From: a virus
Taxonomy: Duplodnaviria > Caudoviricetes
Length of the DNA stretch: 63,039 bases
Reading direction: 5' to 3' (one strand)
IMG/VR virus record: IMGVR_UViG_3300033145_002283
Location: 1-63,039 of that record
The notes under the pieces are model-generated. The model was not told the DNA's origin and searched no databases. It saw only the letters and a list, made by a program, of their open reading frames with translations. Shown here one piece after another: positions 1 to 63,039 of this stretch; within the stretch, counting starts at the first letter, position 1; each line of letters starts with the position of its first letter. A program made the translations under genes and the position numbers.

Positions 1-114
1 ATTTTTCATCTAACAAACGTAATGTTGCAGATGTAACTGCTTTATGAAAAGCAAGCATTATTTCATTTTTGCCCCATCCAGTCTTTTTTGAAATCAAACT
101 TTCAAATTCTTCTT
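1..114. repeat. Terminal direct repeat, copy 1 (circular assembly overlap)
   Basis: Identical to 62926-63039; an ORF reads through the junction. Confidence 0.95.
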
Positions 115-142
115 TAATATATTCTATAAGCTTTTTATTCAT
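1..142 (-). CDS. Hypothetical 49-aa protein spanning the circular junction (continues 62925-62918)
   Basis: ATG at 142 with purine-rich leader; MNKKLIEYIKEEFESLISKKTGWGKNEIMLAFHKAVTSATLRLLDEKSV, stop at 62918-62920. Confidence 0.7.
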   Translation of the reverse strand, partial: MNKKLIEYIKEEFESLISKKTGWGKNEIMLAFHKAVTSATLRLLDEK

Positions 143-349
143 TTCCAGTTCCTTTTCTTTTCTCCTTTATTGTTGTACGTCACGCATTCCAGTAGTTTAC
201 AAAAGCGATAAAACCCTTGCCTTTTGCCCAAAAACGAAACAAAAAACATGCTATTTGGAGTTCGAAAGATATTCCGTTTGCTTTTAGAGAATGTATGGTA
301 AACCCAATTCCAAAACTTCGTACCAAGGCTAAAGTTATTTTGTAGGTTT

Positions 350-535
350 TCATTTTATCGTTGTGCTCTTAACTTTAGTTTTATACTCTGCATTAATTAT
401 GATATTCCCATCACAATTTTTATCAAGGTCTCCCATTAATAGCTGCCTTTCGTCGTTTTCTGTGATTGTATATATTAAAATATTAGTCTCATCAGGCACA
501 TTACTGAGATAGTTTTTTAATTGTATTGCGAGCAT
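350..535 (-). CDS. Hypothetical protein (MLAIQLKNYL...)
   Basis: ORF with AAGGTGG RBS; first 48 nt duplicated at 1230-1277. Confidence 0.6.
   Translation of the reverse strand: MLAIQLKNYLSNVPDETNILIYTITENDERQLLMGDLDKNCDGNIIINAEYKTKVKSTTIK
488..535. repeat. 48-bp perfect direct repeat, copy 1
   Basis: Identical to 1230-1277. Confidence 0.9.
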
Positions 536-609
536 GTAGCCACCTTTATTCAAATTTGCTAAAACATTGTTTTGCCCATTTATCAGATGAACTGTTTTAA
601 TTATATATA

Positions 610-879
610 TTATCCGAATAAAAATAATTCGACACGTTTTCGAACATAAGACACAAGTAAATCAAGCGTTTTGGCTAAATCTGCATATTGTTCATTTGTA
701 GGAAAAACAATGCTTTTTCCTTTGTATTTCGGGTGATGCTGCAAAGTATAATACATATTTCGTCCGTCTACGAACATTTGAGCATGTTGCCTTGCCTCTT
801 GTAAGTTTGATTTCATATTATTGCCTGTTATGAATTTATCCAAATGAAAAACCAGATAACAATGAGTTAAATGCAGCAT
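610..879 (-). CDS. Hypothetical protein (probable start MKSNLQ at ~816)
   Basis: ORF track; co-oriented with arm. Confidence 0.5.
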   Translation of the reverse strand: MLHLTHCYLVFHLDKFITGNNMKSNLQEARQHAQMFVDGRNMYYTLQHHPKYKGKSIVFPTNEQYADLAKTLDLLVSYVRKRVELFLFG

Positions 880-1042
880 AATCTAAGTCTATATAATCAT
901 TAACCCCATCAAAATCTAAAGCTTTACCACAATTTCGAAAATCAACCGGCTTGCCGATGTTCCGCCAGTCGGTCAAAATTACAGCCGTGATAATGATCCC
1001 CGAAATCAATCCGAAAACATAAGTTATTATTGTCAAAATCAT
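836..1042 (-). CDS. Small membrane protein, possibly chimeric
   Basis: N-terminal hydrophobic helix; GAGGGAG RBS; C-terminal ALDFDGVNDYI resembles the start of LamG-like domains. Confidence 0.5.
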   Translation of the reverse strand: MILTIITYVFGLISGIIITAVILTDWRNIGKPVDFRNCGKALDFDGVNDYIDLDYAAFNSLLSGFSFG

Positions 1043-1150
1043 TTCTCCCTCTTTGTAGCCTTGTTATAGCTGATTATTTCAGTAAGTCGCTTGATGAGAT
1101 ATCACTGTGTGTAATTCTCGCACGGGCATTCACCTCCACAGCCAGTCATC

Positions 1151-1174
1151 CGAATTGCAAGATCTTGCAATTCG
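1151..1174. repeat. 24-bp perfect palindrome
   Basis: CGAATTGCAAGATCTTGCAATTCG equals its own reverse complement. Confidence 0.9.
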
Positions 1175-1229
1175 TCTATCATATTGGCTGTGCTCCATTC
1201 AGTTTGTCTGCCAAGTCTTGCGCCACGGC

Positions 1230-1277
1230 CTCATCAGGCACATTACTGAGATAGTTTTTTAATTGTATTGCGAGCAT
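1230..1277. repeat. 48-bp perfect direct repeat, copy 2 (start of a truncated 32-aa ORF, 1179-1277)
   Basis: Identical to 488-535. Confidence 0.9.
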
Positions 1278-1286
1278 AAAATCACT

Positions 1287-1336
1287 TCCTAACAGTCCGT
1301 TATGCGCTACGCCGCCGGTGAGTTTTGGCGTTAGCT
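1287..1336 (+). mobile_element. Degenerate or chimeric integron attC-like site
   Basis: TCCTAAC...GTTAGCT core boxes; right arm CGCCGCCGGTGAG shared with the attC at 62498-62554; left arm does not pair. Confidence 0.55.
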
Positions 1337-1342
1337 GTAATT

Positions 1343-1684
1343 TTAAATTTTTCCTTTCATAATTGAAGGCCTGTATTTACGTAAATAAAATAGATCATAT
1401 TCGCTTGCAACAGACTCATTTAAACAACCAGATTCATCAAAAATAGATAGAGCTATTGTCGGTTGATCAAAATTTTCTATTAATCGAGCGCAAGCATAAA
1501 CAACGCCTTTTGTAAACCCGTTAATATCAATTTTTTTCTGAATTTTAGCTACTTCATCAACAGTTATTTGTTTCAACAAACGTTCTGGAATCATTATCCA
1601 ATCGTCGGCAGCTTTGCATGAATGAAAATATTTATTTGCTTCTTTTTTAATTCGTTCTATCATGATCATGTGTTTTGTATTCAT
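1343..1684 (-). CDS. Hypothetical protein (AT-rich)
   Basis: 113-aa ORF ending just before the attC-like site. Confidence 0.65.
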   Translation of the reverse strand: MNTKHMIMIERIKKEANKYFHSCKAADDWIMIPERLLKQITVDEVAKIQKKIDINGFTKGVVYACARLIENFDQPTIALSIFDESGCLNESVASEYDLFYLRKYRPSIMKGKI

Positions 1685-2034
1685 AATTGATCCTTCCGCT
1701 GTCGGCGTTTTTTAGCCCGGTTTTGGACGAACTCTGATATTTCCTTGTGGTAAGCGTTTTCCGGGATTTCTGCTCTCATGCTTGCGCAGGATATGGCTTT
1801 GAAAAAATCAGCCTTGGCCTGTGCAATAGCAGCAATGATATTTCCGGCCTGCCTGCAGGCCTCCCCGGCCATATTGTCTATAATTGAATTATAGACCCCG
1901 ATAAGGCTATTGTGGTAAGTTGTCCTGCGGTTCCTTGTTTCCTCACCATCTTTGTTGACCCCAATTTTCCACTCATGAAGTTTCCAGCAGAAGGAATCCT
2001 TGTCAATTTCAAAATAGTCATTGATTTTGATCAT
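1681..2034 (-). CDS. Hypothetical phage protein
   Basis: ATGA overlaps with both neighbours. Confidence 0.7.
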   Translation of the reverse strand: MIKINDYFEIDKDSFCWKLHEWKIGVNKDGEETRNRRTTYHNSLIGVYNSIIDNMAGEACRQAGNIIAAIAQAKADFFKAISCASMRAEIPENAYHKEISEFVQNRAKKRRQRKDQL

Positions 2035-2579
2035 CTACGCTTCCTTTTCTTATTGGTTTGTTTCCGGATCTTATCGGCCGTTGCTCCGGATTTACGATCA
2101 GCAATTCGTTTGCCAGCGGGTATGTCCTTAGGCTCTTTGGGACCGCTGAACCAGTTGCTCACGTGAAGCTGAACCAGCATCTCCAGTGCTTTCTTTTTGT
2201 GCTCCAGGGACGAAATGACATTGGAAAATACGTTCAACCGATATGTGGCCTCGTCATAATCCTGTTTGAATTTGCCGCCTTCACTGTCGTCCGCCCCCAT
2301 TAATGATAAGATGGTTTCATTGACCGCATCATTGGTGGCTTTGGGGATTCCAAATGTTTCCGGATGAGACCGGATTTCAAGACTGGTTTGAGCTTTCCAT
2401 AATTCCAGCTTGTCTTTTGCCCCCCGCTGATCCTCAGCGGCTTGCCGCTTCAAGTCGCTGTATTTAAAATACAATGACGGTTGCGCCAGCCATTCTTCTT
2501 CCAATAGATCAGGGTCAATAGCAATGTCTTTTTCGTATTCTTTCATTTTTTCTCCTTTTGTTATACCCCATAGCGTCAA
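2031..2579 (-). CDS. Putative UvsY-like recombination mediator (likely start 2546)
   Basis: Helical protein with DPDLLEEEWLAQPSLY and LEHKKKALEML motifs; genome also has RecA and a gp32-like SSB. Confidence 0.5.
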   Translation of the reverse strand: MTLWGITKGEKMKEYEKDIAIDPDLLEEEWLAQPSLYFKYSDLKRQAAEDQRGAKDKLELWKAQTSLEIRSHPETFGIPKATNDAVNETILSLMGADDSEGGKFKQDYDEATYRLNVFSNVISSLEHKKKALEMLVQLHVSNWFSGPKEPKDIPAGKRIADRKSGATADKIRKQTNKKRKRR

Positions 2580-2734
2580 ATTATTTTACTTTGCCGCAAA
2601 CCGTACACCTATATTCTTTCTGCCCGGATTTTTTGCCTAACTCGTTAAAGACTCGGTTACCTTTTCCATATCTCTTGTCCTGATATTCATTTTTGCAATC
2701 ACATTTCTTGATCATTTATTTCTCCTTTTATTAT

Positions 2735-2740
2735 ATTATA
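2735..2740 (-). promoter_or_regulatory. TTATAATA -10 element (similar at 4374, 12874, 16941, 19148, 58417)
   Basis: Recurrent intergenic motif shortly upstream of an RBS or start codon on the minus arm. Confidence 0.6.
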
Positions 2741-2764
2741 AAACAATTTTGAATAATTATTTTT

Positions 2765-3058
2765 TCAAAACATGTACCGTGTATAATGTAAGATTACATA
2801 CCTATCACCAGCCCGGATACCGTCTTCGTATAAATTACTGCCCAAATGACGGAATTGTTCAGACAGTTCATTACATATCAACCGTTTATTGGCCCTGTCT
2901 GTGTCTTTAATAAGATAAAAATACCCACTTGCCTTGCCAGACGTAATCAAAAGCGCCCTCCCATTATGTTCATGGGCCATCCAAGTTGCGTTGGAATCAA
3001 ATAGGTATCCTAATGTATCATTTGCTGGATCCTCTGTTACTACCCCAGATATACTCAT
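2765..3058 (-). CDS. Stand-alone paralog of a domain of tail protein 49967-50791
   Basis: DPANDTLGYL, HNGRALLITSG, DTDRANKRLIC and NLYEDGIRAGDRY align to the tail protein. Confidence 0.8.
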   Translation of the reverse strand: MSISGVVTEDPANDTLGYLFDSNATWMAHEHNGRALLITSGKASGYFYLIKDTDRANKRLICNELSEQFRHLGSNLYEDGIRAGDRYVILHYTRYMF

Positions 3059-3083
3059 TTTAATTGTCCTTTTTTTATGGTTA

Positions 3084-3272
3084 TTATTTTTTCAGAACAT
3101 ATGGATAATTTGAATTGTCTATTATGGGGCATTGGGCACATTTCCTTTCATATGCTAACTGGTATTTGGCCGCTTCTTCTTTGTAATACCTGACTTGCCG
3201 CTGTAGGTTGAATACTGTTGCTTGAGTGAAAAGTAGAGCGATTAACAAGATTATAATTATCGGTCCTTTCAT
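3084..3272 (-). CDS. Small membrane-anchored protein
   Basis: N-terminal hydrophobic helix, coiled coil, CxxC. Confidence 0.55.
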   Translation of the reverse strand: MKGPIIIILLIALLFTQATVFNLQRQVRYYKEEAAKYQLAYERKCAQCPIIDNSNYPYVLKK

Positions 3273-4192
3273 CCTTCAATCACCTCCAGACAGGCAAAAG
3301 CCAGGCCAGCCTGCCCATTGTAAAAATTAGGTTCCCGGAAACATTCAAAAATTAAGGCGAATATTGGATCTGGTTCGGGATTGTTCAGAATACAGGTCCG
3401 AACATATCCAATCACAGCCTGTCTCACCCGCTCAGGTTCTTCCTTCAACCCTTTCAATATCTTTGCAACATCAGACCACGCTGCCCGCTTTGCAAGCGCC
3501 CGGCAGAGATCAATTACCTGTTTGTTTTCAGATATTGACAGATTTTTGATTGCGTCATCTATTTCTTCCGGGTCGAGGTCAATGACCTGATCCAGAATTA
3601 CTAATGCTTGTCTTGGGCAGCCCTCAGATATTTCAGCGATTTTTTTAACGGCTGATTTGGGGATATCGTCAATACCTTCGCTATCTAATACTTCTACAAC
3701 AAGGCTTTCAAGCTGTCGCTCAGACAATTTTTCAACCTGGAAAATGGAACAACGATTTTTGATAGTCGTCAATAATTTCTGCGGGTCCGTGGTGCAGAGG
3801 ATAAAAAAGACATGCTTGGGGGTATCCTCTAATGCTTTCAACAATGAATTTTGGAAATCTCGTGTCCCCTGATGGACCTCATCAAGCAGATATACCCGGG
3901 AAGGCCCGTACATAGGAGACAATTGCATTTGTTTTATAATTTCCCGTGAAGTATCAATCCCCCTTGCATTTGATGCGTTTATTTCAATAAAGTCACTTCC
4001 TATGCACCCGACCAGGTCTTTAACAATCCGGGCCAATGTTGTCTTGCCACAACCGCTGGGACCGGTGAAGAGTATAGAATGAGGATAATCTTTTGATTCC
4101 CTATCAAAAATGGTTTTAAGTTTTTTGATTGTTTCTTTGTTGCCTATGACTTCTCCGAAATTTTTTGGCCGGTAATCTATGTGTAACGGCAT
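3269..4192 (-). CDS. dnaX: Clamp loader AAA+ ATPase, DnaX (gamma)-like
   Basis: YRPKNFGEVIG, Walker A GPSGCGKT, Walker B LLDEVH, LLKALED, NRC arginine finger; start moved to MPLHIDYRP. Confidence 0.9.
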   Translation of the reverse strand: MPLHIDYRPKNFGEVIGNKETIKKLKTIFDRESKDYPHSILFTGPSGCGKTTLARIVKDLVGCIGSDFIEINASNARGIDTSREIIKQMQLSPMYGPSRVYLLDEVHQGTRDFQNSLLKALEDTPKHVFFILCTTDPQKLLTTIKNRCSIFQVEKLSERQLESLVVEVLDSEGIDDIPKSAVKKIAEISEGCPRQALVILDQVIDLDPEEIDDAIKNLSISENKQVIDLCRALAKRAAWSDVAKILKGLKEEPERVRQAVIGYVRTCILNNPEPDPIFALIFECFREPNFYNGQAGLAFACLEVIEG

Positions 4193-4367
4193 TTCTTTTC
4201 CTCCTGGTTTTTGGTTTTGGTCTACGTGATGCTCGCTGATATTTTTTACAAGCCCTTGTCCACGAAAAGACGATATTGCCTGCAAGGCATTCGATCATCC
4301 CGCTGACTGTTTCTGCTCCGTCAATATATAGCTGGCATGTCTTGCAATATGTATTTTGTTGTGTCAT
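4116..4367 (-). CDS. Hypothetical Cys-rich basic protein
   Basis: CxxC...C...C; directly downstream of a TATAAT motif. Confidence 0.45.
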   Translation of the reverse strand: MTQQNTYCKTCQLYIDGAETVSGMIECLAGNIVFSWTRACKKYQRASRRPKPKTRRKRNAVTHRLPAKKFRRSHRQQRNNQKT

Positions 4368-4429
4368 GTCTTTATTATAAACAGATTTAGTAAAATATTT
4401 TATTGCCGCTAAAAAACTAAAAAAATAAG

Positions 4430-5383
4430 TTAGATCCCAAATGTTTTGGGCCTATTTTTAAGGCTTTTCAAATTTTTAACAGCAACATCATAATATGATT
4501 TTTTCAATTCGCATCCAATGAATTTACGCCCCATTTTTAATGATTCATACCCCTCTGAACCAATACCAGCGAATGGGGAAAAAACAACATCATTTTCATT
4601 AGACCATAATTCAAGACAACGTGCGATCGCATCTAATTGCAAAGGGCAAATATGTCGTTCGTCGTCTTTTTCTCTTGCCTGTCGGACATTCAACGTTCTG
4701 GTCTGGTTGATATCAAACCAGACAGGGGAGGCATATCTTCGCCATATGTTATGGCTATATTTATTCAGTCTTGGGTTATCATTTTTGGGAATATCTGGAT
4801 CAGGCATATCCCCAAAGTATCTTTCAAAACCCCGGCCGTGGCTTATGGACTCCGGATTTTCTCCTGGTTTGCGCATTGTAATGATATAATCCGGCAGGCC
4901 CATGGCGCATCTGGAACTGTCTTTTGATATCTGTTTGTGCGCAAGAGTTAATGCCTTTGTCCTGACTGCTGCCACAAGTGGATCCTTCCAAATACAGACT
5001 TCGGAATGAAAAATAAAACCGGCAGCCTGAAAAATGCGGATCAAATCTCCCCGAAAATCCTTGATTCCGATATATCCATCTTTGACAATCGAGCATTGTA
5101 TGTTGCTGCAATGAAACGAAACCAACCTGCCGGGCATTGTTATCCTGTACAATTCAGGAAGAAAATACTTAAAGTGCTCATAAAATTCCTTATCGCTCTT
5201 ACTATTGCCCATGTCTCGCTCTGAGTCAGAATATGTGAACAGTGAAGAAAACGGAGGTGAAAATATTGTATAATGGATTGAATTATCCGGCAATCCCTTT
5301 GTAATTGGAATGCAATCTCCATGATACATGGCCCAATTCTTGTGGATATCCTGATTAATTACTTTTACATTCAGTTTTTTCAT
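4430..5383 (-). CDS. DNA methyltransferase, N4/N6 beta class
   Basis: FSPPF motif IV, HICP, SPFAGIGS motif I. Confidence 0.88.
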   Translation of the reverse strand: MKKLNVKVINQDIHKNWAMYHGDCIPITKGLPDNSIHYTIFSPPFSSLFTYSDSERDMGNSKSDKEFYEHFKYFLPELYRITMPGRLVSFHCSNIQCSIVKDGYIGIKDFRGDLIRIFQAAGFIFHSEVCIWKDPLVAAVRTKALTLAHKQISKDSSRCAMGLPDYIITMRKPGENPESISHGRGFERYFGDMPDPDIPKNDNPRLNKYSHNIWRRYASPVWFDINQTRTLNVRQAREKDDERHICPLQLDAIARCLELWSNENDVVFSPFAGIGSEGYESLKMGRKFIGCELKKSYYDVAVKNLKSLKNRPKTFGI

Positions 5384-5386
5384 ATT

Positions 5387-6763
5387 TTATCCTTGTAATA
5401 AGAAATCCGGAATTTTCATTCCTGTTTTTGGTTTGTATCCGCTCATTTTCTGGGACGTATTTTCATCTTTGAAATTTTTCATTTTCATTTGTTTGACCAT
5501 ATTGGAATACATCTGGGCAGCATTTTTTTCCTTTCTTTCAATGTTTTTTACAACATTTCCTTCCCGTTCCCCGGTTATAACATAGACATTAACAGTTTCT
5601 TTTTGTCCAAACCGCCAGCACCGTCTTATTGCCTGATATAATTGTTCGTAACTGTAAGACAGCCCGACGAACGCCATGTTATGGCAATTTTGCCAGTTAA
5701 GCCCAAATCCTCCTATTCTGGGCTTGGTTACGATACATTTGATATTACCGTCCGAAAATGAAAGCATGGCTTTTTCTTTATGATCCTGGGAATTCGAACC
5801 TTTGACTTCAACAGACCCCTTGATCGATTTTGTAAGCCTTGCAGATTCTTCATCAAGATTGCACCACATAATAAATTGTTCGTCCGTGCTATTAGCAAGA
5901 TTGGCCGCTCTTTCCACTCGTTCAGGCAACGATTCTCGCATAGCTTGCCTGACTTCAGACAATGTCGCGGCATTTTCACCCAAAAGCCCTTTTTTAGGTC
6001 CATTATATGGCACGACTTCCGCAACCATATTTAATTCAGGCAGAATAAAATCACCATCGGGATACCCGATATCAGATGGCTTTCTCATCACCACCGCCCA
6101 CGAGCCGAGCCATTTCCAAAAAAGGTTATTTTTAACATGTCCCTTCAATCGCCATGTCCCGGTATGCCCAGTATCGTTGATGAAAAACATAGACAACATT
6201 TCAGTGCGTGTTATAACTCCAAGAAATTCAGCCGTGTTCCCCAATTCGGTATGGTCATTTGGTGCTGGGGTTGCGGTGCATGCCAATTTATATGGGGTGC
6301 CTCTAAAACAGTCAATTATCTGGTTTCTGATTTTTCCAGCAAAATTTTTGATGATAGAGCTTTCATCCAAAACAACTCCCCCGAATTCAGAGGCATGGAA
6401 CTTATCCAGTTTTTCGTAATTGGTGATATTTATGCCTATTTTGACATCAGATTGGTCACGGCAGATATTAACATCAATACCGAATTTAAGGCCTTCTCTT
6501 TTGGTCTGTTGTGATACAGCCAATGGCGCAAGGATCAAAACCGGTTTGCTGGTATGCCTGCAAACATTTTCGGCCCATACCAATTGTTGCAGCGTTTTCC
6601 CCAGCCCGCAGTCCTCAAACAGCGCTGATCTTCCTTTTTTAATCGCCCATATTGTTAAATCCTGTTGCCAGTCAAAGAGATTGTCGTTCAATTCATACGG
6701 TTCAAACCCATTAGGCATAGCTGCATATATTTTGTTTTTGAGATATTCTTCGTATTGTTTCAT
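5387..6763 (-). CDS. SNF2/DEAD-like helicase paired with the MTase
   Basis: DCGLGKT, LDESS, TATP, QAIRRCWRFGQ. Confidence 0.88.
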   Translation of the reverse strand: MKQYEEYLKNKIYAAMPNGFEPYELNDNLFDWQQDLTIWAIKKGRSALFEDCGLGKTLQQLVWAENVCRHTSKPVLILAPLAVSQQTKREGLKFGIDVNICRDQSDVKIGINITNYEKLDKFHASEFGGVVLDESSIIKNFAGKIRNQIIDCFRGTPYKLACTATPAPNDHTELGNTAEFLGVITRTEMLSMFFINDTGHTGTWRLKGHVKNNLFWKWLGSWAVVMRKPSDIGYPDGDFILPELNMVAEVVPYNGPKKGLLGENAATLSEVRQAMRESLPERVERAANLANSTDEQFIMWCNLDEESARLTKSIKGSVEVKGSNSQDHKEKAMLSFSDGNIKCIVTKPRIGGFGLNWQNCHNMAFVGLSYSYEQLYQAIRRCWRFGQKETVNVYVITGEREGNVVKNIERKEKNAAQMYSNMVKQMKMKNFKDENTSQKMSGYKPKTGMKIPDFLLQG

Positions 6764-6791
6764 ATAATCCGCCCCAAAAAATTATTTGGAT

Positions 6792-9700
6792 TTAAAATGG
6801 CACATCGTCAATGGTGTTTATAAAATTTGATATACCGTCCTTTAATATTTCTATCCGCCTTCTTCGGTCCCTCAATACCCATGAAGGGTGGACACACCAG
6901 CAGGCCACCATATCATATTCGGGTAAATATTGGGTTGTCCCGGATAATTTCGTTATCCCTCCTTTTTGCTCTGTGAATGCAGATAACCCAATATTGCCAA
7001 ACACCAGGGCTATCTTGCATTTTATAGCCGTCAGCTCCTTCCGGAGATACGGCATACAAGCTTTAATATGTTCAGGTTTGGGCGTACCAGTTTTTGACGG
7101 ATAGCATTTGCAAATATTTGAGATATGGAATTGTCTGCGACTATATCCGTACCGTTTGAAAATAGGCCATATTAATTGCCCGGATGCGCCCACAAACCCT
7201 TTCCCGGCTTCGTCTTCATCCGGACCGGGGGCCTCCCCAATAATGGCGGCATTATATATGCCCGGGGACGGATTGACCGGGGCATTGCATTCATTTCTTA
7301 ACCCGCATAATTTACAATCTCCAATAACCATTTTGGTTCTTATCCTAGAGATATAGGGCTGTTCAATCCATATTTTTTGCTCAACTGGCTGGAATAATCC
7401 CGGTTCAAAATATTCATCAAGAATATCCTGTTCTGGTACGGCTTTTTTATCGTGCGCCAGTATAATGTCCAATATCTTAGCGGTACCTTGCGGAACATTG
7501 ATCGGGGCATATTCACTGTCATCAAAAAACCCCGATAACTTTGCTTTTTTTGGCATGCAATTATACGCCGCCTTTTCGCCTATTCCTTTGATCTCTGTAA
7601 ATGGCGCATATAAAATACGATTATCAACCCGCCATTCAATAGCATCAGATATCCCTATTTTCGGAGACATCATCTGAAGCCCGGTTTCCCGGGCCTCGTT
7701 GGCAATATCTTCTTTACCAGTCCCATATGTGAGTTCAGCAGCCATAAATTCAGCCGGATAATGATATTTCAGCCATGCCGTCCAATACGATATCAGACCG
7801 TATTCTGTGGCGTGCGCTTTGTTAAATCCGTAACTGGCCCACTCCAAAAGCCCATGCCAAAATTCTTCTGCCCGTTTCCGGGAAAATGTTTTTTGGCGCA
7901 GGCACCCACAGATGAACATTTTTTTGTATTCTTCAAACGCTGACAGGTCCCGTTTTTTGGCAATTATTTTTCTGATTTTATCAGCAGTGGTTTCGGGTAA
8001 TCCGGCCAATTTAGAAATAACTGCCATGACCTGTTCCTGATAAACCAGCAGGCCATAGGTTTCTTTTGTAATCTCTTCATATATCGGATGGTCAGGCTCC
8101 CATCTGTCGCCTTTTTTTCTTTCAATATATTCTTCTGTCATTCCTGAGTAAAACGGCCCAGGTCGGACTAGGGCCAGTATGGCCGGGATATCAGCAAACT
8201 CATTGACTCCTACGTCCTGGCATAGTTTGGTTGATGGTTTGGCTGATAATTGAAAGACCCCCGCTGTTATCCCGTCAGAAAGCATTTTGAAGACATCTTT
8301 ATCATCTAACGGGATCTGGCTGAATTTGAAATCTTTTTTGCCGATCAATTTTTTGCATTGAGATAAGACAGACAATGTATTGAGGCCTAAAATATCCAAC
8401 TTCATCAGCCCACAATATTCACTGTCCTCCATGCTCCAATTGACCATAATACGATTTGACCGGACGGATAAATTGCATCTGTCAGTATAACGCAAATCAT
8501 CATTGGAAATGACAACTGCCGCCGCATGCTGGCCTGCTCCTCTGATTTGCCCTTTCAATTTCAGTGCATTGCGGGATACCTCCGGATATTGTTTTTTGAA
8601 ATCCTGCCCTTCATCCATTTCAAAAACCTTTTCAAGGGTATCCATATCATCCCGGAACGGCTGGATCGTTTTTGCGAACTCGTTTACCTCCTTGTACGGT
8701 ACTTCAAATACCCGCCCAACATCATGGATTATGCCCCGGTCTTTCATTCTCAGGAAAGTGGAGATCCCGGCTGTATTGTATTTACCATAGGTTTTTTCAA
8801 GATATTCAATTACCTGACCCCGTTTACGGTCTTCAAAATCAATATCAATATCCGGGTAATCCAGCCGGTCGTCAGAGATAAACCGGGAAAAATACAGGCC
8901 ATATTGGATGGGGTCTGTTTCTGTTATTCCTAAAATATAAGCAATCAGACTACCGCCGACACTGCCCCGGCCCGGGCCAACCATGATATCATTATCTCTG
9001 CACCAATGAATCAGATCAATCACGATTAAGAAATATCGTGAAAATCCTTTTCTGGAAATCAGATCAAATTCGTAATCATACCGGTTTTGGTATGCCTTTT
9101 GTTTTAACAATGAGGATCTGGGACTTGCTTCGATCAGCTTTTTAAGATTAAGGTCATCATCCGCTTTTAAATTAGGCGGCTCCGGCAGAGAGATATCTTG
9201 TTTGGGAACAACAAAATCAGCGCATTGCTCGGCAATCTTGATGGTTTTATCCATTGCCTTCTGTATGATGGTATCCGGCCAATGGTCCTGCTTCTCAAAC
9301 GCTCTGATCATTTCTTTTTCAGACCGCAGATGGAGGCCCCTGAACCCAAACTTGAATCTGTTTTGGTCACTCCATTTTGCCTTCCGGTTAATGGCCAGCA
9401 GGACTTCCTGCGCTTGCCAGTCTCCCCGGTTGATATAATGGCAATCATTGGTAGCGACAAAGGGCAAGTCGTATTCAAGACTTTTGATCAAGTCATGCTG
9501 TCTTTTTTGGGCTGGGATATTATGTGGCATGATTTCATAATAGCAATCCGTCTTGTCGCACAGATCGCATAAAAAATCCGGGCCTCCATCAAGATGTAAA
9601 AAAGATCCTGCGCAGGCAGTCATAAATATCAACCCGGATAAATCCAATTCCAAAACCGATTCAAAATCGGTCCGGGGCCTATGGTAAAATCCTTTCAGAT

Positions 9701-10061
9701 TGGCTTTTGTAAGCATGCTCAGAAGGGATTTCCAACCGGACAGGTTTTTGACCAGTACGGTTACATGCCCCCGTTTTTCACCTTTATGCTTGGCATCCAT
9801 GTATGGGACGATATACATTTCGCAGCCAATAACGGGCTTAATCCCTTCTTCTTTGCAGGCTTTTTGGAACTGAATTGCGCCATCAACATTGCCATGGTCA
9901 GTTATGGCTAAATATTCAAAACCCAGTTCTTTGGCTTTTCTGGCGTAAGCACGGGGCGTGCCTACGCCGTCAAGCTGGCTGTATTCGGTGTGGTTATGCA
10001 AGTGGCAGAAACTCATTGAACCCTCATCTATAATCGGATTATTTACACAGGGCGATTGCAT
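6792..10061 (-). CDS. dnaE: DNA polymerase III alpha with C-terminal family-4 uracil-DNA glycosylase (likely start 10016)
   Basis: PHP domain HLHNHTEYS/TDHG, GRGSVGGS, PDIDIDF, KLDILGL, YGFNKAH; C-terminal CxxC, GEAPG, NICKC, HPS. Confidence 0.93.
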   Translation of the reverse strand: MQSPCVNNPIIDEGSMSFCHLHNHTEYSQLDGVGTPRAYARKAKELGFEYLAITDHGNVDGAIQFQKACKEEGIKPVIGCEMYIVPYMDAKHKGEKRGHVTVLVKNLSGWKSLLSMLTKANLKGFYHRPRTDFESVLELDLSGLIFMTACAGSFLHLDGGPDFLCDLCDKTDCYYEIMPHNIPAQKRQHDLIKSLEYDLPFVATNDCHYINRGDWQAQEVLLAINRKAKWSDQNRFKFGFRGLHLRSEKEMIRAFEKQDHWPDTIIQKAMDKTIKIAEQCADFVVPKQDISLPEPPNLKADDDLNLKKLIEASPRSSLLKQKAYQNRYDYEFDLISRKGFSRYFLIVIDLIHWCRDNDIMVGPGRGSVGGSLIAYILGITETDPIQYGLYFSRFISDDRLDYPDIDIDFEDRKRGQVIEYLEKTYGKYNTAGISTFLRMKDRGIIHDVGRVFEVPYKEVNEFAKTIQPFRDDMDTLEKVFEMDEGQDFKKQYPEVSRNALKLKGQIRGAGQHAAAVVISNDDLRYTDRCNLSVRSNRIMVNWSMEDSEYCGLMKLDILGLNTLSVLSQCKKLIGKKDFKFSQIPLDDKDVFKMLSDGITAGVFQLSAKPSTKLCQDVGVNEFADIPAILALVRPGPFYSGMTEEYIERKKGDRWEPDHPIYEEITKETYGLLVYQEQVMAVISKLAGLPETTADKIRKIIAKKRDLSAFEEYKKMFICGCLRQKTFSRKRAEEFWHGLLEWASYGFNKAHATEYGLISYWTAWLKYHYPAEFMAAELTYGTGKEDIANEARETGLQMMSPKIGISDAIEWRVDNRILYAPFTEIKGIGEKAAYNCMPKKAKLSGFFDDSEYAPINVPQGTAKILDIILAHDKKAVPEQDILDEYFEPGLFQPVEQKIWIEQPYISRIRTKMVIGDCKLCGLRNECNAPVNPSPGIYNAAIIGEAPGPDEDEAGKGFVGASGQLIWPIFKRYGYSRRQFHISNICKCYPSKTGTPKPEHIKACMPYLRKELTAIKCKIALVFGNIGLSAFTEQKGGITKLSGTTQYLPEYDMVACWCVHPSWVLRDRRRRIEILKDGISNFINTIDDVPF

Positions 10062-11145
10062 ATGAAAAAATATCAGATTTAATATTCAACATGCTTTCGT
10101 TCACCGTGATGTCATGGATCTCGCCTAAAACCCTTTTCAAGGTGATGGGATTGATCATGAATGAGAATTCCTTCTCGTTTTTTGATGTCGTGACGGTTTC
10201 AGATATCCACCCCTTGATATTTTTAGCATTAAACTCCATAGTGTTTTCCGTGATATTGATTGTAATAACCGGCGTGGAATTATCCTCATTGAAAGCCATA
10301 ACTTCCTGGCGTTCAAGAACGTCCTTGAGATTTTCAGGCAGTTCGATTGGTTCCCCTTCTGCCTCAAATAATCCCAGGACTTTATCTGTTGGGTAATCGT
10401 CCTCAGCAGATAATATTGACATAATTGCTCCATCTTCTGATTTGTAATGGTCAAGACGGCCAGAGCCTTTCTGATAAGCAACGGGATTAAATGATGATAA
10501 TATTTTGGCTGAATCAGAGGGGATCAGCCCAGATACAGGGCAATCAGTCAATTGGTATTTTGAGGCCTGATAATTATTGCAGCTTATAACCAGCCCATCA
10601 ATTATTTGGACACTTCCCAGGGCGCTTGTGTATGACCCTGTTTCTGTGGTAGGGTAGCAAAACAGCAATGCATCTGAAAAATTGGGCGGTAATTCGTCCC
10701 AATTCTCCCCAGCATCCAATTTGGGTGGGTCAACAATTTTGATATAAAACCCGGCACGGACATTCCCGGATTTGAAAATGAACTGGTTTTGATTTTCGTC
10801 AAGACTGATTTCGATTTCTTTTTCCGGGGCCTTTCTCACAAATTTGAGGAACTCATTAGCATATATACTGCCCTCAAGGCCGGTATCAAGTGGATACGAT
10901 ATGGAAATATTGTCGTTGAAGGAAAAGATCCGGTCTTTCGCGAATATCACAAGCTCGGATTGTTCCGAAAGGTCGTTGCAACCGGCAATCCCGGGTTTAA
11001 TTGTTTCCAGTGCCTTAATAATGTCCTTTTTTTCAAGAGCTCTTGACAGTGTTTCTCCTGCTTTTTTATTGGTTTTTTTGACAGTTCTTTTTCTGCTCAT
11101 TGTTATCTCCTTATTATGCTTATTTTTTATTAATGTAAGCATCAA
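10039..11145 (-). CDS. dnaN: Putative sliding clamp (DnaN/beta-like; likely start 11100)
   Basis: ~350 aa, adjacent to dnaE, DYP and INP..L motifs; dnaX nearby. Confidence 0.65.
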   Translation of the reverse strand: MMLTLIKNKHNKEITMSRKRTVKKTNKKAGETLSRALEKKDIIKALETIKPGIAGCNDLSEQSELVIFAKDRIFSFNDNISISYPLDTGLEGSIYANEFLKFVRKAPEKEIEISLDENQNQFIFKSGNVRAGFYIKIVDPPKLDAGENWDELPPNFSDALLFCYPTTETGSYTSALGSVQIIDGLVISCNNYQASKYQLTDCPVSGLIPSDSAKILSSFNPVAYQKGSGRLDHYKSEDGAIMSILSAEDDYPTDKVLGLFEAEGEPIELPENLKDVLERQEVMAFNEDNSTPVITINITENTMEFNAKNIKGWISETVTTSKNEKEFSFMINPITLKRVLGEIHDITVNESMLNIKSDIFSYAIALCK

Positions 11146-11148
11146 ACA

Positions 11149-12063
11149 TTATCCGACCTTTGCCAGAACTGAGCACCGTTTTTTTATGCCTTCCGCCATC
11201 TCTTTTATTTTCCCCGTATCCCCTTTGAAAAAAAATAAAACATCCTGATAATTATTCATAAGTTTTAATTTTTTTGGAAAAAAATACGCCGCGCGCATAC
11301 CGGAATTGCCGGTAATCGTGATCAATACAGCCTTATTATAAAGAATCAGCCCATATTTCTTGAACATTTTTTCGACATACCCTGACATATTGATTAATTC
11401 GTCGTTCACGCGATAGTTCCCCACAACAATTCCTGCAAAACGATTATCCTTTAATTTATCGCATGATTTTTTGATTATTTCGCCCAAGGCAGATATGAAT
11501 TTAGATTCCGACATATTTGAAAGGTCGTTTGGGGAGTCAGAATATTTTTCCAAATTGCTGTATGGCGGGCAGGTAAAAATAAAATCAGCCTTCGGAGCGT
11601 TTTGAATCTCAGTCAATGAATCCCCAACCACCCAAGATGGTTGGTTATCCGGAATGATTTTGTTTGCCTGCACATTGTTTGCTGTGACCTGTTCCTCCCG
11701 CAGGTCACAGCCCCAGTATTTATACCCAAGGACATGGGCGACAATCCCCCGCACCGATCCGCCAGCGAACGGGTCAAGAATTTGCCCGCCAGCAGGGCAA
11801 AACCATTTATAGGCGATCTCACACAGTACGGGATCAAACACGGAAGATGACCGTTCATATTGTTCATGGTTACCGTTACCGGGCTTCAGGATTATCCCCC
11901 TCTTATCCCCTTTCCAACTCTTAATGCCAAGAGAAAACCATTTTCTTTTCCTTCTTATCCAATAACCTTGCCGGGCATTGAAAACGTTGAATGGAGGGGC
12001 GATGAATCGGTCTGATAATAACCTGCTATACGATTTTTTTACGGATATGCCGAATCCTGTCAT
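11149..12063 (-). CDS. DNA methyltransferase (N6/N4)
   Basis: SVFDPVLCEIAYKWF, DPFAGGS, TCPPY. Confidence 0.85.
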   Translation of the reverse strand: MTGFGISVKKSYSRLLSDRFIAPPFNVFNARQGYWIRRKRKWFSLGIKSWKGDKRGIILKPGNGNHEQYERSSSVFDPVLCEIAYKWFCPAGGQILDPFAGGSVRGIVAHVLGYKYWGCDLREEQVTANNVQANKIIPDNQPSWVVGDSLTEIQNAPKADFIFTCPPYSNLEKYSDSPNDLSNMSESKFISALGEIIKKSCDKLKDNRFAGIVVGNYRVNDELINMSGYVEKMFKKYGLILYNKAVLITITGNSGMRAAYFFPKKLKLMNNYQDVLFFFKGDTGKIKEMAEGIKKRCSVLAKVG

Positions 12064-12085
12064 GATAATTATGGTGTCCTAATTA

Positions 12086-12856
12086 TTAGTCTTCGATTAT
12101 CATGACCTTGCCGTCCATGTGACCCTTGCCGGTGGCCTTGATAAGGCCCCAAGCCTGGTAAAATGTCTGGCTGGGTTCGTTCCAGTCCTCGCTTTTTATA
12201 TTAGCCATGGTCATGGGTTGAATTTTGATGGTCTGTGCAAAAAGGTTTCTTTTGGAGCCAATTTTAAAACCGAATTCGTCCTTGTCGTTATTGCTGGTTA
12301 CTTTCAATACGGATTTTTTTGCAGCTTTTTTTGCAGAGGTTTTCTTTTTGGCGGTTTTTTTGACCTTGGTTTTTGTGGTTGGCTTTTCGGTAGGGTCAGG
12401 ATCGGTCTCCGGAACAGGATCATCACCCTGATTGTTTTCATCATCGGCCGGGCTGTTTTCGTCCTCGCTGGTTATAGGCGATTCGTCGCTATCAGATACA
12501 GGATTTTCGTCGAAATCCGGTTCGGATTCGGGCTCACCTTCCGGTTTGCCTTCTTCATCATCAGGCTCGACCTCTGCCAATTCAGCCACCTCGCCTTCCC
12601 ATCCCATAACCTTCAGCCATTTAATGATATCATCCGTGAAAGCCTCGTCTTCCAGGTCCTCAGGCTGGATATCCAGGGAGGCATCCAGAACATCGTCAAA
12701 CAGGTCCTGGCGCTTGATTTTGCGGCCGGTCTCAATGGGTGGATCAAACCCCATAACCTTGTTCATGGCTTCAGCAATTTCTTCGATCATCTTCTTGGTT
12801 ATGTCTTTTTTCAGCATTTCCTTCTCCTTTTTTGTTATTGTTGTTGTTACTATCAA
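12086..12856 (-). CDS. Low-complexity acidic then Lys-rich protein (likely start ~12817)
   Basis: D/E/P-rich linker followed by KKTAKKK repeats; downstream of a TATAAT motif. Confidence 0.7.
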   Translation of the reverse strand: MIVTTTITKKEKEMLKKDITKKMIEEIAEAMNKVMGFDPPIETGRKIKRQDLFDDVLDASLDIQPEDLEDEAFTDDIIKWLKVMGWEGEVAELAEVEPDDEEGKPEGEPESEPDFDENPVSDSDESPITSEDENSPADDENNQGDDPVPETDPDPTEKPTTKTKVKKTAKKKTSAKKAAKKSVLKVTSNNDKDEFGFKIGSKRNLFAQTIKIQPMTMANIKSEDWNEPSQTFYQAWGLIKATGKGHMDGKVMIIED

Positions 12857-12919
12857 AATTTTCTGTTGTCTATATTATAAACCATAATCAAAAAAATTAT
12901 GATTTAATTTTCGTTTTCT

Positions 12920-14464
12920 TCAAAAATCTCCTACGCAACTATCCAGATATATTTTCCCCAGATTAAGCTGTTGGGTAACGGCAATCGATTCAAACGAATC
13001 TTCTCCATGCCTGTTTTTCAGTATCCCTATTCTTGCAATTCCCCGTTTTTGATCTTCTGCGTTTTTATTGATTGCCATGGCTCCGTCAATTTTGCCCAGT
13101 TTGGAAATGTCCTCTGCCCAATCCCCTTTTTTGATGTCTTTCCCGGTCCGGGCCGTATTTGATTGGGATCCTGTTATCACCGCCATCTTACGTTCGCCCG
13201 CCAGGGCTTTGTGCCCGGCCCATACCTCAGATATCCCGTGCCGGTATTGTCCAAACTTCCCTTCCACCAGAAATTCGTCGGCGTAATCGGTGACCAGCAC
13301 ATCAGTGATAAAATCCTCATAATGTTCCAGATTGTACAGATATGCTTTGAGTTCGGTGATAGACAATGTACGGGGCGGATATTCGACCAATCTGATTTTC
13401 CCTGCCCGTTTGAGGAGTGGAGCCATCTTTTTTGCCTTTTTCAAAGCCCTGGCAGCGGTTATTTCTTCCCGGGTTACCTGCCGCCACCAGATTGCCGGTT
13501 TGAATTTATATGTACCTCTGCACCTTGTACATACAGTATATCTTTTTGGTGCTTCCTCAAATGGTAGCCGGATTGCCGGGTCACCGGGTTTCCCGTTTGG
13601 GTCTTTCACATACAATTTGAATCTGCAATCACTGTGTTTGCAATCCCCGTTTTGATTGTGCATGCAGTCAAAAACCGGTACCATGATATTGCCGGCATAT
13701 TTTTTATCAGGAAGGCCGGTAACACCGGATTGGATACGTTTTATCATCTGCCGCTCGGTCATTTCCAATGATACAAAAACCACATTGAGGCCGGCAAACG
13801 CTGCCCGTTCTGCAATCCACCATAACCACCATGTCTTCCCAATACCTTGCTCACCAACCACGGCAAACAGGTGGTTGCGCTCAAACGGCCCAATGGCATT
13901 GCCAAGATCGCCGGGGAGCCGGAAAAGGATGTCAGATGAATTTTCATTGAAAGCATTTTTGATTGCATCTGTATCCCGTAACGGGTCAACCCCTTTGGCC
14001 TGGATCCTTGCTACCCGTTCGAACCCCTTCAGTAATGCCTCAGCTTCTTCTATTCGTCCGGCCGTTACGGCCCTGGATAGCTCGTATTTGATATTTTGGA
14101 GGTGGGCCAGTCTGAAGTGTTTTTCTGCATTGTCCAGCGCATAGGCTGCGTTGAAGGTTTGTCCTCTGGAGAATTCATCGGACAAATCAAGTAACAGGTC
14201 CTCAATGCCGTCTGCCACCTCGGGGGCAATATCTGTATTTTTCTTTTCTCTGAAAATATCCTCAATATGTCGTCCTGGGGCTTTTTCGTATTGATCATAA
14301 TATTCTATGCACCACCCTGCTATTGTTTTGAGATCCTTGGCCAGCAGGCAATCGTTTGCCCACATTGATCTAATCCCGGTGATAAAATCGTCACTGATTA
14401 TCATACCCGTAACGATTTTTCGCTCAATTTTTGTGTCCGGTGGAGTCCGTCTGTTTATTGCCAT
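12920..14464 (-). CDS. dnaB: DnaB-like replicative helicase with Cys-rich insertion
   Basis: GEQGIGKT, VSLEM, TDYAD, GSQ, KNRHG. Confidence 0.85.
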   Translation of the reverse strand: MAINRRTPPDTKIERKIVTGMIISDDFITGIRSMWANDCLLAKDLKTIAGWCIEYYDQYEKAPGRHIEDIFREKKNTDIAPEVADGIEDLLLDLSDEFSRGQTFNAAYALDNAEKHFRLAHLQNIKYELSRAVTAGRIEEAEALLKGFERVARIQAKGVDPLRDTDAIKNAFNENSSDILFRLPGDLGNAIGPFERNHLFAVVGEQGIGKTWWLWWIAERAAFAGLNVVFVSLEMTERQMIKRIQSGVTGLPDKKYAGNIMVPVFDCMHNQNGDCKHSDCRFKLYVKDPNGKPGDPAIRLPFEEAPKRYTVCTRCRGTYKFKPAIWWRQVTREEITAARALKKAKKMAPLLKRAGKIRLVEYPPRTLSITELKAYLYNLEHYEDFITDVLVTDYADEFLVEGKFGQYRHGISEVWAGHKALAGERKMAVITGSQSNTARTGKDIKKGDWAEDISKLGKIDGAMAINKNAEDQKRGIARIGILKNRHGEDSFESIAVTQQLNLGKIYLDSCVGDF

Positions 14465-14522
14465 ATTTTCCCCGGTTGTATTTTTAAATTTTAACGCCGT
14501 ATCGGCTTTAAAATGGCTTGCC

Positions 14523-14591
14523 CTATACCATTATATACCTTTTTAATTTTACCCCATGAAAAAATGATGTAAGACGTGAGAATCGCTATAT
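14523..14591 (-). repeat. Family B repeat, diverged (before dnaB)
   Basis: Minus strand TTACATC...GGGGTAAAATTAAAAAGGTATATAATGGTATAG. Confidence 0.65.
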
Positions 14592-16064
14592 TTAGGATTT
14601 ATCTATAAACCTTTTTAACAGCTCTGCCGGTTTTATATCGGTCACGCCTCTGTAATATAAAATTTCCTGGCATTCCTCCATGTATTCCCGAAACGGCCAT
14701 TTGTTTATGCCAAGCATCCATACATCGTTCAATATTATACTGGAGCCTTCAAGAAATCCTATGTACCCGGTATAATACTGTTCATACAGCCGGTAATATA
14801 CAAGCTGTCGGATATTTGGGTCTTTTGACCATCTTTGGAGATGCTCCCAGAATGATACAAGCCCATGTATGACTTTATCCAGCTCATGCTGGTTTGGGGC
14901 TTTCTCCCATATTTTTGCCTTGGTGAATTTTTCAACCAGTGACGGATATTGTATTTTTTTCATCTCAGACAGTTTTTTAGGTGGTATTTGTATAACCTGC
15001 ATAAACAATGACTTCCCATTTTCTTTATTATAAAGCAGGGCAGGTAAATTTTTTGTCCATGGGGCTTTTTCTTGGGGCCAGTAATCATTCTGGCTGAATT
15101 TGGATAAATATTCTATCCCTTGTTTAAGCTCATCAATGGAGTATTTTTTGTCTGGAATTTTGCAGCGTTTTTTCCAAGCCGGATCTAACCCGGACATTTT
15201 ACCAGCTCTGAGCTGAATAAAATACCGGTGGATTTGTTTTATTGTTTTGGAGGGTTCTTCTTTATTAATTCTATGGGAGGTTGTATTTGGATATGAATTC
15301 CACTGTTCAATCAAATCTATTACATATGGAGGGATTTTTGTTATATTTGTTTTTTGCCTGATATCTTTTCGTCTGTATTTCATTTTGGACTTTCTTTCTT
15401 CTGCTTGTAATTTGTTTCTTGTTTTTCTTTCTGTCTTGGGTTTGATTCTTTTTTCAGAATTTGAAACATTATGATTTTCGTCAGAAAATCTTATCCTTCT
15501 TTTTTTTAAAAAAGAATTAGTATTTGTGTTAGTATTTTTATTAGTATTCGTTTTAGTATTATTAGAGTCACGGTTCCATGGGGATGGGCGCCCATCCCCA
15601 TGGTTTTCATAGGTATGGTTCCCATGCTCATGGCCATAAGCGGTTATGAGATTGATTTCAGACTGCATTTTTTTAAAATTGGGTATTTCCATGTTAAGTT
15701 CTTCAAGCTTTTTTATATGGTCTGATATATCAAAATGGTTTGGTATATCAGAGTAAGCCCAAAATGACCCTTCCCATCGTTTTGTTTTTTTATTTCTGTA
15801 TTTAATACGTTTTAGGTATTTTAGGCTCTCAAGTTCAGACAAACTATTATCGATAGAGTTGAACCCATGTCCTGTTGTTTCTTTTATTGAGTCGATATAT
15901 GAAACCCATCCTTTTTTGTTTGACAATAAAGTGAAAAGTAAAATTTTAGTTCTATCTTTTACTTTGGGGTCTCGTAATAAACTATTTGGAATAATAGTGA
16001 AGTCTTCTGTAAGGCAATGAGTATTTGCATCAGACATTCTGTTGCCATAAGTTATTATCTCCAT
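14592..16064 (-). CDS. Putative replication initiator (N-terminal wHTH)
   Basis: FTIIPNSLLRDP...LSELESLKYL N-terminus typical of phage initiators; upstream of helicase; T/N-rich linker. Confidence 0.6.
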   Translation of the reverse strand: MEIITYGNRMSDANTHCLTEDFTIIPNSLLRDPKVKDRTKILLFTLLSNKKGWVSYIDSIKETTGHGFNSIDNSLSELESLKYLKRIKYRNKKTKRWEGSFWAYSDIPNHFDISDHIKKLEELNMEIPNFKKMQSEINLITAYGHEHGNHTYENHGDGRPSPWNRDSNNTKTNTNKNTNTNTNSFLKKRRIRFSDENHNVSNSEKRIKPKTERKTRNKLQAEERKSKMKYRRKDIRQKTNITKIPPYVIDLIEQWNSYPNTTSHRINKEEPSKTIKQIHRYFIQLRAGKMSGLDPAWKKRCKIPDKKYSIDELKQGIEYLSKFSQNDYWPQEKAPWTKNLPALLYNKENGKSLFMQVIQIPPKKLSEMKKIQYPSLVEKFTKAKIWEKAPNQHELDKVIHGLVSFWEHLQRWSKDPNIRQLVYYRLYEQYYTGYIGFLEGSSIILNDVWMLGINKWPFREYMEECQEILYYRGVTDIKPAELLKRFIDKS

Positions 16065-16091
16065 ATGATACCTCCTTAACCTACAAAAAAA

Positions 16092-16511
16092 TTAACAACC
16101 TCTCTCTTTTAACATTTTGTCAATTTCCGGACATTCAAGGCCAAGCTCTTCAATGTCTTTTGCAGGCTCGGCGATGTCAAAATGATTAGGGACCTTTGTT
16201 ATCATTGCAAAAGATCCCTCCCATTTTTTTGTTTTTTTATCCCGGTATCTAAAAAGACGAAAATACCCGGCATCTGCCAATTCGGCCACCGCTGAACGTA
16301 TTGCGGTTTCTCCATCTGTCGATGCCATTTTTAAATCTTCAAAATATGATATTTCTCTGTCTTCATCTGGGATTATTATCGCCAATGCACAATAGACGCC
16401 CTTGGCTTTGAAACTGATATTTGGGTCCATTAGTATGTTGTTTGGGATCAGGGTAATATTTTTGGAGGCACTGCAATTTATGAGTTCAATATCTGTATAA
16501 TGATTCCCCAT
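16092..16511 (-). CDS. wHTH protein paralogous to the N-terminus of 14592-16064
   Basis: IPNNILMDPNISFKAKG; RYRDKKTKKWEGSF motif shared. Confidence 0.7.
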   Translation of the reverse strand: MGNHYTDIELINCSASKNITLIPNNILMDPNISFKAKGVYCALAIIIPDEDREISYFEDLKMASTDGETAIRSAVAELADAGYFRLFRYRDKKTKKWEGSFAMITKVPNHFDIAEPAKDIEELGLECPEIDKMLKERGC

Positions 16512-16813
16512 TATTCACCTTCCTTTCTTTTGATGGTTTCATTGATTTTTTTTATATTGAGTTTGTATTTGTTTCTTGCAGGCATCCCTTCTCTTCTGAC
16601 ATCAATAATGCCTTTCATTTTTAATCGGTCGCATATACCTCTTTGGATCAATGTTGACATACGAGTGCTTTCGCGGATTTCTTCTTGTGTCGGGGTAATC
16701 CATTTGACACCTTTTGTTGCTCCGATTGTTTCGGAATAATCAATTAGAAATTGGATAAACGTTCCGTCTTTATAACCAAATGTTTGAATTATCGCTTTTC
16801 TGTTATGTCCCAC
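16511..16813 (-). CDS. wHTH protein
   Basis: T.EEI...T.MS...QR....L...GII...R.GMPARNKY pattern of phage initiator N-terminal domains. Confidence 0.6.
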   Translation of the reverse strand: MGHNRKAIIQTFGYKDGTFIQFLIDYSETIGATKGVKWITPTQEEIRESTRMSTLIQRGICDRLKMKGIIDVRREGMPARNKYKLNIKKINETIKRKEGE

Positions 16814-17219
16814 ATACCCTCCTTTTTAAAAAAGTTTCATTGTTAAAATATAATATAATAACTTGAAATCAAAAGTCTACTAAAAAAATTAATACATTTT
16901 GTTGCCCTCGCCCGGCCAGCCGGGATATCGCCATAATTTTATTATAAAAAGCTTTTTAAAAATTATTTTAATCCCGGCCGACCCCGGGGCAAGAGCAGGT
17001 AAAATAAAAGGCCATCAAGGCAATGGGAGCCCGAAAAACCCGGTCCCTGATGGGAAGAAGTAATTGGTTGACAAAAAGGCGAACAGCCGCAGCACGATAA
17101 GAAAAAGCACAAAAGACATAACCATTTTGAGCACACTGCTGAACGCATCCATAACCGCGATCATTATTCTGATTTTTTCCGACATGATTTCATCCTCCTT
17201 GGTCTTGGTTATTGGGTTA

Positions 17220-17477
17220 TTAAGCCACTCTCAATTTTGCCTCAACGGCCAGTTTGTCCATGGCCCGGTGATAAATGGTATTCCACCGGTACCGGTAAGC
17301 GTCTGTATTTTTTTTGGCCTCACTGTCCGCCATGGCTTCATCGGCCATTGCGGCCGCTTTGGGTATCAGTGTGTTTATTTTCTTTTCCCGATCAATGGTA
17401 TTCATTGTTTCCCTCATCATCAGATCTCCTTTCTTGTCATTGCCGGAGTCATGGTTTCGCCCCTGCATATGGGGCAT
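17220..17477 (-). CDS. Hypothetical protein (likely start ~17417-17420)
   Basis: AGGAG RBS before MMRETM. Confidence 0.55.
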   Translation of the reverse strand: MPHMQGRNHDSGNDKKGDLMMRETMNTIDREKKINTLIPKAAAMADEAMADSEAKKNTDAYRYRWNTIYHRAMDKLAVEAKLRVA

Positions 17478-17565
17478 TCGACCAGGTACCTGGCATATTC
17501 AAGTTTATGTTTTTTACAATATTTTTTTGGTTGTTTGCCTGCTTTTTTATCCAAATCAAAAGGCA

Positions 17566-18444
17566 TTAAAGCAGGTCTCTCATCAATTCGTCCGCCTCTT
17601 TTTGTCCTAACTCTCCGGGGTCCCGCCCGGCGTCGTCTTGTAATATTATGCATTCCACACCTCTTGCGCATAATTGGTAATGTAATTTGTCGGCCTGTAA
17701 TTGGGCTTGCTCTTCAGGGTCAAAGAAAATAAAAACCCGCTTGTATTTTGATAACAATTTAACCTGGGGTTCGGAAAAACCAATACCGAACATTCCCACG
17801 GATCCCGGCCCTAACCGCCATACATCAGCCGGGCCTTCAACGGCTACACATGATTCTCTTGTTTTATCTGCCCCATAAAGAGTGTATTTGTGATGGTAGA
17901 TTTCTTTATTGTCGGGGCATGATTTATATTTGGGCTGCTGGTTATTGGTGATTGCCCTGGTTGTGAAACTCACCATCCGGCCTTTATGAATCACAGGGAT
18001 GAAAATTCTGAATGAATAATTCCCGGTATGCCCGGTGGATTTCAAACCCCATATTGCGGCCAATTTCATAGGGTCATAACCCCGTCCCTCAAGATATTTT
18101 TTTGCTATGGGCGTGAGCGGTTGTATTTCAGGTAGCTCCAATCTGTCGACATATTTCCTTGTTTTGAATTTAGGGCCTTCATCCCCGGACGAATATTTTT
18201 TGATGGTTTCTTTGGCTTCCGGATAATTTTTCCCGGTCAAAGCCATCACCACATCAGCCAGGCGGTGGCTCCCACATCTCCAGCAGGCATAATACCCACC
18301 AGAGATGTTGAACCCACCATGCCAGCCGTAATGCCCGGAGCAGAATGGGCAGTGGATCTGAACCCATCCTGGCCGGGAATGTTTGGGATCATGATCTGTA
18401 TGATCAATCCCAAAATTCTCAAGGAATATTTTGGCATCAAACAT
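17566..18444 (-). CDS. DNA primase (zinc finger plus TOPRIM)
   Basis: CPFC...CWRC; VEGPAD; FFDPE; DPG. Confidence 0.85.
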   Translation of the reverse strand: MFDAKIFLENFGIDHTDHDPKHSRPGWVQIHCPFCSGHYGWHGGFNISGGYYACWRCGSHRLADVVMALTGKNYPEAKETIKKYSSGDEGPKFKTRKYVDRLELPEIQPLTPIAKKYLEGRGYDPMKLAAIWGLKSTGHTGNYSFRIFIPVIHKGRMVSFTTRAITNNQQPKYKSCPDNKEIYHHKYTLYGADKTRESCVAVEGPADVWRLGPGSVGMFGIGFSEPQVKLLSKYKRVFIFFDPEEQAQLQADKLHYQLCARGVECIILQDDAGRDPGELGQKEADELMRDLL

Positions 18445-18661
18445 TGTCAGCCTTCATCATTTGTTTGATGCGGTCGGTTATTGAAAGGCTTGATGAGACC
18501 ACCCGGCCAGCCCGCACGGCTCCTTTTTTGCCGACAAAGTAGAAAAAGCCTTCTTTTCTGGATTTGAACCGCCGGTATTTCACGGTTGTCGGTTTAACTT
18601 CTTCAAATCCTCTACCTACCAGCCATTCGCATATTTTCTCTTGGACTGTCTGTTTTGCCAT
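18437..18661 (-). CDS. Hypothetical protein
   Basis: AAGGAGG RBS preceded by a GNRA hairpin. Confidence 0.7.
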   Translation of the reverse strand: MAKQTVQEKICEWLVGRGFEEVKPTTVKYRRFKSRKEGFFYFVGKKGAVRAGRVVSSSLSITDRIKQMMKADNV

Positions 18662-18665
18662 GTTA

Positions 18666-18704
18666 TCCTCCTTTGCCCGGCCTTTCGACCGGGCTGTGTT
18701 GTTG
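18666..18704 (-). repeat. 39-bp leader repeat with GNRA hairpin and RBS, copy 1
   Basis: One mismatch vs 24514-24552. Confidence 0.85.
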
Positions 18705-18725
18705 ATTTTTGATTATTTAGAGAGA

Positions 18726-19127
18726 TCAGCGAATATATAAATATCGTTGTAGGGGTATGATGATTTCATACCGTTCGCCTGGTCTTAATTGGGGCAGGCC
18801 GTCACCAAATTGACCCTTCCCAAATTGATAATCATGTTCATCTTCTAAAGAGGATGAATACTCGCCGAAAACTGTGAGGTATTGAACCGGCGGGAGAGTC
18901 GCGATCTGCCGAAATACCGGCAGGGCCTCATGCCGGAAATCAGGGACTATGCTATCTCCTGATTTATCATTAATTTCTTGATCAAGTTCAATGCACCCAC
19001 CATCCACCAAAGTGGTTGTTACTTTCACCTCATGGCGCCGACCACCGGCCGTACATGAGTAGGACTCCATAAATGGAGTAAGTTCCAGTACATCTTTTTT
19101 GGTTTTTTCATTTGTTACTATTATCAT
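18726..19127 (-). CDS. Hypothetical protein
   Basis: AAGGAGGAGG RBS, TATAAT upstream. Confidence 0.7.
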   Translation of the reverse strand: MIIVTNEKTKKDVLELTPFMESYSCTAGGRRHEVKVTTTLVDGGCIELDQEINDKSGDSIVPDFRHEALPVFRQIATLPPVQYLTVFGEYSSSLEDEHDYQFGKGQFGDGLPQLRPGERYEIIIPLQRYLYIR

Positions 19128-19457
19128 TTCCTCCTCCTTTTATGTATATTATAAAGATATTATTAATTATCTTTCGGTTTAAAAACAAAAACCAATGAAA
19201 AAATTCCTAACCCCAGAAAGTTCCACATCCACGATGTTGTTTCTGCCCCGGCCAGGCAGAGGCCAAAGCAGAAGCAACATCCACACAATATATTCCTGAT
19301 CATTTGCTCTCCTCATTGCATGGTGAAGGTTGCTGATTTTCTAACTCATATAATTGTGTCTTCATAGATTCCCAATCTTTGGCGGCTTTTAAAGTCCGGA
19401 ATTTACGGGTTTCGCCCCATATTGTAACATGCCATTGATTGTCTTTTCCGATCTTAA

Positions 19458-19733
19458 TCATTTGTCCTCCTCGTTGTAATTGATAATTTCAGTCAACCGC
19501 CGAATGAGGTGTTTTTTGTTTTTGTAAGCATAGCACGGACAAGTGGTTACTATGTCGATTTTGGGGAATAGTTCTTTGCAGATTTCACAACCGTATCTGG
19601 GTTTATCATCTTGTGAAATAGCAAAGTGAGACCATTCCGGGCACCTCACCGTACTATTATTGTTTTCAATTTCGTTACGGATAATTCTCAGGTATTCGAC
19701 CCCATCTTCATTCAATTTTATGAATTTTCTCAT
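19458..19733 (-). CDS. Cys-rich hypothetical protein
   Basis: C..CxxC..CxC; ATGA overlap. Confidence 0.6.
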   Translation of the reverse strand: MRKFIKLNEDGVEYLRIIRNEIENNNSTVRCPEWSHFAISQDDKPRYGCEICKELFPKIDIVTTCPCYAYKNKKHLIRRLTEIINYNEEDK

Positions 19734-21760
19734 TTTTTATCCTCCAGTTTTTTAATCAATTCGGTTAATAATGATCCTCCTGAAACCTCTTCCCCATCTA
19801 ATATCTGATTGAGAACCTCCATTTTTTTGTCAAGCAAGCCAGCAATATCTTCTTCAATGGTGTTTTGGGCGATCAGATAATAGGCGAAAACAGAATCTGC
19901 TTCCTGCCCAATCCTATGAACTCGGTCTTCAGCCTGGCTATGTTCTGCTGGTTTCCAGGCAAGCTCAATGGTTGCTGTGGCGTTCGCTGCTGTCAGGGTC
20001 AACCCTGTCCCGGCAGCCTTTACATTACCAATTAACAATTTGATTTTGGGATCTTCTTGAAAAGCCTCGACATTTTTATTCCGTTTTTTCAACGATGTTT
20101 TGCCGTATATTGAAACGGCCTTTTCCCCGAAATGTTCCATCAATATTTCAATGATTTTGGTATGAACGCAGAAGACGACCAGCTTATTATTGTTTTCAAG
20201 GTAACCCTCAATCCATTCAATACAGGCGTTGATTTTCCCTTTGATAGCCAGCTGTTTCAATTTTTCAATTGCGACCAGATGTTCAGCTTCGCTTGCCTTG
20301 TCAGCCGCCTTGTCTCCGCTGGTTTCCCTGATGTATGATATGATATCGCTGGCGGCATCATCGTATTCCCGCCGGTTATTTATTTCGAGGGAAATGACCA
20401 TGCGGTTTTTGGGCGGCAGCTCCGGCAATACATTTTTTTTCAGCCGCCTGATCATGACCGTTTTTGCTAATTTGTCGTGCAATTCCTTTGTGTTGGTCGC
20501 TCCGGTAAAATCCCATCCAAACCCGTTGTGGGTGGCCCCGCAGTATTTCTGTGCATAATTCCAGTATGACGGGAAAATGGTCGGGTTGATAATTTTGATT
20601 GGTGTATAAAATTCAATCGGCCGGTTTTCAATGGGCGTTCCTGATAAACCTACAATATATGGGATCTTCTTTGCCAGCCTATTGCAGGCTTTGCCTCTAT
20701 GGGTCTTCAGATTTTTCAGGTACTGGATTTCATCAAAACAAATGAATTCCGGCTTGATTTTTGCAAGATGGTCACCCCAACCGGTATTTTTTTGCTCAAC
20801 TGATTTTGTCTTGCCGGTATATTCGTCTTTGACTTTTTTGTATTTGTTGCTGACAACGTCATAATTGATAACAATGATTCCGTCATCTGGTATTGCCTTG
20901 TTTTTTGACCATCTGCCGGATAATGTATGTACCGTTTCCCCGGGCAGCCACTTATTGATTTCTTTTTTCCAATTCGCTTTCAGCGAGGCGGGACAGACAA
21001 TGATTGCCGGCCGAGCTTCCGGATGAAGATGCAGCCAGCACAGGGCCTGAATAGTTTTTCCGAGGCCCATCTCATCTCCTATCAATGCCCGACCATGTCT
21101 GGATTCGATATATTCCACCCCTTCCATCTGATATGGCCGGGGTTTCAGCCCAGCAGGCAGCCCGGGTATTTTTTTCAGATCAATATCTTTGTACTGGTTT
21201 TTCTTTTCCCAGTCCAGAATATCTTGGGACAGTTCAAACCCCCATTCCCTCAATTTTTCAATATTTTCAAGGGATATTGGGGCTGACCATTTTTTTGTTT
21301 CACTATTGAACCGCCGTTCTTCAAGAGATTTTACCTTTCCAAGATATTCCTGAAACCGGGTATCGCCTATTGGGAAGGAAAATTTGATAATCATGTTCAG
21401 ACCCTTGAGGGTTGCCTCCAGAACAGGCGGCCTGAATTTTTTTTCTTCTTTAACGATATCATCAGCCGTTTCAATCCCGATTTTTTCAACCCCGGATCTC
21501 ACAGCCTGTCCGGCATACTTCATCATATTCCGCCGGACATACACCATCTGCTTTTCCGAAAGTTTCCCCCATTTCAGAAAATTCTTTGCCAGGGAAGTCA
21601 TGAAGTTTGCATCAGAAGAATTAAATCCAATACCGTTTTCATAAACGGTATTCTCAATTATCTGTTCATCATCTTCCTGATTGTAATAAACCGTTATCAG
21701 GGCCTTGATGGCCCATCTGTCGTCTGTCTCAATTAATTTTTTTAATTCATCCGAAGTCAT
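19730..21760 (-). CDS. SNF2-family helicase (SMARCAL1/HARP-like annealing helicase)
   Basis: PYQ, DEMGLGKT, DEIQ, SGTP, QAEDRVHRIGQ; RFNSETKKW HARP-like segment. Confidence 0.88.
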   Translation of the reverse strand: MTSDELKKLIETDDRWAIKALITVYYNQEDDEQIIENTVYENGIGFNSSDANFMTSLAKNFLKWGKLSEKQMVYVRRNMMKYAGQAVRSGVEKIGIETADDIVKEEKKFRPPVLEATLKGLNMIIKFSFPIGDTRFQEYLGKVKSLEERRFNSETKKWSAPISLENIEKLREWGFELSQDILDWEKKNQYKDIDLKKIPGLPAGLKPRPYQMEGVEYIESRHGRALIGDEMGLGKTIQALCWLHLHPEARPAIIVCPASLKANWKKEINKWLPGETVHTLSGRWSKNKAIPDDGIIVINYDVVSNKYKKVKDEYTGKTKSVEQKNTGWGDHLAKIKPEFICFDEIQYLKNLKTHRGKACNRLAKKIPYIVGLSGTPIENRPIEFYTPIKIINPTIFPSYWNYAQKYCGATHNGFGWDFTGATNTKELHDKLAKTVMIRRLKKNVLPELPPKNRMVISLEINNRREYDDAASDIISYIRETSGDKAADKASEAEHLVAIEKLKQLAIKGKINACIEWIEGYLENNNKLVVFCVHTKIIEILMEHFGEKAVSIYGKTSLKKRNKNVEAFQEDPKIKLLIGNVKAAGTGLTLTAANATATIELAWKPAEHSQAEDRVHRIGQEADSVFAYYLIAQNTIEEDIAGLLDKKMEVLNQILDGEEVSGGSLLTELIKKLEDKK

Positions 21761-21800
21761 AACCCAGCTCCTTTTATGGTTTTATGGGTGGTTGATAATA

Positions 21801-22310
21801 TTATTCGTTGAGGGTTTTGTGGGCGAGATCAAAAATATCTGTTGCAACTTTTAATATTTTGTCTCTCATAATGTTGTTTTTTTCTTCGTTTTGGAGCATT
21901 TTGTTTTTCATATGATTATTTTTGAGACGTTCTTGCAAGACGAGCTGATTGCTTTTGGTCAGCTCACATTCCGTATCTTCCAACCGGTCTTTCATTTTTT
22001 TCAATTCGGTTTTGAGCCTTTCGATCTCGGTATTCTGCTCCATGATTTTAATTTCCATATCACAAGGCAGGGTCGGAAAGAAATCATTTTTGATTTTGTT
22101 TCTTAACCACTGTATATTCCGTCCGGTAAAATATTTATACAGGTAATTATCCGGGCATGTCAGGTATTCTTTTTCCAGACGGTCAATAATGGCGATTTCG
22201 TCGGCTTTACACATATTGTCTTCAATTTTCAGCATGAATTTTTTCATCGTTAACTCCTCACTATTTCTTGTATTGTTGACAATGCCCGCTGGGCGCGGGC
22301 GGGCTTCCAT
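21801..22310 (-). CDS. Coiled-coil hypothetical protein (likely start 22247)
   Basis: GAGGAG RBS before MKKFML. Confidence 0.6.
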   Translation of the reverse strand: MEARPRPAGIVNNTRNSEELTMKKFMLKIEDNMCKADEIAIIDRLEKEYLTCPDNYLYKYFTGRNIQWLRNKIKNDFFPTLPCDMEIKIMEQNTEIERLKTELKKMKDRLEDTECELTKSNQLVLQERLKNNHMKNKMLQNEEKNNIMRDKILKVATDIFDLAHKTLNE

Positions 22311-22744
22311 CCGGAATTTGTTACCAGATATCGGGTTAACCGCCGCCTGGTAACTTTGGGGCAGGACACTTCATTGCACATGGCGGCCAGCCGTTCCGGC
22401 ATGTTAAAAATTAAATTGATAATTGTAACCACATCATCCCCTGATTTTTCAAGGATATCCTTAAAGGCGACTCGTCTCTGTTGGTTGTAATTGTCTTTTG
22501 ACATATTGTCTGTAATAGGGCTGTTATCAATGGACGGTTTTGTAAAATTGTGCAGGTGCCCGTTGACAGTATTATACAGGTGGGTACAGAATTTGCTTTT
22601 ATCAGGGTTGAAAGTTTTGCACGCCCGAACATAAGCCCAATTGGCTTCAGAAAGAAGTTCGTCAAACTCATAACCGATCCGGGCATATCGCCAGACCAGT
22701 TTGTATATCATTTTTTTGTATTTGTTGTATTTGTTGTCCATCAT
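22250..22744 (-). CDS. RNA polymerase sigma-70-like factor
   Basis: Region 2 pattern MIYKLVWRY..EFDELLSEA..A..TFNPDKSKFCTHLY. Confidence 0.75.
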   Translation of the reverse strand: MMDNKYNKYKKMIYKLVWRYARIGYEFDELLSEANWAYVRACKTFNPDKSKFCTHLYNTVNGHLHNFTKPSIDNSPITDNMSKDNYNQQRRVAFKDILEKSGDDVVTIINLIFNMPERLAAMCNEVSCPKVTRRRLTRYLVTNSGWKPARAQRALSTIQEIVRS

Positions 22745-22959
22745 AAAAGATCCTTTATGTTTTGAAAAGCCAGGGTTTTGGTTTTCAGGTTTAAGGCATC
22801 TTGCAATGCCAGGGTCTTGGTCAGGCGTGGAGTATGAGATATTTTTTCTGAAAGCAGTCTACCATTTTTATATACCTTGATGGCTCCTTGGTATACCCGG
22901 GCGCCAAAAAGCCTGTTTTTGATAAAACTACAATGGATTTTCATATCGTCTCCTTTCAA
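22741..22959 (-). CDS. Hypothetical early protein
   Basis: AAGGAG RBS. Confidence 0.55.
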   Translation of the reverse strand: MKGDDMKIHCSFIKNRLFGARVYQGAIKVYKNGRLLSEKISHTPRLTKTLALQDALNLKTKTLAFQNIKDLL

Positions 22960-23003
22960 TAAAAAAAAGCCATACCCTTCGCATGAGAGATACGGCCTTG
23001 AAA

Positions 23004-23489
23004 TTATAATCCTGCCTTCCGCAATGCTTCGGCCAAGGCACCGTCTGGTTCCGGGAGATCCGGTTCCACGGGTTCTTTTTCCTCGACCGGTAGCAGGCCC
23101 ATTGCCGCCATTACACCAGTAGGTAGGTCAATTGGCTCGCCATTTTTAAACGCTACAATATGAGCAGATCGGCGGGCATATCCAAAAATACGAAGCGCCG
23201 AAAAAGGCGAAAGCGCCCAAAGGTTTACAGCATTGTTGCTTTGTAAACCAATAGAGCATATATTAACTGCCCCAGCTAAGGTCTCGGAATCTCCGCAAAC
23301 ATAATACCAGTTACCCTTGATATTCTCATGATCTGTTGGGGTGAACTGATATGTTCGATGTCCCTCGAGTTTTCCAAGGTACACCATTTCTCCGTATTGT
23401 GGGGAGTTCCAATCAATTTCGTCAGGGGCTACGATTGCCAAGCCCCAGCGATTATTTGTTGATGTCCAGCGTTTTTCCGTAAGCATCAT
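23004..23489 (-). CDS. Hypothetical early protein
   Basis: 161 aa; C-terminal ALAEALRKAGL. Confidence 0.7.
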   Translation of the reverse strand: MMLTEKRWTSTNNRWGLAIVAPDEIDWNSPQYGEMVYLGKLEGHRTYQFTPTDHENIKGNWYYVCGDSETLAGAVNICSIGLQSNNAVNLWALSPFSALRIFGYARRSAHIVAFKNGEPIDLPTGVMAAMGLLPVEEKEPVEPDLPEPDGALAEALRKAGL

Positions 23490-23534
23490 AAATTCCTTCC
23501 GGGCAGTTTAACGCCTTGCCTGGGCCTCAAAAGT

Positions 23535-23864
23535 TTAAACCAGCTCCCAACCTTCGGGAGCAACGGTATGCACTACACGGCCACCGGGCAACTCCTTGGC
23601 CACCCTGCAGTCGTTGTGCATAACCCACACATTGACGCCCGCCCTACTGCCGGCGAGCATCAGAATGAGGGCAGGGATTGGAGAAACGAAGACGACGGGC
23701 CGGTCTCCGATTTCCGGTAGGACTTCATCCCGCATTTCTGCGAGAGTCCATCCCCCGGCAGGGACAGGGAAAAGCTCCCAGGGTCCCCGCAATTCCTCGT
23801 TTAGCACTCTTTTCTGATCAGGCAAGAGAGAGTGCTGTTCGTTGATTATAATTAATGTTGTCAT
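23535..23864 (-). CDS. Small Rossmann-like early protein, faintly Csx15/Csx20-like
   Basis: GAGGAGG RBS; IINEQHSLLPDQ, VVFVSP, HND..KELPGG. Confidence 0.6.
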   Translation of the reverse strand: MTTLIIINEQHSLLPDQKRVLNEELRGPWELFPVPAGGWTLAEMRDEVLPEIGDRPVVFVSPIPALILMLAGSRAGVNVWVMHNDCRVAKELPGGRVVHTVAPEGWELV

Positions 23865-24071
23865 GATTTCCTCCTCTATTTGTTTTGGACATGATTTTTC
23901 TAACAAGGTCATGCCCGTTTGCCTTGCCGGCTGCATGTTTTTCCGCCTGCCGGGGGCGCTCGTGGTCACGTCGTTTCCTATTGTGCTGCCACGTCAGCAC
24001 ATTTCACTATATTTTAACAGCCGTGAAATTAGGCTGGCCTATGTGCCCTATCCCCTTAAGGATTCGTGACG

Positions 24072-24509
24072 CTATTTTATTTTGATGCGGTCTAATCTCC
24101 TTGTTCCAGGGTTGAGATAAAAAACAGGACATGAATATTCTGCTGCAAATCTGGAAACAGCTTGCAGGGCTGTTTGTGAGATTTTCGTGCTTTTTAGCAC
24201 GACACCGAGATATTCTGGGCGGCAGAATACTTCAGTATGATTACTAATAGCTATATCAGGACGGCGTGTTTTTCGGAGTGTCCCGTTAGAGTTATACTCA
24301 CTCCACACGTCGCCCGAATATTTTTTTACAACAGCGGAATTTTTGACAAGCAAGCCAACTTTTGCGTGTTGAATGAAACTCCGCCCATGTTGCAGTTTTT
24401 CAGCGGCAATATGTTTGCGCTGGATCTGCTTAATTTCAAAACAGAGTGCAGAGTATAGTCCTCTGCTTTCTCTATTTTTTCTAAAAGCGCCCAACCAGCG
24501 GATGATCAT
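24072..24509 (-). CDS. Hypothetical early protein
   Basis: Follows leader repeat copy 2. Confidence 0.7.
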   Translation of the reverse strand: MIIRWLGAFRKNRESRGLYSALCFEIKQIQRKHIAAEKLQHGRSFIQHAKVGLLVKNSAVVKKYSGDVWSEYNSNGTLRKTRRPDIAISNHTEVFCRPEYLGVVLKSTKISQTALQAVSRFAAEYSCPVFYLNPGTRRLDRIKIK

Positions 24510-24513
24510 GATC

Positions 24514-24552
24514 TCCTCCTTTGCCCGGCCTTGCGACCGGGCTGTGTTGTTG
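24514..24552 (-). repeat. 39-bp leader repeat with GNRA hairpin and RBS, copy 2
   Basis: One mismatch vs 18666-18704. Confidence 0.85.
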
Positions 24553-24556
24553 TTGG

Positions 24557-24838
24557 TTATATTTCCTCGATTTGACCGGCCTCGATCATCTTGACCAAAG
24601 CGAGCCTGGTGGTTGTTTGGCCCTGATCCGTTGTGATGCTAATGTTGTGAGTATCCAAGTTATAGGTAATGGTTGTAATGGTGGCTACCATCGTTCCGGC
24701 CTTAAGTTTTTGCCCTACTTCTGGGCAAAGGTTATTATTTTCTTTCAAAAAAATTTCGTTTTTTTCATATCCGCTTATTTCTTTGTACATTTCTTTAACT
24801 TTTTTCATAACATCCTCCTTTTTAATGGTTAAGTTCAT
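24557..24838 (-). CDS. Hypothetical first early protein (likely start 24808)
   Basis: AAGGAGG RBS before MKKVKE. Confidence 0.6.
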   Translation of the reverse strand: MNLTIKKEDVMKKVKEMYKEISGYEKNEIFLKENNNLCPEVGQKLKAGTMVATITTITYNLDTHNISITTDQGQTTTRLALVKMIEAGQIEEI

Positions 24839-25039
24839 TTAAGCCCAAAAAGTAATTTTTGAACTTGAATCAAATCAACCATAATTCTTAATTTCAAATC
24901 AAATTGGCTTGCCGGATTCGGTAGCGGCTTCTTAAGATCCCGGTCAGTTTGCGTTGGCTCACCCTTTCGGGCTTTCGGGGCCGGGCTCCCAGGGTATTTC
25001 CCCGGGCAGGCTGTGGGGCTTTCTGATTTCTCCCCCAAC

Positions 25040-25282
25040 CTTGACTATAAATATATAGGGAAAAATAAAGAAAATAAAGGTAAAAAATATTATGGAAACT
25101 ATTATAATCATTACCTTTATTTATACCTTGAAAAATATCTAATAAAATAAACCCTTTATAAAACCAGAAAAACAATATATACTTTCAAAAAAAATTATTT
25201 TTTATGAAAAAAGCCTGATCATAAACAAAAAACCAGCAAAAAAGTTCTTTAGGTACGGTTTTGAAAAACAGGATATAGAAAA
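25040..25282. promoter_or_regulatory. AT-rich divergent control region between the early and late arms
   Basis: Strand switch point, A/T tracts, no credible ORF. Confidence 0.7.
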
Positions 25283-25996
25283 ATGGCAAATAAAAAACGG
25301 CAACGAACAAAAAATATCCCCAATAAGAAACCTAAGCATACATCCAAGTACCGTACATCAAAAATCCCATATAGAATACGGCATACAGAACCACTGCCGG
25401 ACATAGACCTAAACAATATAGATCAATATGATAAAGAACAGCTCAAACAGGTAATACTGTTGAACAGGGATAAGAACGGTAAACCAACAAAGTGGGGCCG
25501 CCCTACTGATTACAAACCTGAATATGATTATATGGCATATACCCTAATCAAGACCCATGGTATTACTATTGATGAACTGGCTGATGCATTTGGAACAACC
25601 TCTGCCGGGATCAAGAGATGGCGGGATACATACCCAAATTTTAATAATGCCATCATAAAAGGCCGGGACGAATTTGACAATGAACGGGTGAAGAAAACAC
25701 TGCGGGCCAGGGCACTGGGATACGAGTATGAGGAAAAGACGGTCAAGTATAAACGGTTCCCTGTGAAAGATAAAGATGACAAGGTCATCAGATGGGAAAT
25801 GAGACCTGTTGAAAGAACGGTTTACAAGAAAGCAATGCCCCCTGATGTTGGGGCTATTGCATGGTGGCAGAAAAATAGGGACTCGGCCCGCTGGAAAGAC
25901 CGCAAAGCAGTTGAGATTTCCGGGCCTGATGGCCAGCCCATGGAGCATAATGTCCATGTTTATATCCCGGAAAATGGTAGGGAAAAGGATAAATGA
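25283..25996 (+). CDS. terS: Terminase small subunit
   Basis: GRPTDYK, HTH, RALGYEYEE, PDVGAIAWWQKNR; upstream of TerL. Confidence 0.85.
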   Translation: MANKKRQRTKNIPNKKPKHTSKYRTSKIPYRIRHTEPLPDIDLNNIDQYDKEQLKQVILLNRDKNGKPTKWGRPTDYKPEYDYMAYTLIKTHGITIDELADAFGTTSAGIKRWRDTYPNFNNAIIKGRDEFDNERVKKTLRARALGYEYEEKTVKYKRFPVKDKDDKVIRWEMRPVERTVYKKAMPPDVGAIAWWQKNRDSARWKDRKAVEISGPDGQPMEHNVHVYIPENGREKDK

Positions 25997-27375
25997 CAGG
26001 TACAGGAACCATAATCCGGCCACAATCAGGGCCGCAGACGGCTTTTTTGGAAACACCTGCTGATATTGCTTTTTATGGTGGTGCAGCAGGTGGCGGAAAG
26101 ACCTTCGCCCTGTTGATGGAACCATTACGGCATATTCAGAACCCGAAATTTTCTGCTGTCATCTTCCGGCGGGAATCAACACAGGTTACTAATGAGGGTG
26201 GATTGTGGGATACGGCGTCTGAGATATATCCGGGTATCGGAGGCGCCCCAAATGAGAATAAATTGAAGTTCACATTTCCTAAGGGTTCCAGGGTCAGATT
26301 TGCACATTTACAACATGAGAAAAGCAAACATAACTGGCAAGGGGCGCAGGTTCCGTTTTTTGGGTTTGATGAGCTCACCCATTTTACATGGACGCAATTT
26401 ACATATATGTTGTCCAGAAATAGATCAACCTGCGGGGTCGTCCCATATATACGTGCAGGGTGCAATCCTGATCCTGATAGCTGGGTGAGGGATTTCATTG
26501 ACTGGTGGATTGGTGATGATGGTTTTGCTATTGATGAGCGGTCAGGGGTTATCAGATGGTTTATTGTATTGGGCAACGAGGTTATTTGGGCAAACAGTAA
26601 AGGATACCTGATCAAAAAATATGGTAAAGATATTGATGGCGAAGATGAAGCCATACAACCTAAATCGTTCACATTTATCAAATCCAATGTATATGACAAT
26701 AAAATTCTTCTCAAACAGAATCCTGAATACCTGGCAAACCTGATGGCCATGCCCCGGGTTGATCGGGAACGGCTGCTGGGTGGTAATTGGGATATCAGAC
26801 CGGTATCAGGGTTGTTTTTCCAGCGTGCATGGATTGAGATTGTTGATGAGTTACCGCCCAGGGATGAATTGGAAACAATACGGTACTGGGACAGGGCGGC
26901 AACGGAAAAAACTCCTGATAATGATCCATCATGGACGGCGGGAGTAAAACAATCGTATCATGAAACATCCGGGATCACGTTTATTGAACATGTTGAGAAA
27001 TTTCAGGGCACCCCTGCAACGGTCAGGAACAATGTTAAAAACCTGGCTATACAGGATACCGTTAATTGCATTGTAGGGATAGAACAGGACCCCGGCCAGG
27101 CCGGGAAGGCGGAGGCCGAGTCATATTTGGACCTGTTACCCCAGTTCAATGTCAAGATCAATGTTGTCAGAGAGTCCAAGGCCAACCGGGCGAAGCCAGT
27201 ATCCGCCCAGGCTGAACATGGGAGGTTGAAATTGCTGAGAGGCCCGTGGAATAAGGCGTTCCTGGACAAACTGGAATCATTCGATGGTACTGATAAAGGG
27301 CATATGGATGAGGTAGATGCAATGTCCGGTGGATATTATGTGTTGCACAACAAATCAAGGGTGGGGGTATGGTGA
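25993..27375 (+). CDS. terL: Terminase large subunit
   Basis: GGAAGGGKT, FDELTHF, CNP, RYWD, EQDPG, DEVDA. Confidence 0.95.
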   Translation: MTGTGTIIRPQSGPQTAFLETPADIAFYGGAAGGGKTFALLMEPLRHIQNPKFSAVIFRRESTQVTNEGGLWDTASEIYPGIGGAPNENKLKFTFPKGSRVRFAHLQHEKSKHNWQGAQVPFFGFDELTHFTWTQFTYMLSRNRSTCGVVPYIRAGCNPDPDSWVRDFIDWWIGDDGFAIDERSGVIRWFIVLGNEVIWANSKGYLIKKYGKDIDGEDEAIQPKSFTFIKSNVYDNKILLKQNPEYLANLMAMPRVDRERLLGGNWDIRPVSGLFFQRAWIEIVDELPPRDELETIRYWDRAATEKTPDNDPSWTAGVKQSYHETSGITFIEHVEKFQGTPATVRNNVKNLAIQDTVNCIVGIEQDPGQAGKAEAESYLDLLPQFNVKINVVRESKANRAKPVSAQAEHGRLKLLRGPWNKAFLDKLESFDGTDKGHMDEVDAMSGGYYVLHNKSRVGVW

Positions 27376-27638
27376 TGAACATAGATCTGACCAAGGCGTA
27401 TGCAGTTATTAACAAGGAAGAGGGCGAAGCCATTGTCTATACCGCCCAGGATTTTATTGTCCTGAATACTGAGGACATCCGTAAATTGTATTATGCGGTT
27501 TTGGGCATTGAAATGCCTGATACAACCATAAAAAAACAAATTGCCAATCAGCGCATGACGTCAACGATCAGTGTTGATGTACCGGAGGATATCTTGCTGG
27601 TTGAAAAGATTATTGAGGATAAAGAAATAAATAATTAA
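27369..27638 (+). CDS. Hypothetical protein
   Basis: Overlaps the terL stop. Confidence 0.6.
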   Translation: MVMNIDLTKAYAVINKEEGEAIVYTAQDFIVLNTEDIRKLYYAVLGIEMPDTTIKKQIANQRMTSTISVDVPEDILLVEKIIEDKEINN

Positions 27639-27812
27639 TAAAATCAATAGGTTATAAAACATGATTTCAACGAAATACATGAATATTGATAACTACTTGA
27701 TTTTATTACAAAAACATGTCCTTAAATTTAAACGATCTTTACATGGTGTATATAATTGTATTGATCAAAAATTATTGTTTAAATATGGGCGAATAAGAAG
27801 GTTGAAAAAATG
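27626..27812 (+). repeat. ~187-bp structured intergenic repeat, family A copy 1 (before portal)
   Basis: Near-identical to 37308-37493 and to the reverse complement of 51528-51714. Confidence 0.93.
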
Positions 27813-29195
27813 ACGGAGATCAATGAAAACGTGTTGAATCAGCTGATAGCTGCAACATCAGCGATGGTTACCAGAGCAGAGCTTGCAGCCAAACTGGGCA
27901 AGTCGTTTGATGGTGATCGGGATTTGTATGAGGCCCTTGGGTACAAGGTGAGCCCGGACTTCAACGATTTTATGGCCCGGTATACCCGCCAGGATATTGC
28001 CAAGGCGGTGATTGATAAACCGGTTAACGCCTCCTGGCGGCTGAAGCCGGTTATCACGGAATCAGACGATGCAGAAAGCACCCCGTTTGAAAAAGCATGG
28101 AATGATCTGGTCAAAGACAGAAAGGTTTTTCACTATCTCCGTAGGGTTGACCGATTGTCCAGAATAGGCCAGTACGGTGTTTTGATGATGGGGTTCGATG
28201 ACGTTGAGGACACCAGTGATTTCAAGCTGCCAGTTGAGGGTGAACGAAGATTGTTATACCTGCGGCCATATACGCAAGGTAATGCAGTGGTCGAAAGCCG
28301 GGTGATTGATAAATCAGATGAACGGTATGGTCTCCCGGAAACGTATAAAATCACAACTAAAAATCTGGGAACATTATCTGGTTCTGGCACCTCAAATATA
28401 ATCGTCCATCATACCAGGGTATTGCATATTGCCGAGGACCTGGTCGAAGACGATGAGAGCGCCGAACCGGCGTTAAAGGTCATTCTCAACAGACTGCATG
28501 ATCTGGAGCTATTGTCGGGCGGCAGTGCTGAAATGTTCTGGCGTGGTGCTTTTCCGGGCATGGCTTTCATGATGGACAAAGATGCAAACCCGGCCGCTCA
28601 GACATTGGCCGATATAAAAGACAATATTGAAGATTATGTTCATAAACTCCAGAGGTCATTGAGGTTGCAAGGTATTGATGTTAAGCAATTGGCCCCTGCT
28701 GTAGCAGACCCGTCCAACCATATTGATGTACAATTAACATTGATATCAGCGGCGACCGGGATCCCCAAACGGATATTGCTGGGATCAGAACGTGGGGAAT
28801 TGGCATCCAGCCAGGATGAACGTAATTGGAACATGCGGGTTGATGAACGTAGATCTGATTATGTTGAGCCCATGATTTTACGGCCGTTCATAGACCGAAT
28901 GATTGAATACGGGGTATTGCCGGAGCCCGCTGACGGATATGATGTTGAATGGCCTGAACTGTCCAGCCCGACTGAAAAAGAGAAAGCCGAGGTTTCCAAA
29001 CAGAAAACCGATACATTGGTTGCATACAGTAATAGTGCAAATGCCCAGCTGATTATCCCCCAGGATGTATACCTGAGAAAAATTATGGGTTTTGACCAGG
29101 AAGAAATGGCAGCCATTGAGGAAATTCAGGGCGAAATAGAGAAACAGTTAACAACCGAACCGGGCATGACCCCGGGCCAGGGGGCTGAGGAATAA
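27810..29195 (+). CDS. Portal protein (DUF1073-like)
   Basis: Position; DLYEALGY, HHTRVLH, ATGIPKRILLGSERGELAS. Confidence 0.88.
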   Translation: MTEINENVLNQLIAATSAMVTRAELAAKLGKSFDGDRDLYEALGYKVSPDFNDFMARYTRQDIAKAVIDKPVNASWRLKPVITESDDAESTPFEKAWNDLVKDRKVFHYLRRVDRLSRIGQYGVLMMGFDDVEDTSDFKLPVEGERRLLYLRPYTQGNAVVESRVIDKSDERYGLPETYKITTKNLGTLSGSGTSNIIVHHTRVLHIAEDLVEDDESAEPALKVILNRLHDLELLSGGSAEMFWRGAFPGMAFMMDKDANPAAQTLADIKDNIEDYVHKLQRSLRLQGIDVKQLAPAVADPSNHIDVQLTLISAATGIPKRILLGSERGELASSQDERNWNMRVDERRSDYVEPMILRPFIDRMIEYGVLPEPADGYDVEWPELSSPTEKEKAEVSKQKTDTLVAYSNSANAQLIIPQDVYLRKIMGFDQEEMAAIEEIQGEIEKQLTTEPGMTPGQGAEE

Positions 29196-31054
29196 TGGCA
29201 AAGGGCGCACTCATAGCGGTTGCAAACATGACCATGCGGGATAAAGACCCCACCATGACCCTGACGTTACGGGCAAAATTTGTGGCTCAGATGAATAAAC
29301 GGTTCCGGGCGCTCAAAGGAGCAATAAACAAGTCTATTATTGATAACGATTGTTTCGCTATTAAGAAAACTGTTGCAAATGTTGCATTGACTCCGCTTGG
29401 GGCAAAGACGTTCCAGTACACTAAAGACCCGGAAAAGATTAAGGGGTTCATGACGTGGCTGAAGGGCGAAGAAGAAAAAGGCATATTGGAGATTTCCATG
29501 GTGCCGTCTATGATGGGGCCTACCGGCGTGCCCTGGACCAATGTTTATATCCAGTCCGCATATCAGAAAGGTATAGCGCAGGCCCGGATTGATATGAAAC
29601 AGGGTGGGGCACCAATTGATACGTATACCGATCAGACCCTTAACATGGCATTTTATCAGCCGTTCCATGCTGACAGGGTGGCGCTGATTTATACCCGGGC
29701 ATATAATGAGCTGAAAGGTGTAACCGAAGCCATGAACCAGCAGATCAGCCGGGAGCTGGCATTGGGGATGGCCCGGGGTGATGGCCCGTACAGAATAGCC
29801 CAACTGTTGAACGACCGTGTTGATAAAATAGGGATTGTACGTGCAAGGTTGATCGCTCGCACAGAAACAGTCCATGCCCTGAACGAAGCAGCCTTGAATG
29901 AATATGAGCTGTTGGAAAACATGGTTGGTGAAACGGTAAAGGTAAAGTGGTGGACGGCCCTTGATGAACGGGTTAGATCTCAACATGCAGCGTGGCATGG
30001 AAAAGTGATGACCCGAAAGGTCGGCCGGGCAAGAATAGGTGCTCCTAATTGCCGTTGCGCTCTGCGCCCGTGGCTGGATAGTTGGGACGAAGAAGAGCAG
30101 GAGCTTGCAGGTATTACAGGTCCAAAGCCAATGTCGTCCATTGGCCGTTTTGGTAAATGCCTTGTTTCCAGAATTGCTAATATTTTCAATCGTAAAACAG
30201 CAGTAAAACCGCAGGCATGTAGGGATTATGTGCGGGATAAAAAAGGTAATTGGTATCTGAATGGAGAAAAGGTTAAAGGGGATGCTTTTGACAGGCTTAA
30301 AAAAATGAGGATCCCGCCTGCATGGAAAAACGTTGTCGTGGCGGTTGATACTTCAATGGATATACAGGCCATTGGGCGGGACGCCGCAGGGCGATGGCAA
30401 TATCGGTATTCCGCCGAGCATGTTGCCAAAAAGGCAAGAGAGAAATTCGACCGCTTGAAATCCTTTACCCGGAATATGCCTTCAATGCGACGTAAAATAG
30501 CGGATGATATGGCGGCCGGGGACGATAGGGCAATGTTGTTGCATCTTGAGGACAAGACCGCTATCAGGGCAGGATCGAAAACAGATTTCAAGGCCAAGAA
30601 AAAAGCGTATGGGCTGACGACATTGAAAAGCAGGCATGTATCCGTATCTGGCGATAAGATAACTCTGGATTTCACAGCCAAGGAAGGAATAGCAGCTCAT
30701 TATGAACTTGAAGATGACGTTTTGGCTGAATGGCTGACTGAAAGAAAAGCGTCCGTGGGTATTGACGATGATTTGTTCCCGGATTTGAGCGCACAGAAAA
30801 TGAACAAATACATCAAAGAACTATCCAATGGTGAAAAGTTTACTCTTAAGGATTTCCGAACATACCATGGGACACGGATTGCATATGATGAGATAAAACA
30901 ATATGCCGGAATGGAATTGGACACCAAGAAGAAAAAAGAAATACTTCAGGAGGTGTCCAAAAAAGCAAGCGACTTCTTGCACAATACCCCAACCATGGCG
31001 AGGAACAGCTATATTGATCCGATGGTCTGGGAGTTTATAGGTGGAATAAGATGA
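29195..31054 (+). CDS. MuF/SPP1 gp7-like minor head protein fused to DNA topoisomerase IB
   Basis: RARLIARTET, DERVR..H, PNCRC; then IPPAWKNV, GRDAAGRWQYRY, IRAG, YGLTTL, KDFRTY, LHNTP, SYIDP. Confidence 0.92.
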   Translation: MAKGALIAVANMTMRDKDPTMTLTLRAKFVAQMNKRFRALKGAINKSIIDNDCFAIKKTVANVALTPLGAKTFQYTKDPEKIKGFMTWLKGEEEKGILEISMVPSMMGPTGVPWTNVYIQSAYQKGIAQARIDMKQGGAPIDTYTDQTLNMAFYQPFHADRVALIYTRAYNELKGVTEAMNQQISRELALGMARGDGPYRIAQLLNDRVDKIGIVRARLIARTETVHALNEAALNEYELLENMVGETVKVKWWTALDERVRSQHAAWHGKVMTRKVGRARIGAPNCRCALRPWLDSWDEEEQELAGITGPKPMSSIGRFGKCLVSRIANIFNRKTAVKPQACRDYVRDKKGNWYLNGEKVKGDAFDRLKKMRIPPAWKNVVVAVDTSMDIQAIGRDAAGRWQYRYSAEHVAKKAREKFDRLKSFTRNMPSMRRKIADDMAAGDDRAMLLHLEDKTAIRAGSKTDFKAKKKAYGLTTLKSRHVSVSGDKITLDFTAKEGIAAHYELEDDVLAEWLTERKASVGIDDDLFPDLSAQKMNKYIKELSNGEKFTLKDFRTYHGTRIAYDEIKQYAGMELDTKKKKEILQEVSKKASDFLHNTPTMARNSYIDPMVWEFIGGIR

Positions 31055-31185
31055 TATACGACATTGATAAAAAAAGTGAAACCGAATTTAATGAATGGTT
31101 GGAATCCATCAGCTTTGTGGACAGTGATGGATCTGTTTTACCAGTTAAAAATCACCCTGATCCTGATCCTGATCCCGGTGATTAA
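31051..31185 (+). CDS. Small acidic 44-aa protein
   Basis: ATGA overlap with the MuF-TopIB stop; MIYDIDKKSETEFNEWLESISFVDSDGSVLPVKNHPDPDPDPGD. Confidence 0.55.
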   Translation: MIYDIDKKSETEFNEWLESISFVDSDGSVLPVKNHPDPDPDPGD

Positions 31186-31200
31186 AACAACGGAGGGAAT

Positions 31201-32673
31201 ATGCGAGTTGTAAATCAAATACTGGCTAATTACCAGACGCAGGAAAGGACATTTGAGGGCCGGGAATACCTGGTGGCCCCAGTGGTGATGCTGAAAGAAG
31301 GAGTGCATAACGGCTCCGCCGGGCCGCTGTATTACCCGCCTGATGTCATCAAGAATTCGGCAGACAGGTGGGAGAACGTTCCAGTCACGATCCCGCACCC
31401 GGAAAATGATGGGGAATTGATTTCTGTATCTGACCCGGGCGGTGACCGTTTTATTGCCGGGCATGTTCGGAACGTCCAAACTCAGGATGATGAGCTGAAA
31501 GCTCAGGTATGGCTGGATATTGACCGTACTAACCAGATCAATCCTGCTGTTATCCCCGCAATTCGCAATCATAATCCGGTTGAGGTTTCCACAGGGCTGG
31601 GAGGGGCGTTTGAGCCGGAGCAGGGGACCTGGAACAATGAAACATATGATGCCATGGTGAAAGATATCGCCCCTGATCATCTGGCCCTGCTGCCGGGCGC
31701 CGTTGGCGCATGCAGCTGGGACGATGGTTGCGGTATCAGAAATGAAGAGAAAGGAGGGTTTGTGAAAAATATAAAAGACCGTATTCTGAATCAGTTTGGT
31801 GTGATACTTGAAAAGCTGGGGCTGACGGATATTGACAACAGTGCCAGTTTTGGGGATATTCAGACAGCGCTTCAGTTGTTGGTTGATGCTCTGGATAATG
31901 ACACGTATTACCATTATATCAACGATGTGTACGACGATTACTTTATTTACCGGGCAATGCCGAGGGAGAGGGAAGAGCGGGGGATTGGATCAAATGCCGT
32001 GTCTACCCTTTATAAACAAGGCTATTCCAAGATCGACGACAAGGTTGAGTTTGTAGGCGAGCCCGTGGAAGTTATAATGACCAAGGAATACAAACCAGTT
32101 GCAAATGACAATAGTGGACAAAAAATTAAAAACAAACAGGAGGACAAGAAAATGGCATGTTGCGAAGAAAGAGTTGAGGCATTGATCAAGAATGAGAAAA
32201 CCACCTTCACTGAGGATGATAAGGAATGGCTGAACAATCTTGATCAGGAACAGTACGAGCGGGTGGAGACAACGGCCCTGCGGTTTCATGAGGTTGATAA
32301 CAAAGTGGATGAGCCTGAAAAAAAGGAGACTGTTGACAATCAGGATCCGGCCACAGAGGACAAAAAACCCATTACTACGGAGGATTACATCAAACAGGCT
32401 CCGCCTGAAATTCAGAGCGTTCTGAATGAGAGCCTGGCTCTCCACAACCAGAAACGGCAGACCCTGATTGAAGGGCTGATGGCGAATGAAAGGAATAAAT
32501 TCACCAAGGAACAGCTTGAGGAGATGGACACCATCCAGCTGGAACAGATCGCGGCCCTGGCGGATATTCCCGTCAAGGCAAATTATGCGGCCAACTCCGG
32601 TGGCAAGGTTGATGGCAACGGGGCGGGTGAGCCGCTTGTACCGCCCAGGATAGAACCGGCGAAATCAAAATAA
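31201..32673 (+). CDS. Prohead protease/scaffold (DUF2213-like)
   Basis: PVTIPHP, EVSTG, PDHLALL..GACS..DGCG; acidic scaffold-like C-terminus. Confidence 0.85.
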   Translation: MRVVNQILANYQTQERTFEGREYLVAPVVMLKEGVHNGSAGPLYYPPDVIKNSADRWENVPVTIPHPENDGELISVSDPGGDRFIAGHVRNVQTQDDELKAQVWLDIDRTNQINPAVIPAIRNHNPVEVSTGLGGAFEPEQGTWNNETYDAMVKDIAPDHLALLPGAVGACSWDDGCGIRNEEKGGFVKNIKDRILNQFGVILEKLGLTDIDNSASFGDIQTALQLLVDALDNDTYYHYINDVYDDYFIYRAMPREREERGIGSNAVSTLYKQGYSKIDDKVEFVGEPVEVIMTKEYKPVANDNSGQKIKNKQEDKKMACCEERVEALIKNEKTTFTEDDKEWLNNLDQEQYERVETTALRFHEVDNKVDEPEKKETVDNQDPATEDKKPITTEDYIKQAPPEIQSVLNESLALHNQKRQTLIEGLMANERNKFTKEQLEEMDTIQLEQIAALADIPVKANYAANSGGKVDGNGAGEPLVPPRIEPAKSK

Positions 32674-32675
32674 AG

Positions 32676-32777
32676 CATCGTTTTTTGATGGGGCCGGGTA
32701 ATAAACTTATATCCTTATACCCTTTTTAAATTTTACCCCGTAAAAAAACGATGTAAGGGTGTAAGAACGGTTATGGT
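32676..32777. repeat. Structured intergenic repeat, family B (antisense to local genes)
   Basis: TTATACCCTTTTTAAATTTTACCCC core; CATCGTTTTTT...AAAAAACGATG stem. Confidence 0.7.
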
Positions 32778-32820
32778 TATATGATAGATAAACTGTAAAT
32801 TATAACAGGAGGAATGAAAA

Positions 32821-33288
32821 ATGAGTGAGAATGCAAGAAATACGATTACAATCAAAGGAACCCCTGTGTTTGGGGAGGCTCTGGCTTCTGGCACAATCAA
32901 GCCTGGTTATCTGCTTGAACGTACCAGCGCTGCAACCGATACGGTACAGGCGCATGCCACTGCTGGTGGAAGGGCTCTGGCCATGTTTGCCTTGGAGGAT
33001 GATCTCCAGGGTAATGACATTGATGATAACTACAGCAGCGGGGACCTGACCCAGTTCGGCATTTTCAGGGCAGGTGATGAGGTGCTGGCGTGGATTGCGA
33101 ACGGTGAGGCGATTGCCAAAGCGGATGCGCTTGTATCCAATGGGGATGGGACTCTGAAAGAAGCCAGCCCGGATTCATCTGGAACTATTATTGAGGAGTT
33201 TGTACTGGCCTATGCCCGTGAGGCTTGTGATATGTCAAGCTCCAGCTCTGTTGATCCGTCCGGTCGTTGTATTGTGGAAATCATATAA
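32821..33288 (+). CDS. Head decoration/cement protein
   Basis: Between protease and MCP; GD.LVSNGDGTL motif. Confidence 0.75.
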   Translation: MSENARNTITIKGTPVFGEALASGTIKPGYLLERTSAATDTVQAHATAGGRALAMFALEDDLQGNDIDDNYSSGDLTQFGIFRAGDEVLAWIANGEAIAKADALVSNGDGTLKEASPDSSGTIIEEFVLAYAREACDMSSSSSVDPSGRCIVEII

Positions 33289-33346
33289 TCCAGGGATGTT
33301 GACCGGGTTATATCAAAAATGTAAATTATAACAGGAGGAATGAAAA

Positions 33347-34405
33347 ATGAGTGAAATGAATGTTGATTTTATTGCAAATGGTGAGGCGATTGGCAATACA
33401 GCACAGCGCCTGCTGGCGAACGGGATGGACCCCATGGCCCTGCGGCCCTATATCGGCAATGATGGCAAGCCGTACATGACCAAGATGATCGGCAACAAGG
33501 CCGTGGCTGTACCGGTTTCGAACGCTACCTTGCAGAAGGATGAATGGCTCCAGTTTGACGAGGCTGTTCTGAAAGCATATCAGAACCGGCTTGTTGGGGT
33601 GAAAGATCTTTATGATCGTAATCTGGTTTATCGGATTGGTAATGGGCTTGGCACCACTGTGCTTGAGTACCAGACCATGACTGATATCCAAGGGGCGCAG
33701 GTGAGCATGGACGCAGCTACCCGGGGAAGGAAAGACCGGCCTGAGTTCGACAGTGCGTATTTACCCCTGCCCATTGTTCATATGGATTTTTCTTTCAACA
33801 TACGTCAGCTGACGGCTTCCAGATCCAAGGGATCTCCGCTGGATACGACCATGGCTGAGCAGTGTGCTCGGAAATGTGCGGAAAAGGTTGAGGAACATCT
33901 TTTTAATGGGGCTGACGCGTATTCGTTTGGTGGTGGTACCATTCGTGGCTATCTCGATCATGCCAGCCGTAATACCGGATCGCTGAACCCGGCATGGACC
34001 GGCTCTGCTGCTACTGGCGCGACCATTGTTGATGACGTGAGGGCAATGAAACAGGCTGCCATCAATGACCGTGCTTTTGGGCCGTATGTTCTGTATGTAC
34101 CCACGGCATATGAGACCGTTCTGGATGATGATTATGTTTCCGGTTATCCTAAGACTATCCGCACCCGGATTCTTGAGATCTCCGGAATCGAGGATGTCAA
34201 GGTTTCTGATACCCTGACCGCTGCAAATGTGGTTCTGGTGCAGATGACCTCTGATGTTATCCGAATGGTTGAAGGGCTGGGAATCACGGTTGTTGAGTGG
34301 AGCACGGAAGGTGGCATGGTTCTGAATTACAAGGTCATGGTCATCCAGGTCCCGCAGGTACGGGCTGATTCCGAAGGCCGTTCCGGCATTCAGCATTGGT
34401 CTTAA
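33347..34405 (+). CDS. Major capsid protein (HK97 fold, encapsulin/Linocin-like group)
   Basis: ATLQKDEW..D, PLPIVH.DF...RQL.ASR, GPYVLYVP; strong RBS. Confidence 0.88.
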   Translation: MSEMNVDFIANGEAIGNTAQRLLANGMDPMALRPYIGNDGKPYMTKMIGNKAVAVPVSNATLQKDEWLQFDEAVLKAYQNRLVGVKDLYDRNLVYRIGNGLGTTVLEYQTMTDIQGAQVSMDAATRGRKDRPEFDSAYLPLPIVHMDFSFNIRQLTASRSKGSPLDTTMAEQCARKCAEKVEEHLFNGADAYSFGGGTIRGYLDHASRNTGSLNPAWTGSAATGATIVDDVRAMKQAAINDRAFGPYVLYVPTAYETVLDDDYVSGYPKTIRTRILEISGIEDVKVSDTLTAANVVLVQMTSDVIRMVEGLGITVVEWSTEGGMVLNYKVMVIQVPQVRADSEGRSGIQHWS

Positions 34406-34455
34406 TCAATAATTTTTGGGATTAACCATATCTCAAAAACGGCAAAGGAGGAATT

Positions 34456-34812
34456 ATGAAGAGGTACAGACTCAAAGAAGGATGTGGGTCACATTATACA
34501 AGGGACGGCAGACGGCTGGAGGCCGGTGATTATATCGAGGTTAATGGGGATTGGGAGCTGGGCAGCGCCATTGATAAATTTGAAGAGGTTGTTTCCCGGC
34601 GCAGATCAAAGGCGCCCGAGCCGGTCAAAGCCAAGGTTGCAGAACCTGAACCAGATAAAGAACCTGAACCGGAAGACAAACAGGACGAAGCGGAACTCCA
34701 AATGGTTCATCATGGTGGTGGCCGTTACAATGTTGTCAATTCTGTGACGGATGAAATTATTAATGACGGCTGGTTGACCAAGGAAGAAGCAGAAGCATTG
34801 GTGAATGGATAA
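34456..34812 (+). CDS. Hypothetical head-associated protein
   Basis: Follows MCP; PE-rich linker; HHGGGRYNV. Confidence 0.7.
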   Translation: MKRYRLKEGCGSHYTRDGRRLEAGDYIEVNGDWELGSAIDKFEEVVSRRRSKAPEPVKAKVAEPEPDKEPEPEDKQDEAELQMVHHGGGRYNVVNSVTDEIINDGWLTKEEAEALVNG

Positions 34813-35444
34813 TGGGCTGGATCGCACCTAAAATATGGCCCGGCAGAACCGCCTATATTTTAGGCGGTGGGCCAAGCCTGAACGATGTTGATTTGAATCT
34901 GCTGAAAGGCAAAAAGATGATTGGTGTTAATAACTCCAGTTTTCTGTTGCCGGAAATCAATGTCTGCTATTTTGGAGATTATAAGTGGGTCATGCGGTAC
35001 CGGGAGCGGCTTGAGAGATTTGGAGGCCTGATTCTTACCAGCTGTTATGAGAAATGGTTTAAACGGGATTCATGGTTGGCTGGGCATGTTAAAAAATTAA
35101 CCCGGGGCAAGCCAAAGGGCATTGAAATCGAACCGGGGGTTATTGCGTGGAACAAATGCTCAGGGCTGTCGGCGATAAACCTTGCACACCATTTTGGATG
35201 TTCCAAGGTTGTGTTGCTCGGTTTTGATATGCGGGTTGTGGGAGGTAAGAAAAATTTCCATGATGAGTATATTGGTTGGGAGAATACCCCGCATGATATT
35301 TACGAAAAGTATCTGCAGTGCATCCCATATATTGCTCGGGATGCTGAGAAAATAGGGTTAGAAATTTACAATGCAACGCCTGACAGTGCAATAACTGAAT
35401 TTAAACAAATAACCATTGAGGAGACGGTGTCATGGCAAAATTGA
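34812..35444 (+). CDS. Maf/DUF115 (CST-like) putative glycosyltransferase
   Basis: ILGGGPSL, IGVN, SG..AINLA...G...VVLLGFDM. Confidence 0.7.
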   Translation: MGWIAPKIWPGRTAYILGGGPSLNDVDLNLLKGKKMIGVNNSSFLLPEINVCYFGDYKWVMRYRERLERFGGLILTSCYEKWFKRDSWLAGHVKKLTRGKPKGIEIEPGVIAWNKCSGLSAINLAHHFGCSKVVLLGFDMRVVGGKKNFHDEYIGWENTPHDIYEKYLQCIPYIARDAEKIGLEIYNATPDSAITEFKQITIEETVSWQN

Positions 35445-36007
35445 AAGCAAATATGAAGGTTAATTTCAACCAGCAATACATTGATCCGTCAGTAAAAGTA
35501 ATGCCCGGGGCCAGAATCGGTATTGGGGTGTATATTGATGAAAATGTGATAATTGGGGAAGACGTTTTTATCGGTCATAATACGGTCATTAGATCCGGTG
35601 TGAGGATTGGTGACGGAACTGTGATCGGCCATCTATGCGTAATTGAACGGGACACAGTAATTGGAGAAAAGACAACAATACAGTCCAACTCTCATATTAC
35701 GGCCGAGGCCCGGATTGGGGATAAATGCTATTTCGGCCCGGGCGTGGTTATGATTAATGAAGGCCGGATTACCGCAATGCGGGATTCGATGCTACAGAAT
35801 CTTCAAGGCCCGGTGATTGGAAATGGTTGCCGGATTGGGGCGAGAGCATTAATCATGCCCGGGGTTAGGATCGGCCATAACGCCGAAATCGGCGCAGGGG
35901 CTATAATCACAACTGGTCGGGTAATTGGGGATAACGAAGTTTGGTATAATCCTGAAACCCAGGCTGCTTTTCAAGGCCATGTACCGGAGGAACAATGGAT
36001 AAAATGA
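35432..36007 (+). CDS. Left-handed beta-helix acyltransferase
   Basis: Many hexapeptide repeats (V.IG...IG); IGNGCRIGARALIMPGVRIG. Confidence 0.85.
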   Translation: MAKLKANMKVNFNQQYIDPSVKVMPGARIGIGVYIDENVIIGEDVFIGHNTVIRSGVRIGDGTVIGHLCVIERDTVIGEKTTIQSNSHITAEARIGDKCYFGPGVVMINEGRITAMRDSMLQNLQGPVIGNGCRIGARALIMPGVRIGHNAEIGAGAIITTGRVIGDNEVWYNPETQAAFQGHVPEEQWIK

Positions 36008-36648
36008 TAAAATTCGTTGTCGTTCTTAATTCCGGCGGTGATTATACCTCTGATGACGTGATAACATTAGCCAGGCAGGTTGGGAGGAATTTGCATTGTC
36101 CTTATGTGTTCTTCTGCCTAACTGATGTCAGGATAAATCACGGAATGGTCATAGATATTCCGCTTGAGACTCCTGAATGGAAGCCTAAATGGTGGTCGGT
36201 TCAGGAAATGTTCAGGATTCAAGGGCCGGTGCTCGCCACTGGGCTGGATACGGTTATAGTAGGGGATATTACCCCCATGGCTGAAGAGGTTTTGAAACTG
36301 AATACAAATCAATTCCTGCTTATGCAGCCATTCAGAAAAACAGCTCCTTGGCCTTGGATCAATGGGTTCATGGGTTGGAATGGTGATTTTGGTTGGATTT
36401 ATGATGAGTTTAAAAAAGATCCTGAAAAATATATCAGCCAATTCCGTTCTGAAATGCTGTATACTCAGAACAGGTTGATGTCACATGGATATGAAATATT
36501 GGCATGGCAGGACAAGGTGAACGGGTTGTACAGTTATAAATGGCAGTGCAAACCAAAACCGCCTGAAGACATCAGAGTGGCAATATTTCATGGACAGCCA
36601 AGACCTGGGGACGTGAACGATAAATGGATAAAGGATGCCAGGCTATGA
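35995..36648 (+). CDS. GT-A fold glycosyltransferase-like protein
   Basis: SGGDY, F.CLTD, WWS, GLDTVIVGDI (DxD variant), FHGQPRP. Confidence 0.7.
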   Translation: MDKMIKFVVVLNSGGDYTSDDVITLARQVGRNLHCPYVFFCLTDVRINHGMVIDIPLETPEWKPKWWSVQEMFRIQGPVLATGLDTVIVGDITPMAEEVLKLNTNQFLLMQPFRKTAPWPWINGFMGWNGDFGWIYDEFKKDPEKYISQFRSEMLYTQNRLMSHGYEILAWQDKVNGLYSYKWQCKPKPPEDIRVAIFHGQPRPGDVNDKWIKDARL

Positions 36649-37316
36649 TCGAACCGATCCTTATAACGGGCTGTGCCCGGTCCGGGACATCAATGACGGC
36701 CGGGATAATTAATCAGGCAGGTGCCTGGGGCGGGGATATGTACCCGGCGCAGAAGGAGAATAAGAAAGGGATGTTTGAGAATATTACCTTTCGGGACCGG
36801 CTCGTAAAACCGTTTATCAAGTCAATTGGTGCCGACCCCATGGCGCAGAATCCTTTGCCTGATATTGACTCTTGTAAATTGGTGTCTGAACAGGCCGTTG
36901 ATAACTGGCGGCAGATTGTGCTTCATGAAATCAGGCATCAGGGTTACAAATCCGGCCCGTGGTTTTACAAAGATCCCAAGATGTGCATAATCTGGCCGGT
37001 TTGGGCGAGGGCCTTCCCGAACGCCAGATGGATTATTGTCCGGCGGGCAAGCGGGGATATTGTCAGGTCATGTCTGAAAACCAGATTTATGAGGGCTTAT
37101 GCTGATGAAATTGGATGGCTGAAATGGGTGGATCATCATAAAGAGTGCTTTTTGCAGATGTCCCATGCAGGCTTAAATATACAATATGCCTGGCCTCAGG
37201 AATGGATTGACCGGGATTATACCGGTATCAGAGCTATATTGATAAGACTGGGGCTTGAGTATGATAAGAATAAAATTGAATCGTTTATTGAACCGGCTCT
37301 TTGGTCGAATAAATAG
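36624..37316 (+). CDS. PAPS-dependent sulfotransferase (likely start 36645)
   Basis: ITGCARSGTS 5'-PSB loop, KDP, IIVRR...IVRS 3'-PB motif. Confidence 0.82.
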   Translation: MDKGCQAMIEPILITGCARSGTSMTAGIINQAGAWGGDMYPAQKENKKGMFENITFRDRLVKPFIKSIGADPMAQNPLPDIDSCKLVSEQAVDNWRQIVLHEIRHQGYKSGPWFYKDPKMCIIWPVWARAFPNARWIIVRRASGDIVRSCLKTRFMRAYADEIGWLKWVDHHKECFLQMSHAGLNIQYAWPQEWIDRDYTGIRAILIRLGLEYDKNKIESFIEPALWSNK

Positions 37317-37493
37317 TTAATAAAATCAATAGGTTATAAAACATGATTTCAACAAAATACATGAATATTGATAACTACTTGATTTTATTATAAAAACATG
37401 TCTTTAAATTTAAACGATCTTTGTATGATGTATATAATTGTATTGATCAAAAATTATCGTTTAAATATGGGCGAATAAGAAGGTCAAAAAATG
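37308..37493 (+). repeat. Family A repeat, copy 2 (before head-tail connector)
   Basis: Near-identical to 27626-27812. Confidence 0.93.
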
Positions 37494-37847
37494 GCACGGG
37501 TATCAGATAACGAAGTAAAAGAGATCATTGAAACTGATGTAACGACTACTCCCTTCATTACCATTGCCAATTTACTGGTGACTGATTTATTGGGCGATTC
37601 GGGGTTGTCGGACGCTATGTTGAAGGAAATTGAAAGGTGGTTATCAGCCCATTTTGTTGCCATCAGAGATCCTCGTGAAAAAATCATCAAGACCGGGGAT
37701 GCCGGGGCGACATTTTTTCTTGGCAAAGAAGGTAAAGGGTTGGAGTCAACTCCGTATGGCCTTCAGGCTATGGCTATGGATACAACCGGTACGCTTGCCA
37801 ATTTAGGCAAACGGGCCGCAAAACTTGATGTAATTGATTGGTTATGA
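37491..37847 (+). CDS. Head-tail connector (adaptor)
   Basis: IERWLSAHF, L.STPYG..A..D.TG motifs; position. Confidence 0.75.
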   Translation: MARVSDNEVKEIIETDVTTTPFITIANLLVTDLLGDSGLSDAMLKEIERWLSAHFVAIRDPREKIIKTGDAGATFFLGKEGKGLESTPYGLQAMAMDTTGTLANLGKRAAKLDVIDWL

Positions 37848-38365
37848 GGAGGAGAATAATGAAATTTTTAAGGGTGTTTTTAGGGGTTCTGTTACTTTTT
37901 CTGTTTTGCGGTTCCGTATATGCTGCTGGTTCAGTAGTAGAACAGAGCAGAACTTGGACCATAAATGGGGACGATGTGGTCATAACGGTGAAACTGCTTT
38001 GTACTGGCGATGCGTCTGCAGGTACGGTGCCGGATTTTACTTTCACTAATCTTGATCCGAACCGCCTAACCCCCAGCTCATTATCCCGGCGGTTAAGCTT
38101 GCGGGGATCATATATAATTAGGGTGGAAACATGGCCTGGGAGCCCAGCGCCTAATGCGTATACACTGAAATTCTATTCCTCCCGAGGTGGCATTGAAGGA
38201 GCGTTGCTGTTGGATATCCCGGCACGCTCGGCCACTGATAAAGAGACAGAAACAGGATCGTACACATTAGGCGACTGGCCTCCCATTGATGATGGTTTGA
38301 TTATGAAAACCGGGGATCTTGGGACTGATAAAACCACAACTGTTTATGTGACTTTTGCAAAATAA
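37838..38365 (+). CDS. Signal-peptide-bearing beta-rich protein (likely start 37859)
   Basis: MKFLRVFLGVLLLFLFCGSVYA-A Sec-type signal. Confidence 0.65.
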   Translation: MVMRRRIMKFLRVFLGVLLLFLFCGSVYAAGSVVEQSRTWTINGDDVVITVKLLCTGDASAGTVPDFTFTNLDPNRLTPSSLSRRLSLRGSYIIRVETWPGSPAPNAYTLKFYSSRGGIEGALLLDIPARSATDKETETGSYTLGDWPPIDDGLIMKTGDLGTDKTTTVYVTFAK

Positions 38366-38377
38366 CGAGGTGAAGTT

Positions 38378-39928
38378 ATGAAAAAAATATTATGCCTGTT
38401 TTTGATTCTGCTTTTTTCGGCAACAGCCGTTTATGCCGATCCGCCTGACAAAGCAGAAAAATGGAAATATGATTCTTCAGGTGATTTAGAACCTGTTGGA
38501 TCTGATGCAAAGATTCCCGCAGAACACGTAGGATTAAATAAGCTTGGTACACCGACATATGAAGATCTCCAGGCCATTATCAATACCTATATGTCCGCAG
38601 GCAAATTCACAGGCGGCGGATTTACAGACAACGGCGATGGCTCTATAACGGTAGCGGCCGGAACCGGGCTGATCAAGAGCACGGACAGCGACACCGGCGC
38701 CCTGTATTCTTTCGATTGGGCAGAGAACACTAATGCAACCCTCACTGATAACTCGATCAATTTCATCTATGTTGATTATAATTTCGGTACTCCACAGATC
38801 GGTGTAGCCACCTCAAGCCCTACAGATCATAATACCAAAGTTTTGCTTGGCCTCGTATATCGCTCAGGCACAACTCTCCATATGACCAATGCCGGACAGC
38901 TTATTGCGAACTATTCGGCTAAGACTTGTTGGAAAGACATGGAAGTCAACGGCAAGTTTCAATGGGTGTCTGGTGTCAAACCTTCCGAAACAGGCACCCG
39001 GTATCTTAAACTTTCTGAAGGCACCATCTATGCCGGATTAACGAAGAAATCCATTTCTGCTTATGATTCCACAAGCACAGCATTAACTGCCTATTACAGT
39101 GATGGCGGAACTGGCTGGAACACTGCATCTGTGCAGCAGATTGACAATCAGTATTATGATGACGGCTCAGGAACACTTGCAAGCCTGACAGCAGATTACA
39201 AGACCTGCCGATACATCTATATAGATCCAGACGGACATGTGTATATGGTCTATGGCACATCTCAGTACAGTAAGCTTGCAGACGCCATTGAAGAGGAAGC
39301 TCCGACATCTCTGCCTGATATGCTTGGCAATATCGGCATGCTGGTTGGCAAGGTCATTGTCAAAGAAGGGGAAACTAATTTTAAGAGAGTTTATAGCTAT
39401 CTTGGCCAAAAGGCCCCTGCCGGAACGGTTGCAGATCATCAGGATCTTGGAGGTATTCCAGGTAATTCGGAAGGATATCATCTGTCTGGGAATGACTATA
39501 CCGAACTCACGGAATGGTTGGACAATGTTACGCTTGGAAGTGATGGATCGATAACTACACCAGCAGCTATTAGTGGCGGAATTGATGTCGCTACTACAAT
39601 TAGCTCGGACACAACGCTAACAGCTGTTGCAATTAATGGTGGGATAATTCCCCTTTCTGGAGATGGCACGACTGTCACATTGCCTGATGTTACAACGCTT
39701 ACAGTTGGAGCATTTATTTCTTTTTGGGTTACCGATGCAACAGCAAAACATGTCAAACCTTATGCAAATGATAAATTTACTTTATTGGGCACAGCTCTTG
39801 ATGATGGAGATAAATTATCATGCGCTATAGACAAAGCCGGTGATGTTATAACATTGTATTATCTTGAGGCAACAGGATGGCAGGCATTGCATGGAACATC
39901 AACAGCATGGTCTGATGGCGGTGTATGA
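38378..39928 (+). CDS. Fibre-like protein with N-terminal signal peptide
   Basis: MKKILCLFLILLFSATAVYA-D; G/T/S-rich beta domains. Confidence 0.65.
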   Translation: MKKILCLFLILLFSATAVYADPPDKAEKWKYDSSGDLEPVGSDAKIPAEHVGLNKLGTPTYEDLQAIINTYMSAGKFTGGGFTDNGDGSITVAAGTGLIKSTDSDTGALYSFDWAENTNATLTDNSINFIYVDYNFGTPQIGVATSSPTDHNTKVLLGLVYRSGTTLHMTNAGQLIANYSAKTCWKDMEVNGKFQWVSGVKPSETGTRYLKLSEGTIYAGLTKKSISAYDSTSTALTAYYSDGGTGWNTASVQQIDNQYYDDGSGTLASLTADYKTCRYIYIDPDGHVYMVYGTSQYSKLADAIEEEAPTSLPDMLGNIGMLVGKVIVKEGETNFKRVYSYLGQKAPAGTVADHQDLGGIPGNSEGYHLSGNDYTELTEWLDNVTLGSDGSITTPAAISGGIDVATTISSDTTLTAVAINGGIIPLSGDGTTVTLPDVTTLTVGAFISFWVTDATAKHVKPYANDKFTLLGTALDDGDKLSCAIDKAGDVITLYYLEATGWQALHGTSTAWSDGGV

Positions 39929-39952
39929 TGCCTATTGGCATAAAGGCCGGAG

Positions 39953-40189
39953 ATGAAAAAGTTATCATTAATCATAATACTGCTATTTATGACAGGCTGT
40001 GTGGTAACAACAACGTATCAGACGCCCGATGGGCTGACATATGTCGTCAAATCAAAAAGTGACGCCTTGGTCACGGTCAAAACGGAATCGCACGAGATCA
40101 CGGTTGATAACCGTGGCCGGCCGAGTGCGTTTGAGCTGATATTGCCGGCGTTATTGAACAAATCGCCTGATGTTCATGTAGGCGATTAA
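39953..40189 (+). CDS. Small lipoprotein (possible o-spanin)
   Basis: Lipobox-like FMTGC; next to holin. Confidence 0.6.
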   Translation: MKKLSLIIILLFMTGCVVTTTYQTPDGLTYVVKSKSDALVTVKTESHEITVDNRGRPSAFELILPALLNKSPDVHVGD

Positions 40190-40208
40190 TACAAAAGGAG
40201 GTGTTGAT

Positions 40209-40664
40209 ATGGGACTCGATCTTACAGGCATAGGCTCAGTGGCCGATTTTGCGGACACACTAATTAAACGGTTTTTTCCTGCAAAAATGACGGATGCGGA
40301 AAAGGCTCAGGCACAGATCCAGATTCAGGGAATGCTCGACCAGCGGGAAACCTCTCTGCTCGAATCGCAAAAATCAATCATCATGTCAGAGATGAGCCAG
40401 GGCGATAACTTCACCAAGCGGGCGCGGCCATGCATCGTCTATTTCGGCCTGATCGCAATCGGCCTTGTGCACGTGATCCTTCCGATGACCGCATGGCTTG
40501 CGCTGATCGCGACCGGCAAGCCGCTGTCCGACATGCCGTCGATTGTCCTGCCCGGCGAATTTTGGGCCACATGGGGCGGAGTCTGCTCGATATGGGTTAT
40601 TGGCAGGTCGGCGGAAAAACGGGGTGTTGCAAACAAACTGGTCAGCATGATTACAGGCAAATAA
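40209..40664 (+). CDS. Holin (3TM/GTA-holin-like family)
   Basis: FTKRARP, two hydrophobic helices, IGRSAEK. Confidence 0.78.
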   Translation: MGLDLTGIGSVADFADTLIKRFFPAKMTDAEKAQAQIQIQGMLDQRETSLLESQKSIIMSEMSQGDNFTKRARPCIVYFGLIAIGLVHVILPMTAWLALIATGKPLSDMPSIVLPGEFWATWGGVCSIWVIGRSAEKRGVANKLVSMITGK

Positions 40665-40727
40665 AATACTGCGAAAGTTTGGAGATATTATTTCAAAAAT
40701 ATACGGCTGCTTTGCAACTGAAAAGAT

Positions 40728-41000
40728 ATGAGGAGGCGGAAGATGGCTTGGACTGATCCTGATCGATGGCTGACAGTACCTGTTATCGGGGCGATGATGG
40801 GGTTTTTCTGGAGTGGAATTTCGAAAAAGAAACGATCTATCGACAAGGCCCTTGAGAGTTATGTGGACAAGCCATATTGTGAAATGAAGCAGGAGAACAT
40901 GACTTTACGCCTTGAGGCCACAATCAGGACAGAGATTGGAACGCTTAAAGATGAGATATTCGAACATATGCGGGCAATCGAAAGGGCAATGAAACAATGA
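40728..41000 (+). CDS. Small single-TM lysis-associated protein
   Basis: TM helix plus coiled coil, between holin and endolysin. Confidence 0.55.
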
Positions 41001-41437
41001 CACCTAAATATATTATAATTCACCACAGTTTGACAAAAGATTCAGGCACCGTATCCTGGGACGCAATTCGACGATATCATACCGTGCAGCTCGGCTGGCG
41101 TGATATTGGGTACCACTTTGGCATCGAATTGGTGGGGGATCATTATGAAATATTGACCGGCAGAATGATGGATGAAATTGGTGCCCATTGCAAAGAAGAT
41201 AGAATGAATTATAAATCGATTGGCGTATGTTTTGTCGGCAATTACGACCTCGGGCCGGTTCCGGATGCTATGTGGACGCTGGGGGTTCGTTTTATTTCAA
41301 GTCTGTGTAAAACCCTGGCTATCGATCCGAACCGAATATATCCCCATTCTTTACTTGCGGATAAGACATGTCCAGGAACGCAATTTGATATTGATAGATT
41401 CACAAACGCAGTTGCTAAAAATCTGTCATACAGATAA
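40997..41437 (+). CDS. Endolysin, N-acetylmuramoyl-L-alanine amidase (Amidase_2, T7 lysozyme-like)
   Basis: [25 protein letters not shown]....KTCPG. Confidence 0.92.
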
Positions 41438-41455
41438 ATAAAGGGAGAAAATATA

Positions 41456-41605
41456 ATGGCACTTACTCTCATTGCAACAGCCGGTGACGCAAGCGCAAAT
41501 ACATATGCAACACTCGAAGAAGCTGAAGCATATTTTGAGGGCGTGCTGGAGTGCAATTTGGTTGATGGGGTACTTGCAATGGTAGATGAACTGGAGCCAA
41601 AATGA
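41456..41605 (+). pseudogene. Truncated second head-tail adaptor (DnaT-like family N-terminus)
   Basis: GGGAG RBS; MALTLIATAGDASANTYATLEEAEAYF then early stop (49 aa). Confidence 0.6.
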
Positions 41606-41952
41606 GCTGGATAACAAGAAATCTGCGACAGACAATGGTATGGTGGGACAGGTCTGGTAAAAATAAATTCAACAAGCCCACGTTTTCAGCTCCTGTTGAA
41701 AAATCATGCCGGTGGGAGGACAAAGAAGAACTTTTTATTGATACGGATGGTATGGAGACGAAATCTCAAGGTGTGATTTATACAGCGCATGATATGACCT
41801 CTGGGGATTATGTTTATCTTGGTGAACTGGCAGATCTCAGCTCGTCTGACGAAGCGGATCCCACGGCTGTATTAACTGCATATGAGGTGCGGGCATTCCG
41901 CAAGGTGCCGGGAATTAAGAATAATGAGAGCGAAAGGAAGGCCTGGATATGA
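41602..41952 (+). CDS. Head closure protein
   Basis: Position; CRWED motif. Confidence 0.7.
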   Translation: MSWITRNLRQTMVWWDRSGKNKFNKPTFSAPVEKSCRWEDKEELFIDTDGMETKSQGVIYTAHDMTSGDYVYLGELADLSSSDEADPTAVLTAYEVRAFRKVPGIKNNESERKAWI

Positions 41953-42392
41953 CAACCCCAGTTGTAGGCATTGAAGATGTCGTGAAAAACCTTACCAAAG
42001 AGATCAGGAAGATCCGGGGCCGGACCGCCGGCGGTGTGCTTGCCGCCGCACAATATGTTAAGGGCGAATCACAGGCCGAATGCCCGGTTGTTACTGGCGC
42101 CCTTAAAAATAGTGCATATGTCAAACCGTTTGGGACACAAAGAAAGCCTGGGGCCTTGGTTGGATATTCAGCAGTATATGCAAGATCGGTTCATGAAAAC
42201 CCTCGGGCCGGGGCCACGGAGGGATTCAGCCCATCTGGCAGGCCATACCGGGCGCCACTGTTGCCATCGGGAAGGAGGTCAAAACAAAAGGTTTTTTCAA
42301 CGGTTGGTAAGTGGAAATTTCTTGAGGATCCATTAAGGCAGAGCGCAGATAAAATTTTGGAGATTATCAGAAGAAAGGCAAAAATCAGATGA
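41949..42392 (+). CDS. HK97 gp10-like tail completion protein
   Basis: PVVTGALKNS, YARSVHE, KFLEDP. Confidence 0.8.
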   Translation: MTTPVVGIEDVVKNLTKEIRKIRGRTAGGVLAAAQYVKGESQAECPVVTGALKNSAYVKPFGTQRKPGALVGYSAVYARSVHENPRAGATEGFSPSGRPYRAPLLPSGRRSKQKVFSTVGKWKFLEDPLRQSADKILEIIRRKAKIR

Positions 42393-42790
42393 ATTCTGTA
42401 GCTGTGGACATAGCAGATATATTGGTATTGTCGTCTTCCGGGTTGAGCTTGACCTTGGCGACAGACCTTTTCATAGGACAGGAACCCAAAACTCCGAACG
42501 AATGCGTAACAATATATGATCGGCCGGGCTTTGCCCCAACTCCTGTTGCTGAAACGTATGATCAGCCTGGGTTTATGATCCGGGTGAGAGGGAACAGGAA
42601 CGATTATGCCGGGGCATATGAGATAGCACAGGACATAAAAGCATATCTGCATAAGATGGCATCTCAATCGGTTGGATCAACCAGGTATGTTCAAATTTTG
42701 GCAGAAGGCGATTCGAACTTTATTGGATACGATGATAACCAAAGGCCTGTTTTCACCCTTAATTTTTTATGTCATAGGACCGGGACATAA
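42389..42790 (+). CDS. Tail terminator
   Basis: IRVRG, GYDDNQRP.F.LNF. Confidence 0.75.
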   Translation: MNSVAVDIADILVLSSSGLSLTLATDLFIGQEPKTPNECVTIYDRPGFAPTPVAETYDQPGFMIRVRGNRNDYAGAYEIAQDIKAYLHKMASQSVGSTRYVQILAEGDSNFIGYDDNQRPVFTLNFLCHRTGT

Positions 42791-42802
42791 CCGATCTGAC
42801 AA

Positions 42803-42885
42803 TTTACATCGTTAATAGGCCGGGTAAAATTAAAAAAGGGTATAACGGTATAGATTTTAAATTTTAACATTGAGAAAACGATAGA
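42803..42885 (+). repeat. Family B repeat (before major tail gene)
   Basis: 83 bp, 2 mismatches vs reverse complement of 55045-55127. Confidence 0.88.
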
Positions 42886-42903
42886 AACACAGGAGGAAAA
42901 AAG

Positions 42904-43338
42904 ATGGCGATAAGTAATGCAATATCAGGATTAGGAGTTGAGTTTAAGAGAGGGGATGGGACGTCCAGCGAAACATTCACCAAAATTGCTGAATTGGTGG
43001 ATATCAAAGGGCCGAATATGTCCAGGGACACCACGGAGGTTACAAACCACGATAACAACCAGAGCGGATACAAGGAGTTTCTAGGGTTGTTACGGGATGC
43101 AGGGGATATCACCTTGACTGTTCATTTCACTTATTCCGGATACAATGATATGGTGACGGATTTTGAGAATGACGATACTGTTAATTATCAATTGGAGTTG
43201 CCTGATGCCGGGAATACCACCTGGGAATTTGCCGGGCTGGTTACAGGGTTATCTCTGGCCCCGCCGCTCAATGATAAAATCACCCATGACGTGACGATCA
43301 AAGTGAGCGGGAAACCGACCCTCACCAATACACCTTAA
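42904..43338 (+). CDS. Major tail tube protein
   Basis: EVT.HD..GYKEFL.GL.DAG; TIKVSGKP. Confidence 0.9.
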   Translation: MAISNAISGLGVEFKRGDGTSSETFTKIAELVDIKGPNMSRDTTEVTNHDNNQSGYKEFLGLLRDAGDITLTVHFTYSGYNDMVTDFENDDTVNYQLELPDAGNTTWEFAGLVTGLSLAPPLNDKITHDVTIKVSGKPTLTNTP

Positions 43339-43383
43339 AATTTATTTGAAATTCATTAACCAGTAACAAGGAGGGAAACAAAA

Positions 43384-43743
43384 ATGGAATTAACCAAAGA
43401 TCTTATTTTTCAGGCAGACGACATTAAAAAAGAGAAAGTCCATGTCCCAGAATGGAATGGGGATGTTTATGTTAAAATGATGACCGCCGCGGAGCGGGAC
43501 CGGTTCGAGTCTGATATGTTTGAAATTAAAAACGGCAAGGCGATTACAAAAAATATTGAATATATGAGGTCCCGACTGGTTGCCGTTACTGCTTGCAGCA
43601 GCGATGGTGTGCTTCTGTTTTCTCTTGATGATATTCCAAAGCTTGCTGACAAATCAGCAGCAGCAGTTGACCGGTTGTTTTCGGTGGCGCAGAGGTTGAA
43701 TAAATTAACAAAAGAAGACGTGGATGAATTAACAAAAAACTGA
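43384..43743 (+). CDS. Tail assembly chaperone (G)
   Basis: VPEWNGDVYV..MT..ERD; ends in KN. Confidence 0.85.
   Translation: MELTKDLIFQADDIKKEKVHVPEWNGDVYVKMMTAAERDRFESDMFEIKNGKAITKNIEYMRSRLVAVTACSSDGVLLFSLDDIPKLADKSAAAVDRLFSVAQRLNKLTKEDVDELTKN
43734..43740 (+). other. -1 programmed frameshift slippery site A AAA AAC
   Basis: The -1 frame continues LIQRPERQFIFRLALALG into ORF 43776-44063. Confidence 0.85.
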
Positions 43744-43775
43744 TTCAAAGGCCGGAGCGACAATTCATCTTCCGG

Positions 43776-44063
43776 TTGGCTCTGGCGCTTGGCATGACAG
43801 TCAAGAAATTGTTGCGGGAGATGAGTTCGGAAGAATTATCTGAATGGATGGCGTTTACCCGGGTCCAACCATTTGGGTTTGGTGAGGATGCGAATAATAA
43901 CCGGGCGGCGCTGATAGCGCAGGCGGTTTACAACTCAGCTGGGAAGTCATTAAAGCGGGATATAAAATTTACTGATCTGATCCCGCAGACGCCTGCAAAA
44001 GCAATAGCACCAGATAAGGATGAATTGATAAAGAAAATCAATGCTGTTTTTGGACGATTTTGA
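43776..44063 (+). CDS. Tail assembly chaperone GT extension
   Basis: LALALGMTV..L...MSS.EL.EW.AF...PFG. Confidence 0.8.
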   Translation: MALALGMTVKKLLREMSSEELSEWMAFTRVQPFGFGEDANNNRAALIAQAVYNSAGKSLKRDIKFTDLIPQTPAKAIAPDKDELIKKINAVFGRF

Positions 44064-44075
44064 TATGGAGGGTTT

Positions 44076-46034
44076 ATGGCGACAATAGGCAGTTTACTGG
44101 CGTATATCGGAGTTGACACCAAAGGGCTCGATAAAGGGCTCGCTCATTCCGAAAAAGCCATGAAGACCTCTACCAAAAAGATGGGTGATTCCTTACGCAC
44201 TTTGAAACGTGTTGCTGTCGCTGCTTTTGCTGGTTGGGGTGTGAAACGGCTTGCGGAGAGTTTCATCGAAGCCGGTATTGCCATGGATGCAATGAATAAG
44301 TCAATGGCTGCGGCAATGGGCTCTGCAGAAGATGCCGCCATGGCTCAAACATGGTTACGGCAGGAGTCAGAACGGCTTGGACTTGTTTTTCAGGATCAGG
44401 TAAAAGATTTTATAAAGCTGGCCGCCGCTGCCCGGGGTACAAATCTTGAAGGACAAAAGACGATTGAAATATATCAGGCGGTAGCAGAAGCGTCAACGGC
44501 CTTGCATTTGTCTTCTGAAGAAACGTCAGGAGCTTTAACAGCGATTAATCAGATTATGTCCAAAGGAAAAGTTCAGGCTGAAGAATTAAGAGGACAGTTA
44601 GGCGAGCGATTACCTGGCGCATTCCAGCTTGCCGCTAAGGCTATGGAAATGACAACCGCTGAATTATCCAAAGCTCTTGAAATGGGGGAAGTATACGCAG
44701 ATGATTTCCTTCCCAAGTTCGCAAAAGCATTGAAAGAAAGATATGCGGATGCAGCGGTTGAGTCTTCCAAATCAGCGCAAGCGGCGCTTAATAGGCTCAT
44801 TAATGCATGGTACAGTCTGCGGACAAAGGTCATGGAGTCAGGTGTTTTAGAAGTTTTCACAAGCATGGTCACTGCGATAACAGACACAATCAATGTAAAC
44901 GCAACGGCTATATCCATATTTGTGCTATCTGCATTTAAAACGATGATTTCGGCAGCCAAGGTAATCGTTGAAACATTTTATAAAATCAGATCAACCTTTG
45001 GGGAAATTGTTGTAGCCCATGCTGTCATTAGGCTTGATGTGTTGAATAAGAAGTTCCTCGATGTTCTTGAGAAACTCAAAAAAGCCAAGGAATTAGAGAG
45101 AGAAGAAGGCGCAGGTGTCAGAACGTCTAAATCCATTAAATATGAGATGGAATTGGACAGGATTAATAAAAAGCGTGAGGAATACAACCTTCTTATCAAA
45201 GCTGGGACAATGCAGACGGAAGAAGAACAGCAGAAAATATCTGGCGTTATTGATATGCTGGACACAATGATTGATAAGGTTAAACTTGTACAGCCTATAT
45301 CAACAGAAGTACTTCCGTCAATGTTTGGGGGTAGCGATCAAGGCGAAGAAGAAGATCCTTATGGTGCCCATGTTGATAAAATGGCGAAAAAAGACGCTGA
45401 ATATATGGATTTTTGGCAACTTCAGCAACAGGAAAAATATGAAGTCCTGTCAAGGGCATATCAATATGAAATTGACCTTGAAAATAGCAAGGCCAAAATC
45501 CAAAAACAGGTTGCCAGGGGCATGGTTGCTAATTGGTCCGCGGCATTTGCGGAATTTGGCAGGCATAGCAAAGTTGCTTTTCGAATTTGGCAAGGTATAC
45601 AGATTGCCGAAGCCGTGGCAGCAACTGCCAAAAACGCTGTAACCGCATGGGGCATGGGTATGGCTGCCGGCGGCCCGTTTGGTGGACCTGCTTTGGCGGC
45701 TGCTTATGCTGCTTCAGCCATCGCATTTGGGGCTGCTCAAATAGCGTCAATATTGTCAGCCAGTCCCTCTGGCGGTTCAACATCTTCGGGAACATCAGGT
45801 GGCGTTATTTCTGGTACGGAAGGTGGCGGGGCTGATTACACTATGCCCGAAACCGGCATAACTGAAGATGATTATGAAAAGAAAAGGGATCTGACCATAA
45901 TATTTGAAGGGGATGTCCGTATTGAGGATGAAGCATATATTGAGGAGCTTGCTGAAAAAATCAATGAAGCGGTTGAGGACCGGGAAGTTACGCTTATCGC
46001 TTCCCGTGCTAAGTTTGCGGAGGGTCTGGCATGA
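44076..46034 (+). CDS. Tape measure protein
   Basis: QIMSKGKVQAEELRGQLGERLPGA; Ala-rich helices. Confidence 0.92.
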   Translation: MATIGSLLAYIGVDTKGLDKGLAHSEKAMKTSTKKMGDSLRTLKRVAVAAFAGWGVKRLAESFIEAGIAMDAMNKSMAAAMGSAEDAAMAQTWLRQESERLGLVFQDQVKDFIKLAAAARGTNLEGQKTIEIYQAVAEASTALHLSSEETSGALTAINQIMSKGKVQAEELRGQLGERLPGAFQLAAKAMEMTTAELSKALEMGEVYADDFLPKFAKALKERYADAAVESSKSAQAALNRLINAWYSLRTKVMESGVLEVFTSMVTAITDTINVNATAISIFVLSAFKTMISAAKVIVETFYKIRSTFGEIVVAHAVIRLDVLNKKFLDVLEKLKKAKELEREEGAGVRTSKSIKYEMELDRINKKREEYNLLIKAGTMQTEEEQQKISGVIDMLDTMIDKVKLVQPISTEVLPSMFGGSDQGEEEDPYGAHVDKMAKKDAEYMDFWQLQQQEKYEVLSRAYQYEIDLENSKAKIQKQVARGMVANWSAAFAEFGRHSKVAFRIWQGIQIAEAVAATAKNAVTAWGMGMAAGGPFGGPALAAAYAASAIAFGAAQIASILSASPSGGSTSSGTSGGVISGTEGGGADYTMPETGITEDDYEKKRDLTIIFEGDVRIEDEAYIEELAEKINEAVEDREVTLIASRAKFAEGLA

Positions 46035-46657
46035 CAATTAGAATAACCTATGATTCAATTAATATCGATATATCATATACTTCTCCTGCCGGGCTGAAGC
46101 TCAATTGGAAACAGGAGTACAACCAAAACAAATCTGGGTCCGGCAAAATTGAGCAAATCAATCAATATGGCATACAGGAGATGTCTATTGATCTATATCT
46201 TGATGAGTCAACCTATTATGATATGATCGCCTTTTGGAGTTGGGCCAGGCAAGGCAAGCCGTTTTCTCTCGCCATGGATTCAACCAAAACCTTCAGTTCA
46301 ACGCTCGACGATGCTGCGGCCGCAGGCCAAAAAGTCATCCCATTAACGGTAACAGAAGGGCTTACGGTAGGCGATATTTGCGTGATCGAAACAGATGCGG
46401 ACAATCAGTTTGAGATCGTTGAGATCGCCTCCATATCAGCGGGCGTGTCGGTTACAATAGTTGACAATCTAAAGCAGGCATATGCATTAGGGGATAAATT
46501 AAGGCATTTTGAATATTATCCTGATCTGATTAGTCTAGACAAGAATTTTAATCCGCCGAAATTGGGAAAATATTATCGACACACGTTCAAATTTGCGGAG
46601 ATTAAGGGCGGTTTTGTTGGACTTTTGGACACAGGGGAAGGATTTTTGAAATTATGA
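46031..46657 (+). CDS. Distal tail-like protein
   Basis: Follows tape measure gene. Confidence 0.55.
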   Translation: MTIRITYDSINIDISYTSPAGLKLNWKQEYNQNKSGSGKIEQINQYGIQEMSIDLYLDESTYYDMIAFWSWARQGKPFSLAMDSTKTFSSTLDDAAAAGQKVIPLTVTEGLTVGDICVIETDADNQFEIVEIASISAGVSVTIVDNLKQAYALGDKLRHFEYYPDLISLDKNFNPPKLGKYYRHTFKFAEIKGGFVGLLDTGEGFLKL

Positions 46658-48492
46658 ATAAAAATATGGAAGAACTCGATTCATTATTAACGATTGTTCC
46701 GAGCGAAGATTTGTTATTGATCCGGGATGCAAGTGCAGATACAACGAATAAAATCATAGTCAATGATATTTTAGGCGCAGTTAATGTCAGCGCCTGGGGT
46801 GGGCTTGAGGCGGCGGTGACGGCTATTGGCGCCACTAAAATGGGTGTTTGCATCACCAATACTCAGACATTGACCGGCGATCTGACCATCCCTTCAACAC
46901 TTGCGCTTGTAATTGAGCAAGGCGGTAGCATAGACCTAAACGGCTACACCCTTACCATCAACGGCTCTTTCTCTGCTGGGCTCTATCAGGTGTTTAGTGG
47001 GGATGGGAGAATTGTTTTTGAATCGGGAAGTACAGATAAAATCCCTGTTATTTGGCGTGGTGTAGTTGGAGATGGTACAGATACAACTACTGAAATGCAG
47101 TCATTATTGTTAGATATGAAAAGTAGTACAGTTAAACGATGTGAATTTGGTTTTGGTGAATATCTCTTTACGGACACTCTTAATGTATATGCAGGGATGA
47201 TATTAGAGGGCCAAAATAAGTTTTCGGTTTCAGACTTTCAGGATGGTATGAGAACGGCTGAAATTCCAACACAGATTACATTTGCACCTACTGCAGAAAA
47301 GTCTCTCTTTCATATAATCAACGATACGGCTGATTCTTATTCATCAAAAGTACACATATCAGGATTGTATCTCAAGGGGAATACAACTGAAGGCGTAACT
47401 TATAGTAAGTATGGTTTACACCTTGAGGAAAGTGCTCGATCTATATTTGAAAATATGGGAATAGAGCACTTTCAGGTTGGACTTCATTGTGATTTCACGA
47501 TGACAAATGCCTACGAAAATATATACATTGGTGCGTGTTCATCTTCTTGTGTGGATATAAGTACTGATATAAATACTACCGATACTTTTACTAATTGTAT
47601 TTTTAGGGAATCTCCTTGGGGCGTAGTTGTCAGGAGAAGTATCACTATTAGGTTTGTTTCTTGTTTATTTGAATCTCTAAGTGTAGGTGGTGTAAGGCTA
47701 TATCGGGAGGCTGGAGCAGATTTTATTACATGTTATAGTGAAAACGTACCATCAGGAGCAGATGGAGCAGATTATGGAATGTTTTATATAGGCCATGATG
47801 GAACTACTACTCAACACAGTATAAATATTATTGGCGGCTTTTATGGTGGGTGTAATGGCGGAACAGTGTATGGTTCATTTGTTGATGCAGATTATCTTAA
47901 TTATTATTCTGGAATATGTATATCAAATGTTAATATACAGAGATTTGTCAATGGGATTAAGGCAAATCAAAACAATACTGATGCACATAGTATTTTAGTA
48001 AATAATCTTTCATTTGCTTCTGTTACGAATGTTACAGTTAACCCAGATAAAACAACAGGGACAAGATATCCTATTATTGTAGGCTTTTACCCAACTACTG
48101 TTTCAACTCCACCTCAATTACATGTGCGGAGCATATACAGTACTTTTTTAACACTAAATGATGACAATGGATATGGTTCAACTCGATTACGTGGAATGTC
48201 GGAGGCAAACCTCGAAAGATTATCTGACTTAGTTTTGACAAATTTTTCATCTTCAACTGCTTGTCTCCTTCTTGTTACTGGTAGTGATAATTCTGCATTG
48301 CATGAAGCCGGATTATTTTCGGTTGCGACAGATGCGGATGGGAATACTTCAGTGGTAAAAGTAGCTGGTACTGCTAATATTACTATAACTAATACGGATA
48401 ACAATTTATGTGTTTATCCTTCTACAACGACCGTAAGGGTAAGAAATTTATTGACCTCAACAATTAAATGTAAAATATTAAGGATTCAATAA
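46654..48492 (+). CDS. Tail spike / beta-helix depolymerase-like receptor-binding protein
   Basis: GVVGDGTDTT..MQ, G.YL, F.NC.F repeats; AT-rich 3' part. Confidence 0.7.
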   Translation: MNKNMEELDSLLTIVPSEDLLLIRDASADTTNKIIVNDILGAVNVSAWGGLEAAVTAIGATKMGVCITNTQTLTGDLTIPSTLALVIEQGGSIDLNGYTLTINGSFSAGLYQVFSGDGRIVFESGSTDKIPVIWRGVVGDGTDTTTEMQSLLLDMKSSTVKRCEFGFGEYLFTDTLNVYAGMILEGQNKFSVSDFQDGMRTAEIPTQITFAPTAEKSLFHIINDTADSYSSKVHISGLYLKGNTTEGVTYSKYGLHLEESARSIFENMGIEHFQVGLHCDFTMTNAYENIYIGACSSSCVDISTDINTTDTFTNCIFRESPWGVVVRRSITIRFVSCLFESLSVGGVRLYREAGADFITCYSENVPSGADGADYGMFYIGHDGTTTQHSINIIGGFYGGCNGGTVYGSFVDADYLNYYSGICISNVNIQRFVNGIKANQNNTDAHSILVNNLSFASVTNVTVNPDKTTGTRYPIIVGFYPTTVSTPPQLHVRSIYSTFLTLNDDNGYGSTRLRGMSEANLERLSDLVLTNFSSSTACLLLVTGSDNSALHEAGLFSVATDADGNTSVVKVAGTANITITNTDNNLCVYPSTTTVRVRNLLTSTIKCKILRIQ

Positions 48493-48595
48493 TAGGATAG
48501 ACGTAGTTCTTGTTCTAAATATAACAAAAGCAAAACACAGCAAGAACTCATGAAAGCAATGCAAAACTTCTGATAGGCGGCATGGAGAATAAATA

Positions 48596-49957
48596 ATGTT
48601 ATCGACCAATACAAATTTTGATAACAAGCACGATCTTGATTACAAGACGCCGATGTACCTTATCCATTTCGACGGGGAAACAAAAGACTATTGCAATCAT
48701 AAACCCGTGTCTCCGTCAAATACCCTCAAACAATATCTTATTGATATCAGAGGCAATTCTCAAAAGGTGATCCCTGAGGAAGGCAAAGGCAGCATTGGCG
48801 GGGTAACAGTCACAATACAGGATTATAACGATGAGATAACCGCACTACTTGCAACGGACAATTATTTTTTCCACAGGCGGAAAACCACCATCAAGGCCGG
48901 ATATCTCGGTATGGCCGAGGCTGATATGCTCGATGTTTCGGTCGGTTGGGTGACAGGGCTCAAACTCTCTAAAGACGGCTTGTCTTATATTTTCGATGTG
49001 ACCGATCCGCAGAAATGGTTACAGCGGAAAATATTCCGGGATGCGTCAGACTCCAATGTTGTTACATTGCAGGGCAATCCGCTTAATATTTATCTTGCTG
49101 TGCTTATTTCAACGGGCAACGGCACAAATGGAGATTATGATTATCTTGATGAGTCTTGGGGCCTTGGTATCGATGACGATAATATCAATGTGACGAATAT
49201 CGAAACGGTCAGGGACGATTATTTCCCGGGTGACTCACATTATATGAAATTCCAAATAACCGACAAGATTAAAGCAAAAGATTTCCTTGAAACAGAGATT
49301 CTGAAGGTGCTGAATTGCTATCCCACCATTGACGGCGATGGCAAGATAAACATTACGCCGTTCAAACCGCCCATAGTCACGTCGAAAACAGTGCAGTCAT
49401 TTTCAGAGGACAACATAATCGGCACCCCATCATGGGACGCTAACTTGGCCGCAACAATCAACGAAATTGAACTGCATTACAATTACGATCATGTTGATGA
49501 CGAATTCGATAACGAAGACGATTACATTGACACAATATCTCTTAACAATCGAGGCCCGGGCAAGAAGCCCCTTGTAATAAAAACAAAGGGCTTGCACACA
49601 GATTTAGGCACAAGCTCAATATCAGGCCAACGGGCAGAGGACGTACTTGAGCGCCGGAAAAACCGGATCTTTGGAAGATTTGCGACACCTCCGTCAAAGA
49701 TAGTTATATCGTGTTTTTTCAGCCGGTGGTTATCTGAAGCAGGAGACATAGTCCCGTTCACCCACTCTAAACTGCCGGATATTGTGACAGGCACAAGAGG
49801 ATTTACTGCAAAGCGCATAGAAATCATTGACCGCACCATTGACTGGAAAAAAGGCCGGGTAAAAATCACCCTGCTTGATACCGGGTTCGACAAGGGCGAT
49901 TATGTTGCGATTAGAGATGATTCTCTTATCAAAACCACAAACCTTATTATGCCATAA
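48596..49957 (+). CDS. Tail tip/hub protein
   Basis: Size, position, C-terminal EAGDIV motif. Confidence 0.6.
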   Translation: MLSTNTNFDNKHDLDYKTPMYLIHFDGETKDYCNHKPVSPSNTLKQYLIDIRGNSQKVIPEEGKGSIGGVTVTIQDYNDEITALLATDNYFFHRRKTTIKAGYLGMAEADMLDVSVGWVTGLKLSKDGLSYIFDVTDPQKWLQRKIFRDASDSNVVTLQGNPLNIYLAVLISTGNGTNGDYDYLDESWGLGIDDDNINVTNIETVRDDYFPGDSHYMKFQITDKIKAKDFLETEILKVLNCYPTIDGDGKINITPFKPPIVTSKTVQSFSEDNIIGTPSWDANLAATINEIELHYNYDHVDDEFDNEDDYIDTISLNNRGPGKKPLVIKTKGLHTDLGTSSISGQRAEDVLERRKNRIFGRFATPPSKIVISCFFSRWLSEAGDIVPFTHSKLPDIVTGTRGFTAKRIEIIDRTIDWKKGRVKITLLDTGFDKGDYVAIRDDSLIKTTNLIMP

Positions 49958-49966
49958 GGAGCAAAT

Positions 49967-50791
49967 ATGTCTTTTTTTGATTTATCAGCATTACGAGCAA
50001 TTCTTACAACCGAAACAGACGCAGACTCGCCCATAAATGAAGAGCTGATGTCCCAAATTCGAGAGAACCTTGAGGCAATCCTGATCCTGCTTGCCAGCAC
50101 CGGTATAACCGGATCGGCAACATCAGATCCCCCGAACGACACAACCGGCTACCTCACGGACACAGCCTCAACGTGGAGCAATGACGATCATAACGGGCGT
50201 ACATTATTGATTACCTCCGGCCTTGCAAAAGGCAACATGTACACCATTGACGATACGGACGACGCAAACAATCGGCTTGTCTGCACCGGGGACAATCTTT
50301 ATGCCGACGGCGTGCGATCCGGGGATACGTACCTGATCCTGTATGATGTCAAAAACAACACTGACGGGCACGATCATGACGGGGTTAATTCCAAATGGGT
50401 GCAAAATCGGCCAACAATTGCAGCTGATACCGTATGTATCGCGTACGACGATAATGAGCACAGAACCAATATGGAAACATATACAAAAAAAGCTGAAGCA
50501 TATATAGCGCAAGAAGGTTCATTGAGAATTAAATTTAAATTAAAAAATGACGATATTGGTTCCGTTAATGTTTATGGCAGAATATATCGTAATGGTGTGG
50601 CTATTGGCACAGAACGCGTTACTCAAAGTACAAGCTATGTTGAATATTCAGAGGATATAGCCGGTTGGTCGATAGGTGATCTCTGTCAGATATATCTTAA
50701 GACCAGTTCAAGCGCCCAACAAAGTAATATGACCGATTTTGAATTATGGGCTGATTTGAGTTCGGTTACATGTATAAACCCCATTTGGTAA
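49967..50791 (+). CDS. Tail fibre/tip accessory protein
   Basis: ETDADSPINEELM..IRENL, GHDHDG motif. Confidence 0.65.
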   Translation: MSFFDLSALRAILTTETDADSPINEELMSQIRENLEAILILLASTGITGSATSDPPNDTTGYLTDTASTWSNDDHNGRTLLITSGLAKGNMYTIDDTDDANNRLVCTGDNLYADGVRSGDTYLILYDVKNNTDGHDHDGVNSKWVQNRPTIAADTVCIAYDDNEHRTNMETYTKKAEAYIAQEGSLRIKFKLKNDDIGSVNVYGRIYRNGVAIGTERVTQSTSYVEYSEDIAGWSIGDLCQIYLKTSSSAQQSNMTDFELWADLSSVTCINPIW

Positions 50792-51159
50792 AGGAATCAA
50801 CTATGTGGATATTAATAAAAGACAATAACCCAATAGGGCTATTTCAAACCGAATCACAAGCCAAGGCCGCAACCGGGGAAGGCGATCATTTTCTAATTCC
50901 GGTTAAAACGGGCCGCCTTTACGACTCGCTGATTGACACGGGATTGCCGGGGACGATTGCATACAAAAAGGTTAGCCCGGATCTGGAAGAGGTGACTGCC
51001 GAGATCAATAATCTGAGAGCGCAGTTGACAGAAAAAGAAAACCATCTTACGATACTTGAGGAGCGGGTCACAGAAAAAGAAAATCAGATTATGATACTTG
51101 AGGATCGGGTGGCGGTGATTGAAAGCAAAGACAAAGATGCGGTCAAGGAAGAAGTTTAA
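50770..51159 (+). CDS. Coiled-coil protein (possible fibre chaperone; likely start 50803)
   Basis: Last late gene; duplicated TEKEN..ILE.RV. Confidence 0.55.
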   Translation: MYKPHLVKESTMWILIKDNNPIGLFQTESQAKAATGEGDHFLIPVKTGRLYDSLIDTGLPGTIAYKKVSPDLEEVTAEINNLRAQLTEKENHLTILEERVTEKENQIMILEDRVAVIESKDKDAVKEEV

Positions 51160-51530
51160 CGGTCTTTTTTGTACTTAGGCCCTTTTTTGTACTTATATCC
51201 AAACTTGTTGAATATATCCCGGGCCTGGTTGACAGAACAGCCGATCAGGCCAGCGGCCTCTTTGGCTGTCATATCTTTGAACCTATCTTTACGGTATTTT
51301 AGGATTTTATTTTGGACCGGGGTTAGATGAGGGTATCCACGAGGTTGCATTTTAACCCCGTACTCCTTTAATTTTTTTTGGATTGTGGTATGGGACACAA
51401 GCAAGATATCCCCCAGCTTGTTGGTCGAGCGGTATTTTTCATAAAGGTCAATCAGCAGGCTACGTTCTGATTCGTAATCGGCCCCGTGCTTGTCATTATA
51501 TTTTTGAACCAATAAATACCAGTCAATCAT
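51156..51530 (-). CDS. HTH DNA-binding protein
   Basis: Two HTH-like segments; directly follows family A copy 3. Confidence 0.65.
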   Translation of the reverse strand: MIDWYLLVQKYNDKHGADYESERSLLIDLYEKYRSTNKLGDILLVSHTTIQKKLKEYGVKMQPRGYPHLTPVQNKILKYRKDRFKDMTAKEAAGLIGCSVNQARDIFNKFGYKYKKGPKYKKDR

Positions 51531-51714
51531 TTTTTCAACCTTCTTATTCGCCCATATTTAAACGATAATTTTTGATCAATACAATTATATACACCATACA
51601 AAGATCGTTTAAATTTAAGGACAAGTTTTTATAATAAAATCAAGTAGTTATCAATATTCATGTATTTCGTTGAAATCATGTTTTATAACCTATTGATTTT
51701 ATTAATTATTTATT
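51528..51714 (-). repeat. Family A repeat, copy 3 (inverted)
   Basis: Reverse complement of 27626-27812 with ~5 mismatches. Confidence 0.93.
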
Positions 51715-52041
51715 TGATGGCATCTCTTAGCGTTGCAGGTATGGTAATCTCATAATTCCTCCTTCGGCATCTATATCGGTCATGGGCGGCGGTTAAGTCT
51801 CTTTTTCCCCGGTGCTACCGGTCTAAGCCGGATAATTGTGTACCTCACATTAAAACCAGTCTGTTTTCCTATGTTTTCGTGTTCAAGCGCGTATTCGGTG
51901 GCATCCTCAACACTAGAGAAATACGGCATTCCATCTAAAATCGGGTGATCGTTTAACCACTTAACCACGCCATATAACATGTTTTTCCTCACAGATAATT
52001 GATTGGTTATATGTTTTTTAAACCTGAACTCCTGTATTTTT

Positions 52042-52472
<431 letters not shown>

Positions 52473-52476
<4 letters not shown>

Positions 52477-52661
52477 TTTGTGCCTCCTTTACAATCTTTA
52501 TAATTATTTGTCCGATTTTCAGGACATCTCCCCAGTTCATACAACCGGCAGATTTTTATCCCATTGCCGGAAAACGGGATAAAACACTCTCTGTTGTAAC
52601 AATCCTCTTCCCAGACCTGGTATTTTCTTTTTTCTTTTTTAGTCATTATTATTTCATTCAT
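52473..52661 (-). CDS. Cys-rich hypothetical protein
   Basis: AGGAGG RBS. Confidence 0.55.
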
Positions 52662-52700
52662 AAGTCCTCCTTGTTATCTTGATTTTCGTTCTTTACCTTC

Positions 52701-52898
52701 TTATATGAAGATAGTTAAAAAACAAAACAAGGCCGTTAGCCAAATCAAAGCAATACCCCAGCAGCAAATTGTTATCCACCGTTCTTTTTCATCAAAAACA
52801 GGGTCAATAATCTCCAGGTAACATATACGGGTTGCCTTTACAAACCCTGTAGCTCCAAAGATCAATAATCCTAGAAGGAAGGTTTGATATATTGTCAT
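52701..52898 (-). CDS. Small 2-TM membrane protein
   Basis: Two hydrophobic helices. Confidence 0.55.
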   Translation of the reverse strand: MTIYQTFLLGLLIFGATGFVKATRICYLEIIDPVFDEKERWITICCWGIALIWLTALFCFLTIFI

Positions 52899-53048
52899 GC
52901 TTTTTATCCTTTTGTTATTTTTACAACAATTGCCTTTCTAAGCCAATATCCGAATTTATTAAAATTCAATTCAATATCGCTATCAAACATCCTGCTGATA
53001 CGTAAAAAATGCTTAATCAATGGGAGGTATAAACAAACAAACCACCAT

Positions 53049-53423
53049 TTAAGACTTAATTTTGCTTTCATTTCTTACCCTTTCAAAGTAAAACAATCCA
53101 TCCCATTTTTGGAATTTCACAATCCCATAGTCCCGGGCTATTTTGATCATGTACTGTTTTTTCAGTCGTCTGTGGAGGGTTTCCATTTTTGATCTGAACC
53201 GTTCCGGCAGCAGGGCTTTCTTATACAGGTTGCACCTGCGACAGGAAGGCATAAGGTTCTGGAAATCATTAACGCTTTTTAACCCAAATTTGATTGCATA
53301 CCCTGATCGCCTTTTGGCAATAAAATGGTCAATCTGCATCTCTTCAAATTTTATTTTTCTACCACAATAGGCGCACCGGCCACCATATTTTTTATACACC
53401 TTCAGCCTTTTCTTTCTGGTCAT
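53049..53423 (-). CDS. HNH endonuclease
   Basis: CAYCG, IDH, NLMPSCRRCN. Confidence 0.9.
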   Translation of the reverse strand: MTRKKRLKVYKKYGGRCAYCGRKIKFEEMQIDHFIAKRRSGYAIKFGLKSVNDFQNLMPSCRRCNLYKKALLPERFRSKMETLHRRLKKQYMIKIARDYGIVKFQKWDGLFYFERVRNESKIKS

Positions 53424-53568
53424 TACAAAGTACCTTTCCGGATCAGTAACAACAGCAAAGCATCAAAATTATTGTCAAGGCCTTTGTCAATCTGGATTTG
53501 CTGGAGCTTTCGTTTGATATCTTCCAGCTTGCACAATTCAGTCAATTCCCATTCTTTGTATTCGCCTT

Positions 53569-53814
53569 TCACCGTACCTCCCAATATCTAATACCGTTTT
53601 CAATAATCATTTTCCGTCCGTCCTCAAGCGTAATCTCCCCATCCATTCGCCCATGCCCACAACAGCTTGCAACCGTTTTGATATTGGCCGCATTCAACGC
53701 GGCGACTATATCAGCAATACAATAATCAATACCCCGCACCCGGCCATTTATCGGCATGGGTGTCTGGCATTCGTACGTTCCAACTTTGCAACATTTTTTT
53801 GGTTGTATGTTCAT
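53569..53814 (-). CDS. Small phage protein with SCCGHG motif (TYW3-like fold)
   Basis: ID.CIADIV.ALN....TVASCCGHG. Confidence 0.6.
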   Translation of the reverse strand: MNIQPKKCCKVGTYECQTPMPINGRVRGIDYCIADIVAALNAANIKTVASCCGHGRMDGEITLEDGRKMIIENGIRYWEVR

Positions 53815-53815
53815 T

Positions 53816-54085
53816 TTATCTCCTCACTTTAGTAGCCGTCGAGGTCAATTGCTCAACCGGGAAATCTGTTTCAGGAATTGAAACAGGATCTTTATCCATT
53901 GCCTCGGCAAGCTTTATTCTGTATTTGCAATTTTGGCATTTCTCCCGGAGTTTCGATATTCTTTTGGCTGTCAGGATGGGGGCTTGCTTACTGCCCAATA
54001 AACGACATAATTCATCTTCTATCCCATAGGGGCAATGATGGCAAGGTGATTTATATCCGGAATCAAAAGGCCCATCAATTGGCAT
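53816..54085 (-). CDS. Cys-rich hypothetical protein
   Basis: CxxC...CxxC. Confidence 0.55.
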   Translation of the reverse strand: MPIDGPFDSGYKSPCHHCPYGIEDELCRLLGSKQAPILTAKRISKLREKCQNCKYRIKLAEAMDKDPVSIPETDFPVEQLTSTATKVRR

Positions 54086-54698
54086 GGCTTATCCCTCCGC
54101 TGATCGTCATATATATGATCTTATCGGCCCCTTTTTCAATCTCTTCAAATGGGACCCGCTCATCATTAACCATAATAACCTGTAATGGTGGGTCCAGCCG
54201 CTGGCTGATTTCCTTGACCATTTGTATAACCCGGATATTTTCTTTTCTGCCCCGCAGATGCTTGAACGGTTCGTCTAACAATAAAATATATGCAGGCCGT
54301 GGCCGGGCCATTGCAAGACAGGAGATTCGCAAACCAAACCCGGCCACATCCACTGCCCCCAAACCGGAAGCGTACATGGGAGCAAGTGTGTTGCCTTGTC
54401 GTTTGAACCTGATATCTGCCTCAATCTTATCCCTGCGTGGAGTAAAATTTACAACCAGTTCATAAGGATCATCAAAAACAGATTTCAGGGCCAATGTAAC
54501 AGGCTCAGATAATTTGTATTGAAGTGTTTCCTGTGTTTCCTGGGCGATGGCTTTTATGATAATCAATGCTGCTTCATCAACCCGGAGGGCCTTCTCCGTT
54601 TGGACAATGTCCTTTTCGGCTTGGGCAATCTGTTTTTTTATCCGATTGCGTTCGCCTTTAGCCCTCTCAATTCTATTTGTTATTTCAGATAAGTTCAT
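54075..54698 (-). CDS. sbcC: SbcC/Rad50 C-terminal half
   Basis: Coiled coil, ASGLG signature, LLLDEPF Walker B. Confidence 0.8.
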   Translation of the reverse strand: MNLSEITNRIERAKGERNRIKKQIAQAEKDIVQTEKALRVDEAALIIIKAIAQETQETLQYKLSEPVTLALKSVFDDPYELVVNFTPRRDKIEADIRFKRQGNTLAPMYASGLGAVDVAGFGLRISCLAMARPRPAYILLLDEPFKHLRGRKENIRVIQMVKEISQRLDPPLQVIMVNDERVPFEEIEKGADKIIYMTISGGISHAN

Positions 54699-54788
54699 CA
54701 GAAATCCACCAGTAAAGAATGGTTATGGTGGCAATCGTGTAACAAGCGAACGCCACAAGAAGATATCCATACCGCCTTATAAACCGTT

Positions 54789-55031
54789 TCATGGGATCAT
54801 ACCCTCCAGTTTGTCCAATCCTTTTTCAAGCCGTATCTCCATCTTGTCAAGATCAGCTTCCATCTGATCCAGGGCATCCTCGGCTGCTTCAAGATTATCA
54901 AACCCAAACTCGTCTTTGAGCTGTTTTGATAACTGCTCCATAACGCCCTTGAGCTTTGCCAGCTCCTGGCTGGCATCGTCAATTTTTCTTTTCAGTTTCG
55001 CCAACCTATCTGTGTTGTCTGTATTTGCCAT
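54789..55031 (-). CDS. Coiled-coil protein associated with the SbcCD locus
   Basis: 80-aa heptad pattern; AAGGAG RBS. Confidence 0.65.
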   Translation of the reverse strand: MANTDNTDRLAKLKRKIDDASQELAKLKGVMEQLSKQLKDEFGFDNLEAAEDALDQMEADLDKMEIRLEKGLDKLEGMIP

Positions 55032-55044
55032 TATTTCTCCTTAC

Positions 55045-55127
55045 TCTATCGTTTTCTCAATGTTGAAATTTAAAATCTATACCGTTATACCCTTTTTTAA
55101 TTTCACCCGGCCTATTAACGATGTAAA
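55045..55127 (-). repeat. Family B repeat
   Basis: Reverse complement of 42803-42885. Confidence 0.88.
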
Positions 55128-55147
55128 GGTGGAAGAATCGTTATGGT

Positions 55148-56101
55148 TTAAATATCATCCGAGTCTATAATCTCCCAAACCCGGGCTTTTATATTTTTTC
55201 TTACCCGGTTGTTTTCAAAATACCGTTTAACATTTTCTTTGAAATCAATTGTCACTGATTGGTCTTGTTTTTCCTTCAGATTTTCAATCACTGCATCAAA
55301 CCGTTTTTTATATGCCTCGGTGTCAATCACGGATTCTTTAATAACATCTTTTGCAATGGGCAGGTATTCAGGCACGACCTTGTTGTTTTCAGCATCATAC
55401 AAATAAACCCGGGGCCGGTGCCCAGCCTGGTCGGAATTGGAGCGCATCATTGAACCGGGGTTAACCAGCAATTTGTTTTTGTATTGAACCACGAATGGTT
55501 TGTGGTTATCCCCGCTCAGAATCAGATCGTAGTCATTGTTTTTCAGCAGGTTAACTGCCTTGGTGCCTTCCTGACCTTTGTATTCCGGCCGGTCCTCAAT
55601 AACCATTTGGTGGGTTATGGCAATATTGCGATTCAATCCATCGGTACCTGACAAAGCGTGTATCTGCTTGGTATCAGATACCATATCGAAAGGGGATATT
55701 ATTTCTTTTCCAAATGGGAACCCAAATACATTGATTTTCCCCACCCCCACTTTATAGCCGTTATCCAAAACAGTGATCATCTTTGTCATTGCTGATATCC
55801 CCATTGGGGCGTCGTCCATTTTGTCAAGTTTATGATTGGGAAGGTCGTGTTGCCCAGGAATACAGATAATATCGGATTTGTATTTTTTCACCACTCGAAT
55901 AAACCAGGAATACAAAGGCCAGGGCCATGTCGGCCGGTGGCCGATATCCCCTGCTATCAGAATTGGGCAGTTATATTTCGTACCCAGCTTGAGAATATAT
56001 TCAAATTTATTCTGTAACGCCGTAGGAAAATTATCAATCCTGTTACGTGGGGTATCAGCCCGGATATGAGTATCGGCGCATAATATAGCATCAACGGTCA
56101 T
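55148..56101 (-). CDS. sbcD: SbcD/Mre11 metallophosphoesterase nuclease
   Basis: D.H, GD, GQHD, H, GDNH, NPGS. Confidence 0.88.
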   Translation of the reverse strand: MTVDAILCADTHIRADTPRNRIDNFPTALQNKFEYILKLGTKYNCPILIAGDIGHRPTWPWPLYSWFIRVVKKYKSDIICIPGQHDLPNHKLDKMDDAPMGISAMTKMITVLDNGYKVGVGKINVFGFPFGKEIISPFDMVSDTKQIHALSGTDGLNRNIAITHQMVIEDRPEYKGQEGTKAVNLLKNNDYDLILSGDNHKPFVVQYKNKLLVNPGSMMRSNSDQAGHRPRVYLYDAENNKVVPEYLPIAKDVIKESVIDTEAYKKRFDAVIENLKEKQDQSVTIDFKENVKRYFENNRVRKNIKARVWEIIDSDDI

Positions 56102-56480
56102 CGCCCGACCCTCCCAGTGTTCCTGCAGCCTTGCGCTTCATAAGTTTGGAATGATTTATATCCCCGATCATTTCGAGGTTATATCTCAGTTCGGCAGCAC
56201 ATCGCGACAAATACCAAAATACATCTCCCAGTTCGTGAGCCAATTTGGCCCTCTTTTTCAATGTGATTATCCCGCCATCATCCCGGAGGATTTTTTTGAC
56301 TTTATCGGCAAATTCACCGCATTCGCCTGCAAGCCCAAGCGCGGTGTAAAGCAGTCCAGTTATATCCCCGGCCAGAACCTGCTGGTGTGTCTCCGGAATA
56401 ACCTTAAACATAAGCCCGTCAACTCCAGGGTAAATGGCGGTTTCTTTTACTCCTTTTTCAAATTCTTCAAGTGTTTTCAT
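56091..56480 (-). CDS. mazG: MazG-like NTP pyrophosphohydrolase
   Basis: LGLAGECGE..KVKK..RD, ELGDVFWY, GSGDDR. Confidence 0.9.
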   Translation of the reverse strand: MKTLEEFEKGVKETAIYPGVDGLMFKVIPETHQQVLAGDITGLLYTALGLAGECGEFADKVKKILRDDGGIITLKKRAKLAHELGDVFWYLSRCAAELRYNLEMIGDINHSKLMKRKAAGTLGGSGDDR

Positions 56481-56493
56481 ATAATCCTTTTCC

Positions 56494-57681
56494 TTATTGT
56501 TCCTTGCCGCAAAGCGGGCAGATATCAGGCATTAACCGGTCAAACTCGGTCTGCATCTTTTTCAATTCCTGTTCCTTTTTCTCCAGTTTTTCTTCGTTGT
56601 CGGAAATAGCCTCTGTTATGTCCAAAATAGAGTTAAATGATTCCGTTGTCTCTTTTATATTATAATCGAGAGATAATAATTTTTTTAATTTAATTTCAGC
56701 CGCCGGCGGCGGTAAATTCCCAATTCTGTCTTCACAGTCGGCCAACCGGTTAGTGATACTGCTCAATGAATCAAATTCATCTTGTTTGTCTTTTAACCGG
56801 GTTAATTCATTATCCAGTTCGCGGGTTTCTTTAACTGCCTTGGATAGCCATCTGTATTTTTTGATTTTGGTTTTGCTGGATTCAAGATGGTCGCATACCC
56901 GGGATAAATCCCGCCTTTTTCCTTTTGCTTGTTTAATACTGTCCATGATCTCTACCGCTTTATCAGCAGAACGGGCGGCACTATCAACCCACCGAAATGA
57001 TTCAAGCTTGGGTTTGCGGTTTTTTATTTCATTGATCAGTCTGGACAATTGGTTGTACTGGGATCTGGTTTTGTTTATTCTGTTTTGTAACGATTTCAGT
57101 TCTTCCAGATATCCGTCAGCATTATCAATCCAATTGAATTCTTTTATTTCTTCTTTCCGGTCTACAAGGTCGTCTTCCAATTTCCCCAGTTGCCGCTTGC
57201 GCCGTTTCACGGCAAGGTTGGCCCGGGCCATGCTTTGTTGCATGATATCCAATTTGGCTATTTGATTGATATAATTAGCGACCTTTCCGGATGTTTCAGA
57301 TAACAAAAATGGGCTGTCAGGCTGTCTGTGAATATTTACATCCTGGATATTGATGATTTTTTGAACGTCTTCCGGAACACCTTGTCCAAATGCCCGGTAT
57401 GGATCATTGTCATCAACCTGATATGAATTTTCTGACTTTGTTCTCTTTCTGATTATCTTCCGCCCGTTTATCCCGATTTCAACGGTTGTGCTTTCCTTCC
57501 CGGCCGTCCACGAAACAAACTCATCACCAGCTGGTTTGTTATTAATTACCCAATCAAGCGCTTTCATCACGGCGCTTTTGCCGGAATCGGAATCTCCGAT
57601 AATGGCGTTCACGCCGTGAGAAAATCTGATATTGGTGTTTTTGTGGGATAAGAAATTTTTGATTTTGATGTATTCAATCAT
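56494..57681 (-). CDS. sbcC: SbcC/Rad50 N-terminal half ending at the zinc hook
   Basis: NFLSH, GDSDSGKS, Q-loop, C-terminal CPLCG. Confidence 0.85.
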   Translation of the reverse strand: MIEYIKIKNFLSHKNTNIRFSHGVNAIIGDSDSGKSAVMKALDWVINNKPAGDEFVSWTAGKESTTVEIGINGRKIIRKRTKSENSYQVDDNDPYRAFGQGVPEDVQKIINIQDVNIHRQPDSPFLLSETSGKVANYINQIAKLDIMQQSMARANLAVKRRKRQLGKLEDDLVDRKEEIKEFNWIDNADGYLEELKSLQNRINKTRSQYNQLSRLINEIKNRKPKLESFRWVDSAARSADKAVEIMDSIKQAKGKRRDLSRVCDHLESSKTKIKKYRWLSKAVKETRELDNELTRLKDKQDEFDSLSSITNRLADCEDRIGNLPPPAAEIKLKKLLSLDYNIKETTESFNSILDITEAISDNEEKLEKKEQELKKMQTEFDRLMPDICPLCGKEQ

Positions 57682-57887
57682 TTTTGTTTCCCTGGTTTTG
57701 TAAAATAGAAGCGGATATTATTTGGGGCTGCTACCTGAGCAATAAAATCAAGCATACTCATTTTTTCAAGAACTTCGATAGATATAAATGCGGAAGCAGC
57801 GCCTCCCGCGTCCTCAATGGCTATTAGCAAAGACATCGTGGCTTCAATGGTATTTTTGACAAGTTTTTTTCTTTGTTTATCATCCAT
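57678..57887 (-). CDS. Hypothetical protein
   Basis: GGAGG RBS, ATGA overlap. Confidence 0.6.
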   Translation of the reverse strand: MDDKQRKKLVKNTIEATMSLLIAIEDAGGAASAFISIEVLEKMSMLDFIAQVAAPNNIRFYFTKPGKQK

Positions 57888-57889
57888 TT

Positions 57890-58399
57890 TTAGACCTCCT
57901 TTTTTGTCTTCAATCCTGCTTCAGCGGAAAGCAATTTATCGTCAACCAGATTATGCATATCTTTTAGGACCAAGGTCCAGCGGATAACTCCGTCTGCTGT
58001 TTCATAGGTTTTTTTGTTTCCCGACAATGCCTCCCCAAGTATTTCACTGATACCTTCTTTGATGTCGGACGCTAATTTATTGTGCTCGATATACTCTTCG
58101 TAGAATTTCTTAACGTCTGCCCACTGGACATAGCAGGCTGGCCAGCTGTTGATAGTGCCTGCACAGATACAGAACTCGCCCTGTTTTTCGTTAAAGGGCA
58201 GAAGTCCGTCCAGATAATATGCCTCATGACCAGTTGGGCCGCCTATGAAATGAAGGACAGTATTGCTACGTAGGTCTTGAAAGATCTCCATCTCAATCTG
58301 TCGTTCGAATTCCTCAGTGGTGCGATCTGTAAAAGTTTGGAGATCTTCACTCCAGCAGCCTTTTTCAATCACCCACCTACTGTTGATCTGCTTTTTCAT
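57890..58399 (-). CDS. Hypothetical protein
   Basis: AAGGAGGG RBS, TATAAT upstream. Confidence 0.7.
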   Translation of the reverse strand: MKKQINSRWVIEKGCWSEDLQTFTDRTTEEFERQIEMEIFQDLRSNTVLHFIGGPTGHEAYYLDGLLPFNEKQGEFCICAGTINSWPACYVQWADVKKFYEEYIEHNKLASDIKEGISEILGEALSGNKKTYETADGVIRWTLVLKDMHNLVDDKLLSAEAGLKTKKEV

Positions 58400-58442
58400 A
58401 ATCCCTCCTTTTTTATATTATAAGTAGACGGAGGTTTTTTAT

Positions 58443-58859
58443 TTAACCATGATGAATTTCAAATTTTTCTATCACGCTGATGGCTTTCAATTTTATCTCC
58501 TCACATTTACGCCATGCTACCACATTAATTTTGGGGCGTCTTTTAACAAAAGAATTAATCCATCTGAGCATGCTTTGTTCGTTGCCAAAAACCTTGAATC
58601 CGGAATTTGCTTTGGGCGGATACGCACCGGGATCAGTCCAATAAAGGATATGATTTGTTGTAGGCGTTTTTGGCAGTTTTACAGATGGCGTCTCTGTTTT
58701 TGTATTTGTCTTAATCATCTTTTCTTCTCCTGGTATCTGTTTATTCATATTTTTGATCTTTCTTATGGTATCAGAAATGGCCGACAAATCATTTTTGCAT
58801 TCGTCCGAAACCTTCATCACGATTCCGTGCAATCTCAAAATTATTTCGGCTTCGTTCAT
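58443..58859 (-). CDS. Hypothetical protein
   Basis: ORF track; co-oriented. Confidence 0.6.
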   Translation of the reverse strand: MNEAEIILRLHGIVMKVSDECKNDLSAISDTIRKIKNMNKQIPGEEKMIKTNTKTETPSVKLPKTPTTNHILYWTDPGAYPPKANSGFKVFGNEQSMLRWINSFVKRRPKINVVAWRKCEEIKLKAISVIEKFEIHHG

Positions 58860-58861
58860 TA

Positions 58862-59059
58862 TTATATACCTTTTTTTACGCGCCTTCTATGCGATTTCGT
58901 TCGGCCACAAAGAGGGCACCTATACCAACGATATATCCATTTGCCGATTTGTTCGTCATCAGCTTTGATCATTTTTACCGGCTTAAATGAACACTCATTA
59001 CAATATATATTCGCATATCCCTTGCCGATATTTTTAATTATCTTTGTTTTTCTATTCAT
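58862..59059 (-). CDS. Zinc-ribbon protein
   Basis: CNEC...CPLC. Confidence 0.55.
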   Translation of the reverse strand: MNRKTKIIKNIGKGYANIYCNECSFKPVKMIKADDEQIGKWIYRWYRCPLCGRTKSHRRRVKKGI

Positions 59060-59073
59060 TGCCGCTGTTTTCT

Positions 59074-59334
59074 TTAATATGAATGCCCCATGGATAAATC
59101 CGCATCTAAGAACTGGGCTTTATATCGCTGCTGGGTTCGTTTGACGCCTTCCCTGTACCCTTTTGACTCGGCCGCCCGGCGTGCTTTTTTAGCACAGTGG
59201 AGGCAGATCGGGACGGATATTTTGACATCATTTTCATCATCCTTCCAATTGGGAATGATAGCATCAGTCTCTTTTACAATATTTCCACATTCTTCGCAGA
59301 TCAGAACCAAATGAATATACGGTAATTTTTTCAT
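59074..59334 (-). CDS. Zinc-finger protein
   Basis: CEEC...CLHC. Confidence 0.6.
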   Translation of the reverse strand: MKKLPYIHLVLICEECGNIVKETDAIIPNWKDDENDVKISVPICLHCAKKARRAAESKGYREGVKRTQQRYKAQFLDADLSMGHSY

Positions 59335-59335
59335 G

Positions 59336-59842
59336 TTACCCTCCTTTATGGTATTGCTGACGTCTCCAATATGCGATCATGGCTGCAGCGCACCGATCTG
59401 TTTTAATTCCTCCCCTGGGACCAGAGAAATAAGCCCGGTCATCCGGGAAAATCTGGCAGACAATAGCCAGATGTGCTTTTTTTGCATCCCCATTATATTT
59501 CTTTTTTACGACCAGCCCTTTCATCCATGCCTGCGGAGTGGGGTTCAGATAGGATATTCCGTTTGCTGCCAGAACCATTTTCCACATCCCGTAATTTTCA
59601 CCAAAAGTGAACATGGATGTCACGCCCTGGTGCGGCATGGCATGGACCTTTTCAAGAGCAGCAAATATCTTGAACTCCCCAGTATTCCACCATGAGCAAT
59701 AATCTCTGATCAATTCAGCGCATAACAATTCATTTCCAGGCCAGTCTTTCACATCAAGAATATTCAAATCAAAATCAATAACGGCAATGGCTCCGGTCTT
59801 CCCCGGGTCGATACCAATAAAAATGGGTTGTATTTTTTTCAT
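59336..59842 (-). CDS. ruvC: RuvC-like Holliday junction resolvase
   Basis: IGIDPG..GA, LEKV, QGV.SMF.FG..YG, P..W. Confidence 0.85.
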   Translation of the reverse strand: MKKIQPIFIGIDPGKTGAIAVIDFDLNILDVKDWPGNELLCAELIRDYCSWWNTGEFKIFAALEKVHAMPHQGVTSMFTFGENYGMWKMVLAANGISYLNPTPQAWMKGLVVKKKYNGDAKKAHLAIVCQIFPDDRAYFSGPRGGIKTDRCAAAMIAYWRRQQYHKGG

Positions 59843-60996
59843 GAATATTTCCTTTTCCGATAGGACAGTTTGATTTCCTCTTCAATCCGCAACCATGTTT
59901 CCCCGCATAATTTTTTAATATCGGTTTCGGCGCAATCTTTTTCAATCATTTCTACAAGTTCTTTCTTTTGAAAGACCTTTTTAACTGTGCTATACCCTAC
60001 AGGGTTTATCCACGCCCCGTTTTTCTTCCATTGTTTGGATTTACATAAATAATCAACACAGGAGGAGATATCATCAATGCCATAATCAGTATAAACATCA
60101 AATTCGATCTCCCTAAGCTTGCCAGTTATTTTGTTTTTGGTGACCTCAGCCTTAACTTTATTGCCTATCTTCAGGCCATGGTCGCTATCTTTGATTTGGG
60201 TGATTTTGTTCAGCCATACCTGGTGAGAGGAATAAAAAAACGGGGCATTGCCTCCGGATGTCGTTGTTTGCCTTCCAAAAGTCACACCTATTTTTTGCCG
60301 GATTTGCTGGATAATAAACAGGGCCGAATTTGTCTTTTTTATAGCCCCATTGATCATCCGCAATGATTCTCCCATGATTTTGGCTTTTTCTGTTTTGTAA
60401 CTGCCCGTCAGTTCTTTAACAGCAGACGGATCCTTCATTCGTTTGATTGCAGCAGCGTATTCTTTTTCAAGTTCCTCGTCAGTCGTCAGGGAATCCATGG
60501 AGTCAAGCACATAAATAAATGGCTTACCAGCTTTGCACTTGGTGAGGATATTCATTTTGAAATCCTGAATGGTGTTGGAATAAACCGGCATCCCATCATC
60601 GTCCTCGCCACCCGGCGGCAATAGCCGTTCCCCAAGACGCCCAAATAGGTATTCCATATCAAATGCGAGGGCTTCCTCACAGTCGTCATAATAGAAATCA
60701 TAATCATCAAACCGGTTGTCTTCTGCCATTTCGGCCATGGCCGTCAGCATCAGGATCGTTTTGCCGGATGACGACGAACCTGGCACAGTTACAATTTTAC
60801 CCATCTGATATGCGGCAAAAGGATTATCAGAGCATGCCAGGTTCAGCATTGTAGACCCGGATGGAATGAGAATTTCGGTTGGAATCTCCTTTTTGGAAGG
60901 ATGGGCAATAGACTTCTCAATATCCCTGACCATTGCCCGGGTCCTCCTTTTCTGTTTTTTATCTGTAGTTGTCCGCCTTTGCTTTGTCCTGTTCAT
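59839..60996 (-). CDS. recA: RecA/UvsX-like recombinase
   Basis: GSSSSGKT, D.E.A, LDS, QIR.KIG, SGGNA.FYSS, KNK. Confidence 0.88.
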   Translation of the reverse strand: MNRTKQRRTTTDKKQKRRTRAMVRDIEKSIAHPSKKEIPTEILIPSGSTMLNLACSDNPFAAYQMGKIVTVPGSSSSGKTILMLTAMAEMAEDNRFDDYDFYYDDCEEALAFDMEYLFGRLGERLLPPGGEDDDGMPVYSNTIQDFKMNILTKCKAGKPFIYVLDSMDSLTTDEELEKEYAAAIKRMKDPSAVKELTGSYKTEKAKIMGESLRMINGAIKKTNSALFIIQQIRQKIGVTFGRQTTTSGGNAPFFYSSHQVWLNKITQIKDSDHGLKIGNKVKAEVTKNKITGKLREIEFDVYTDYGIDDISSCVDYLCKSKQWKKNGAWINPVGYSTVKKVFQKKELVEMIEKDCAETDIKKLCGETWLRIEEEIKLSYRKRKYS

Positions 60997-60999
60997 TTT

Positions 61000-61194
61000 T
61001 TATCTCCCGTGACGCAGAAAATCTTTAAATGCCCGTTCATCAATATACCACCGGCCGCCCACCTTAATTCCAAGGCTGTATTTTTTGGCCCAGGACGTGA
61101 TTGTAGGACGGCTGGGGCGGCCAAGGCCCATGTAAAAGGTTAGATCAATGGCCTTGGTGACCCCTATATATTTTTTGTTTGGATCGATCTTCAT
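61000..61194 (-). CDS. Small excisionase-like HTH protein
   Basis: SRPTI..W, KVGGRWYI. Confidence 0.65.
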   Translation of the reverse strand: MKIDPNKKYIGVTKAIDLTFYMGLGRPSRPTITSWAKKYSLGIKVGGRWYIDERAFKDFLRHGR

Positions 61195-62384
61195 CTGCGC
61201 CGTCTCACCCGCCTTGATTTTTCCTCGGGTTCTGCCTTTGCCTTTCTGGGCCTTCGCCTTGCGGCCGCAGGCCGTTCAGCCTCTTCCTCGTCATCGTCTT
61301 TGTCTTTTTTGGGCCGGCGGCGGGATGTCTTTTTCTTTTCCATTTCATCCTGTTTCTTGGCACAGGCCGTAAAAACATCATCAGGGCAATCCTCACAGGC
61401 CGGATCAGAATCACAGTCAACCCCAAATTCCAATCCAAATGGGCAGTCTTCATCAAACGGAGCATCATCAGCTTTTTCTTCCTCGTCCGGTTCGGGTTTG
61501 GCCTTTGCCTTTCTGGGCCTTCGCCTTGCGGCCGCAGGCCGTTCAGCCTCTTCCTCGTCATTGTCTTCGTTGTCAATATCCAAACCGAGGAACACTGCTG
61601 TAAATTCTTCCGGGGTTGGGACAACGAGCATGGCATCCAGCGGATATGTATCCTCCACAATATCGTCACTGTATGGTTCCCGGTCTTCGAAATCGATTTG
61701 GCTGACCTCAACATACGAGTTGCCGGCCTTGCCAAAATTTTTCTCCCTGCCCTTGAATCGGAGGGTTTTGCCCTCTTCAACATCTGAAAATAGGACAATG
61801 CCGTCTTCGTCATTTTCGGCTTCTTCCAGCAGGGTGGCTTCAAAAAGGTATCTGGAGTAATCCCAGATCTGAATGTCTTTTTCCGGTTCGTTGTAGTCGT
61901 ACACATTATACAGACACCGCCAGGTGGGCTTCAGGGCGTCCAGGACCTTTTCATCCGGATCGTCTTTCTGATATTCAGCGTCACGCTGGGCGCAGGCTTC
62001 GCAAGGCTGACCGAACATTTCCCGCAGGCACAGCATATTTTTCTTTTCCGGGCCGACATTGCGATGGACAGCATACTCAACCTTGTATTCCTCATCCCCG
62101 GACTCAAGACCAACCGGTTTGCCGTTGAATGTTCTGAGCTTGGAATACCATTTCTGGGAAACGACGAACGGTAAGATATCAATCACATTCTTTTTCTTGC
62201 CTGATTGCACCTTGTACATATTGACCTTCCCTTTTTTCCCGGATTTGGAAAGGTCCAGCACATCATTACCACCATACTTGGACACGTCCCGGTTTCTGAC
62301 CGCCCCTTGCGTCCTCCGCTTTAAAGCGGCTCTTCGTTCTTCTTTTGATTTTCTTGCCATAATCTTTACCTCCTTATGTTTCAA
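61191..62384 (-). CDS. T4 gp32-like single-stranded DNA-binding protein (likely start 62360)
   Basis: H..C...C..C zinc site, YNV, DVEEGKTL; acidic tail; next to recA. Confidence 0.7.
   Translation of the reverse strand: MKHKEVKIMARKSKEERRAALKRRTQGAVRNRDVSKYGGNDVLDLSKSGKKGKVNMYKVQSGKKKNVIDILPFVVSQKWYSKLRTFNGKPVGLESGDEEYKVEYAVHRNVGPEKKNMLCLREMFGQPCEACAQRDAEYQKDDPDEKVLDALKPTWRCLYNVYDYNEPEKDIQIWDYSRYLFEATLLEEAENDEDGIVLFSDVEEGKTLRFKGREKNFGKAGNSYVEVSQIDFEDREPYSDDIVEDTYPLDAMLVVPTPEEFTAVFLGLDIDNEDNDEEEAERPAAARRRPRKAKAKPEPDEEEKADDAPFDEDCPFGLEFGVDCDSDPACEDCPDDVFTACAKKQDEMEKKKTSRRRPKKDKDDDEEEAERPAAARRRPRKAKAEPEEKSRRVRRRR
61234..61561. repeat. 61-bp perfect intragenic direct repeat (61234-61294 and 61501-61561)
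   Basis: Encodes DEEEAERPAAARRRPRKAKA twice. Confidence 0.9.
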
Positions 62385-62497
62385 GATTTCTATCTATTGA
62401 CAATGACAATGTTATGCGGGGTTAATGGTAGCTTGCCTCTGTCCTCGGATAGGCTTGGGCGTCTGATTCTACAGATAGCCATTATTTTTCCTTCCCC

Positions 62498-62554
62498 GCA
62501 TAACAATCCACTGCACCGGACGGCTTCGCCGCCGGTGAGCTATGGCCGTTATAC
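62498..62554 (+). mobile_element. Integron attC site (57 bp)
   Basis: GCATAAC-AATCC-ACTGCACC-GGA-CGGC-TTC-GCCG-CC-GGTGAGC-TATGGCC-GTTATAC: paired core boxes, unpaired spacer, two extrahelical bases. Confidence 0.8.
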
Positions 62555-62854
62555 AGCTTCATAGGTTTTTTCGAAAATATCAGGCTTGCAGGGATATACT
62601 TCACCTGCAACACCTTTTATGATGTAGTCGCCAACAGACGCCATATGTGTTCCTTCAAGGGTGAAAATTTTTAAGCCTTCTTTCTTGACAAGTGCTTCGT
62701 ATTCTTCCCAAGAAAAATGCTTGGCTGAATTATTTAACCCTGTAAAATTAATTATTTCTCTAAGGTTTTCCCCCGTCCACTGTATTGCCTCTATCACAAC
62801 AGGACGTTTTTTGTATTTTGCCATCACCAAATCTCCTTTCTTACTGTATAACAA
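62549..62854 (-). CDS. Conserved phage protein (PGDYG-like; likely start 62824) inside a cassette-like unit
   Basis: KKRPVVIEAIQW, TLEG, GDYIIKG..GE.YPCKPDIFEKTY. Confidence 0.8.
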   Translation of the reverse strand: MLYSKKGDLVMAKYKKRPVVIEAIQWTGENLREIINFTGLNNSAKHFSWEEYEALVKKEGLKIFTLEGTHMASVGDYIIKGVAGEVYPCKPDIFEKTYEAV

Positions 62855-62925
62855 TCTGTTTCATTAGTTTTATAAGTTTTGCTCATACTATTACTTTCTC
62901 CAATCATATGAGCTGTATTATACAG

Positions 62926-63039
62926 ATTTTTCATCTAACAAACGTAATGTTGCAGATGTAACTGCTTTATGAAAAGCAAGCATTATTTCATTTTTGCCCC
63001 ATCCAGTCTTTTTTGAAATCAAACTTTCAAATTCTTCTT
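62926..63039. repeat. Terminal direct repeat, copy 2
   Basis: Identical to 1-114. Confidence 0.95.

Follow-up and report, generated by a model that had tools for sequence, protein, structure and literature searches.

The window analysed here, that is, the whole stretch of 63,039 nucleotides, comes from a complete, apparently virulent and uncultured siphophage of 63 kb and carries a gene in which a MuF head-anchoring module is joined in frame to a complete type IB topoisomerase (TopIB) of bacterial type, followed by a small acidic companion gene. We propose, with a probability of about 50%, that they form an accessory cassette whose TopIB is loaded into the capsid, injected and acts on DNA at the start of infection, the companion being its partner. 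The features are:

27810..29195 (+), portal gene (Pfam Phage_portal_3, E 3.6e-37)
29195..31054 (+), MuF-TopIB fusion gene, 619 aa, ATG start (single ORF; Pfam, PDB, AF2)
29195..30103 (+), MuF head-anchoring module, aa 1-303 (Pfam core aa 182-290; PNCRC aa 284-288)
30104..30127 (+), acidic flexible linker, aa 304-311 (AF2 pLDDT <50 at aa 302-308)
30128..30187 (+), TopIB-associated adapter block, motif PMxSIGxxxxC at aa 312-322 (alignments; predicted helix aa 314-331)
30188..30211 (+), variable loop, aa 332-339, site of the natural split (AF2 pLDDT <50 at aa 331-338)
30212..30412 (+), TopIB N-terminal DNA-binding domain, aa 340-406 (Pfam Top1B_N_bact; variola alignment; 1vcc Foldseek match)
30413..31051 (+), TopIB catalytic domain, aa 407-619, to the protein C-terminus (Pfam Topoisom_I; PDB sequence and fold matches)
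30566..31012 (+), span of the catalytic pentad codons (alignment to 2f4q)
31051..31185 (+), companion ORF, 44 aa, its ATG overlapping the TopIB stop as ATGA (HMM)
30105..31188 (+), swappable cassette of linker, adapter, TopIB and companion (X3 contig comparison)
31201..32673 (+), head-maturation-protease-like/scaffold gene (Pfam DUF2213; PHROG 760 and 530, 'head maturation protease')

The original prediction had read 29195..31054 as a MuF domain with a PNCRC motif fused to a TopIB, and a single 619-aa ORF was found at exactly these positions. Phage_Mu_F (PF04233) matched aa 182-290 (E 2.2e-13, 51.3 bits against a gathering score of 29.6), within a region (aa 10-292) resembling PHROG 758 'head morphogenesis' (E 6e-42), while Top1B_N_bact (PF21338; aa 357-396, E 5e-10, 39.4 bits against 27) and the catalytic core Topoisom_I (PF01028; aa 412-602, E 7e-25, 88.2 bits against 23.7) lay downstream. 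The architecture search that had been suggested thus returned both domains above their curated cut-offs, and the same pairing of PF04233 and PF01028 in one protein was present in 37 of the 120 listed relatives, which derive from independent assemblies (JGI, ENA, Logan, NCBI) and share 38-68% identity; BLAST matched both halves of the window protein in 18 of these 37 (P0002-4, P0006-19). The mean pLDDT of the AF2 model of the fusion protein was 89.8.

The TAA stop of the portal gene and the ATG of the fusion overlap as TAATG, with a GAGGA Shine-Dalgarno sequence upstream, and the fusion gene is translationally coupled to the portal gene within the head-assembly operon. The position of MuF directly 3' of the portal, and the order TerL-portal-MuF-TopIB-protease/scaffold-decoration-MCP, are kept in eight related lineage loci (L035, L007, L014, L023, L031, L004/5, L032 and L033).

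The TopIB pentad consists of Arg, Lys, Arg, His/Asn and Tyr (PMC2647283, PMC2666729). Alignment to the D. radiodurans enzyme 2f4q (E 1.7e-34, aa 361-613) identified these as R458 (AIRAG, 30566-68), K496 (TAKEG, 30680-82), R555 (KDFRTY, 30857-59), N597 (LHNTP, 30983-85) and Y606 (NSYIDP, 31010-12), so that the IRAG, AKEG, DFRTY, LHNTP and SYIDP motifs, earlier taken to be intact by eye, each fall on a catalytic position. Within LHNTP catalysis is assigned, as for bacterial enzymes, to the Asn and not to the His before it. For D. radiodurans, PMC2666729 prints Arg-237 and Lys-235 where the aligned-chain count gives 239 and 236; the other three residues agree. K552 is the equivalent of vaccinia K220. 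Of the 53 clade members, 52 had the pentad unchanged, the exception being the truncated P0077, and so did all 21 stand-alone TopIBs compared. In addition, the N-terminal domain, for which the vaccinia N-domain 1vcc was a Foldseek match, holds Cys342 (30218-30220) and the segment Q402-Y403-x-Y405, which aligned to the QYFY segment of variola and is nearly invariant in A1. The variola enzyme 2h7f was also matched by sequence (E 2.1e-12). The model had pLDDT values mostly above 90 across aa 340-619 and showed the C-shaped clamp of the family: all 22 Foldseek PDB matches with E≤0.001 were type IB topoisomerases, and comparison with variola TopIB-DNA gave a target-normalised TM of 0.72-0.73 with an rmsd of 3.9 A (2h7f: 0.73, 289 columns). 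The domain is therefore predicted to be catalytically complete and of bacterial type. Enzymes of this type relax supercoiled DNA by way of a 3'-phosphotyrosyl intermediate. Independence from ATP is a property of the family (PMC2647283), and one bacterial TopIB is described as requiring Mg2+ (PMC2666729).

Between the two modules lies the acidic linker at which the swappable cassette begins, followed by the adapter, which was modelled as a helix with block pLDDT 79 and 65 and which contains Cys322 (30158-30160). Among 53 clade members, 27 had the strict motif PMxSIGxxxxC, in each case at a distance of 26-37 aa before the TopIB, and it occurred in none of 46 MuF proteins lacking TopIB nor of 21 stand-alone TopIBs. 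A relaxed form occurred in 48 of 90 fused proteins, and the second cysteine was always present with the motif; the pair Cys322 and Cys342 covaries. Four natural two-gene forms (L006, L015, L016 and L083) break between the two cysteines.

The companion is highly acidic (12 D/E versus 3 K), follows the consensus E..FN.WL.SI.FVD..G...P..L..D.S.DPE.DR and was modelled with a helix at aa 7-19 (pLDDT about 90). Its HMM matched in all 34 assessable related TopIB loci, with one match within the window, but in none of 125 controls (46 distant-TopIB loci and 79 MuF loci without TopIB); the sister-assemblage loci L036-L042 gave no match. Its start overlapped the TopIB stop in 20 of 23 listed loci, and none of its 126 gene-called clusters had a Pfam match. 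From these patterns the companion gene is judged to be strictly linked and translationally coupled to TopIB.

The window TopIB belongs to a distinct viral clade (79 rows, 72 of them fused; SH-aLRT 100), shares only 30-34% identity with stand-alone cellular TopIBs and is never free-standing in the lineage of the window. TopIB was C-terminal in 83 of 91 proteins of at least 450 aa. Independent fusions join it to Portal (PF04860) plus MuF (P0026, P0046, L008), Portal_Mu plus MuF (P0147, P0154, L037), Phage_min_cap2 (L030), polyvalent modules (LPD1-TopIB in L048; ART-PolyVal-TopIB-MuF in P0161) and ART or zincin domains (P0010, P0025, P0024 and others); L024 is a 2224-aa MuF...ART-TopIB protein. 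Members of this clade nearly always form the C-terminal end of a virion-anchoring or polyvalent protein. Like the architecture and the intact active site, the capsid loading that the original prediction had inferred has good comparative support, here from these fusions and from the coupling to the portal gene, and the portal-MuF-TopIB proteins lend indirect support to portal binding and procapsid incorporation. One protein among the 124 TopIB-bearing ones examined (P0148, from the sister assemblage, which lacks the adapter motif) carries, after MuF, Sigma70_r2 and r4 with the TopIB directly behind.

Linker, TopIB and companion move as one cassette between a conserved left flank, the MuF module, and a conserved right flank, the DUF2213 gene. 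Record 15 of run X3 (3553 nt, depth 13.4) matched 29389-30104 and 31189-31298 of the window with 1196 unrelated letters in between; this phage is about 92% identical at the DNA level and yet carries a different cargo. Likewise, P0005 was 98% identical through aa 303 of MuF and unrelated thereafter, and L089, as close to the window phage as the TopIB-bearing L035, was 72% identical through about aa 300 before an unrelated cargo. Of the 74 complete MuF genes in the lineage, a single one carried TopIB and 48 had no cargo at all. TopIB of any kind was found in none of ten related long genomes lacking the fusion, while five of five control genomes with the fusion had exactly one. Given that the cargo is exchanged at one breakpoint and that none of these ten genomes encodes a TopIB, the enzyme is considered accessory and dispensable.

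In the reading that we prefer, MuF would bind the portal and place a few TopIB copies inside the procapsid. In the producer cell the companion would bind the TopIB, probably as an acidic DNA-mimicking inhibitor or as a chaperone, and so keep the late-made enzyme off replicating or packaging DNA. When the next cell is infected, the TopIB would leave the head together with the DNA and relax, without ATP, the supercoils of the incoming genome, thereby aiding early transcription and establishment, as a phage counterpart of the virion-packaged poxvirus enzyme. The precedents are consistent with this: gp7/MuF is targeted by the portal to the procapsid interior in few copies, and virions without gp7 retain about 25% infectivity (PMC6316719), MuF is described as a virion anchor for injected effectors (PMC5512222), and the vaccinia topoisomerase is packaged together with RNA polymerase, capping enzyme and helicase (PMC6336343). 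Set beside this co-packaging, the sigma-TopIB fusion hints at a link to early transcription. Overall, the fusion and its partner gene suggest a TopIB that is carried inside the virion, like that of poxviruses, and delivered into the cell along with the genome. As its main substrate the phage genome is modestly preferred over the host nucleoid; the handful of copies in a virion could cope with one incoming genome, but an entire chromosome that gyrase keeps resupercoiling would probably exceed their capacity. Two points weigh against this reading: a portal-fused TopIB could leave the head only after putative proteolysis, and a linear, headful-packaged genome has no obvious need for relaxation until closed or anchored. 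A bolder version, which we regard as possible but doubtful, would have an 'early genome kit' in a large uncultured clade of tailed phages, in which active TopIB is shipped in virions, the Cys-linked adapter helix docks it on portal-bound MuF even when the two are separate genes, the acidic DNA mimic silences it in the producer cell, and the enzyme, once freed with the DNA, serves as an ATP-free swivel for first transcription or genome entry, an independent counterpart of the poxvirus core 'transcriptosome'.

The strongest competitor is a host-directed MuF polymorphic toxin, whose injected TopIB would relax or damage the host chromosome, for takeover or interbacterial competition, with the companion as immunity protein. 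We consider it the less probable account, although a serious one. The concept of MuF toxins is published (PMC5576092), and the exchange of C-terminal cargo behind a conserved MuF at a fixed breakpoint (P0005, X3, L089) follows it, the other cargos at the TopIB position being ADP-ribosyltransferases, ATLF-like zincins and a PI3/4-kinase-like domain. A tightly coupled small gene follows as well, and together with the swaps it recalls the hallmarks of toxin-immunity pairs, which by analogy speaks for a host weapon rather than for an aid to the phage's own DNA. ORFs of 40-100 aa lay directly after 14 of 19 cargo-bearing versus 9 of 24 bare lineage MuF genes, a weak difference given that these ORFs are mechanical. 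In addition, the P. aeruginosa TopIB is toxic when expressed in E. coli (PMC2666729). Against this, no integrase, repressor or excisionase was found among the 91 ORFs scanned (Pfam and PHROG), and in a pattern-limited scan of 185,579 reference genomes the fusion occurred in only one, on a 61.8-kb MAG contig that itself looks like a phage genome. Therefore, the temperate-phage, lysogen-advantage logic of MuF toxins would not apply. The enzyme keeps a full, apparently religation-competent pentad and would relax DNA rather than degrade it, its few virion copies would face competition from host gyrase, and the companion, strictly linked to TopIB, shows conservation throughout the clade instead of hypervariability. 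Moreover, within the lineage TopIB identity (47-67%) is in step with that of portal (39-64%) and MCP (45-70%), which suggests long-term retention of the enzyme. Of the options that the original prediction had offered, delivery with the genome fits best, and attack on host DNA stays a live rival that the finding of the coupled companion has strengthened.

The original prediction had also considered relief of torsion during packaging or ejection. Tethered at the portal, the TopIB would then act as a swivel inside the head and never leave the capsid, as the location of the gene in the packaging and head operon, the portal-MuF-TopIB triple fusions, which would fix the enzyme at the portal, and the independence of the family from ATP (PMC2647283) might suggest. 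Such a core mechanical role is unlikely because the TopIB is dispensable for this head type: nearly identical MuF proteins and phages (P0005, X3) and the equally close L089 carry other cargo, most complete MuF genes of the lineage carry none, and the ten related genomes do without the enzyme. A coupled, inhibitor-like companion would also be hard to reconcile with a purely structural part.

Still less probable is an ordinary intracellular replication or recombination topoisomerase, working on replicating concatemers with the MuF incidental or cleaved off. The window phage has a large replisome and, by Pfam and PHROG scans, no topoisomerase other than the fusion, in Bacteroides phage BS162P1 a stand-alone TopIB is encoded away from the structural module, and the TopIB-like enzyme of PaBG, Motura, phiRSL1 and Lu11 is filed under replication/topology functions (PMC7824862). 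However, this clade invariably encodes the enzyme in the head module and never in the replication arm, fusion to a virion anchor is nearly universal (72 of 79 rows fused), the enzyme would be made late, alongside the portal, and even PaBG gp084 sits four genes from the major head protein. Finally, that a chimeric assembly or missed frameshift joined two separate genes is hardly credible because 37 listed relatives of independent origin carry both domains, the complete DTR genomes L035 and L023 have the same continuous fusion and the linker region aligns with no frame breaks, even though contigs from public runs leave 30105-30231 unbridged and other phages carry natural two-gene forms.

Virion-borne topoisomerases are textbook knowledge for poxviruses; in the literature searched none was described for tailed phages, and no report of a MuF-TopIB cassette was found. 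Three findings are new here and go beyond the original prediction, namely the companion, the adapter with its two cysteines and the behaviour as a cassette. It must be noted that this family had no member among the 50,697 searched records of phages, cultured or deposited, and yet is widespread in metagenomes (126 companion clusters, dozens of fusion architectures), which points to a gap in what cultured phages have taught. If the proposal is true, DNA topology would join ADP-ribosylation, proteolysis and virion RNA polymerases among the processes under phage control from the first seconds. Consisting of a 619-aa fusion and a 44-aa partner, the cassette is small and lends itself to testing. The companion is a candidate for a novel natural inhibitor or chaperone protein acting on TopIB, and the adapter with its cysteine pair may be a portable docking device for loading cargo on MuF, of use in capsid engineering for protein delivery.

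With respect to known systems, the cargo-bearing MuF/SPP1 gp7 proteins (PMC5576092, PMC5512222) share the N-terminal MuF right after the portal, the enzymatic C-terminal domain exchanged at a fixed junction and the small gene directly downstream, and relatives of the window protein have polyvalent ART, zincin, LPD1 and ART-PolyVal versions. The window cargo differs in being a type IB topoisomerase with its own adapter motif and cysteine pair, in a phage that is apparently virulent and not temperate, and in the conservation of its companion across the clade. The word 'topoisomerase' occurs in the main text of PMC5512222 only in the reference list and nowhere in that of PMC5576092. Compared with polyvalent proteins (Iyer et al., 2017), which join several effector domains, the window protein has MuF and one effector, the 'simplest architecture', whereas its same-clade relatives L024, L048 and P0161 do combine several. 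Other head-packed enzymes, the ADP-ribosyltransferase Alt of T4 and the virion RNA polymerase of N4, are injected with the DNA and reprogramme the first minutes of infection (PMC5512222), although they are different enzymes with other head-targeting mechanisms. The 'phage-specific topoisomerase I' of jumbo phages (PaBG gp084, Motura, phiRSL1, Lu11; PMC7824862) is likewise a protein of about 550 aa with a C-terminal TopIB catalytic domain, and Foldseek aligned the model over 572-594 columns; however, identity was 14-16%, hhalign aligned the catalytic domain only (82% probability, aa 304-535), Pfam and profile comparison gave no MuF signal in its N-terminal 300 aa, and it is read by its authors as a replication/topology enzyme.

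The stand-alone bacterial and poxvirus TopIBs (2f4q/3m4a, P. aeruginosa, variola/vaccinia) share with the window enzyme the two-domain layout, the pentad (with the bacterial Asn) and the QYxY DNA-contact strand, and differ in their low identity, in lying outside the viral clade and in the absence of adapter and cysteine pair from the 21 examined. Da Fonseca and Moss reportedly linked, in 2003, a vaccinia topoisomerase knockout to reduced early transcription. The vaccinia enzyme H6R is made late, carried in the virion and packaged coordinately with the transcription machinery (PMC6336343), and it is our functional model for a topoisomerase delivered with the genome. The poxvirus TopIB is untethered and resides in a core where transcription takes place in situ, whereas the window TopIB, covalently tethered to a portal-binding module and putatively packaged through it, would have to pass through the tail.

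The fusion gene and the small gene behind it are located as follows.

29195..31054, plus strand: MuF-TopIB fusion ORF, 619 aa
31051..31185, plus strand: companion ORF, 44 aa, whose ATG overlaps the TopIB stop (ATGA)

The original prediction of a MuF head protein joined in frame to a type IB topoisomerase (TopIB) was borne out. A single 619-aa ORF gave Pfam matches to Phage_Mu_F (aa 182-290), to the N-terminal domain of bacterial TopIBs (aa 357-396) and to the catalytic core of TopIB (aa 412-602), each exceeding its curated cut-off. In addition, aa 10-292 corresponded to PHROG 758 ("head morphogenesis"). The active site was also complete, as had been proposed: in the alignment with the best sequence match among solved structures, D. 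radiodurans TopIB (2f4q; E 1.7e-34, aa 361-613), R458, K496, R555, N597 and Y606 fell on the positions of the catalytic pentad. According to parts of PMC2647283 and PMC2666729, this pentad comprises Arg, Lys, Arg, His/Asn and Tyr, and bacterial enzymes use Asn. By alignment, K552 is the counterpart of vaccinia K220, and Q402-Y403-x-Y405 that of the DNA-contacting QYxY strand. The AlphaFold2 model of the fusion protein, based on a 90-sequence alignment, had a mean pLDDT of 89.8 and a pTM of 0.59, with low confidence at aa 302-308 and aa 331-338, which indicates two confident domains linked through these segments. When the model was compared with the PDB using Foldseek, all 22 matches at E<=0.001 were type IB topoisomerases, including DNA-bound variola TopIB (target-normalised TM 0.72-0.73, rmsd 3.9 Å), and the MuF half gave no PDB match. 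The window genome showed no bias in poxvirus-type (C/T)CCTT sites (270 observed vs 292.7 ± 18 under a Markov-3 model); relaxed site specificity of bacterial TopIBs is described in a part of PMC2666729. An internal start at the nearly invariant Met313 was dropped, as it is not preceded by a Shine-Dalgarno sequence.

Judged from sequence, the MuF-TopIB fusion is real and recurrent. Contigs from four public runs are small, and none of them spans 30105-30231 of the window. The architecture search suggested with the original prediction (Phage_Mu_F, PF04233, plus Topoisom_I, PF01028) found both domains in one protein in 37 of the 120 relatives listed from a search of 5.8 billion proteins. The TopIB module of 53 of these 120 was 48-66% identical to that of the window, versus only 30-34% for stand-alone cellular TopIBs. 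The pentad was invariant in 52 of the 53, the exception (P0077) being cut by a contig end, and in all 21 stand-alone TopIBs. Further fused forms came from a profile search over 1.84 billion cluster representatives. In all, 124 of the 234 proteins collected carried the module; of the 91 with at least 450 aa, 83 had it at the very C-terminus. The fusion was absent from 50,697 deposited phage records, among which 230 matched the MuF half only and two matched the TopIB half, weakly, one of them being a stand-alone TopIB of 254 aa in Bacteroides phage BS162P1, in a non-structural context. In a tree of 143 TopIB modules (quick search, midpoint root, sampling biased by the fused query), the window clade comprised 79 rows, 72 of them fused (SH-aLRT 100), its sister assemblage 25 rows, 20 of them fused and including sigma-fused and Portal_Mu forms, and the sampled cellular TopIBs a separate clade of 22. 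Pfam scans of TopIB-bearing proteins and ORFs gave these architectures.

MuF-TopIB; MuF-X-TopIB
MuF-ART-TopIB; MuF-zincin(ATLF-like)-TopIB
Portal(PF04860)-MuF-TopIB
Portal_Mu-(MuF)-TopIB
Phage_min_cap2-TopIB-X
LPD1-TopIB and ART-PolyVal...TopIB...MuF, with polyvalent-protein domains
2H-phosphoesterase-TopIB
Intein-interrupted MuF genes

The inteins, found in many relatives (proteins P0027, P0034, P0131, P0143 and P0151; loci L090, L129, L137, L144 and L157), lie within the MuF module near its conserved C-terminal part, some of them with DUF559/Vsr-like or LAGLIDADG homing endonucleases. The 1964-aa metagenomic protein P0148 contains MuF (aa 597-695), Sigma70 regions 2 and 4 (aa 1487-1642) and, directly after these, TopIB (aa 1701-1927); it would be a virion-anchored sigma factor beside a topoisomerase.

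Alignments revealed a nearly invariant motif, PMxSIGxxxxC (aa 312-322), upstream of the Pfam-defined TopIB, followed by 15-25 variable residues and then by PxxCxDYxR, which includes C342 and opens the N-terminal domain. Of 53 clade members, 27 had the strict motif, in each case 26-37 residues ahead of TopIB, and because this distance is also kept in long multi-domain forms, the motif belongs to TopIB and not to MuF. All 46 MuF proteins carrying other cargo and all 21 stand-alone TopIBs lacked the strict motif. With a relaxed pattern, 48 of 90 fused proteins had the motif and the second Cys, 39 neither, three the second Cys only and none the motif only; in the 53-member set both cysteines were present in 42, none in seven and the pair was discordant in four (two of them without the upstream region), all these co-occurrence counts being inflated by the relatedness of the sequences. 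AlphaFold2 predicted, with moderate confidence, a helix at aa 314-331. A role of the motif as a nucleic-acid hairpin was rejected. Its PM..IG codons can pair as an inverted repeat of 7 bp (30127-30145), but the mean stem in 11 distinct loci was at control level (4.64 vs 4.59 ± 0.45 in synonymous-codon controls), so the motif is conserved as protein. Natural two-gene forms occur at four loci (L006, L015, L016 and L083), and all four are split between the two cysteines, so that the PM...C tail ends the upstream protein and the TopIB ORF begins a few residues before the C.DY motif; the upstream protein of L083 gave a weak match to ART-PolyVal, not to MuF. At L006 (2522-2527) and L015 (2809-2814) the carrier and TopIB ORFs are in frame, parted by TAA/TAG and an immediate ATG, a junction that could be simple stop-start coupling or allow occasional read-through giving separate and fused products. 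We infer that the adapter and its Cys pair are a putative docking element holding TopIB on its carrier.

The companion gene is strictly linked to the window-type TopIB. Related loci have a homologous acidic ORF of 38-62 aa directly after TopIB, with the consensus E..FN.WL.SI.FVD..G...P..L..D.S.DPE.DR., and at 20 of the 23 listed loci its start codon and the stop codon of TopIB overlap. An HMM made from 22 ORFs was run on six-frame fragments of every locus and matched 34 of the 35 loci with a TopIB at least 45% identical to that of the window (34 of 34 assessable, since the remaining one, L025, ends inside TopIB); several of these are near-duplicates, about 28 being distinct, and six were independent non-seed matches (L007, L016, L019, L030, L033, which was weak, and L034). 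None of 46 loci with more distant TopIBs was matched. Among the best 80 of 269 MuF-lineage loci there was a single match, at L093, the sole TopIB locus there, and the window itself gave exactly one. In a large database the family comprised 126 clusters, all of 38-88 aa, without Pfam domain and named only "hypothetical protein", at least 12 of them on contigs equal in size to TopIB-fusion contigs. In the AlphaFold2 model of the companion, aa 7-19 form a helix predicted with confidence, followed by a short turn and an acidic, extended tail; no Pfam family scored above threshold and the best ESM Atlas score, 0.84, was at chance level.

Around the fusion gene, Pfam and PHROG scans identified the following head and packaging genes.

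25283-25996: small terminase
25993-27375: T4-type large terminase
27810-29195: portal
31201-32673: DUF2213/head-maturation-protease-like gene, downstream of the fusion gene
Thereafter: head-decoration-like gene, then major capsid protein (33347-34405)

The portal stop and the fusion ATG overlap as TAATG, with GAGGA upstream. IMG/VR classifies the record as complete (63,039 bp, direct terminal repeats class, 100% complete). Its exact terminal repeat of 114 bp was not accepted as a true fixed end; given the T4-type terminase, a circular-assembly overlap is the simplest reading. The genome encodes DnaE-type Pol III alpha, beta clamp, clamp loader, DnaB and primase, two SNF2 helicases, two DNA methylases, RecA, SbcCD-like proteins, a holin, a muramoyl-alanine amidase and siphovirus tail genes, without tRNA genes; Pfam and PHROG scans found no integrase, repressor or excisionase, nor a second topoisomerase elsewhere in it. 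From this gene content and the absence of the three lysogeny functions, we read the phage as a virulent siphophage of a bacterium. The 1089-aa Pol III alpha ORF (6792-10061, minus strand; PHP, NTPase and finger domains) has, in its C-terminal part, a domain of the uracil-DNA glycosylase superfamily (aa 938-1067), and a sigma-70 region 2 protein (22253-22744, minus strand; Pfam 7e-8, PHROG 351) starts the leftward early/replication arm. A block of sialyltransferase-like, hexapeptide acyltransferase, glycosyltransferase and sulfotransferase genes (34812-37316, plus strand), which separates the major capsid protein gene from the tail genes, may modify the virion or host surface.

Runs with the label hydrothermal vent metagenome contained near-identical fragments of the window. 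These labels and those of two MAGs (Deltaproteobacteria, Thermodesulfobacteriota) are a weak pointer to hosts of these groups from vents or sediment. Among cultured viruses, the MuF module (aa 18-302) has its nearest relatives in tailed viruses of haloarchaea (Halorubrum phage Hardycor1, 40.9% identity), and the related protein P0076 is labelled as from a Candidatus Heimdallarchaeaceae MAG. The archaeal host that these matches raised was rejected in view of the encoded DnaE-type Pol III alpha, beta clamp, DnaB, sigma-70 region 2, amidase and holin; the MuF lineage thus seems common to bacterial and archaeal viruses.

Comparison of related loci supports an accessory, mobile cassette, apparently gained, long kept and sometimes swapped by phages. 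The protein P0005 is 98% identical to that of the window through aa 303 and unrelated thereafter, with a cargo bearing an HExxH motif. A contig from the public run X3 (~92% identical) tracks the window to base 30104 (codon 303), then carries 1196 bases of unrelated sequence and matches the window again from 31189, 12 nt ahead of the next gene; these limits imply that linker, adapter, TopIB and companion were exchanged together. Locus L089 (TerL 80%, portal 67%, MuF 73%, MCP 75%) is no more distant from the window phage than the TopIB-bearing L035; past the shared ...WLDSWD(E/D)E breakpoint it continues with an unrelated cargo of 250 aa. The best 80 of 269 loci of the lineage provided 74 complete MuF genes, of which one carried TopIB, 48 were bare (216-356 aa) and 25 had other cargo or inteins. 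In whole-record searches, 10 long related genomes that lack the fusion (five at least 90% complete, all with at least one further head gene in common with the window) had no TopIB, and five control genomes with the fusion had exactly one each. In the sub-lineage that bears TopIB, the identity of this module (47-67%) moves in step with that of portal (39-64%) and MCP (45-70%). The MuF protein of L147 (135-2609), of the same lineage, bears a PI3/PI4-kinase-like cargo domain (aa 538-675, E 1e-7). Other cargo cassettes (L089, L146, L123 and more) frequently have a tightly coupled small ORF of their own behind them, such as that of L089 (5136-5300; 54 aa, net charge ~-9, start overlapping the cargo stop); none of these is related in sequence to the TopIB companion. 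Small ORFs followed 14 of 19 cargo-bearing and 9 of 24 bare MuF genes, a contrast that is no more than suggestive, since the ORFs were called mechanically.

Together, the data support a capsid-targeted and probably catalytically competent TopIB cassette. It would belong with early-phase injected effectors, in view of its position as polyvalent/MuF cargo, its coupled companion and its interchange with cargo of the ART and zincin kinds. In the model we favour, MuF would load a few TopIB copies at the portal, the companion would restrain or chaperone the enzyme while still in the producer cell, and once injected TopIB would relax DNA without ATP. As substrate we lean toward the incoming phage genome, considering the few copies, the one sigma-TopIB fusion and the vaccinia precedent. 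Knockout of the vaccinia topoisomerase reportedly reduces early transcription. The vaccinia enzyme is packaged alongside the transcription machinery, as a part of PMC6336343 describes. Against this preference, an action of the injected TopIB on the host, which we regard as rather unlikely, would fit the resemblance of the cassette layout to a toxin-immunity pair and the toxicity of P. aeruginosa TopIB in E. coli (part of PMC2666729). Torsion relief during packaging or ejection, as originally proposed, is disfavoured and unlikely as a core role, because close relatives manage without any TopIB.

SPP1 gp7 is brought into the procapsid through its MuF module binding the portal (part of PMC6316719), and MuF is regarded as an anchor for injected effectors by Iyer et al. 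and Jamet et al. (PMC5512222 and PMC5576092, in part). The literature searched gave no description of a MuF-TopIB fusion or of a virion-borne phage TopIB; in the main texts, the word "topoisomerase" appears only in the reference list of PMC5512222 and is absent from PMC5576092. The "phage-specific topoisomerase I" of PaBG, Motura, phiRSL1 and Lu11 is filed among replication functions, with MuF unmentioned, in a part of PMC7824862. PaBG gp084 (NC_022096.1 56209-57897, "DNA topoisomerase I") lies among structural genes, four genes from the major head protein. It was rejected as a cultured MuF-TopIB: its alignment is limited to the catalytic domain (a full-length Foldseek alignment, rmsd ~26 Å, was not trusted) and its 300-aa N-terminal half has no MuF signal. 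Given its location and this unassigned half, gp084 may also be virion-associated. We therefore rate the window fusion as probably belonging with the already known MuF-anchored virion cargo; what is new, as far as searched, is TopIB as MuF cargo, the adapter with its Cys pair and the companion gene.

Follow-up and report, generated by a model that had tools for sequence, protein, structure and literature searches.

A predicted integron attC site in the accessory-gene island of a tailed phage that lacks an integron integrase

Integrons are usually viewed as machinery with which bacteria capture genes, and recent work has found anti-phage defences in many of their cassettes. The locus described here raises the question of whether an attC site and its cassettes can reside in a phage genome that encodes no integron integrase (IntI), and if so how they came to be there. 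The window, by which we mean the whole stretch of 63,039 nucleotides that was analysed, is the IMG/VR record IMGVR_UViG_3300033145_002283 of a virus of the Caudoviricetes. A preliminary description had noticed an intact attC between cassette-like units and had proposed that the phage uses, or used, a host integrase to acquire and shuffle accessory genes; the observation is partly confirmed by our analysis, and its interpretation is partly supported. We consider it probable that the window holds a genuine attC in a partly decayed CALIN-like cluster (a CALIN being two or more attC sites within about 4 kb and no integrase), that the cluster forms an accessory hot spot of the phage, and that its units arrived by way of a host IntI.

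Identity of the attC site

The element on which the argument turns is the following:

62498-62554 (57 nt), plus strand: attC site, recognised by two covariance models (R1 and R2) and by its bottom-strand fold

R1 was built from 23 bacterial attC sites, and R2 from 11 attCs of class 1 integrons only, with no phage-derived ascertainment. The covariance-model scan that the preliminary description had suggested as a check gave a significant result with both: 46.8 bits with R1 (E = 4e-11, with 4 matches in total across 125,273 bases) and 26.7 bits with R2 (E = 7.6e-4 in 145,955 bases searched), the latter being the sole match in the window with an E-value below 0.1. The orientation is unambiguous in score, the plus strand reaching 46.8 bits with R1 and the minus strand 7.7 bits, and the recombinogenic bottom strand of the site would accordingly be the minus strand of the window. 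The training sites of R1 had been fetched from 41 bacterial loci with a right-half pattern taken from the phage site, and because of this retrieval the R1 score is partly circular; a full attC was found in 22 of the 41 loci (23 sites), with the left arm and both extra bases, all of them absent from the search pattern. On a 5-kb stretch of plasmid R100 the model gave the aadA1 attC 43.7 bits and the next match 8.7 bits. R1 thus works as a general attC detector, and it fails on 6 of the 11 class 1 attCs that make up R2 (aadB, aadA16, DUF1010, aacA4, dfrA5 and aac(6')-29a).

The architecture of the site agrees with these scores. It opens on the left with R'' GCATAAC (62498-62504) and the 5-nt spacer AATCC; L'', which has one base in excess, and a bulged A lead to a TTC loop, after which come L', a second spacer and R' GTTATAC (62548-62554). 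The crossover is predicted between G62548 and T62549, and the hairpin with bulged A and TTC loop that had been described at 62498-62554 is indeed present. On the bottom strand the site folds into an R stem, an internal loop and an L stem closed by a 3-nt loop; in the L stem a T is extrahelical and there is a second extra base. The hairpin has a predicted energy of -14.1 kcal/mol (z-score -2.74). Its extra bases occupy the same alignment columns as in the 23 bacterial sites. The second of them, in a column that is variable among the bacterial sites, is C on the bottom strand, where G is usual and is also found in the viral contig G006 discussed below. The outer boxes keep AAC and GTT, each departs from RYYYAAC or GTTRRRY at one position, and the two departures pair with each other. 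Every structural feature is intact, at a GC content of 0.60 in a neighbourhood of 0.31-0.40. The motif GTTATRCRG occurs four times in the window, all within 62411-62852, where 1.02 are expected; four occurrences were reached in 2 of 100 shuffles.

Could the site nevertheless be a look-alike, that is, a palindrome unrelated to integrons that arose by chance or is phage-specific, or the result of a chimeric assembly that took in bacterial integron DNA? Its shortness (57 nt) and the one-position deviation in each R box lend themselves to such a view, as does the failure of a scan of the whole window to find any Rfam match; Rfam is not known to hold an attC family, and that null result is therefore uninformative either way. 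Against it stand an alignment to bona fide attCs over the full length, the independent E-value of R2, and the presence of the same R'' variant, GCATAAC, in the attCs of blaVIM-2 and arr-3. The site also lies between phage genes in a record with terminal repeats, and the arrangement recurs in four independent viral contigs. We therefore regard a look-alike as very improbable. With two covariance models, full-length homology to bacterial integron attCs and an aadA1-like architecture, the claim of an attC at 62498-62554 holds, and the site is to be read, by its sequence and fold, as a genuine integron-type attC with scores far beyond chance.

The island and its cassette-like units

The last 114 bases of the window repeat the first 114, and the locus therefore continues at position 1. 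The island begins at G62411|T62412, spans the terminal repeat and ends at G1330|T1331, a length of about 1.84 kb. It is a hot spot for accessory genes, located in the early/replication arm of this tailed phage, whose genome is complete. Its frame and its right-hand part comprise:

61191-62384, minus strand: conserved backbone gene of 397 aa, the island boundary, 59-75% identical in the relatives L001-L008 and L153-L165
62926-63039, no strand: direct terminal repeat of 114 bp with the same sequence as 1-114; circularised genome of 62,925 bp
1-1286, minus strand: AT-rich accessory stretch (GC 0.35) of small ORFs between the intact attC and the degenerate site at 1287-1336
353-535, minus strand: MLAIQLKNYL gene (61 aa), in the AT-rich stretch
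1179-1277, minus strand: truncated second copy of the start of the MLAIQLKNYL gene, in the AT-rich stretch
1287-1336, plus strand, as the intact attC: degenerate attC with R'' CCTAAC and R' GTTAGCT
1343-2034, minus strand: backbone side of the island, with a 117-aa gene (1681-2034) and a 113-aa gene (1343-1684)

In the relatives L004, L007 and L008 the 117-aa gene lies directly upstream of the 397-aa gene, and the 113-aa gene finds no match in these three. Leftward of 62411 the DNA belongs to the region upstream of the 397-aa gene and contains no attC and no recognisable attI. Neither the island nor any R1 match was found in 24 relative loci (9 viral and 15 from metagenomes, five of them duplicates). 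In the flanking protein these relatives reach 75% identity at most, and between the genes their DNA is unalignable; being so distant, they inform on the absence of the island only and not on its G|TT boundaries.

At the left-hand end of the island two units with complementary ends lie side by side:

62412-62548, plus strand: unit P1, a mini-cassette of 137 bp that ends with the intact attC and has complementary ends of its own
62390-62482, minus strand: possible 30-aa ORF in P1, putative, with a GGAAGGA ribosome-binding motif 7 nt upstream of its ATG
62549-62917, plus strand: unit P2, which starts with TTATACAG and contains an antisense PGDYG-family gene and an R''-like box complementary to its own start
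62549-62824, minus strand: PGDYG-family gene, 91 aa from the ATG at 62824 (phrog_419, E = 3.5e-34, function unknown)
62844-62856, plus strand: R''-like box and spacer CTGTATAACAATC, which may represent the left end of an attC since lost, with the models at noise level
62917-62925, plus strand: R'-like box ATTATACAG, in which A replaces the invariant G (ATTATAC for GTTATAC)

An integron cassette is expected to start with TTRRRY, to end at the G of its own attC and to have a 5' end complementary to its R''. P1 has all of these features. Complementarity extends over 11-12 nt between its 5' end, TTATGCGGGG, and its own extended R'', CCCCGCATAA; the pairing first described between GTTATGCGGGG (62411-62421) and CCCCGCATAAC (62494-62504) forms part of a perfect 12-nt inverted repeat (62410-62421 / 62494-62505). 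The aadA2 cassette has own-end complementarity of the same kind, likewise over 12 nt. The complementarity described for the ends of P2 is also borne out, GTTATACAG (62548-62556) pairing with CTGTATAAC (62844-62852) in a 9-nt inverted repeat, and P2 thus has the complementary R'' box together with no attC detectable by model. The circularised genome contains 15 GTTA...TAAC pairs with at least 8 nt of complementarity. No other pair matches the 11-nt one, and 9 nt are reached by three pairs besides that of P2, which is therefore unremarkable by itself. Direct repeats of TTATACAG stand at both sides of P2. A genome-wide promoter or operator motif was considered and rejected: TTGTTATRC with one mismatch occurs 42 times where 32 are expected, which is chance, and GTTATRCRG is found only here.

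The 30-aa ORF of P1 has no match in Pfam or PHROG. The DNA matches of the PGDYG gene are phage genes annotated as PGDYG protein, and at least 562 relatives exist in viral contigs; its stop codon TAA (62549-62551) is the TTA of R' read on the opposite strand. The intact attC lies in the intergenic gap just after that stop, on the transcribed strand, with phage genes on both sides. The gene was examined as a habitual cassette cargo, and this was rejected: among the best 80 of the at least 562 relatives an attC within 1.5 kb occurs only at L070 and L071, which are identical in sequence, and L069, an equally close relative of the gene, has none. Both ORFs lie on the minus strand and the top strand of the attC is the plus strand, and the antisense arrangement that had been pointed out is thereby upheld. 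A single promoterless ORF on the attC top strand is the usual feature of a cassette; here the ORFs are on the bottom strand. In bacterial segments between neighbouring attCs the ORF is in sense orientation in 9 of 13 and reverse cassettes are found in 2 of 13, and the units of the island are therefore not simply bacterial cassettes placed in a phage.

The preliminary description had a decayed attC ending at 62925, which we could not substantiate: no R1 score there exceeds 5.8 bits (E = 1.4; 1.5 kb searched, filters off), which is at the level of noise. What is visible are the two boxes listed above; the left one shares the motif ATAACAATC with 62500-62508 of the intact site, where it covers R'' plus spacer, and ATTATACAG, which repeats 62549-62556 in direct orientation, overlaps the stop codon of a 49-aa gene spanning the terminal repeat. 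The site at 1287-1336 lies about 1.66 kb from the intact one around the circle, on the same strand. Its right half is the family consensus up to R' GTTAGCT; the left arm is lost and with it the fold (z-score -0.33). R1 gives it 19.4 bits (E = 0.0082 in 125 kb; 19.5 bits and E = 1.4e-4 in 2.2 kb with filters off), and with R2 it is not significant (14.7 bits, E = 0.68). Counted against our main explanation is that only one site is intact, the site at 1287-1336 being unfolded and at E = 0.68 with R2, and the third being noise.

Integrase, movement and competing explanations

The stated absence of IntI was corroborated, in that TIGR02249 gives no candidate in the 63-kb record, nor is there a tyrosine recombinase candidate of any kind; the phage, lacking IntI, carries no complete integron (intI, attI and Pc). 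IntI is missing in all nine attC-bearing viral records, one of which is 98% complete. A host-encoded integron integrase may instead have acted, while the phage was infecting a host with an integron, on the bottom strand in its folded form, and use of a host IntI by the phage is what we infer. Such an enzyme would have brought units in, and perhaps shuffled them, either through exchange between attC sites (attC x attC) or through insertion at a secondary GWT site. The island would then have three parts: the 137-bp unit with the intact attC; the PGDYG unit, whose own attC may have decayed to a left box at most; and the AT-rich block of small genes closed by the degenerate attC. Later decay of most sites would have left one that looks functional. 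Comparison with isolate phages made no host nameable, the best large terminase being 49% identical (Rhizobium phages and Methanoculleus viruses) and the DnaE-like polymerase 31-37%. Excision joints were sought in run X1, which covers 7% of sampled words and in which no contig spans the locus, and none were found there; many contigs of that run match 62500-62552 alone, diverging at 62500/62501 and 62551/62553. Also counted against the main explanation is that there are no strain-level relatives (protein identities are at most 75%) and that no recombination event is documented for this phage.

Other phage contigs lend indirect support to the proposed role of a host IntI. G006, an unrelated contig (GC 0.52 as opposed to 0.43), has only the 57-nt attC and one small gene in common with the window; it carries three co-oriented attCs with antisense ORFs, and the MLAIQLKNYL gene has a 61%-identical homologue inside this array, its relatives L150-L152 being free of attC. 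A methyltransferase cassette of 1.87 kb, with an attC of the same family, occurs in two unrelated contexts (L052 versus L056/L057). L052 and L056 are 99.95% identical, and only over positions 184-2054; the shared unit runs from G(T/A)|TATGC to the inside of R' GTTAT, with left edges GTT and GAT. By its sequence this is taken to be a whole cassette in two contexts, with edges at the predicted crossover positions of the integrase.

These observations bear on the view that the attC is real and merely passive, the island having been assembled by ordinary phage mosaicism (homologous or illegitimate recombination) with no IntI ever at work and its sites being decaying fossils. It has in its favour that, of the three candidate sites, two are degenerate or escape detection, that ordinary recombination in the island is evident from a 47-bp direct repeat (489-536 / 1231-1277), and that the TTATACAG repeats flanking P2 are what microhomology-mediated insertion would also leave; off-target homologous or illegitimate recombination is raised by Qi et al. 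themselves (2023, PMC9892861). Mosaicism of this kind would not by itself explain why unit edges fall on G|TT boxes and have own-end complementarity, why both edges of the methyltransferase cassette coincide with crossover positions, or why the intact site is structurally complete despite AT-rich surroundings, and we hold a passive origin to be unlikely.

Four phage contigs have short attCs, and the genes of all four run antisense to these sites. Within the island every gene reads against the attC top strand, which makes the recombinogenic bottom strand the coding strand. In Vibrio cholerae, placement of the bottom strand on the lagging-strand template favours attC folding and excision. It is conceivable, though we rate it as doubtful, that there is a phage-adapted lineage of cassettes with minimal attCs (56-57 nt) and systematically inverted genes, in which the bottom strand would be both the coding strand and, judging from GC skew, the lagging-strand template, and that integrase-less and probably virulent phages trade small genes through any host IntI. 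If this were true, integrons would be a gene-exchange service for phages too and not for bacteria alone.

The same orientation invites a further explanation, in which the element is retained for another job, with or without integrase activity, for instance as an mRNA attenuator or as an RNA-stabilising 3' hairpin between early genes. The intact site directly follows the PGDYG stop codon on the transcribed strand, its hairpin is strong, and with antisense genes in each of the four contigs the mRNA always bears the bottom-strand version; attCs are furthermore cited as weak terminators by Qi et al. (PMC9892861). On the other side, neither strand has a T-run after the stem, and conservation between the window and G006 extends to the R boxes and spacers, for which a hairpin function has no need. 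A consensus search of both strands for an intrinsic terminator (GC-rich stem-loop and T-run) or a promoter at 62498-62554 found no site, and these candidates were rejected. Such a role we judge rather improbable.

Relation to known systems

Returning to the reading of the locus as a decayed cluster supplied by a host integrase, its closest bacterial counterparts are of two kinds. The class 1 attCs of the aadA1/aadA2/aadB type (R100; L058:13475-13534; L066) share with the phage site a 7-nt R'' ending in TAAC, a 5-nt spacer beginning with AAT, L'' with one extra base, a G, the bulged A, a short stem, the TTC loop and R' GTTA, and have close folds. They differ in length (60 nt versus 57 nt in the phage), in the 3' spacer (6 versus 7 nt), in stem sequence and in the second extrahelical bottom-strand base (G versus C), and aadA genes are sense to their attC whereas the phage genes are antisense. 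The second counterpart is a family of attCs of about 72 nt from environmental chromosomal integrons (alignment A1), found in many bacterial phyla and including the attC of blaVIM-2 (L059:4337-4408); the family aligns with the phage site end to end. R'', the start of the spacer, L'', L', the 3' spacer and R' correspond position by position, and the bulged A and the extra base fall in the same columns; the family has a 19-nt variable terminal region where the phage site has a 3-nt loop, and its R boxes are mostly CTAAC / GTTAG, those of the phage ATAAC / GTTAT. Arrays of 4-6 family sites occur in L023, L050 and L051, and in L050 an IntI gene that scores 457 bits (cut-off 265) is 1.1-1.5 kb away from them.

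Among phage elements, the promoter-early stem-loop (PeSL) cassettes of T4-type phages flank hypervariable ORFs; they are regulatory promoter-plus-terminator units that recombine by homology and are proposed drivers of modular shuffling. The island resembles them in that repeated stem-loops border small accessory genes in a phage hot spot. It differs in that the intact site has no called promoter or terminator and is homologous to integron attCs.

SALINs (isolated cassettes) and the IntI-mediated insertion of cassettes into non-att sites, attG (Loot et al., bioRxiv 10.1101/2022.09.11.507474), likewise concern cassettes outside integrons and with no integrase nearby. There, as here, the left junction adjoins ordinary DNA at a GWT, which in the phage is G|TT at 62411-62413 and in L052 and L056 GTT and GAT. 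The work on SALINs and attG is set in bacterial chromosomes, the island in a phage genome.

The nearest precedent is that of attC clusters without integrase in 21 temperate and virulent phages (Qi, Rajabal, Ghaly, Tetu and Gillings 2023, Front Microbiol, PMC9892861), where IntI1 recombined five of the six tested attCs from virulent phages. That attCs occur in integrase-less phages is thus already published, and it follows that phages can join the bacterial cassette pool. The island shares with these CALINs the combination of phage attCs and cassette-like units with no IntI, several ORFs between neighbouring attCs, and boundary motifs like GTTRRRY (PMC9892861). The present phage and its relatives are, as far as the main-text sections of that paper show, not among the 21. 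The island departs from the published set in having one intact site, of a minimal 57-nt form of the ~72-nt family, and genes that are all antisense to the attC top strand. To that set it adds the complete genome of an environmental phage, with a site that shows base-for-base homology to a multi-phylum attC family and to clinical class 1 sites of the aadA type; a 57-nt site and a small gene held in common with an unrelated phage; and a whole methyltransferase cassette that appears to have moved between phage contexts with its edges at the integrase crossover. The consistent inversion of the genes at short sites, in four of four contigs, is a notable extra, and if general it would bear on how cassettes are expressed and recombined outside integrons.

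A bacterial attC family in a phage genome

The argument concerns five features (R'' and R' denote the outer core boxes of an attC, L'' and L' its inner arms):

62498-62554, + strand: attC site
62412-62548: unit ending in this attC
From 62549: unit with an antisense PGDYG-family gene
62412, across the terminal repeat, to 1330: island holding both units
1287-1336, + strand: degenerate attC

The preliminary description took 62498-62554 to be an attC, and this is borne out by bacterial homology, covariance-model scores and an aadA1-like fold. Rfam returned no match. A pattern from the right half of the site, scanned against one genome per prokaryote species, found 41 loci, 19 of them GC-rich coding sequence with nothing attC-like. 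The remaining 22 loci, with 23 sites in all, share a conserved site of ~72 nt and belong to cyanobacteria, Acidobacteriota, Planctomycetota, Nitrospirota, Verrucomicrobiota, one spirochaete and several proteobacteria. Although absent from the search pattern, the left half of these sites fits the phage site: both have an R'' ending in TAAC, AA at the spacer start, an extra base in the L'' arm and a bulged A at the same position. The bacterial sites are real integron sites. Three loci (L023, L050 and L051) hold arrays of four to six co-oriented copies spaced 300-560 bp apart, an integron integrase (IntI) gene lies 1.1-1.5 kb from the attC sites of L050 (457 bits vs a cut-off of 265), and IntI exceeds the cut-off in three of five bacterial genomes tested.

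A covariance model built from the 23 bacterial sites (R1) gives the phage site 46.8 bits (E 4e-11) on the + strand vs 7.7 bits on the - strand. Over 125 kb of window and relatives it makes four matches in all, the others being two in the comparison locus L010, one near-identical to the phage site and one weak, and a further weak one at 1287-1336 of the window. R1 does more than reproduce the phage site: on a 5-kb stretch of plasmid R100 its sole real match is the aadA1 attC (43.7 bits; runner-up 8.7). It also detects the blaVIM-2, aadA2, dfrA27 and arr-3 attCs, and misses six of the 11 class 1 sites later used for a second model. That model (R2) was built because the R1 training sites came from a phage-derived pattern; its 11 attCs, chosen by annotation, come from class 1 integrons in nine plasmid regions. 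R2 recovers the ~72-nt bacterial family at 22-56 bits and scores 62498-62554 at 26.7 bits (E 7.6e-4, 146 kb searched), the sole window match with E <0.1. An attC covariance-model scan was among the checks proposed in the preliminary description, and both models match the site.

Folded single-stranded, the bottom strand (window minus) has an R stem and an internal loop; its L stem bears an extrahelical T together with another extra base, and a loop of 3 nt completes the fold. An equivalent fold of the aadA1 attC gives the same plan, and the aadA-type layout described earlier is correct in detail, the comparison here being with aadA1 and not aadA7.

Separately, L026 (Oceanimonas) and L029 (Modicisalibacter) have a near-identical cassette end ~60 nt upstream of the same 72-nt attC, apparently the same cassette in two genera. 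The blaVIM-2 attC (L059 4337-4408, - strand; R1 51.8 bits) falls in this environmental ~72-nt family, whose consensus its central region resembles.

Cassette units and the surrounding island

A circularisable cassette is expected to have a 5' end complementary to its own R''. In top-strand view, the unit at 62412-62548 starts with TTATGCGGGG and has the extended R'' CCCCGCATAA, while the unit from 62549 starts with TTATACAG and has the R'' box CTGTATAA. The cassette-type ends claimed for these units are present in both, as in the bona fide aadA2 cassette, whose 5' end is complementary to its own R'' over 12 nt. The complementary motifs reported at the locus are also real: TGTTATGCGGGG (62410-62421) recurs in perfect inverted form over 12 nt as CCCCGCATAACA (62494-62505), GTTATACAG at 62548 is complementary to CTGTATAAC at 62844, and ATAACAATC occurs twice, at 62500 and 62848. 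All four window copies of GTTATRCRG (1.02 expected) lie at this locus. The 9-nt end pairing is unexceptional, three other GTTA...TAAC pairs in the genome also being 9 nt; the 11-nt pair is unique in the genome.

Every gene in the island is antisense to the attC top strand, as had been noted for the ORFs, and the TAA stop of the PGDYG gene is the reverse complement of TTA in R'. Among 13 inter-attC segments from bacterial arrays of this family, nine have their longest ORF in sense orientation and two in antisense; two are unclear.

The 'decayed attC' proposed at 62844-62925 finds no support: its best score is 5.8 bits (E 1.4; 1.5-kb search, filters off), and only an R''-plus-spacer motif and an ATTATAC box are left. 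Past the terminal repeat, at 1287-1336, a degenerate attC shares the strand of the intact site. It retains a right half of family consensus but has lost its left arm and its ability to fold (fold z-score -0.33); it scores E 0.008 and 1.4e-4 with R1 and E 0.68 with R2. The island accordingly extends from G62411|T62412 to G1330|T1331, ~1.84 kb. It is AT-rich (GC 0.35-0.40; 0.60 in the intact attC) and absent from relatives, in which the gene immediately upstream of the 397-aa gene is a homologue of window gene 2031-2579 or 1681-2034; none of the 24 relative loci (five of them duplicates) has an R1 match. The locus is thus an accessory hot spot, the relatives being too distant for its breakpoints to be defined.

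Within the island, a direct repeat of 47-48 bp (489-536 and 1231-1277) gives a full 61-aa ORF and a truncated 32-aa ORF, both on the minus strand, the same N-terminus, MLAIQLKNYLSNVPDE. Its copies enclose ~700 bp with two small ORFs, which points to duplication or insertion. The conserved 397-aa protein (61191-62384, - strand) has a Cys-rich stretch and, at its C-terminal end, an acidic-then-basic segment in two copies (DEEEAERPAAARRRPRKAKA); it matched nothing in Pfam or PHROG.

attC sites in other viral contigs

With a two-arm pattern the family turned up in five other viral contigs. The unrelated contig G006 (GC 0.52) and the window share just two things, the 57-nt attC and the 61-aa gene (61% identity); its three co-oriented attCs lie at the contig end, each ORF antisense. 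A 379-aa tyrosine recombinase there (G006:C1:11521-12009) is ruled out as IntI by 50.8 bits vs the cut-off of 265 and is an ordinary recombinase. The L054 site is 56 nt long, and the genes there run antisense. The identical sequences L070 and L071, with the closest PGDYG homologues (70% identity), carry two 56-nt attCs, genes again antisense, around a unit with ends GTTAGCCA / TGGCTAAC; the L071 record is 98% complete and lacks IntI. One of these sites (L070 2324-2379, - strand; same in L071) nearly equals the aadB/aadA attC of clinical class 1 integrons, but with an inner stem two pairs shorter. Short sites thus accompany antisense genes in all four independent contigs.

In L052, L056 and L057 the 72-nt form lies downstream of a sense-oriented DNA methyltransferase gene. 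The unit (184-2054, 1.87 kb) comprises a 304-aa ORF, the methyltransferase (phrog_67 match) and the attC. L052 and L056 are 99.95% identical only over 184-2054, which is also the position of the unit in L057, and the flanks of L052 and L056 are unrelated. Because its edges fall at G(T/A)|TATGC, complementary to its own R'', and inside the R' GTTAT, this is a complete mobile cassette in phage DNA, in two unrelated contexts. IntI was found in none of the nine attC-bearing viral records. In the one public run that contains part of the locus, many contigs align only over 62500-62552, departing from it at the R boxes, and the run shows no joints.

Integrase, route of entry and known systems

The IMG/VR record is a complete tailed dsDNA phage of 63,039 bases, its last 114 bases equal to its first 114 (closed genome 62,925 bp). 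The plus arm (+ strand) encodes large terminase, portal, head proteins and tape measure, and the minus arm (- strand) a DnaE-like polymerase, helicases, a RecA-like protein and an exonuclease. The closest isolate phages show 49% identity in terminase and 31-37% in polymerase. The large terminase (25993-27372) matches Rhizobium phages and Methanoculleus archaeal viruses about equally well (49%) and does not make the host domain obvious.

A search of the whole 63-kb record for the integron-integrase family TIGR02249 gave zero candidates, in agreement with the earlier statement that no IntI is encoded. As this search picks up ordinary tyrosine recombinases, below cut-off, in 14 of 14 control genomes, the phage appears to lack any tyrosine recombinase. 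We infer that the units were acquired via a host integron integrase, which may have exchanged them attC x attC or inserted them into a GWT secondary site, the latter route having been demonstrated in bacterial genomes (bioRxiv 10.1101/2022.09.11.507474). GC skew switches sign near 24 kb and 50 kb, tracking gene direction; if this skew, which is confounded with transcription, reflects replication, the attC bottom strand would lie on the lagging-strand template, an orientation described in V. cholerae as favouring attC folding and excision (PMC13108822). At the intact attC, neither a promoter nor a terminator consensus was called.

Integrons, clusters of attC sites lacking an integrase (CALINs) and functional attCs have been known in temperate and virulent phages since 2023, in a study that reports 21 phages and 17 CALINs, with IntI1 recombining five of six attCs tested (PMC9892861); the phage locus itself is therefore another case of a published phenomenon. 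Among the titles and abstract openings from a search for later work, none concerned the ~72-nt family or an inverted gene orientation. To the known systems the present locus adds homology along the whole site to a pan-phylum attC family, a minimal form of only 57 nt, its occurrence in unrelated phages and a consistently inverted gene orientation.
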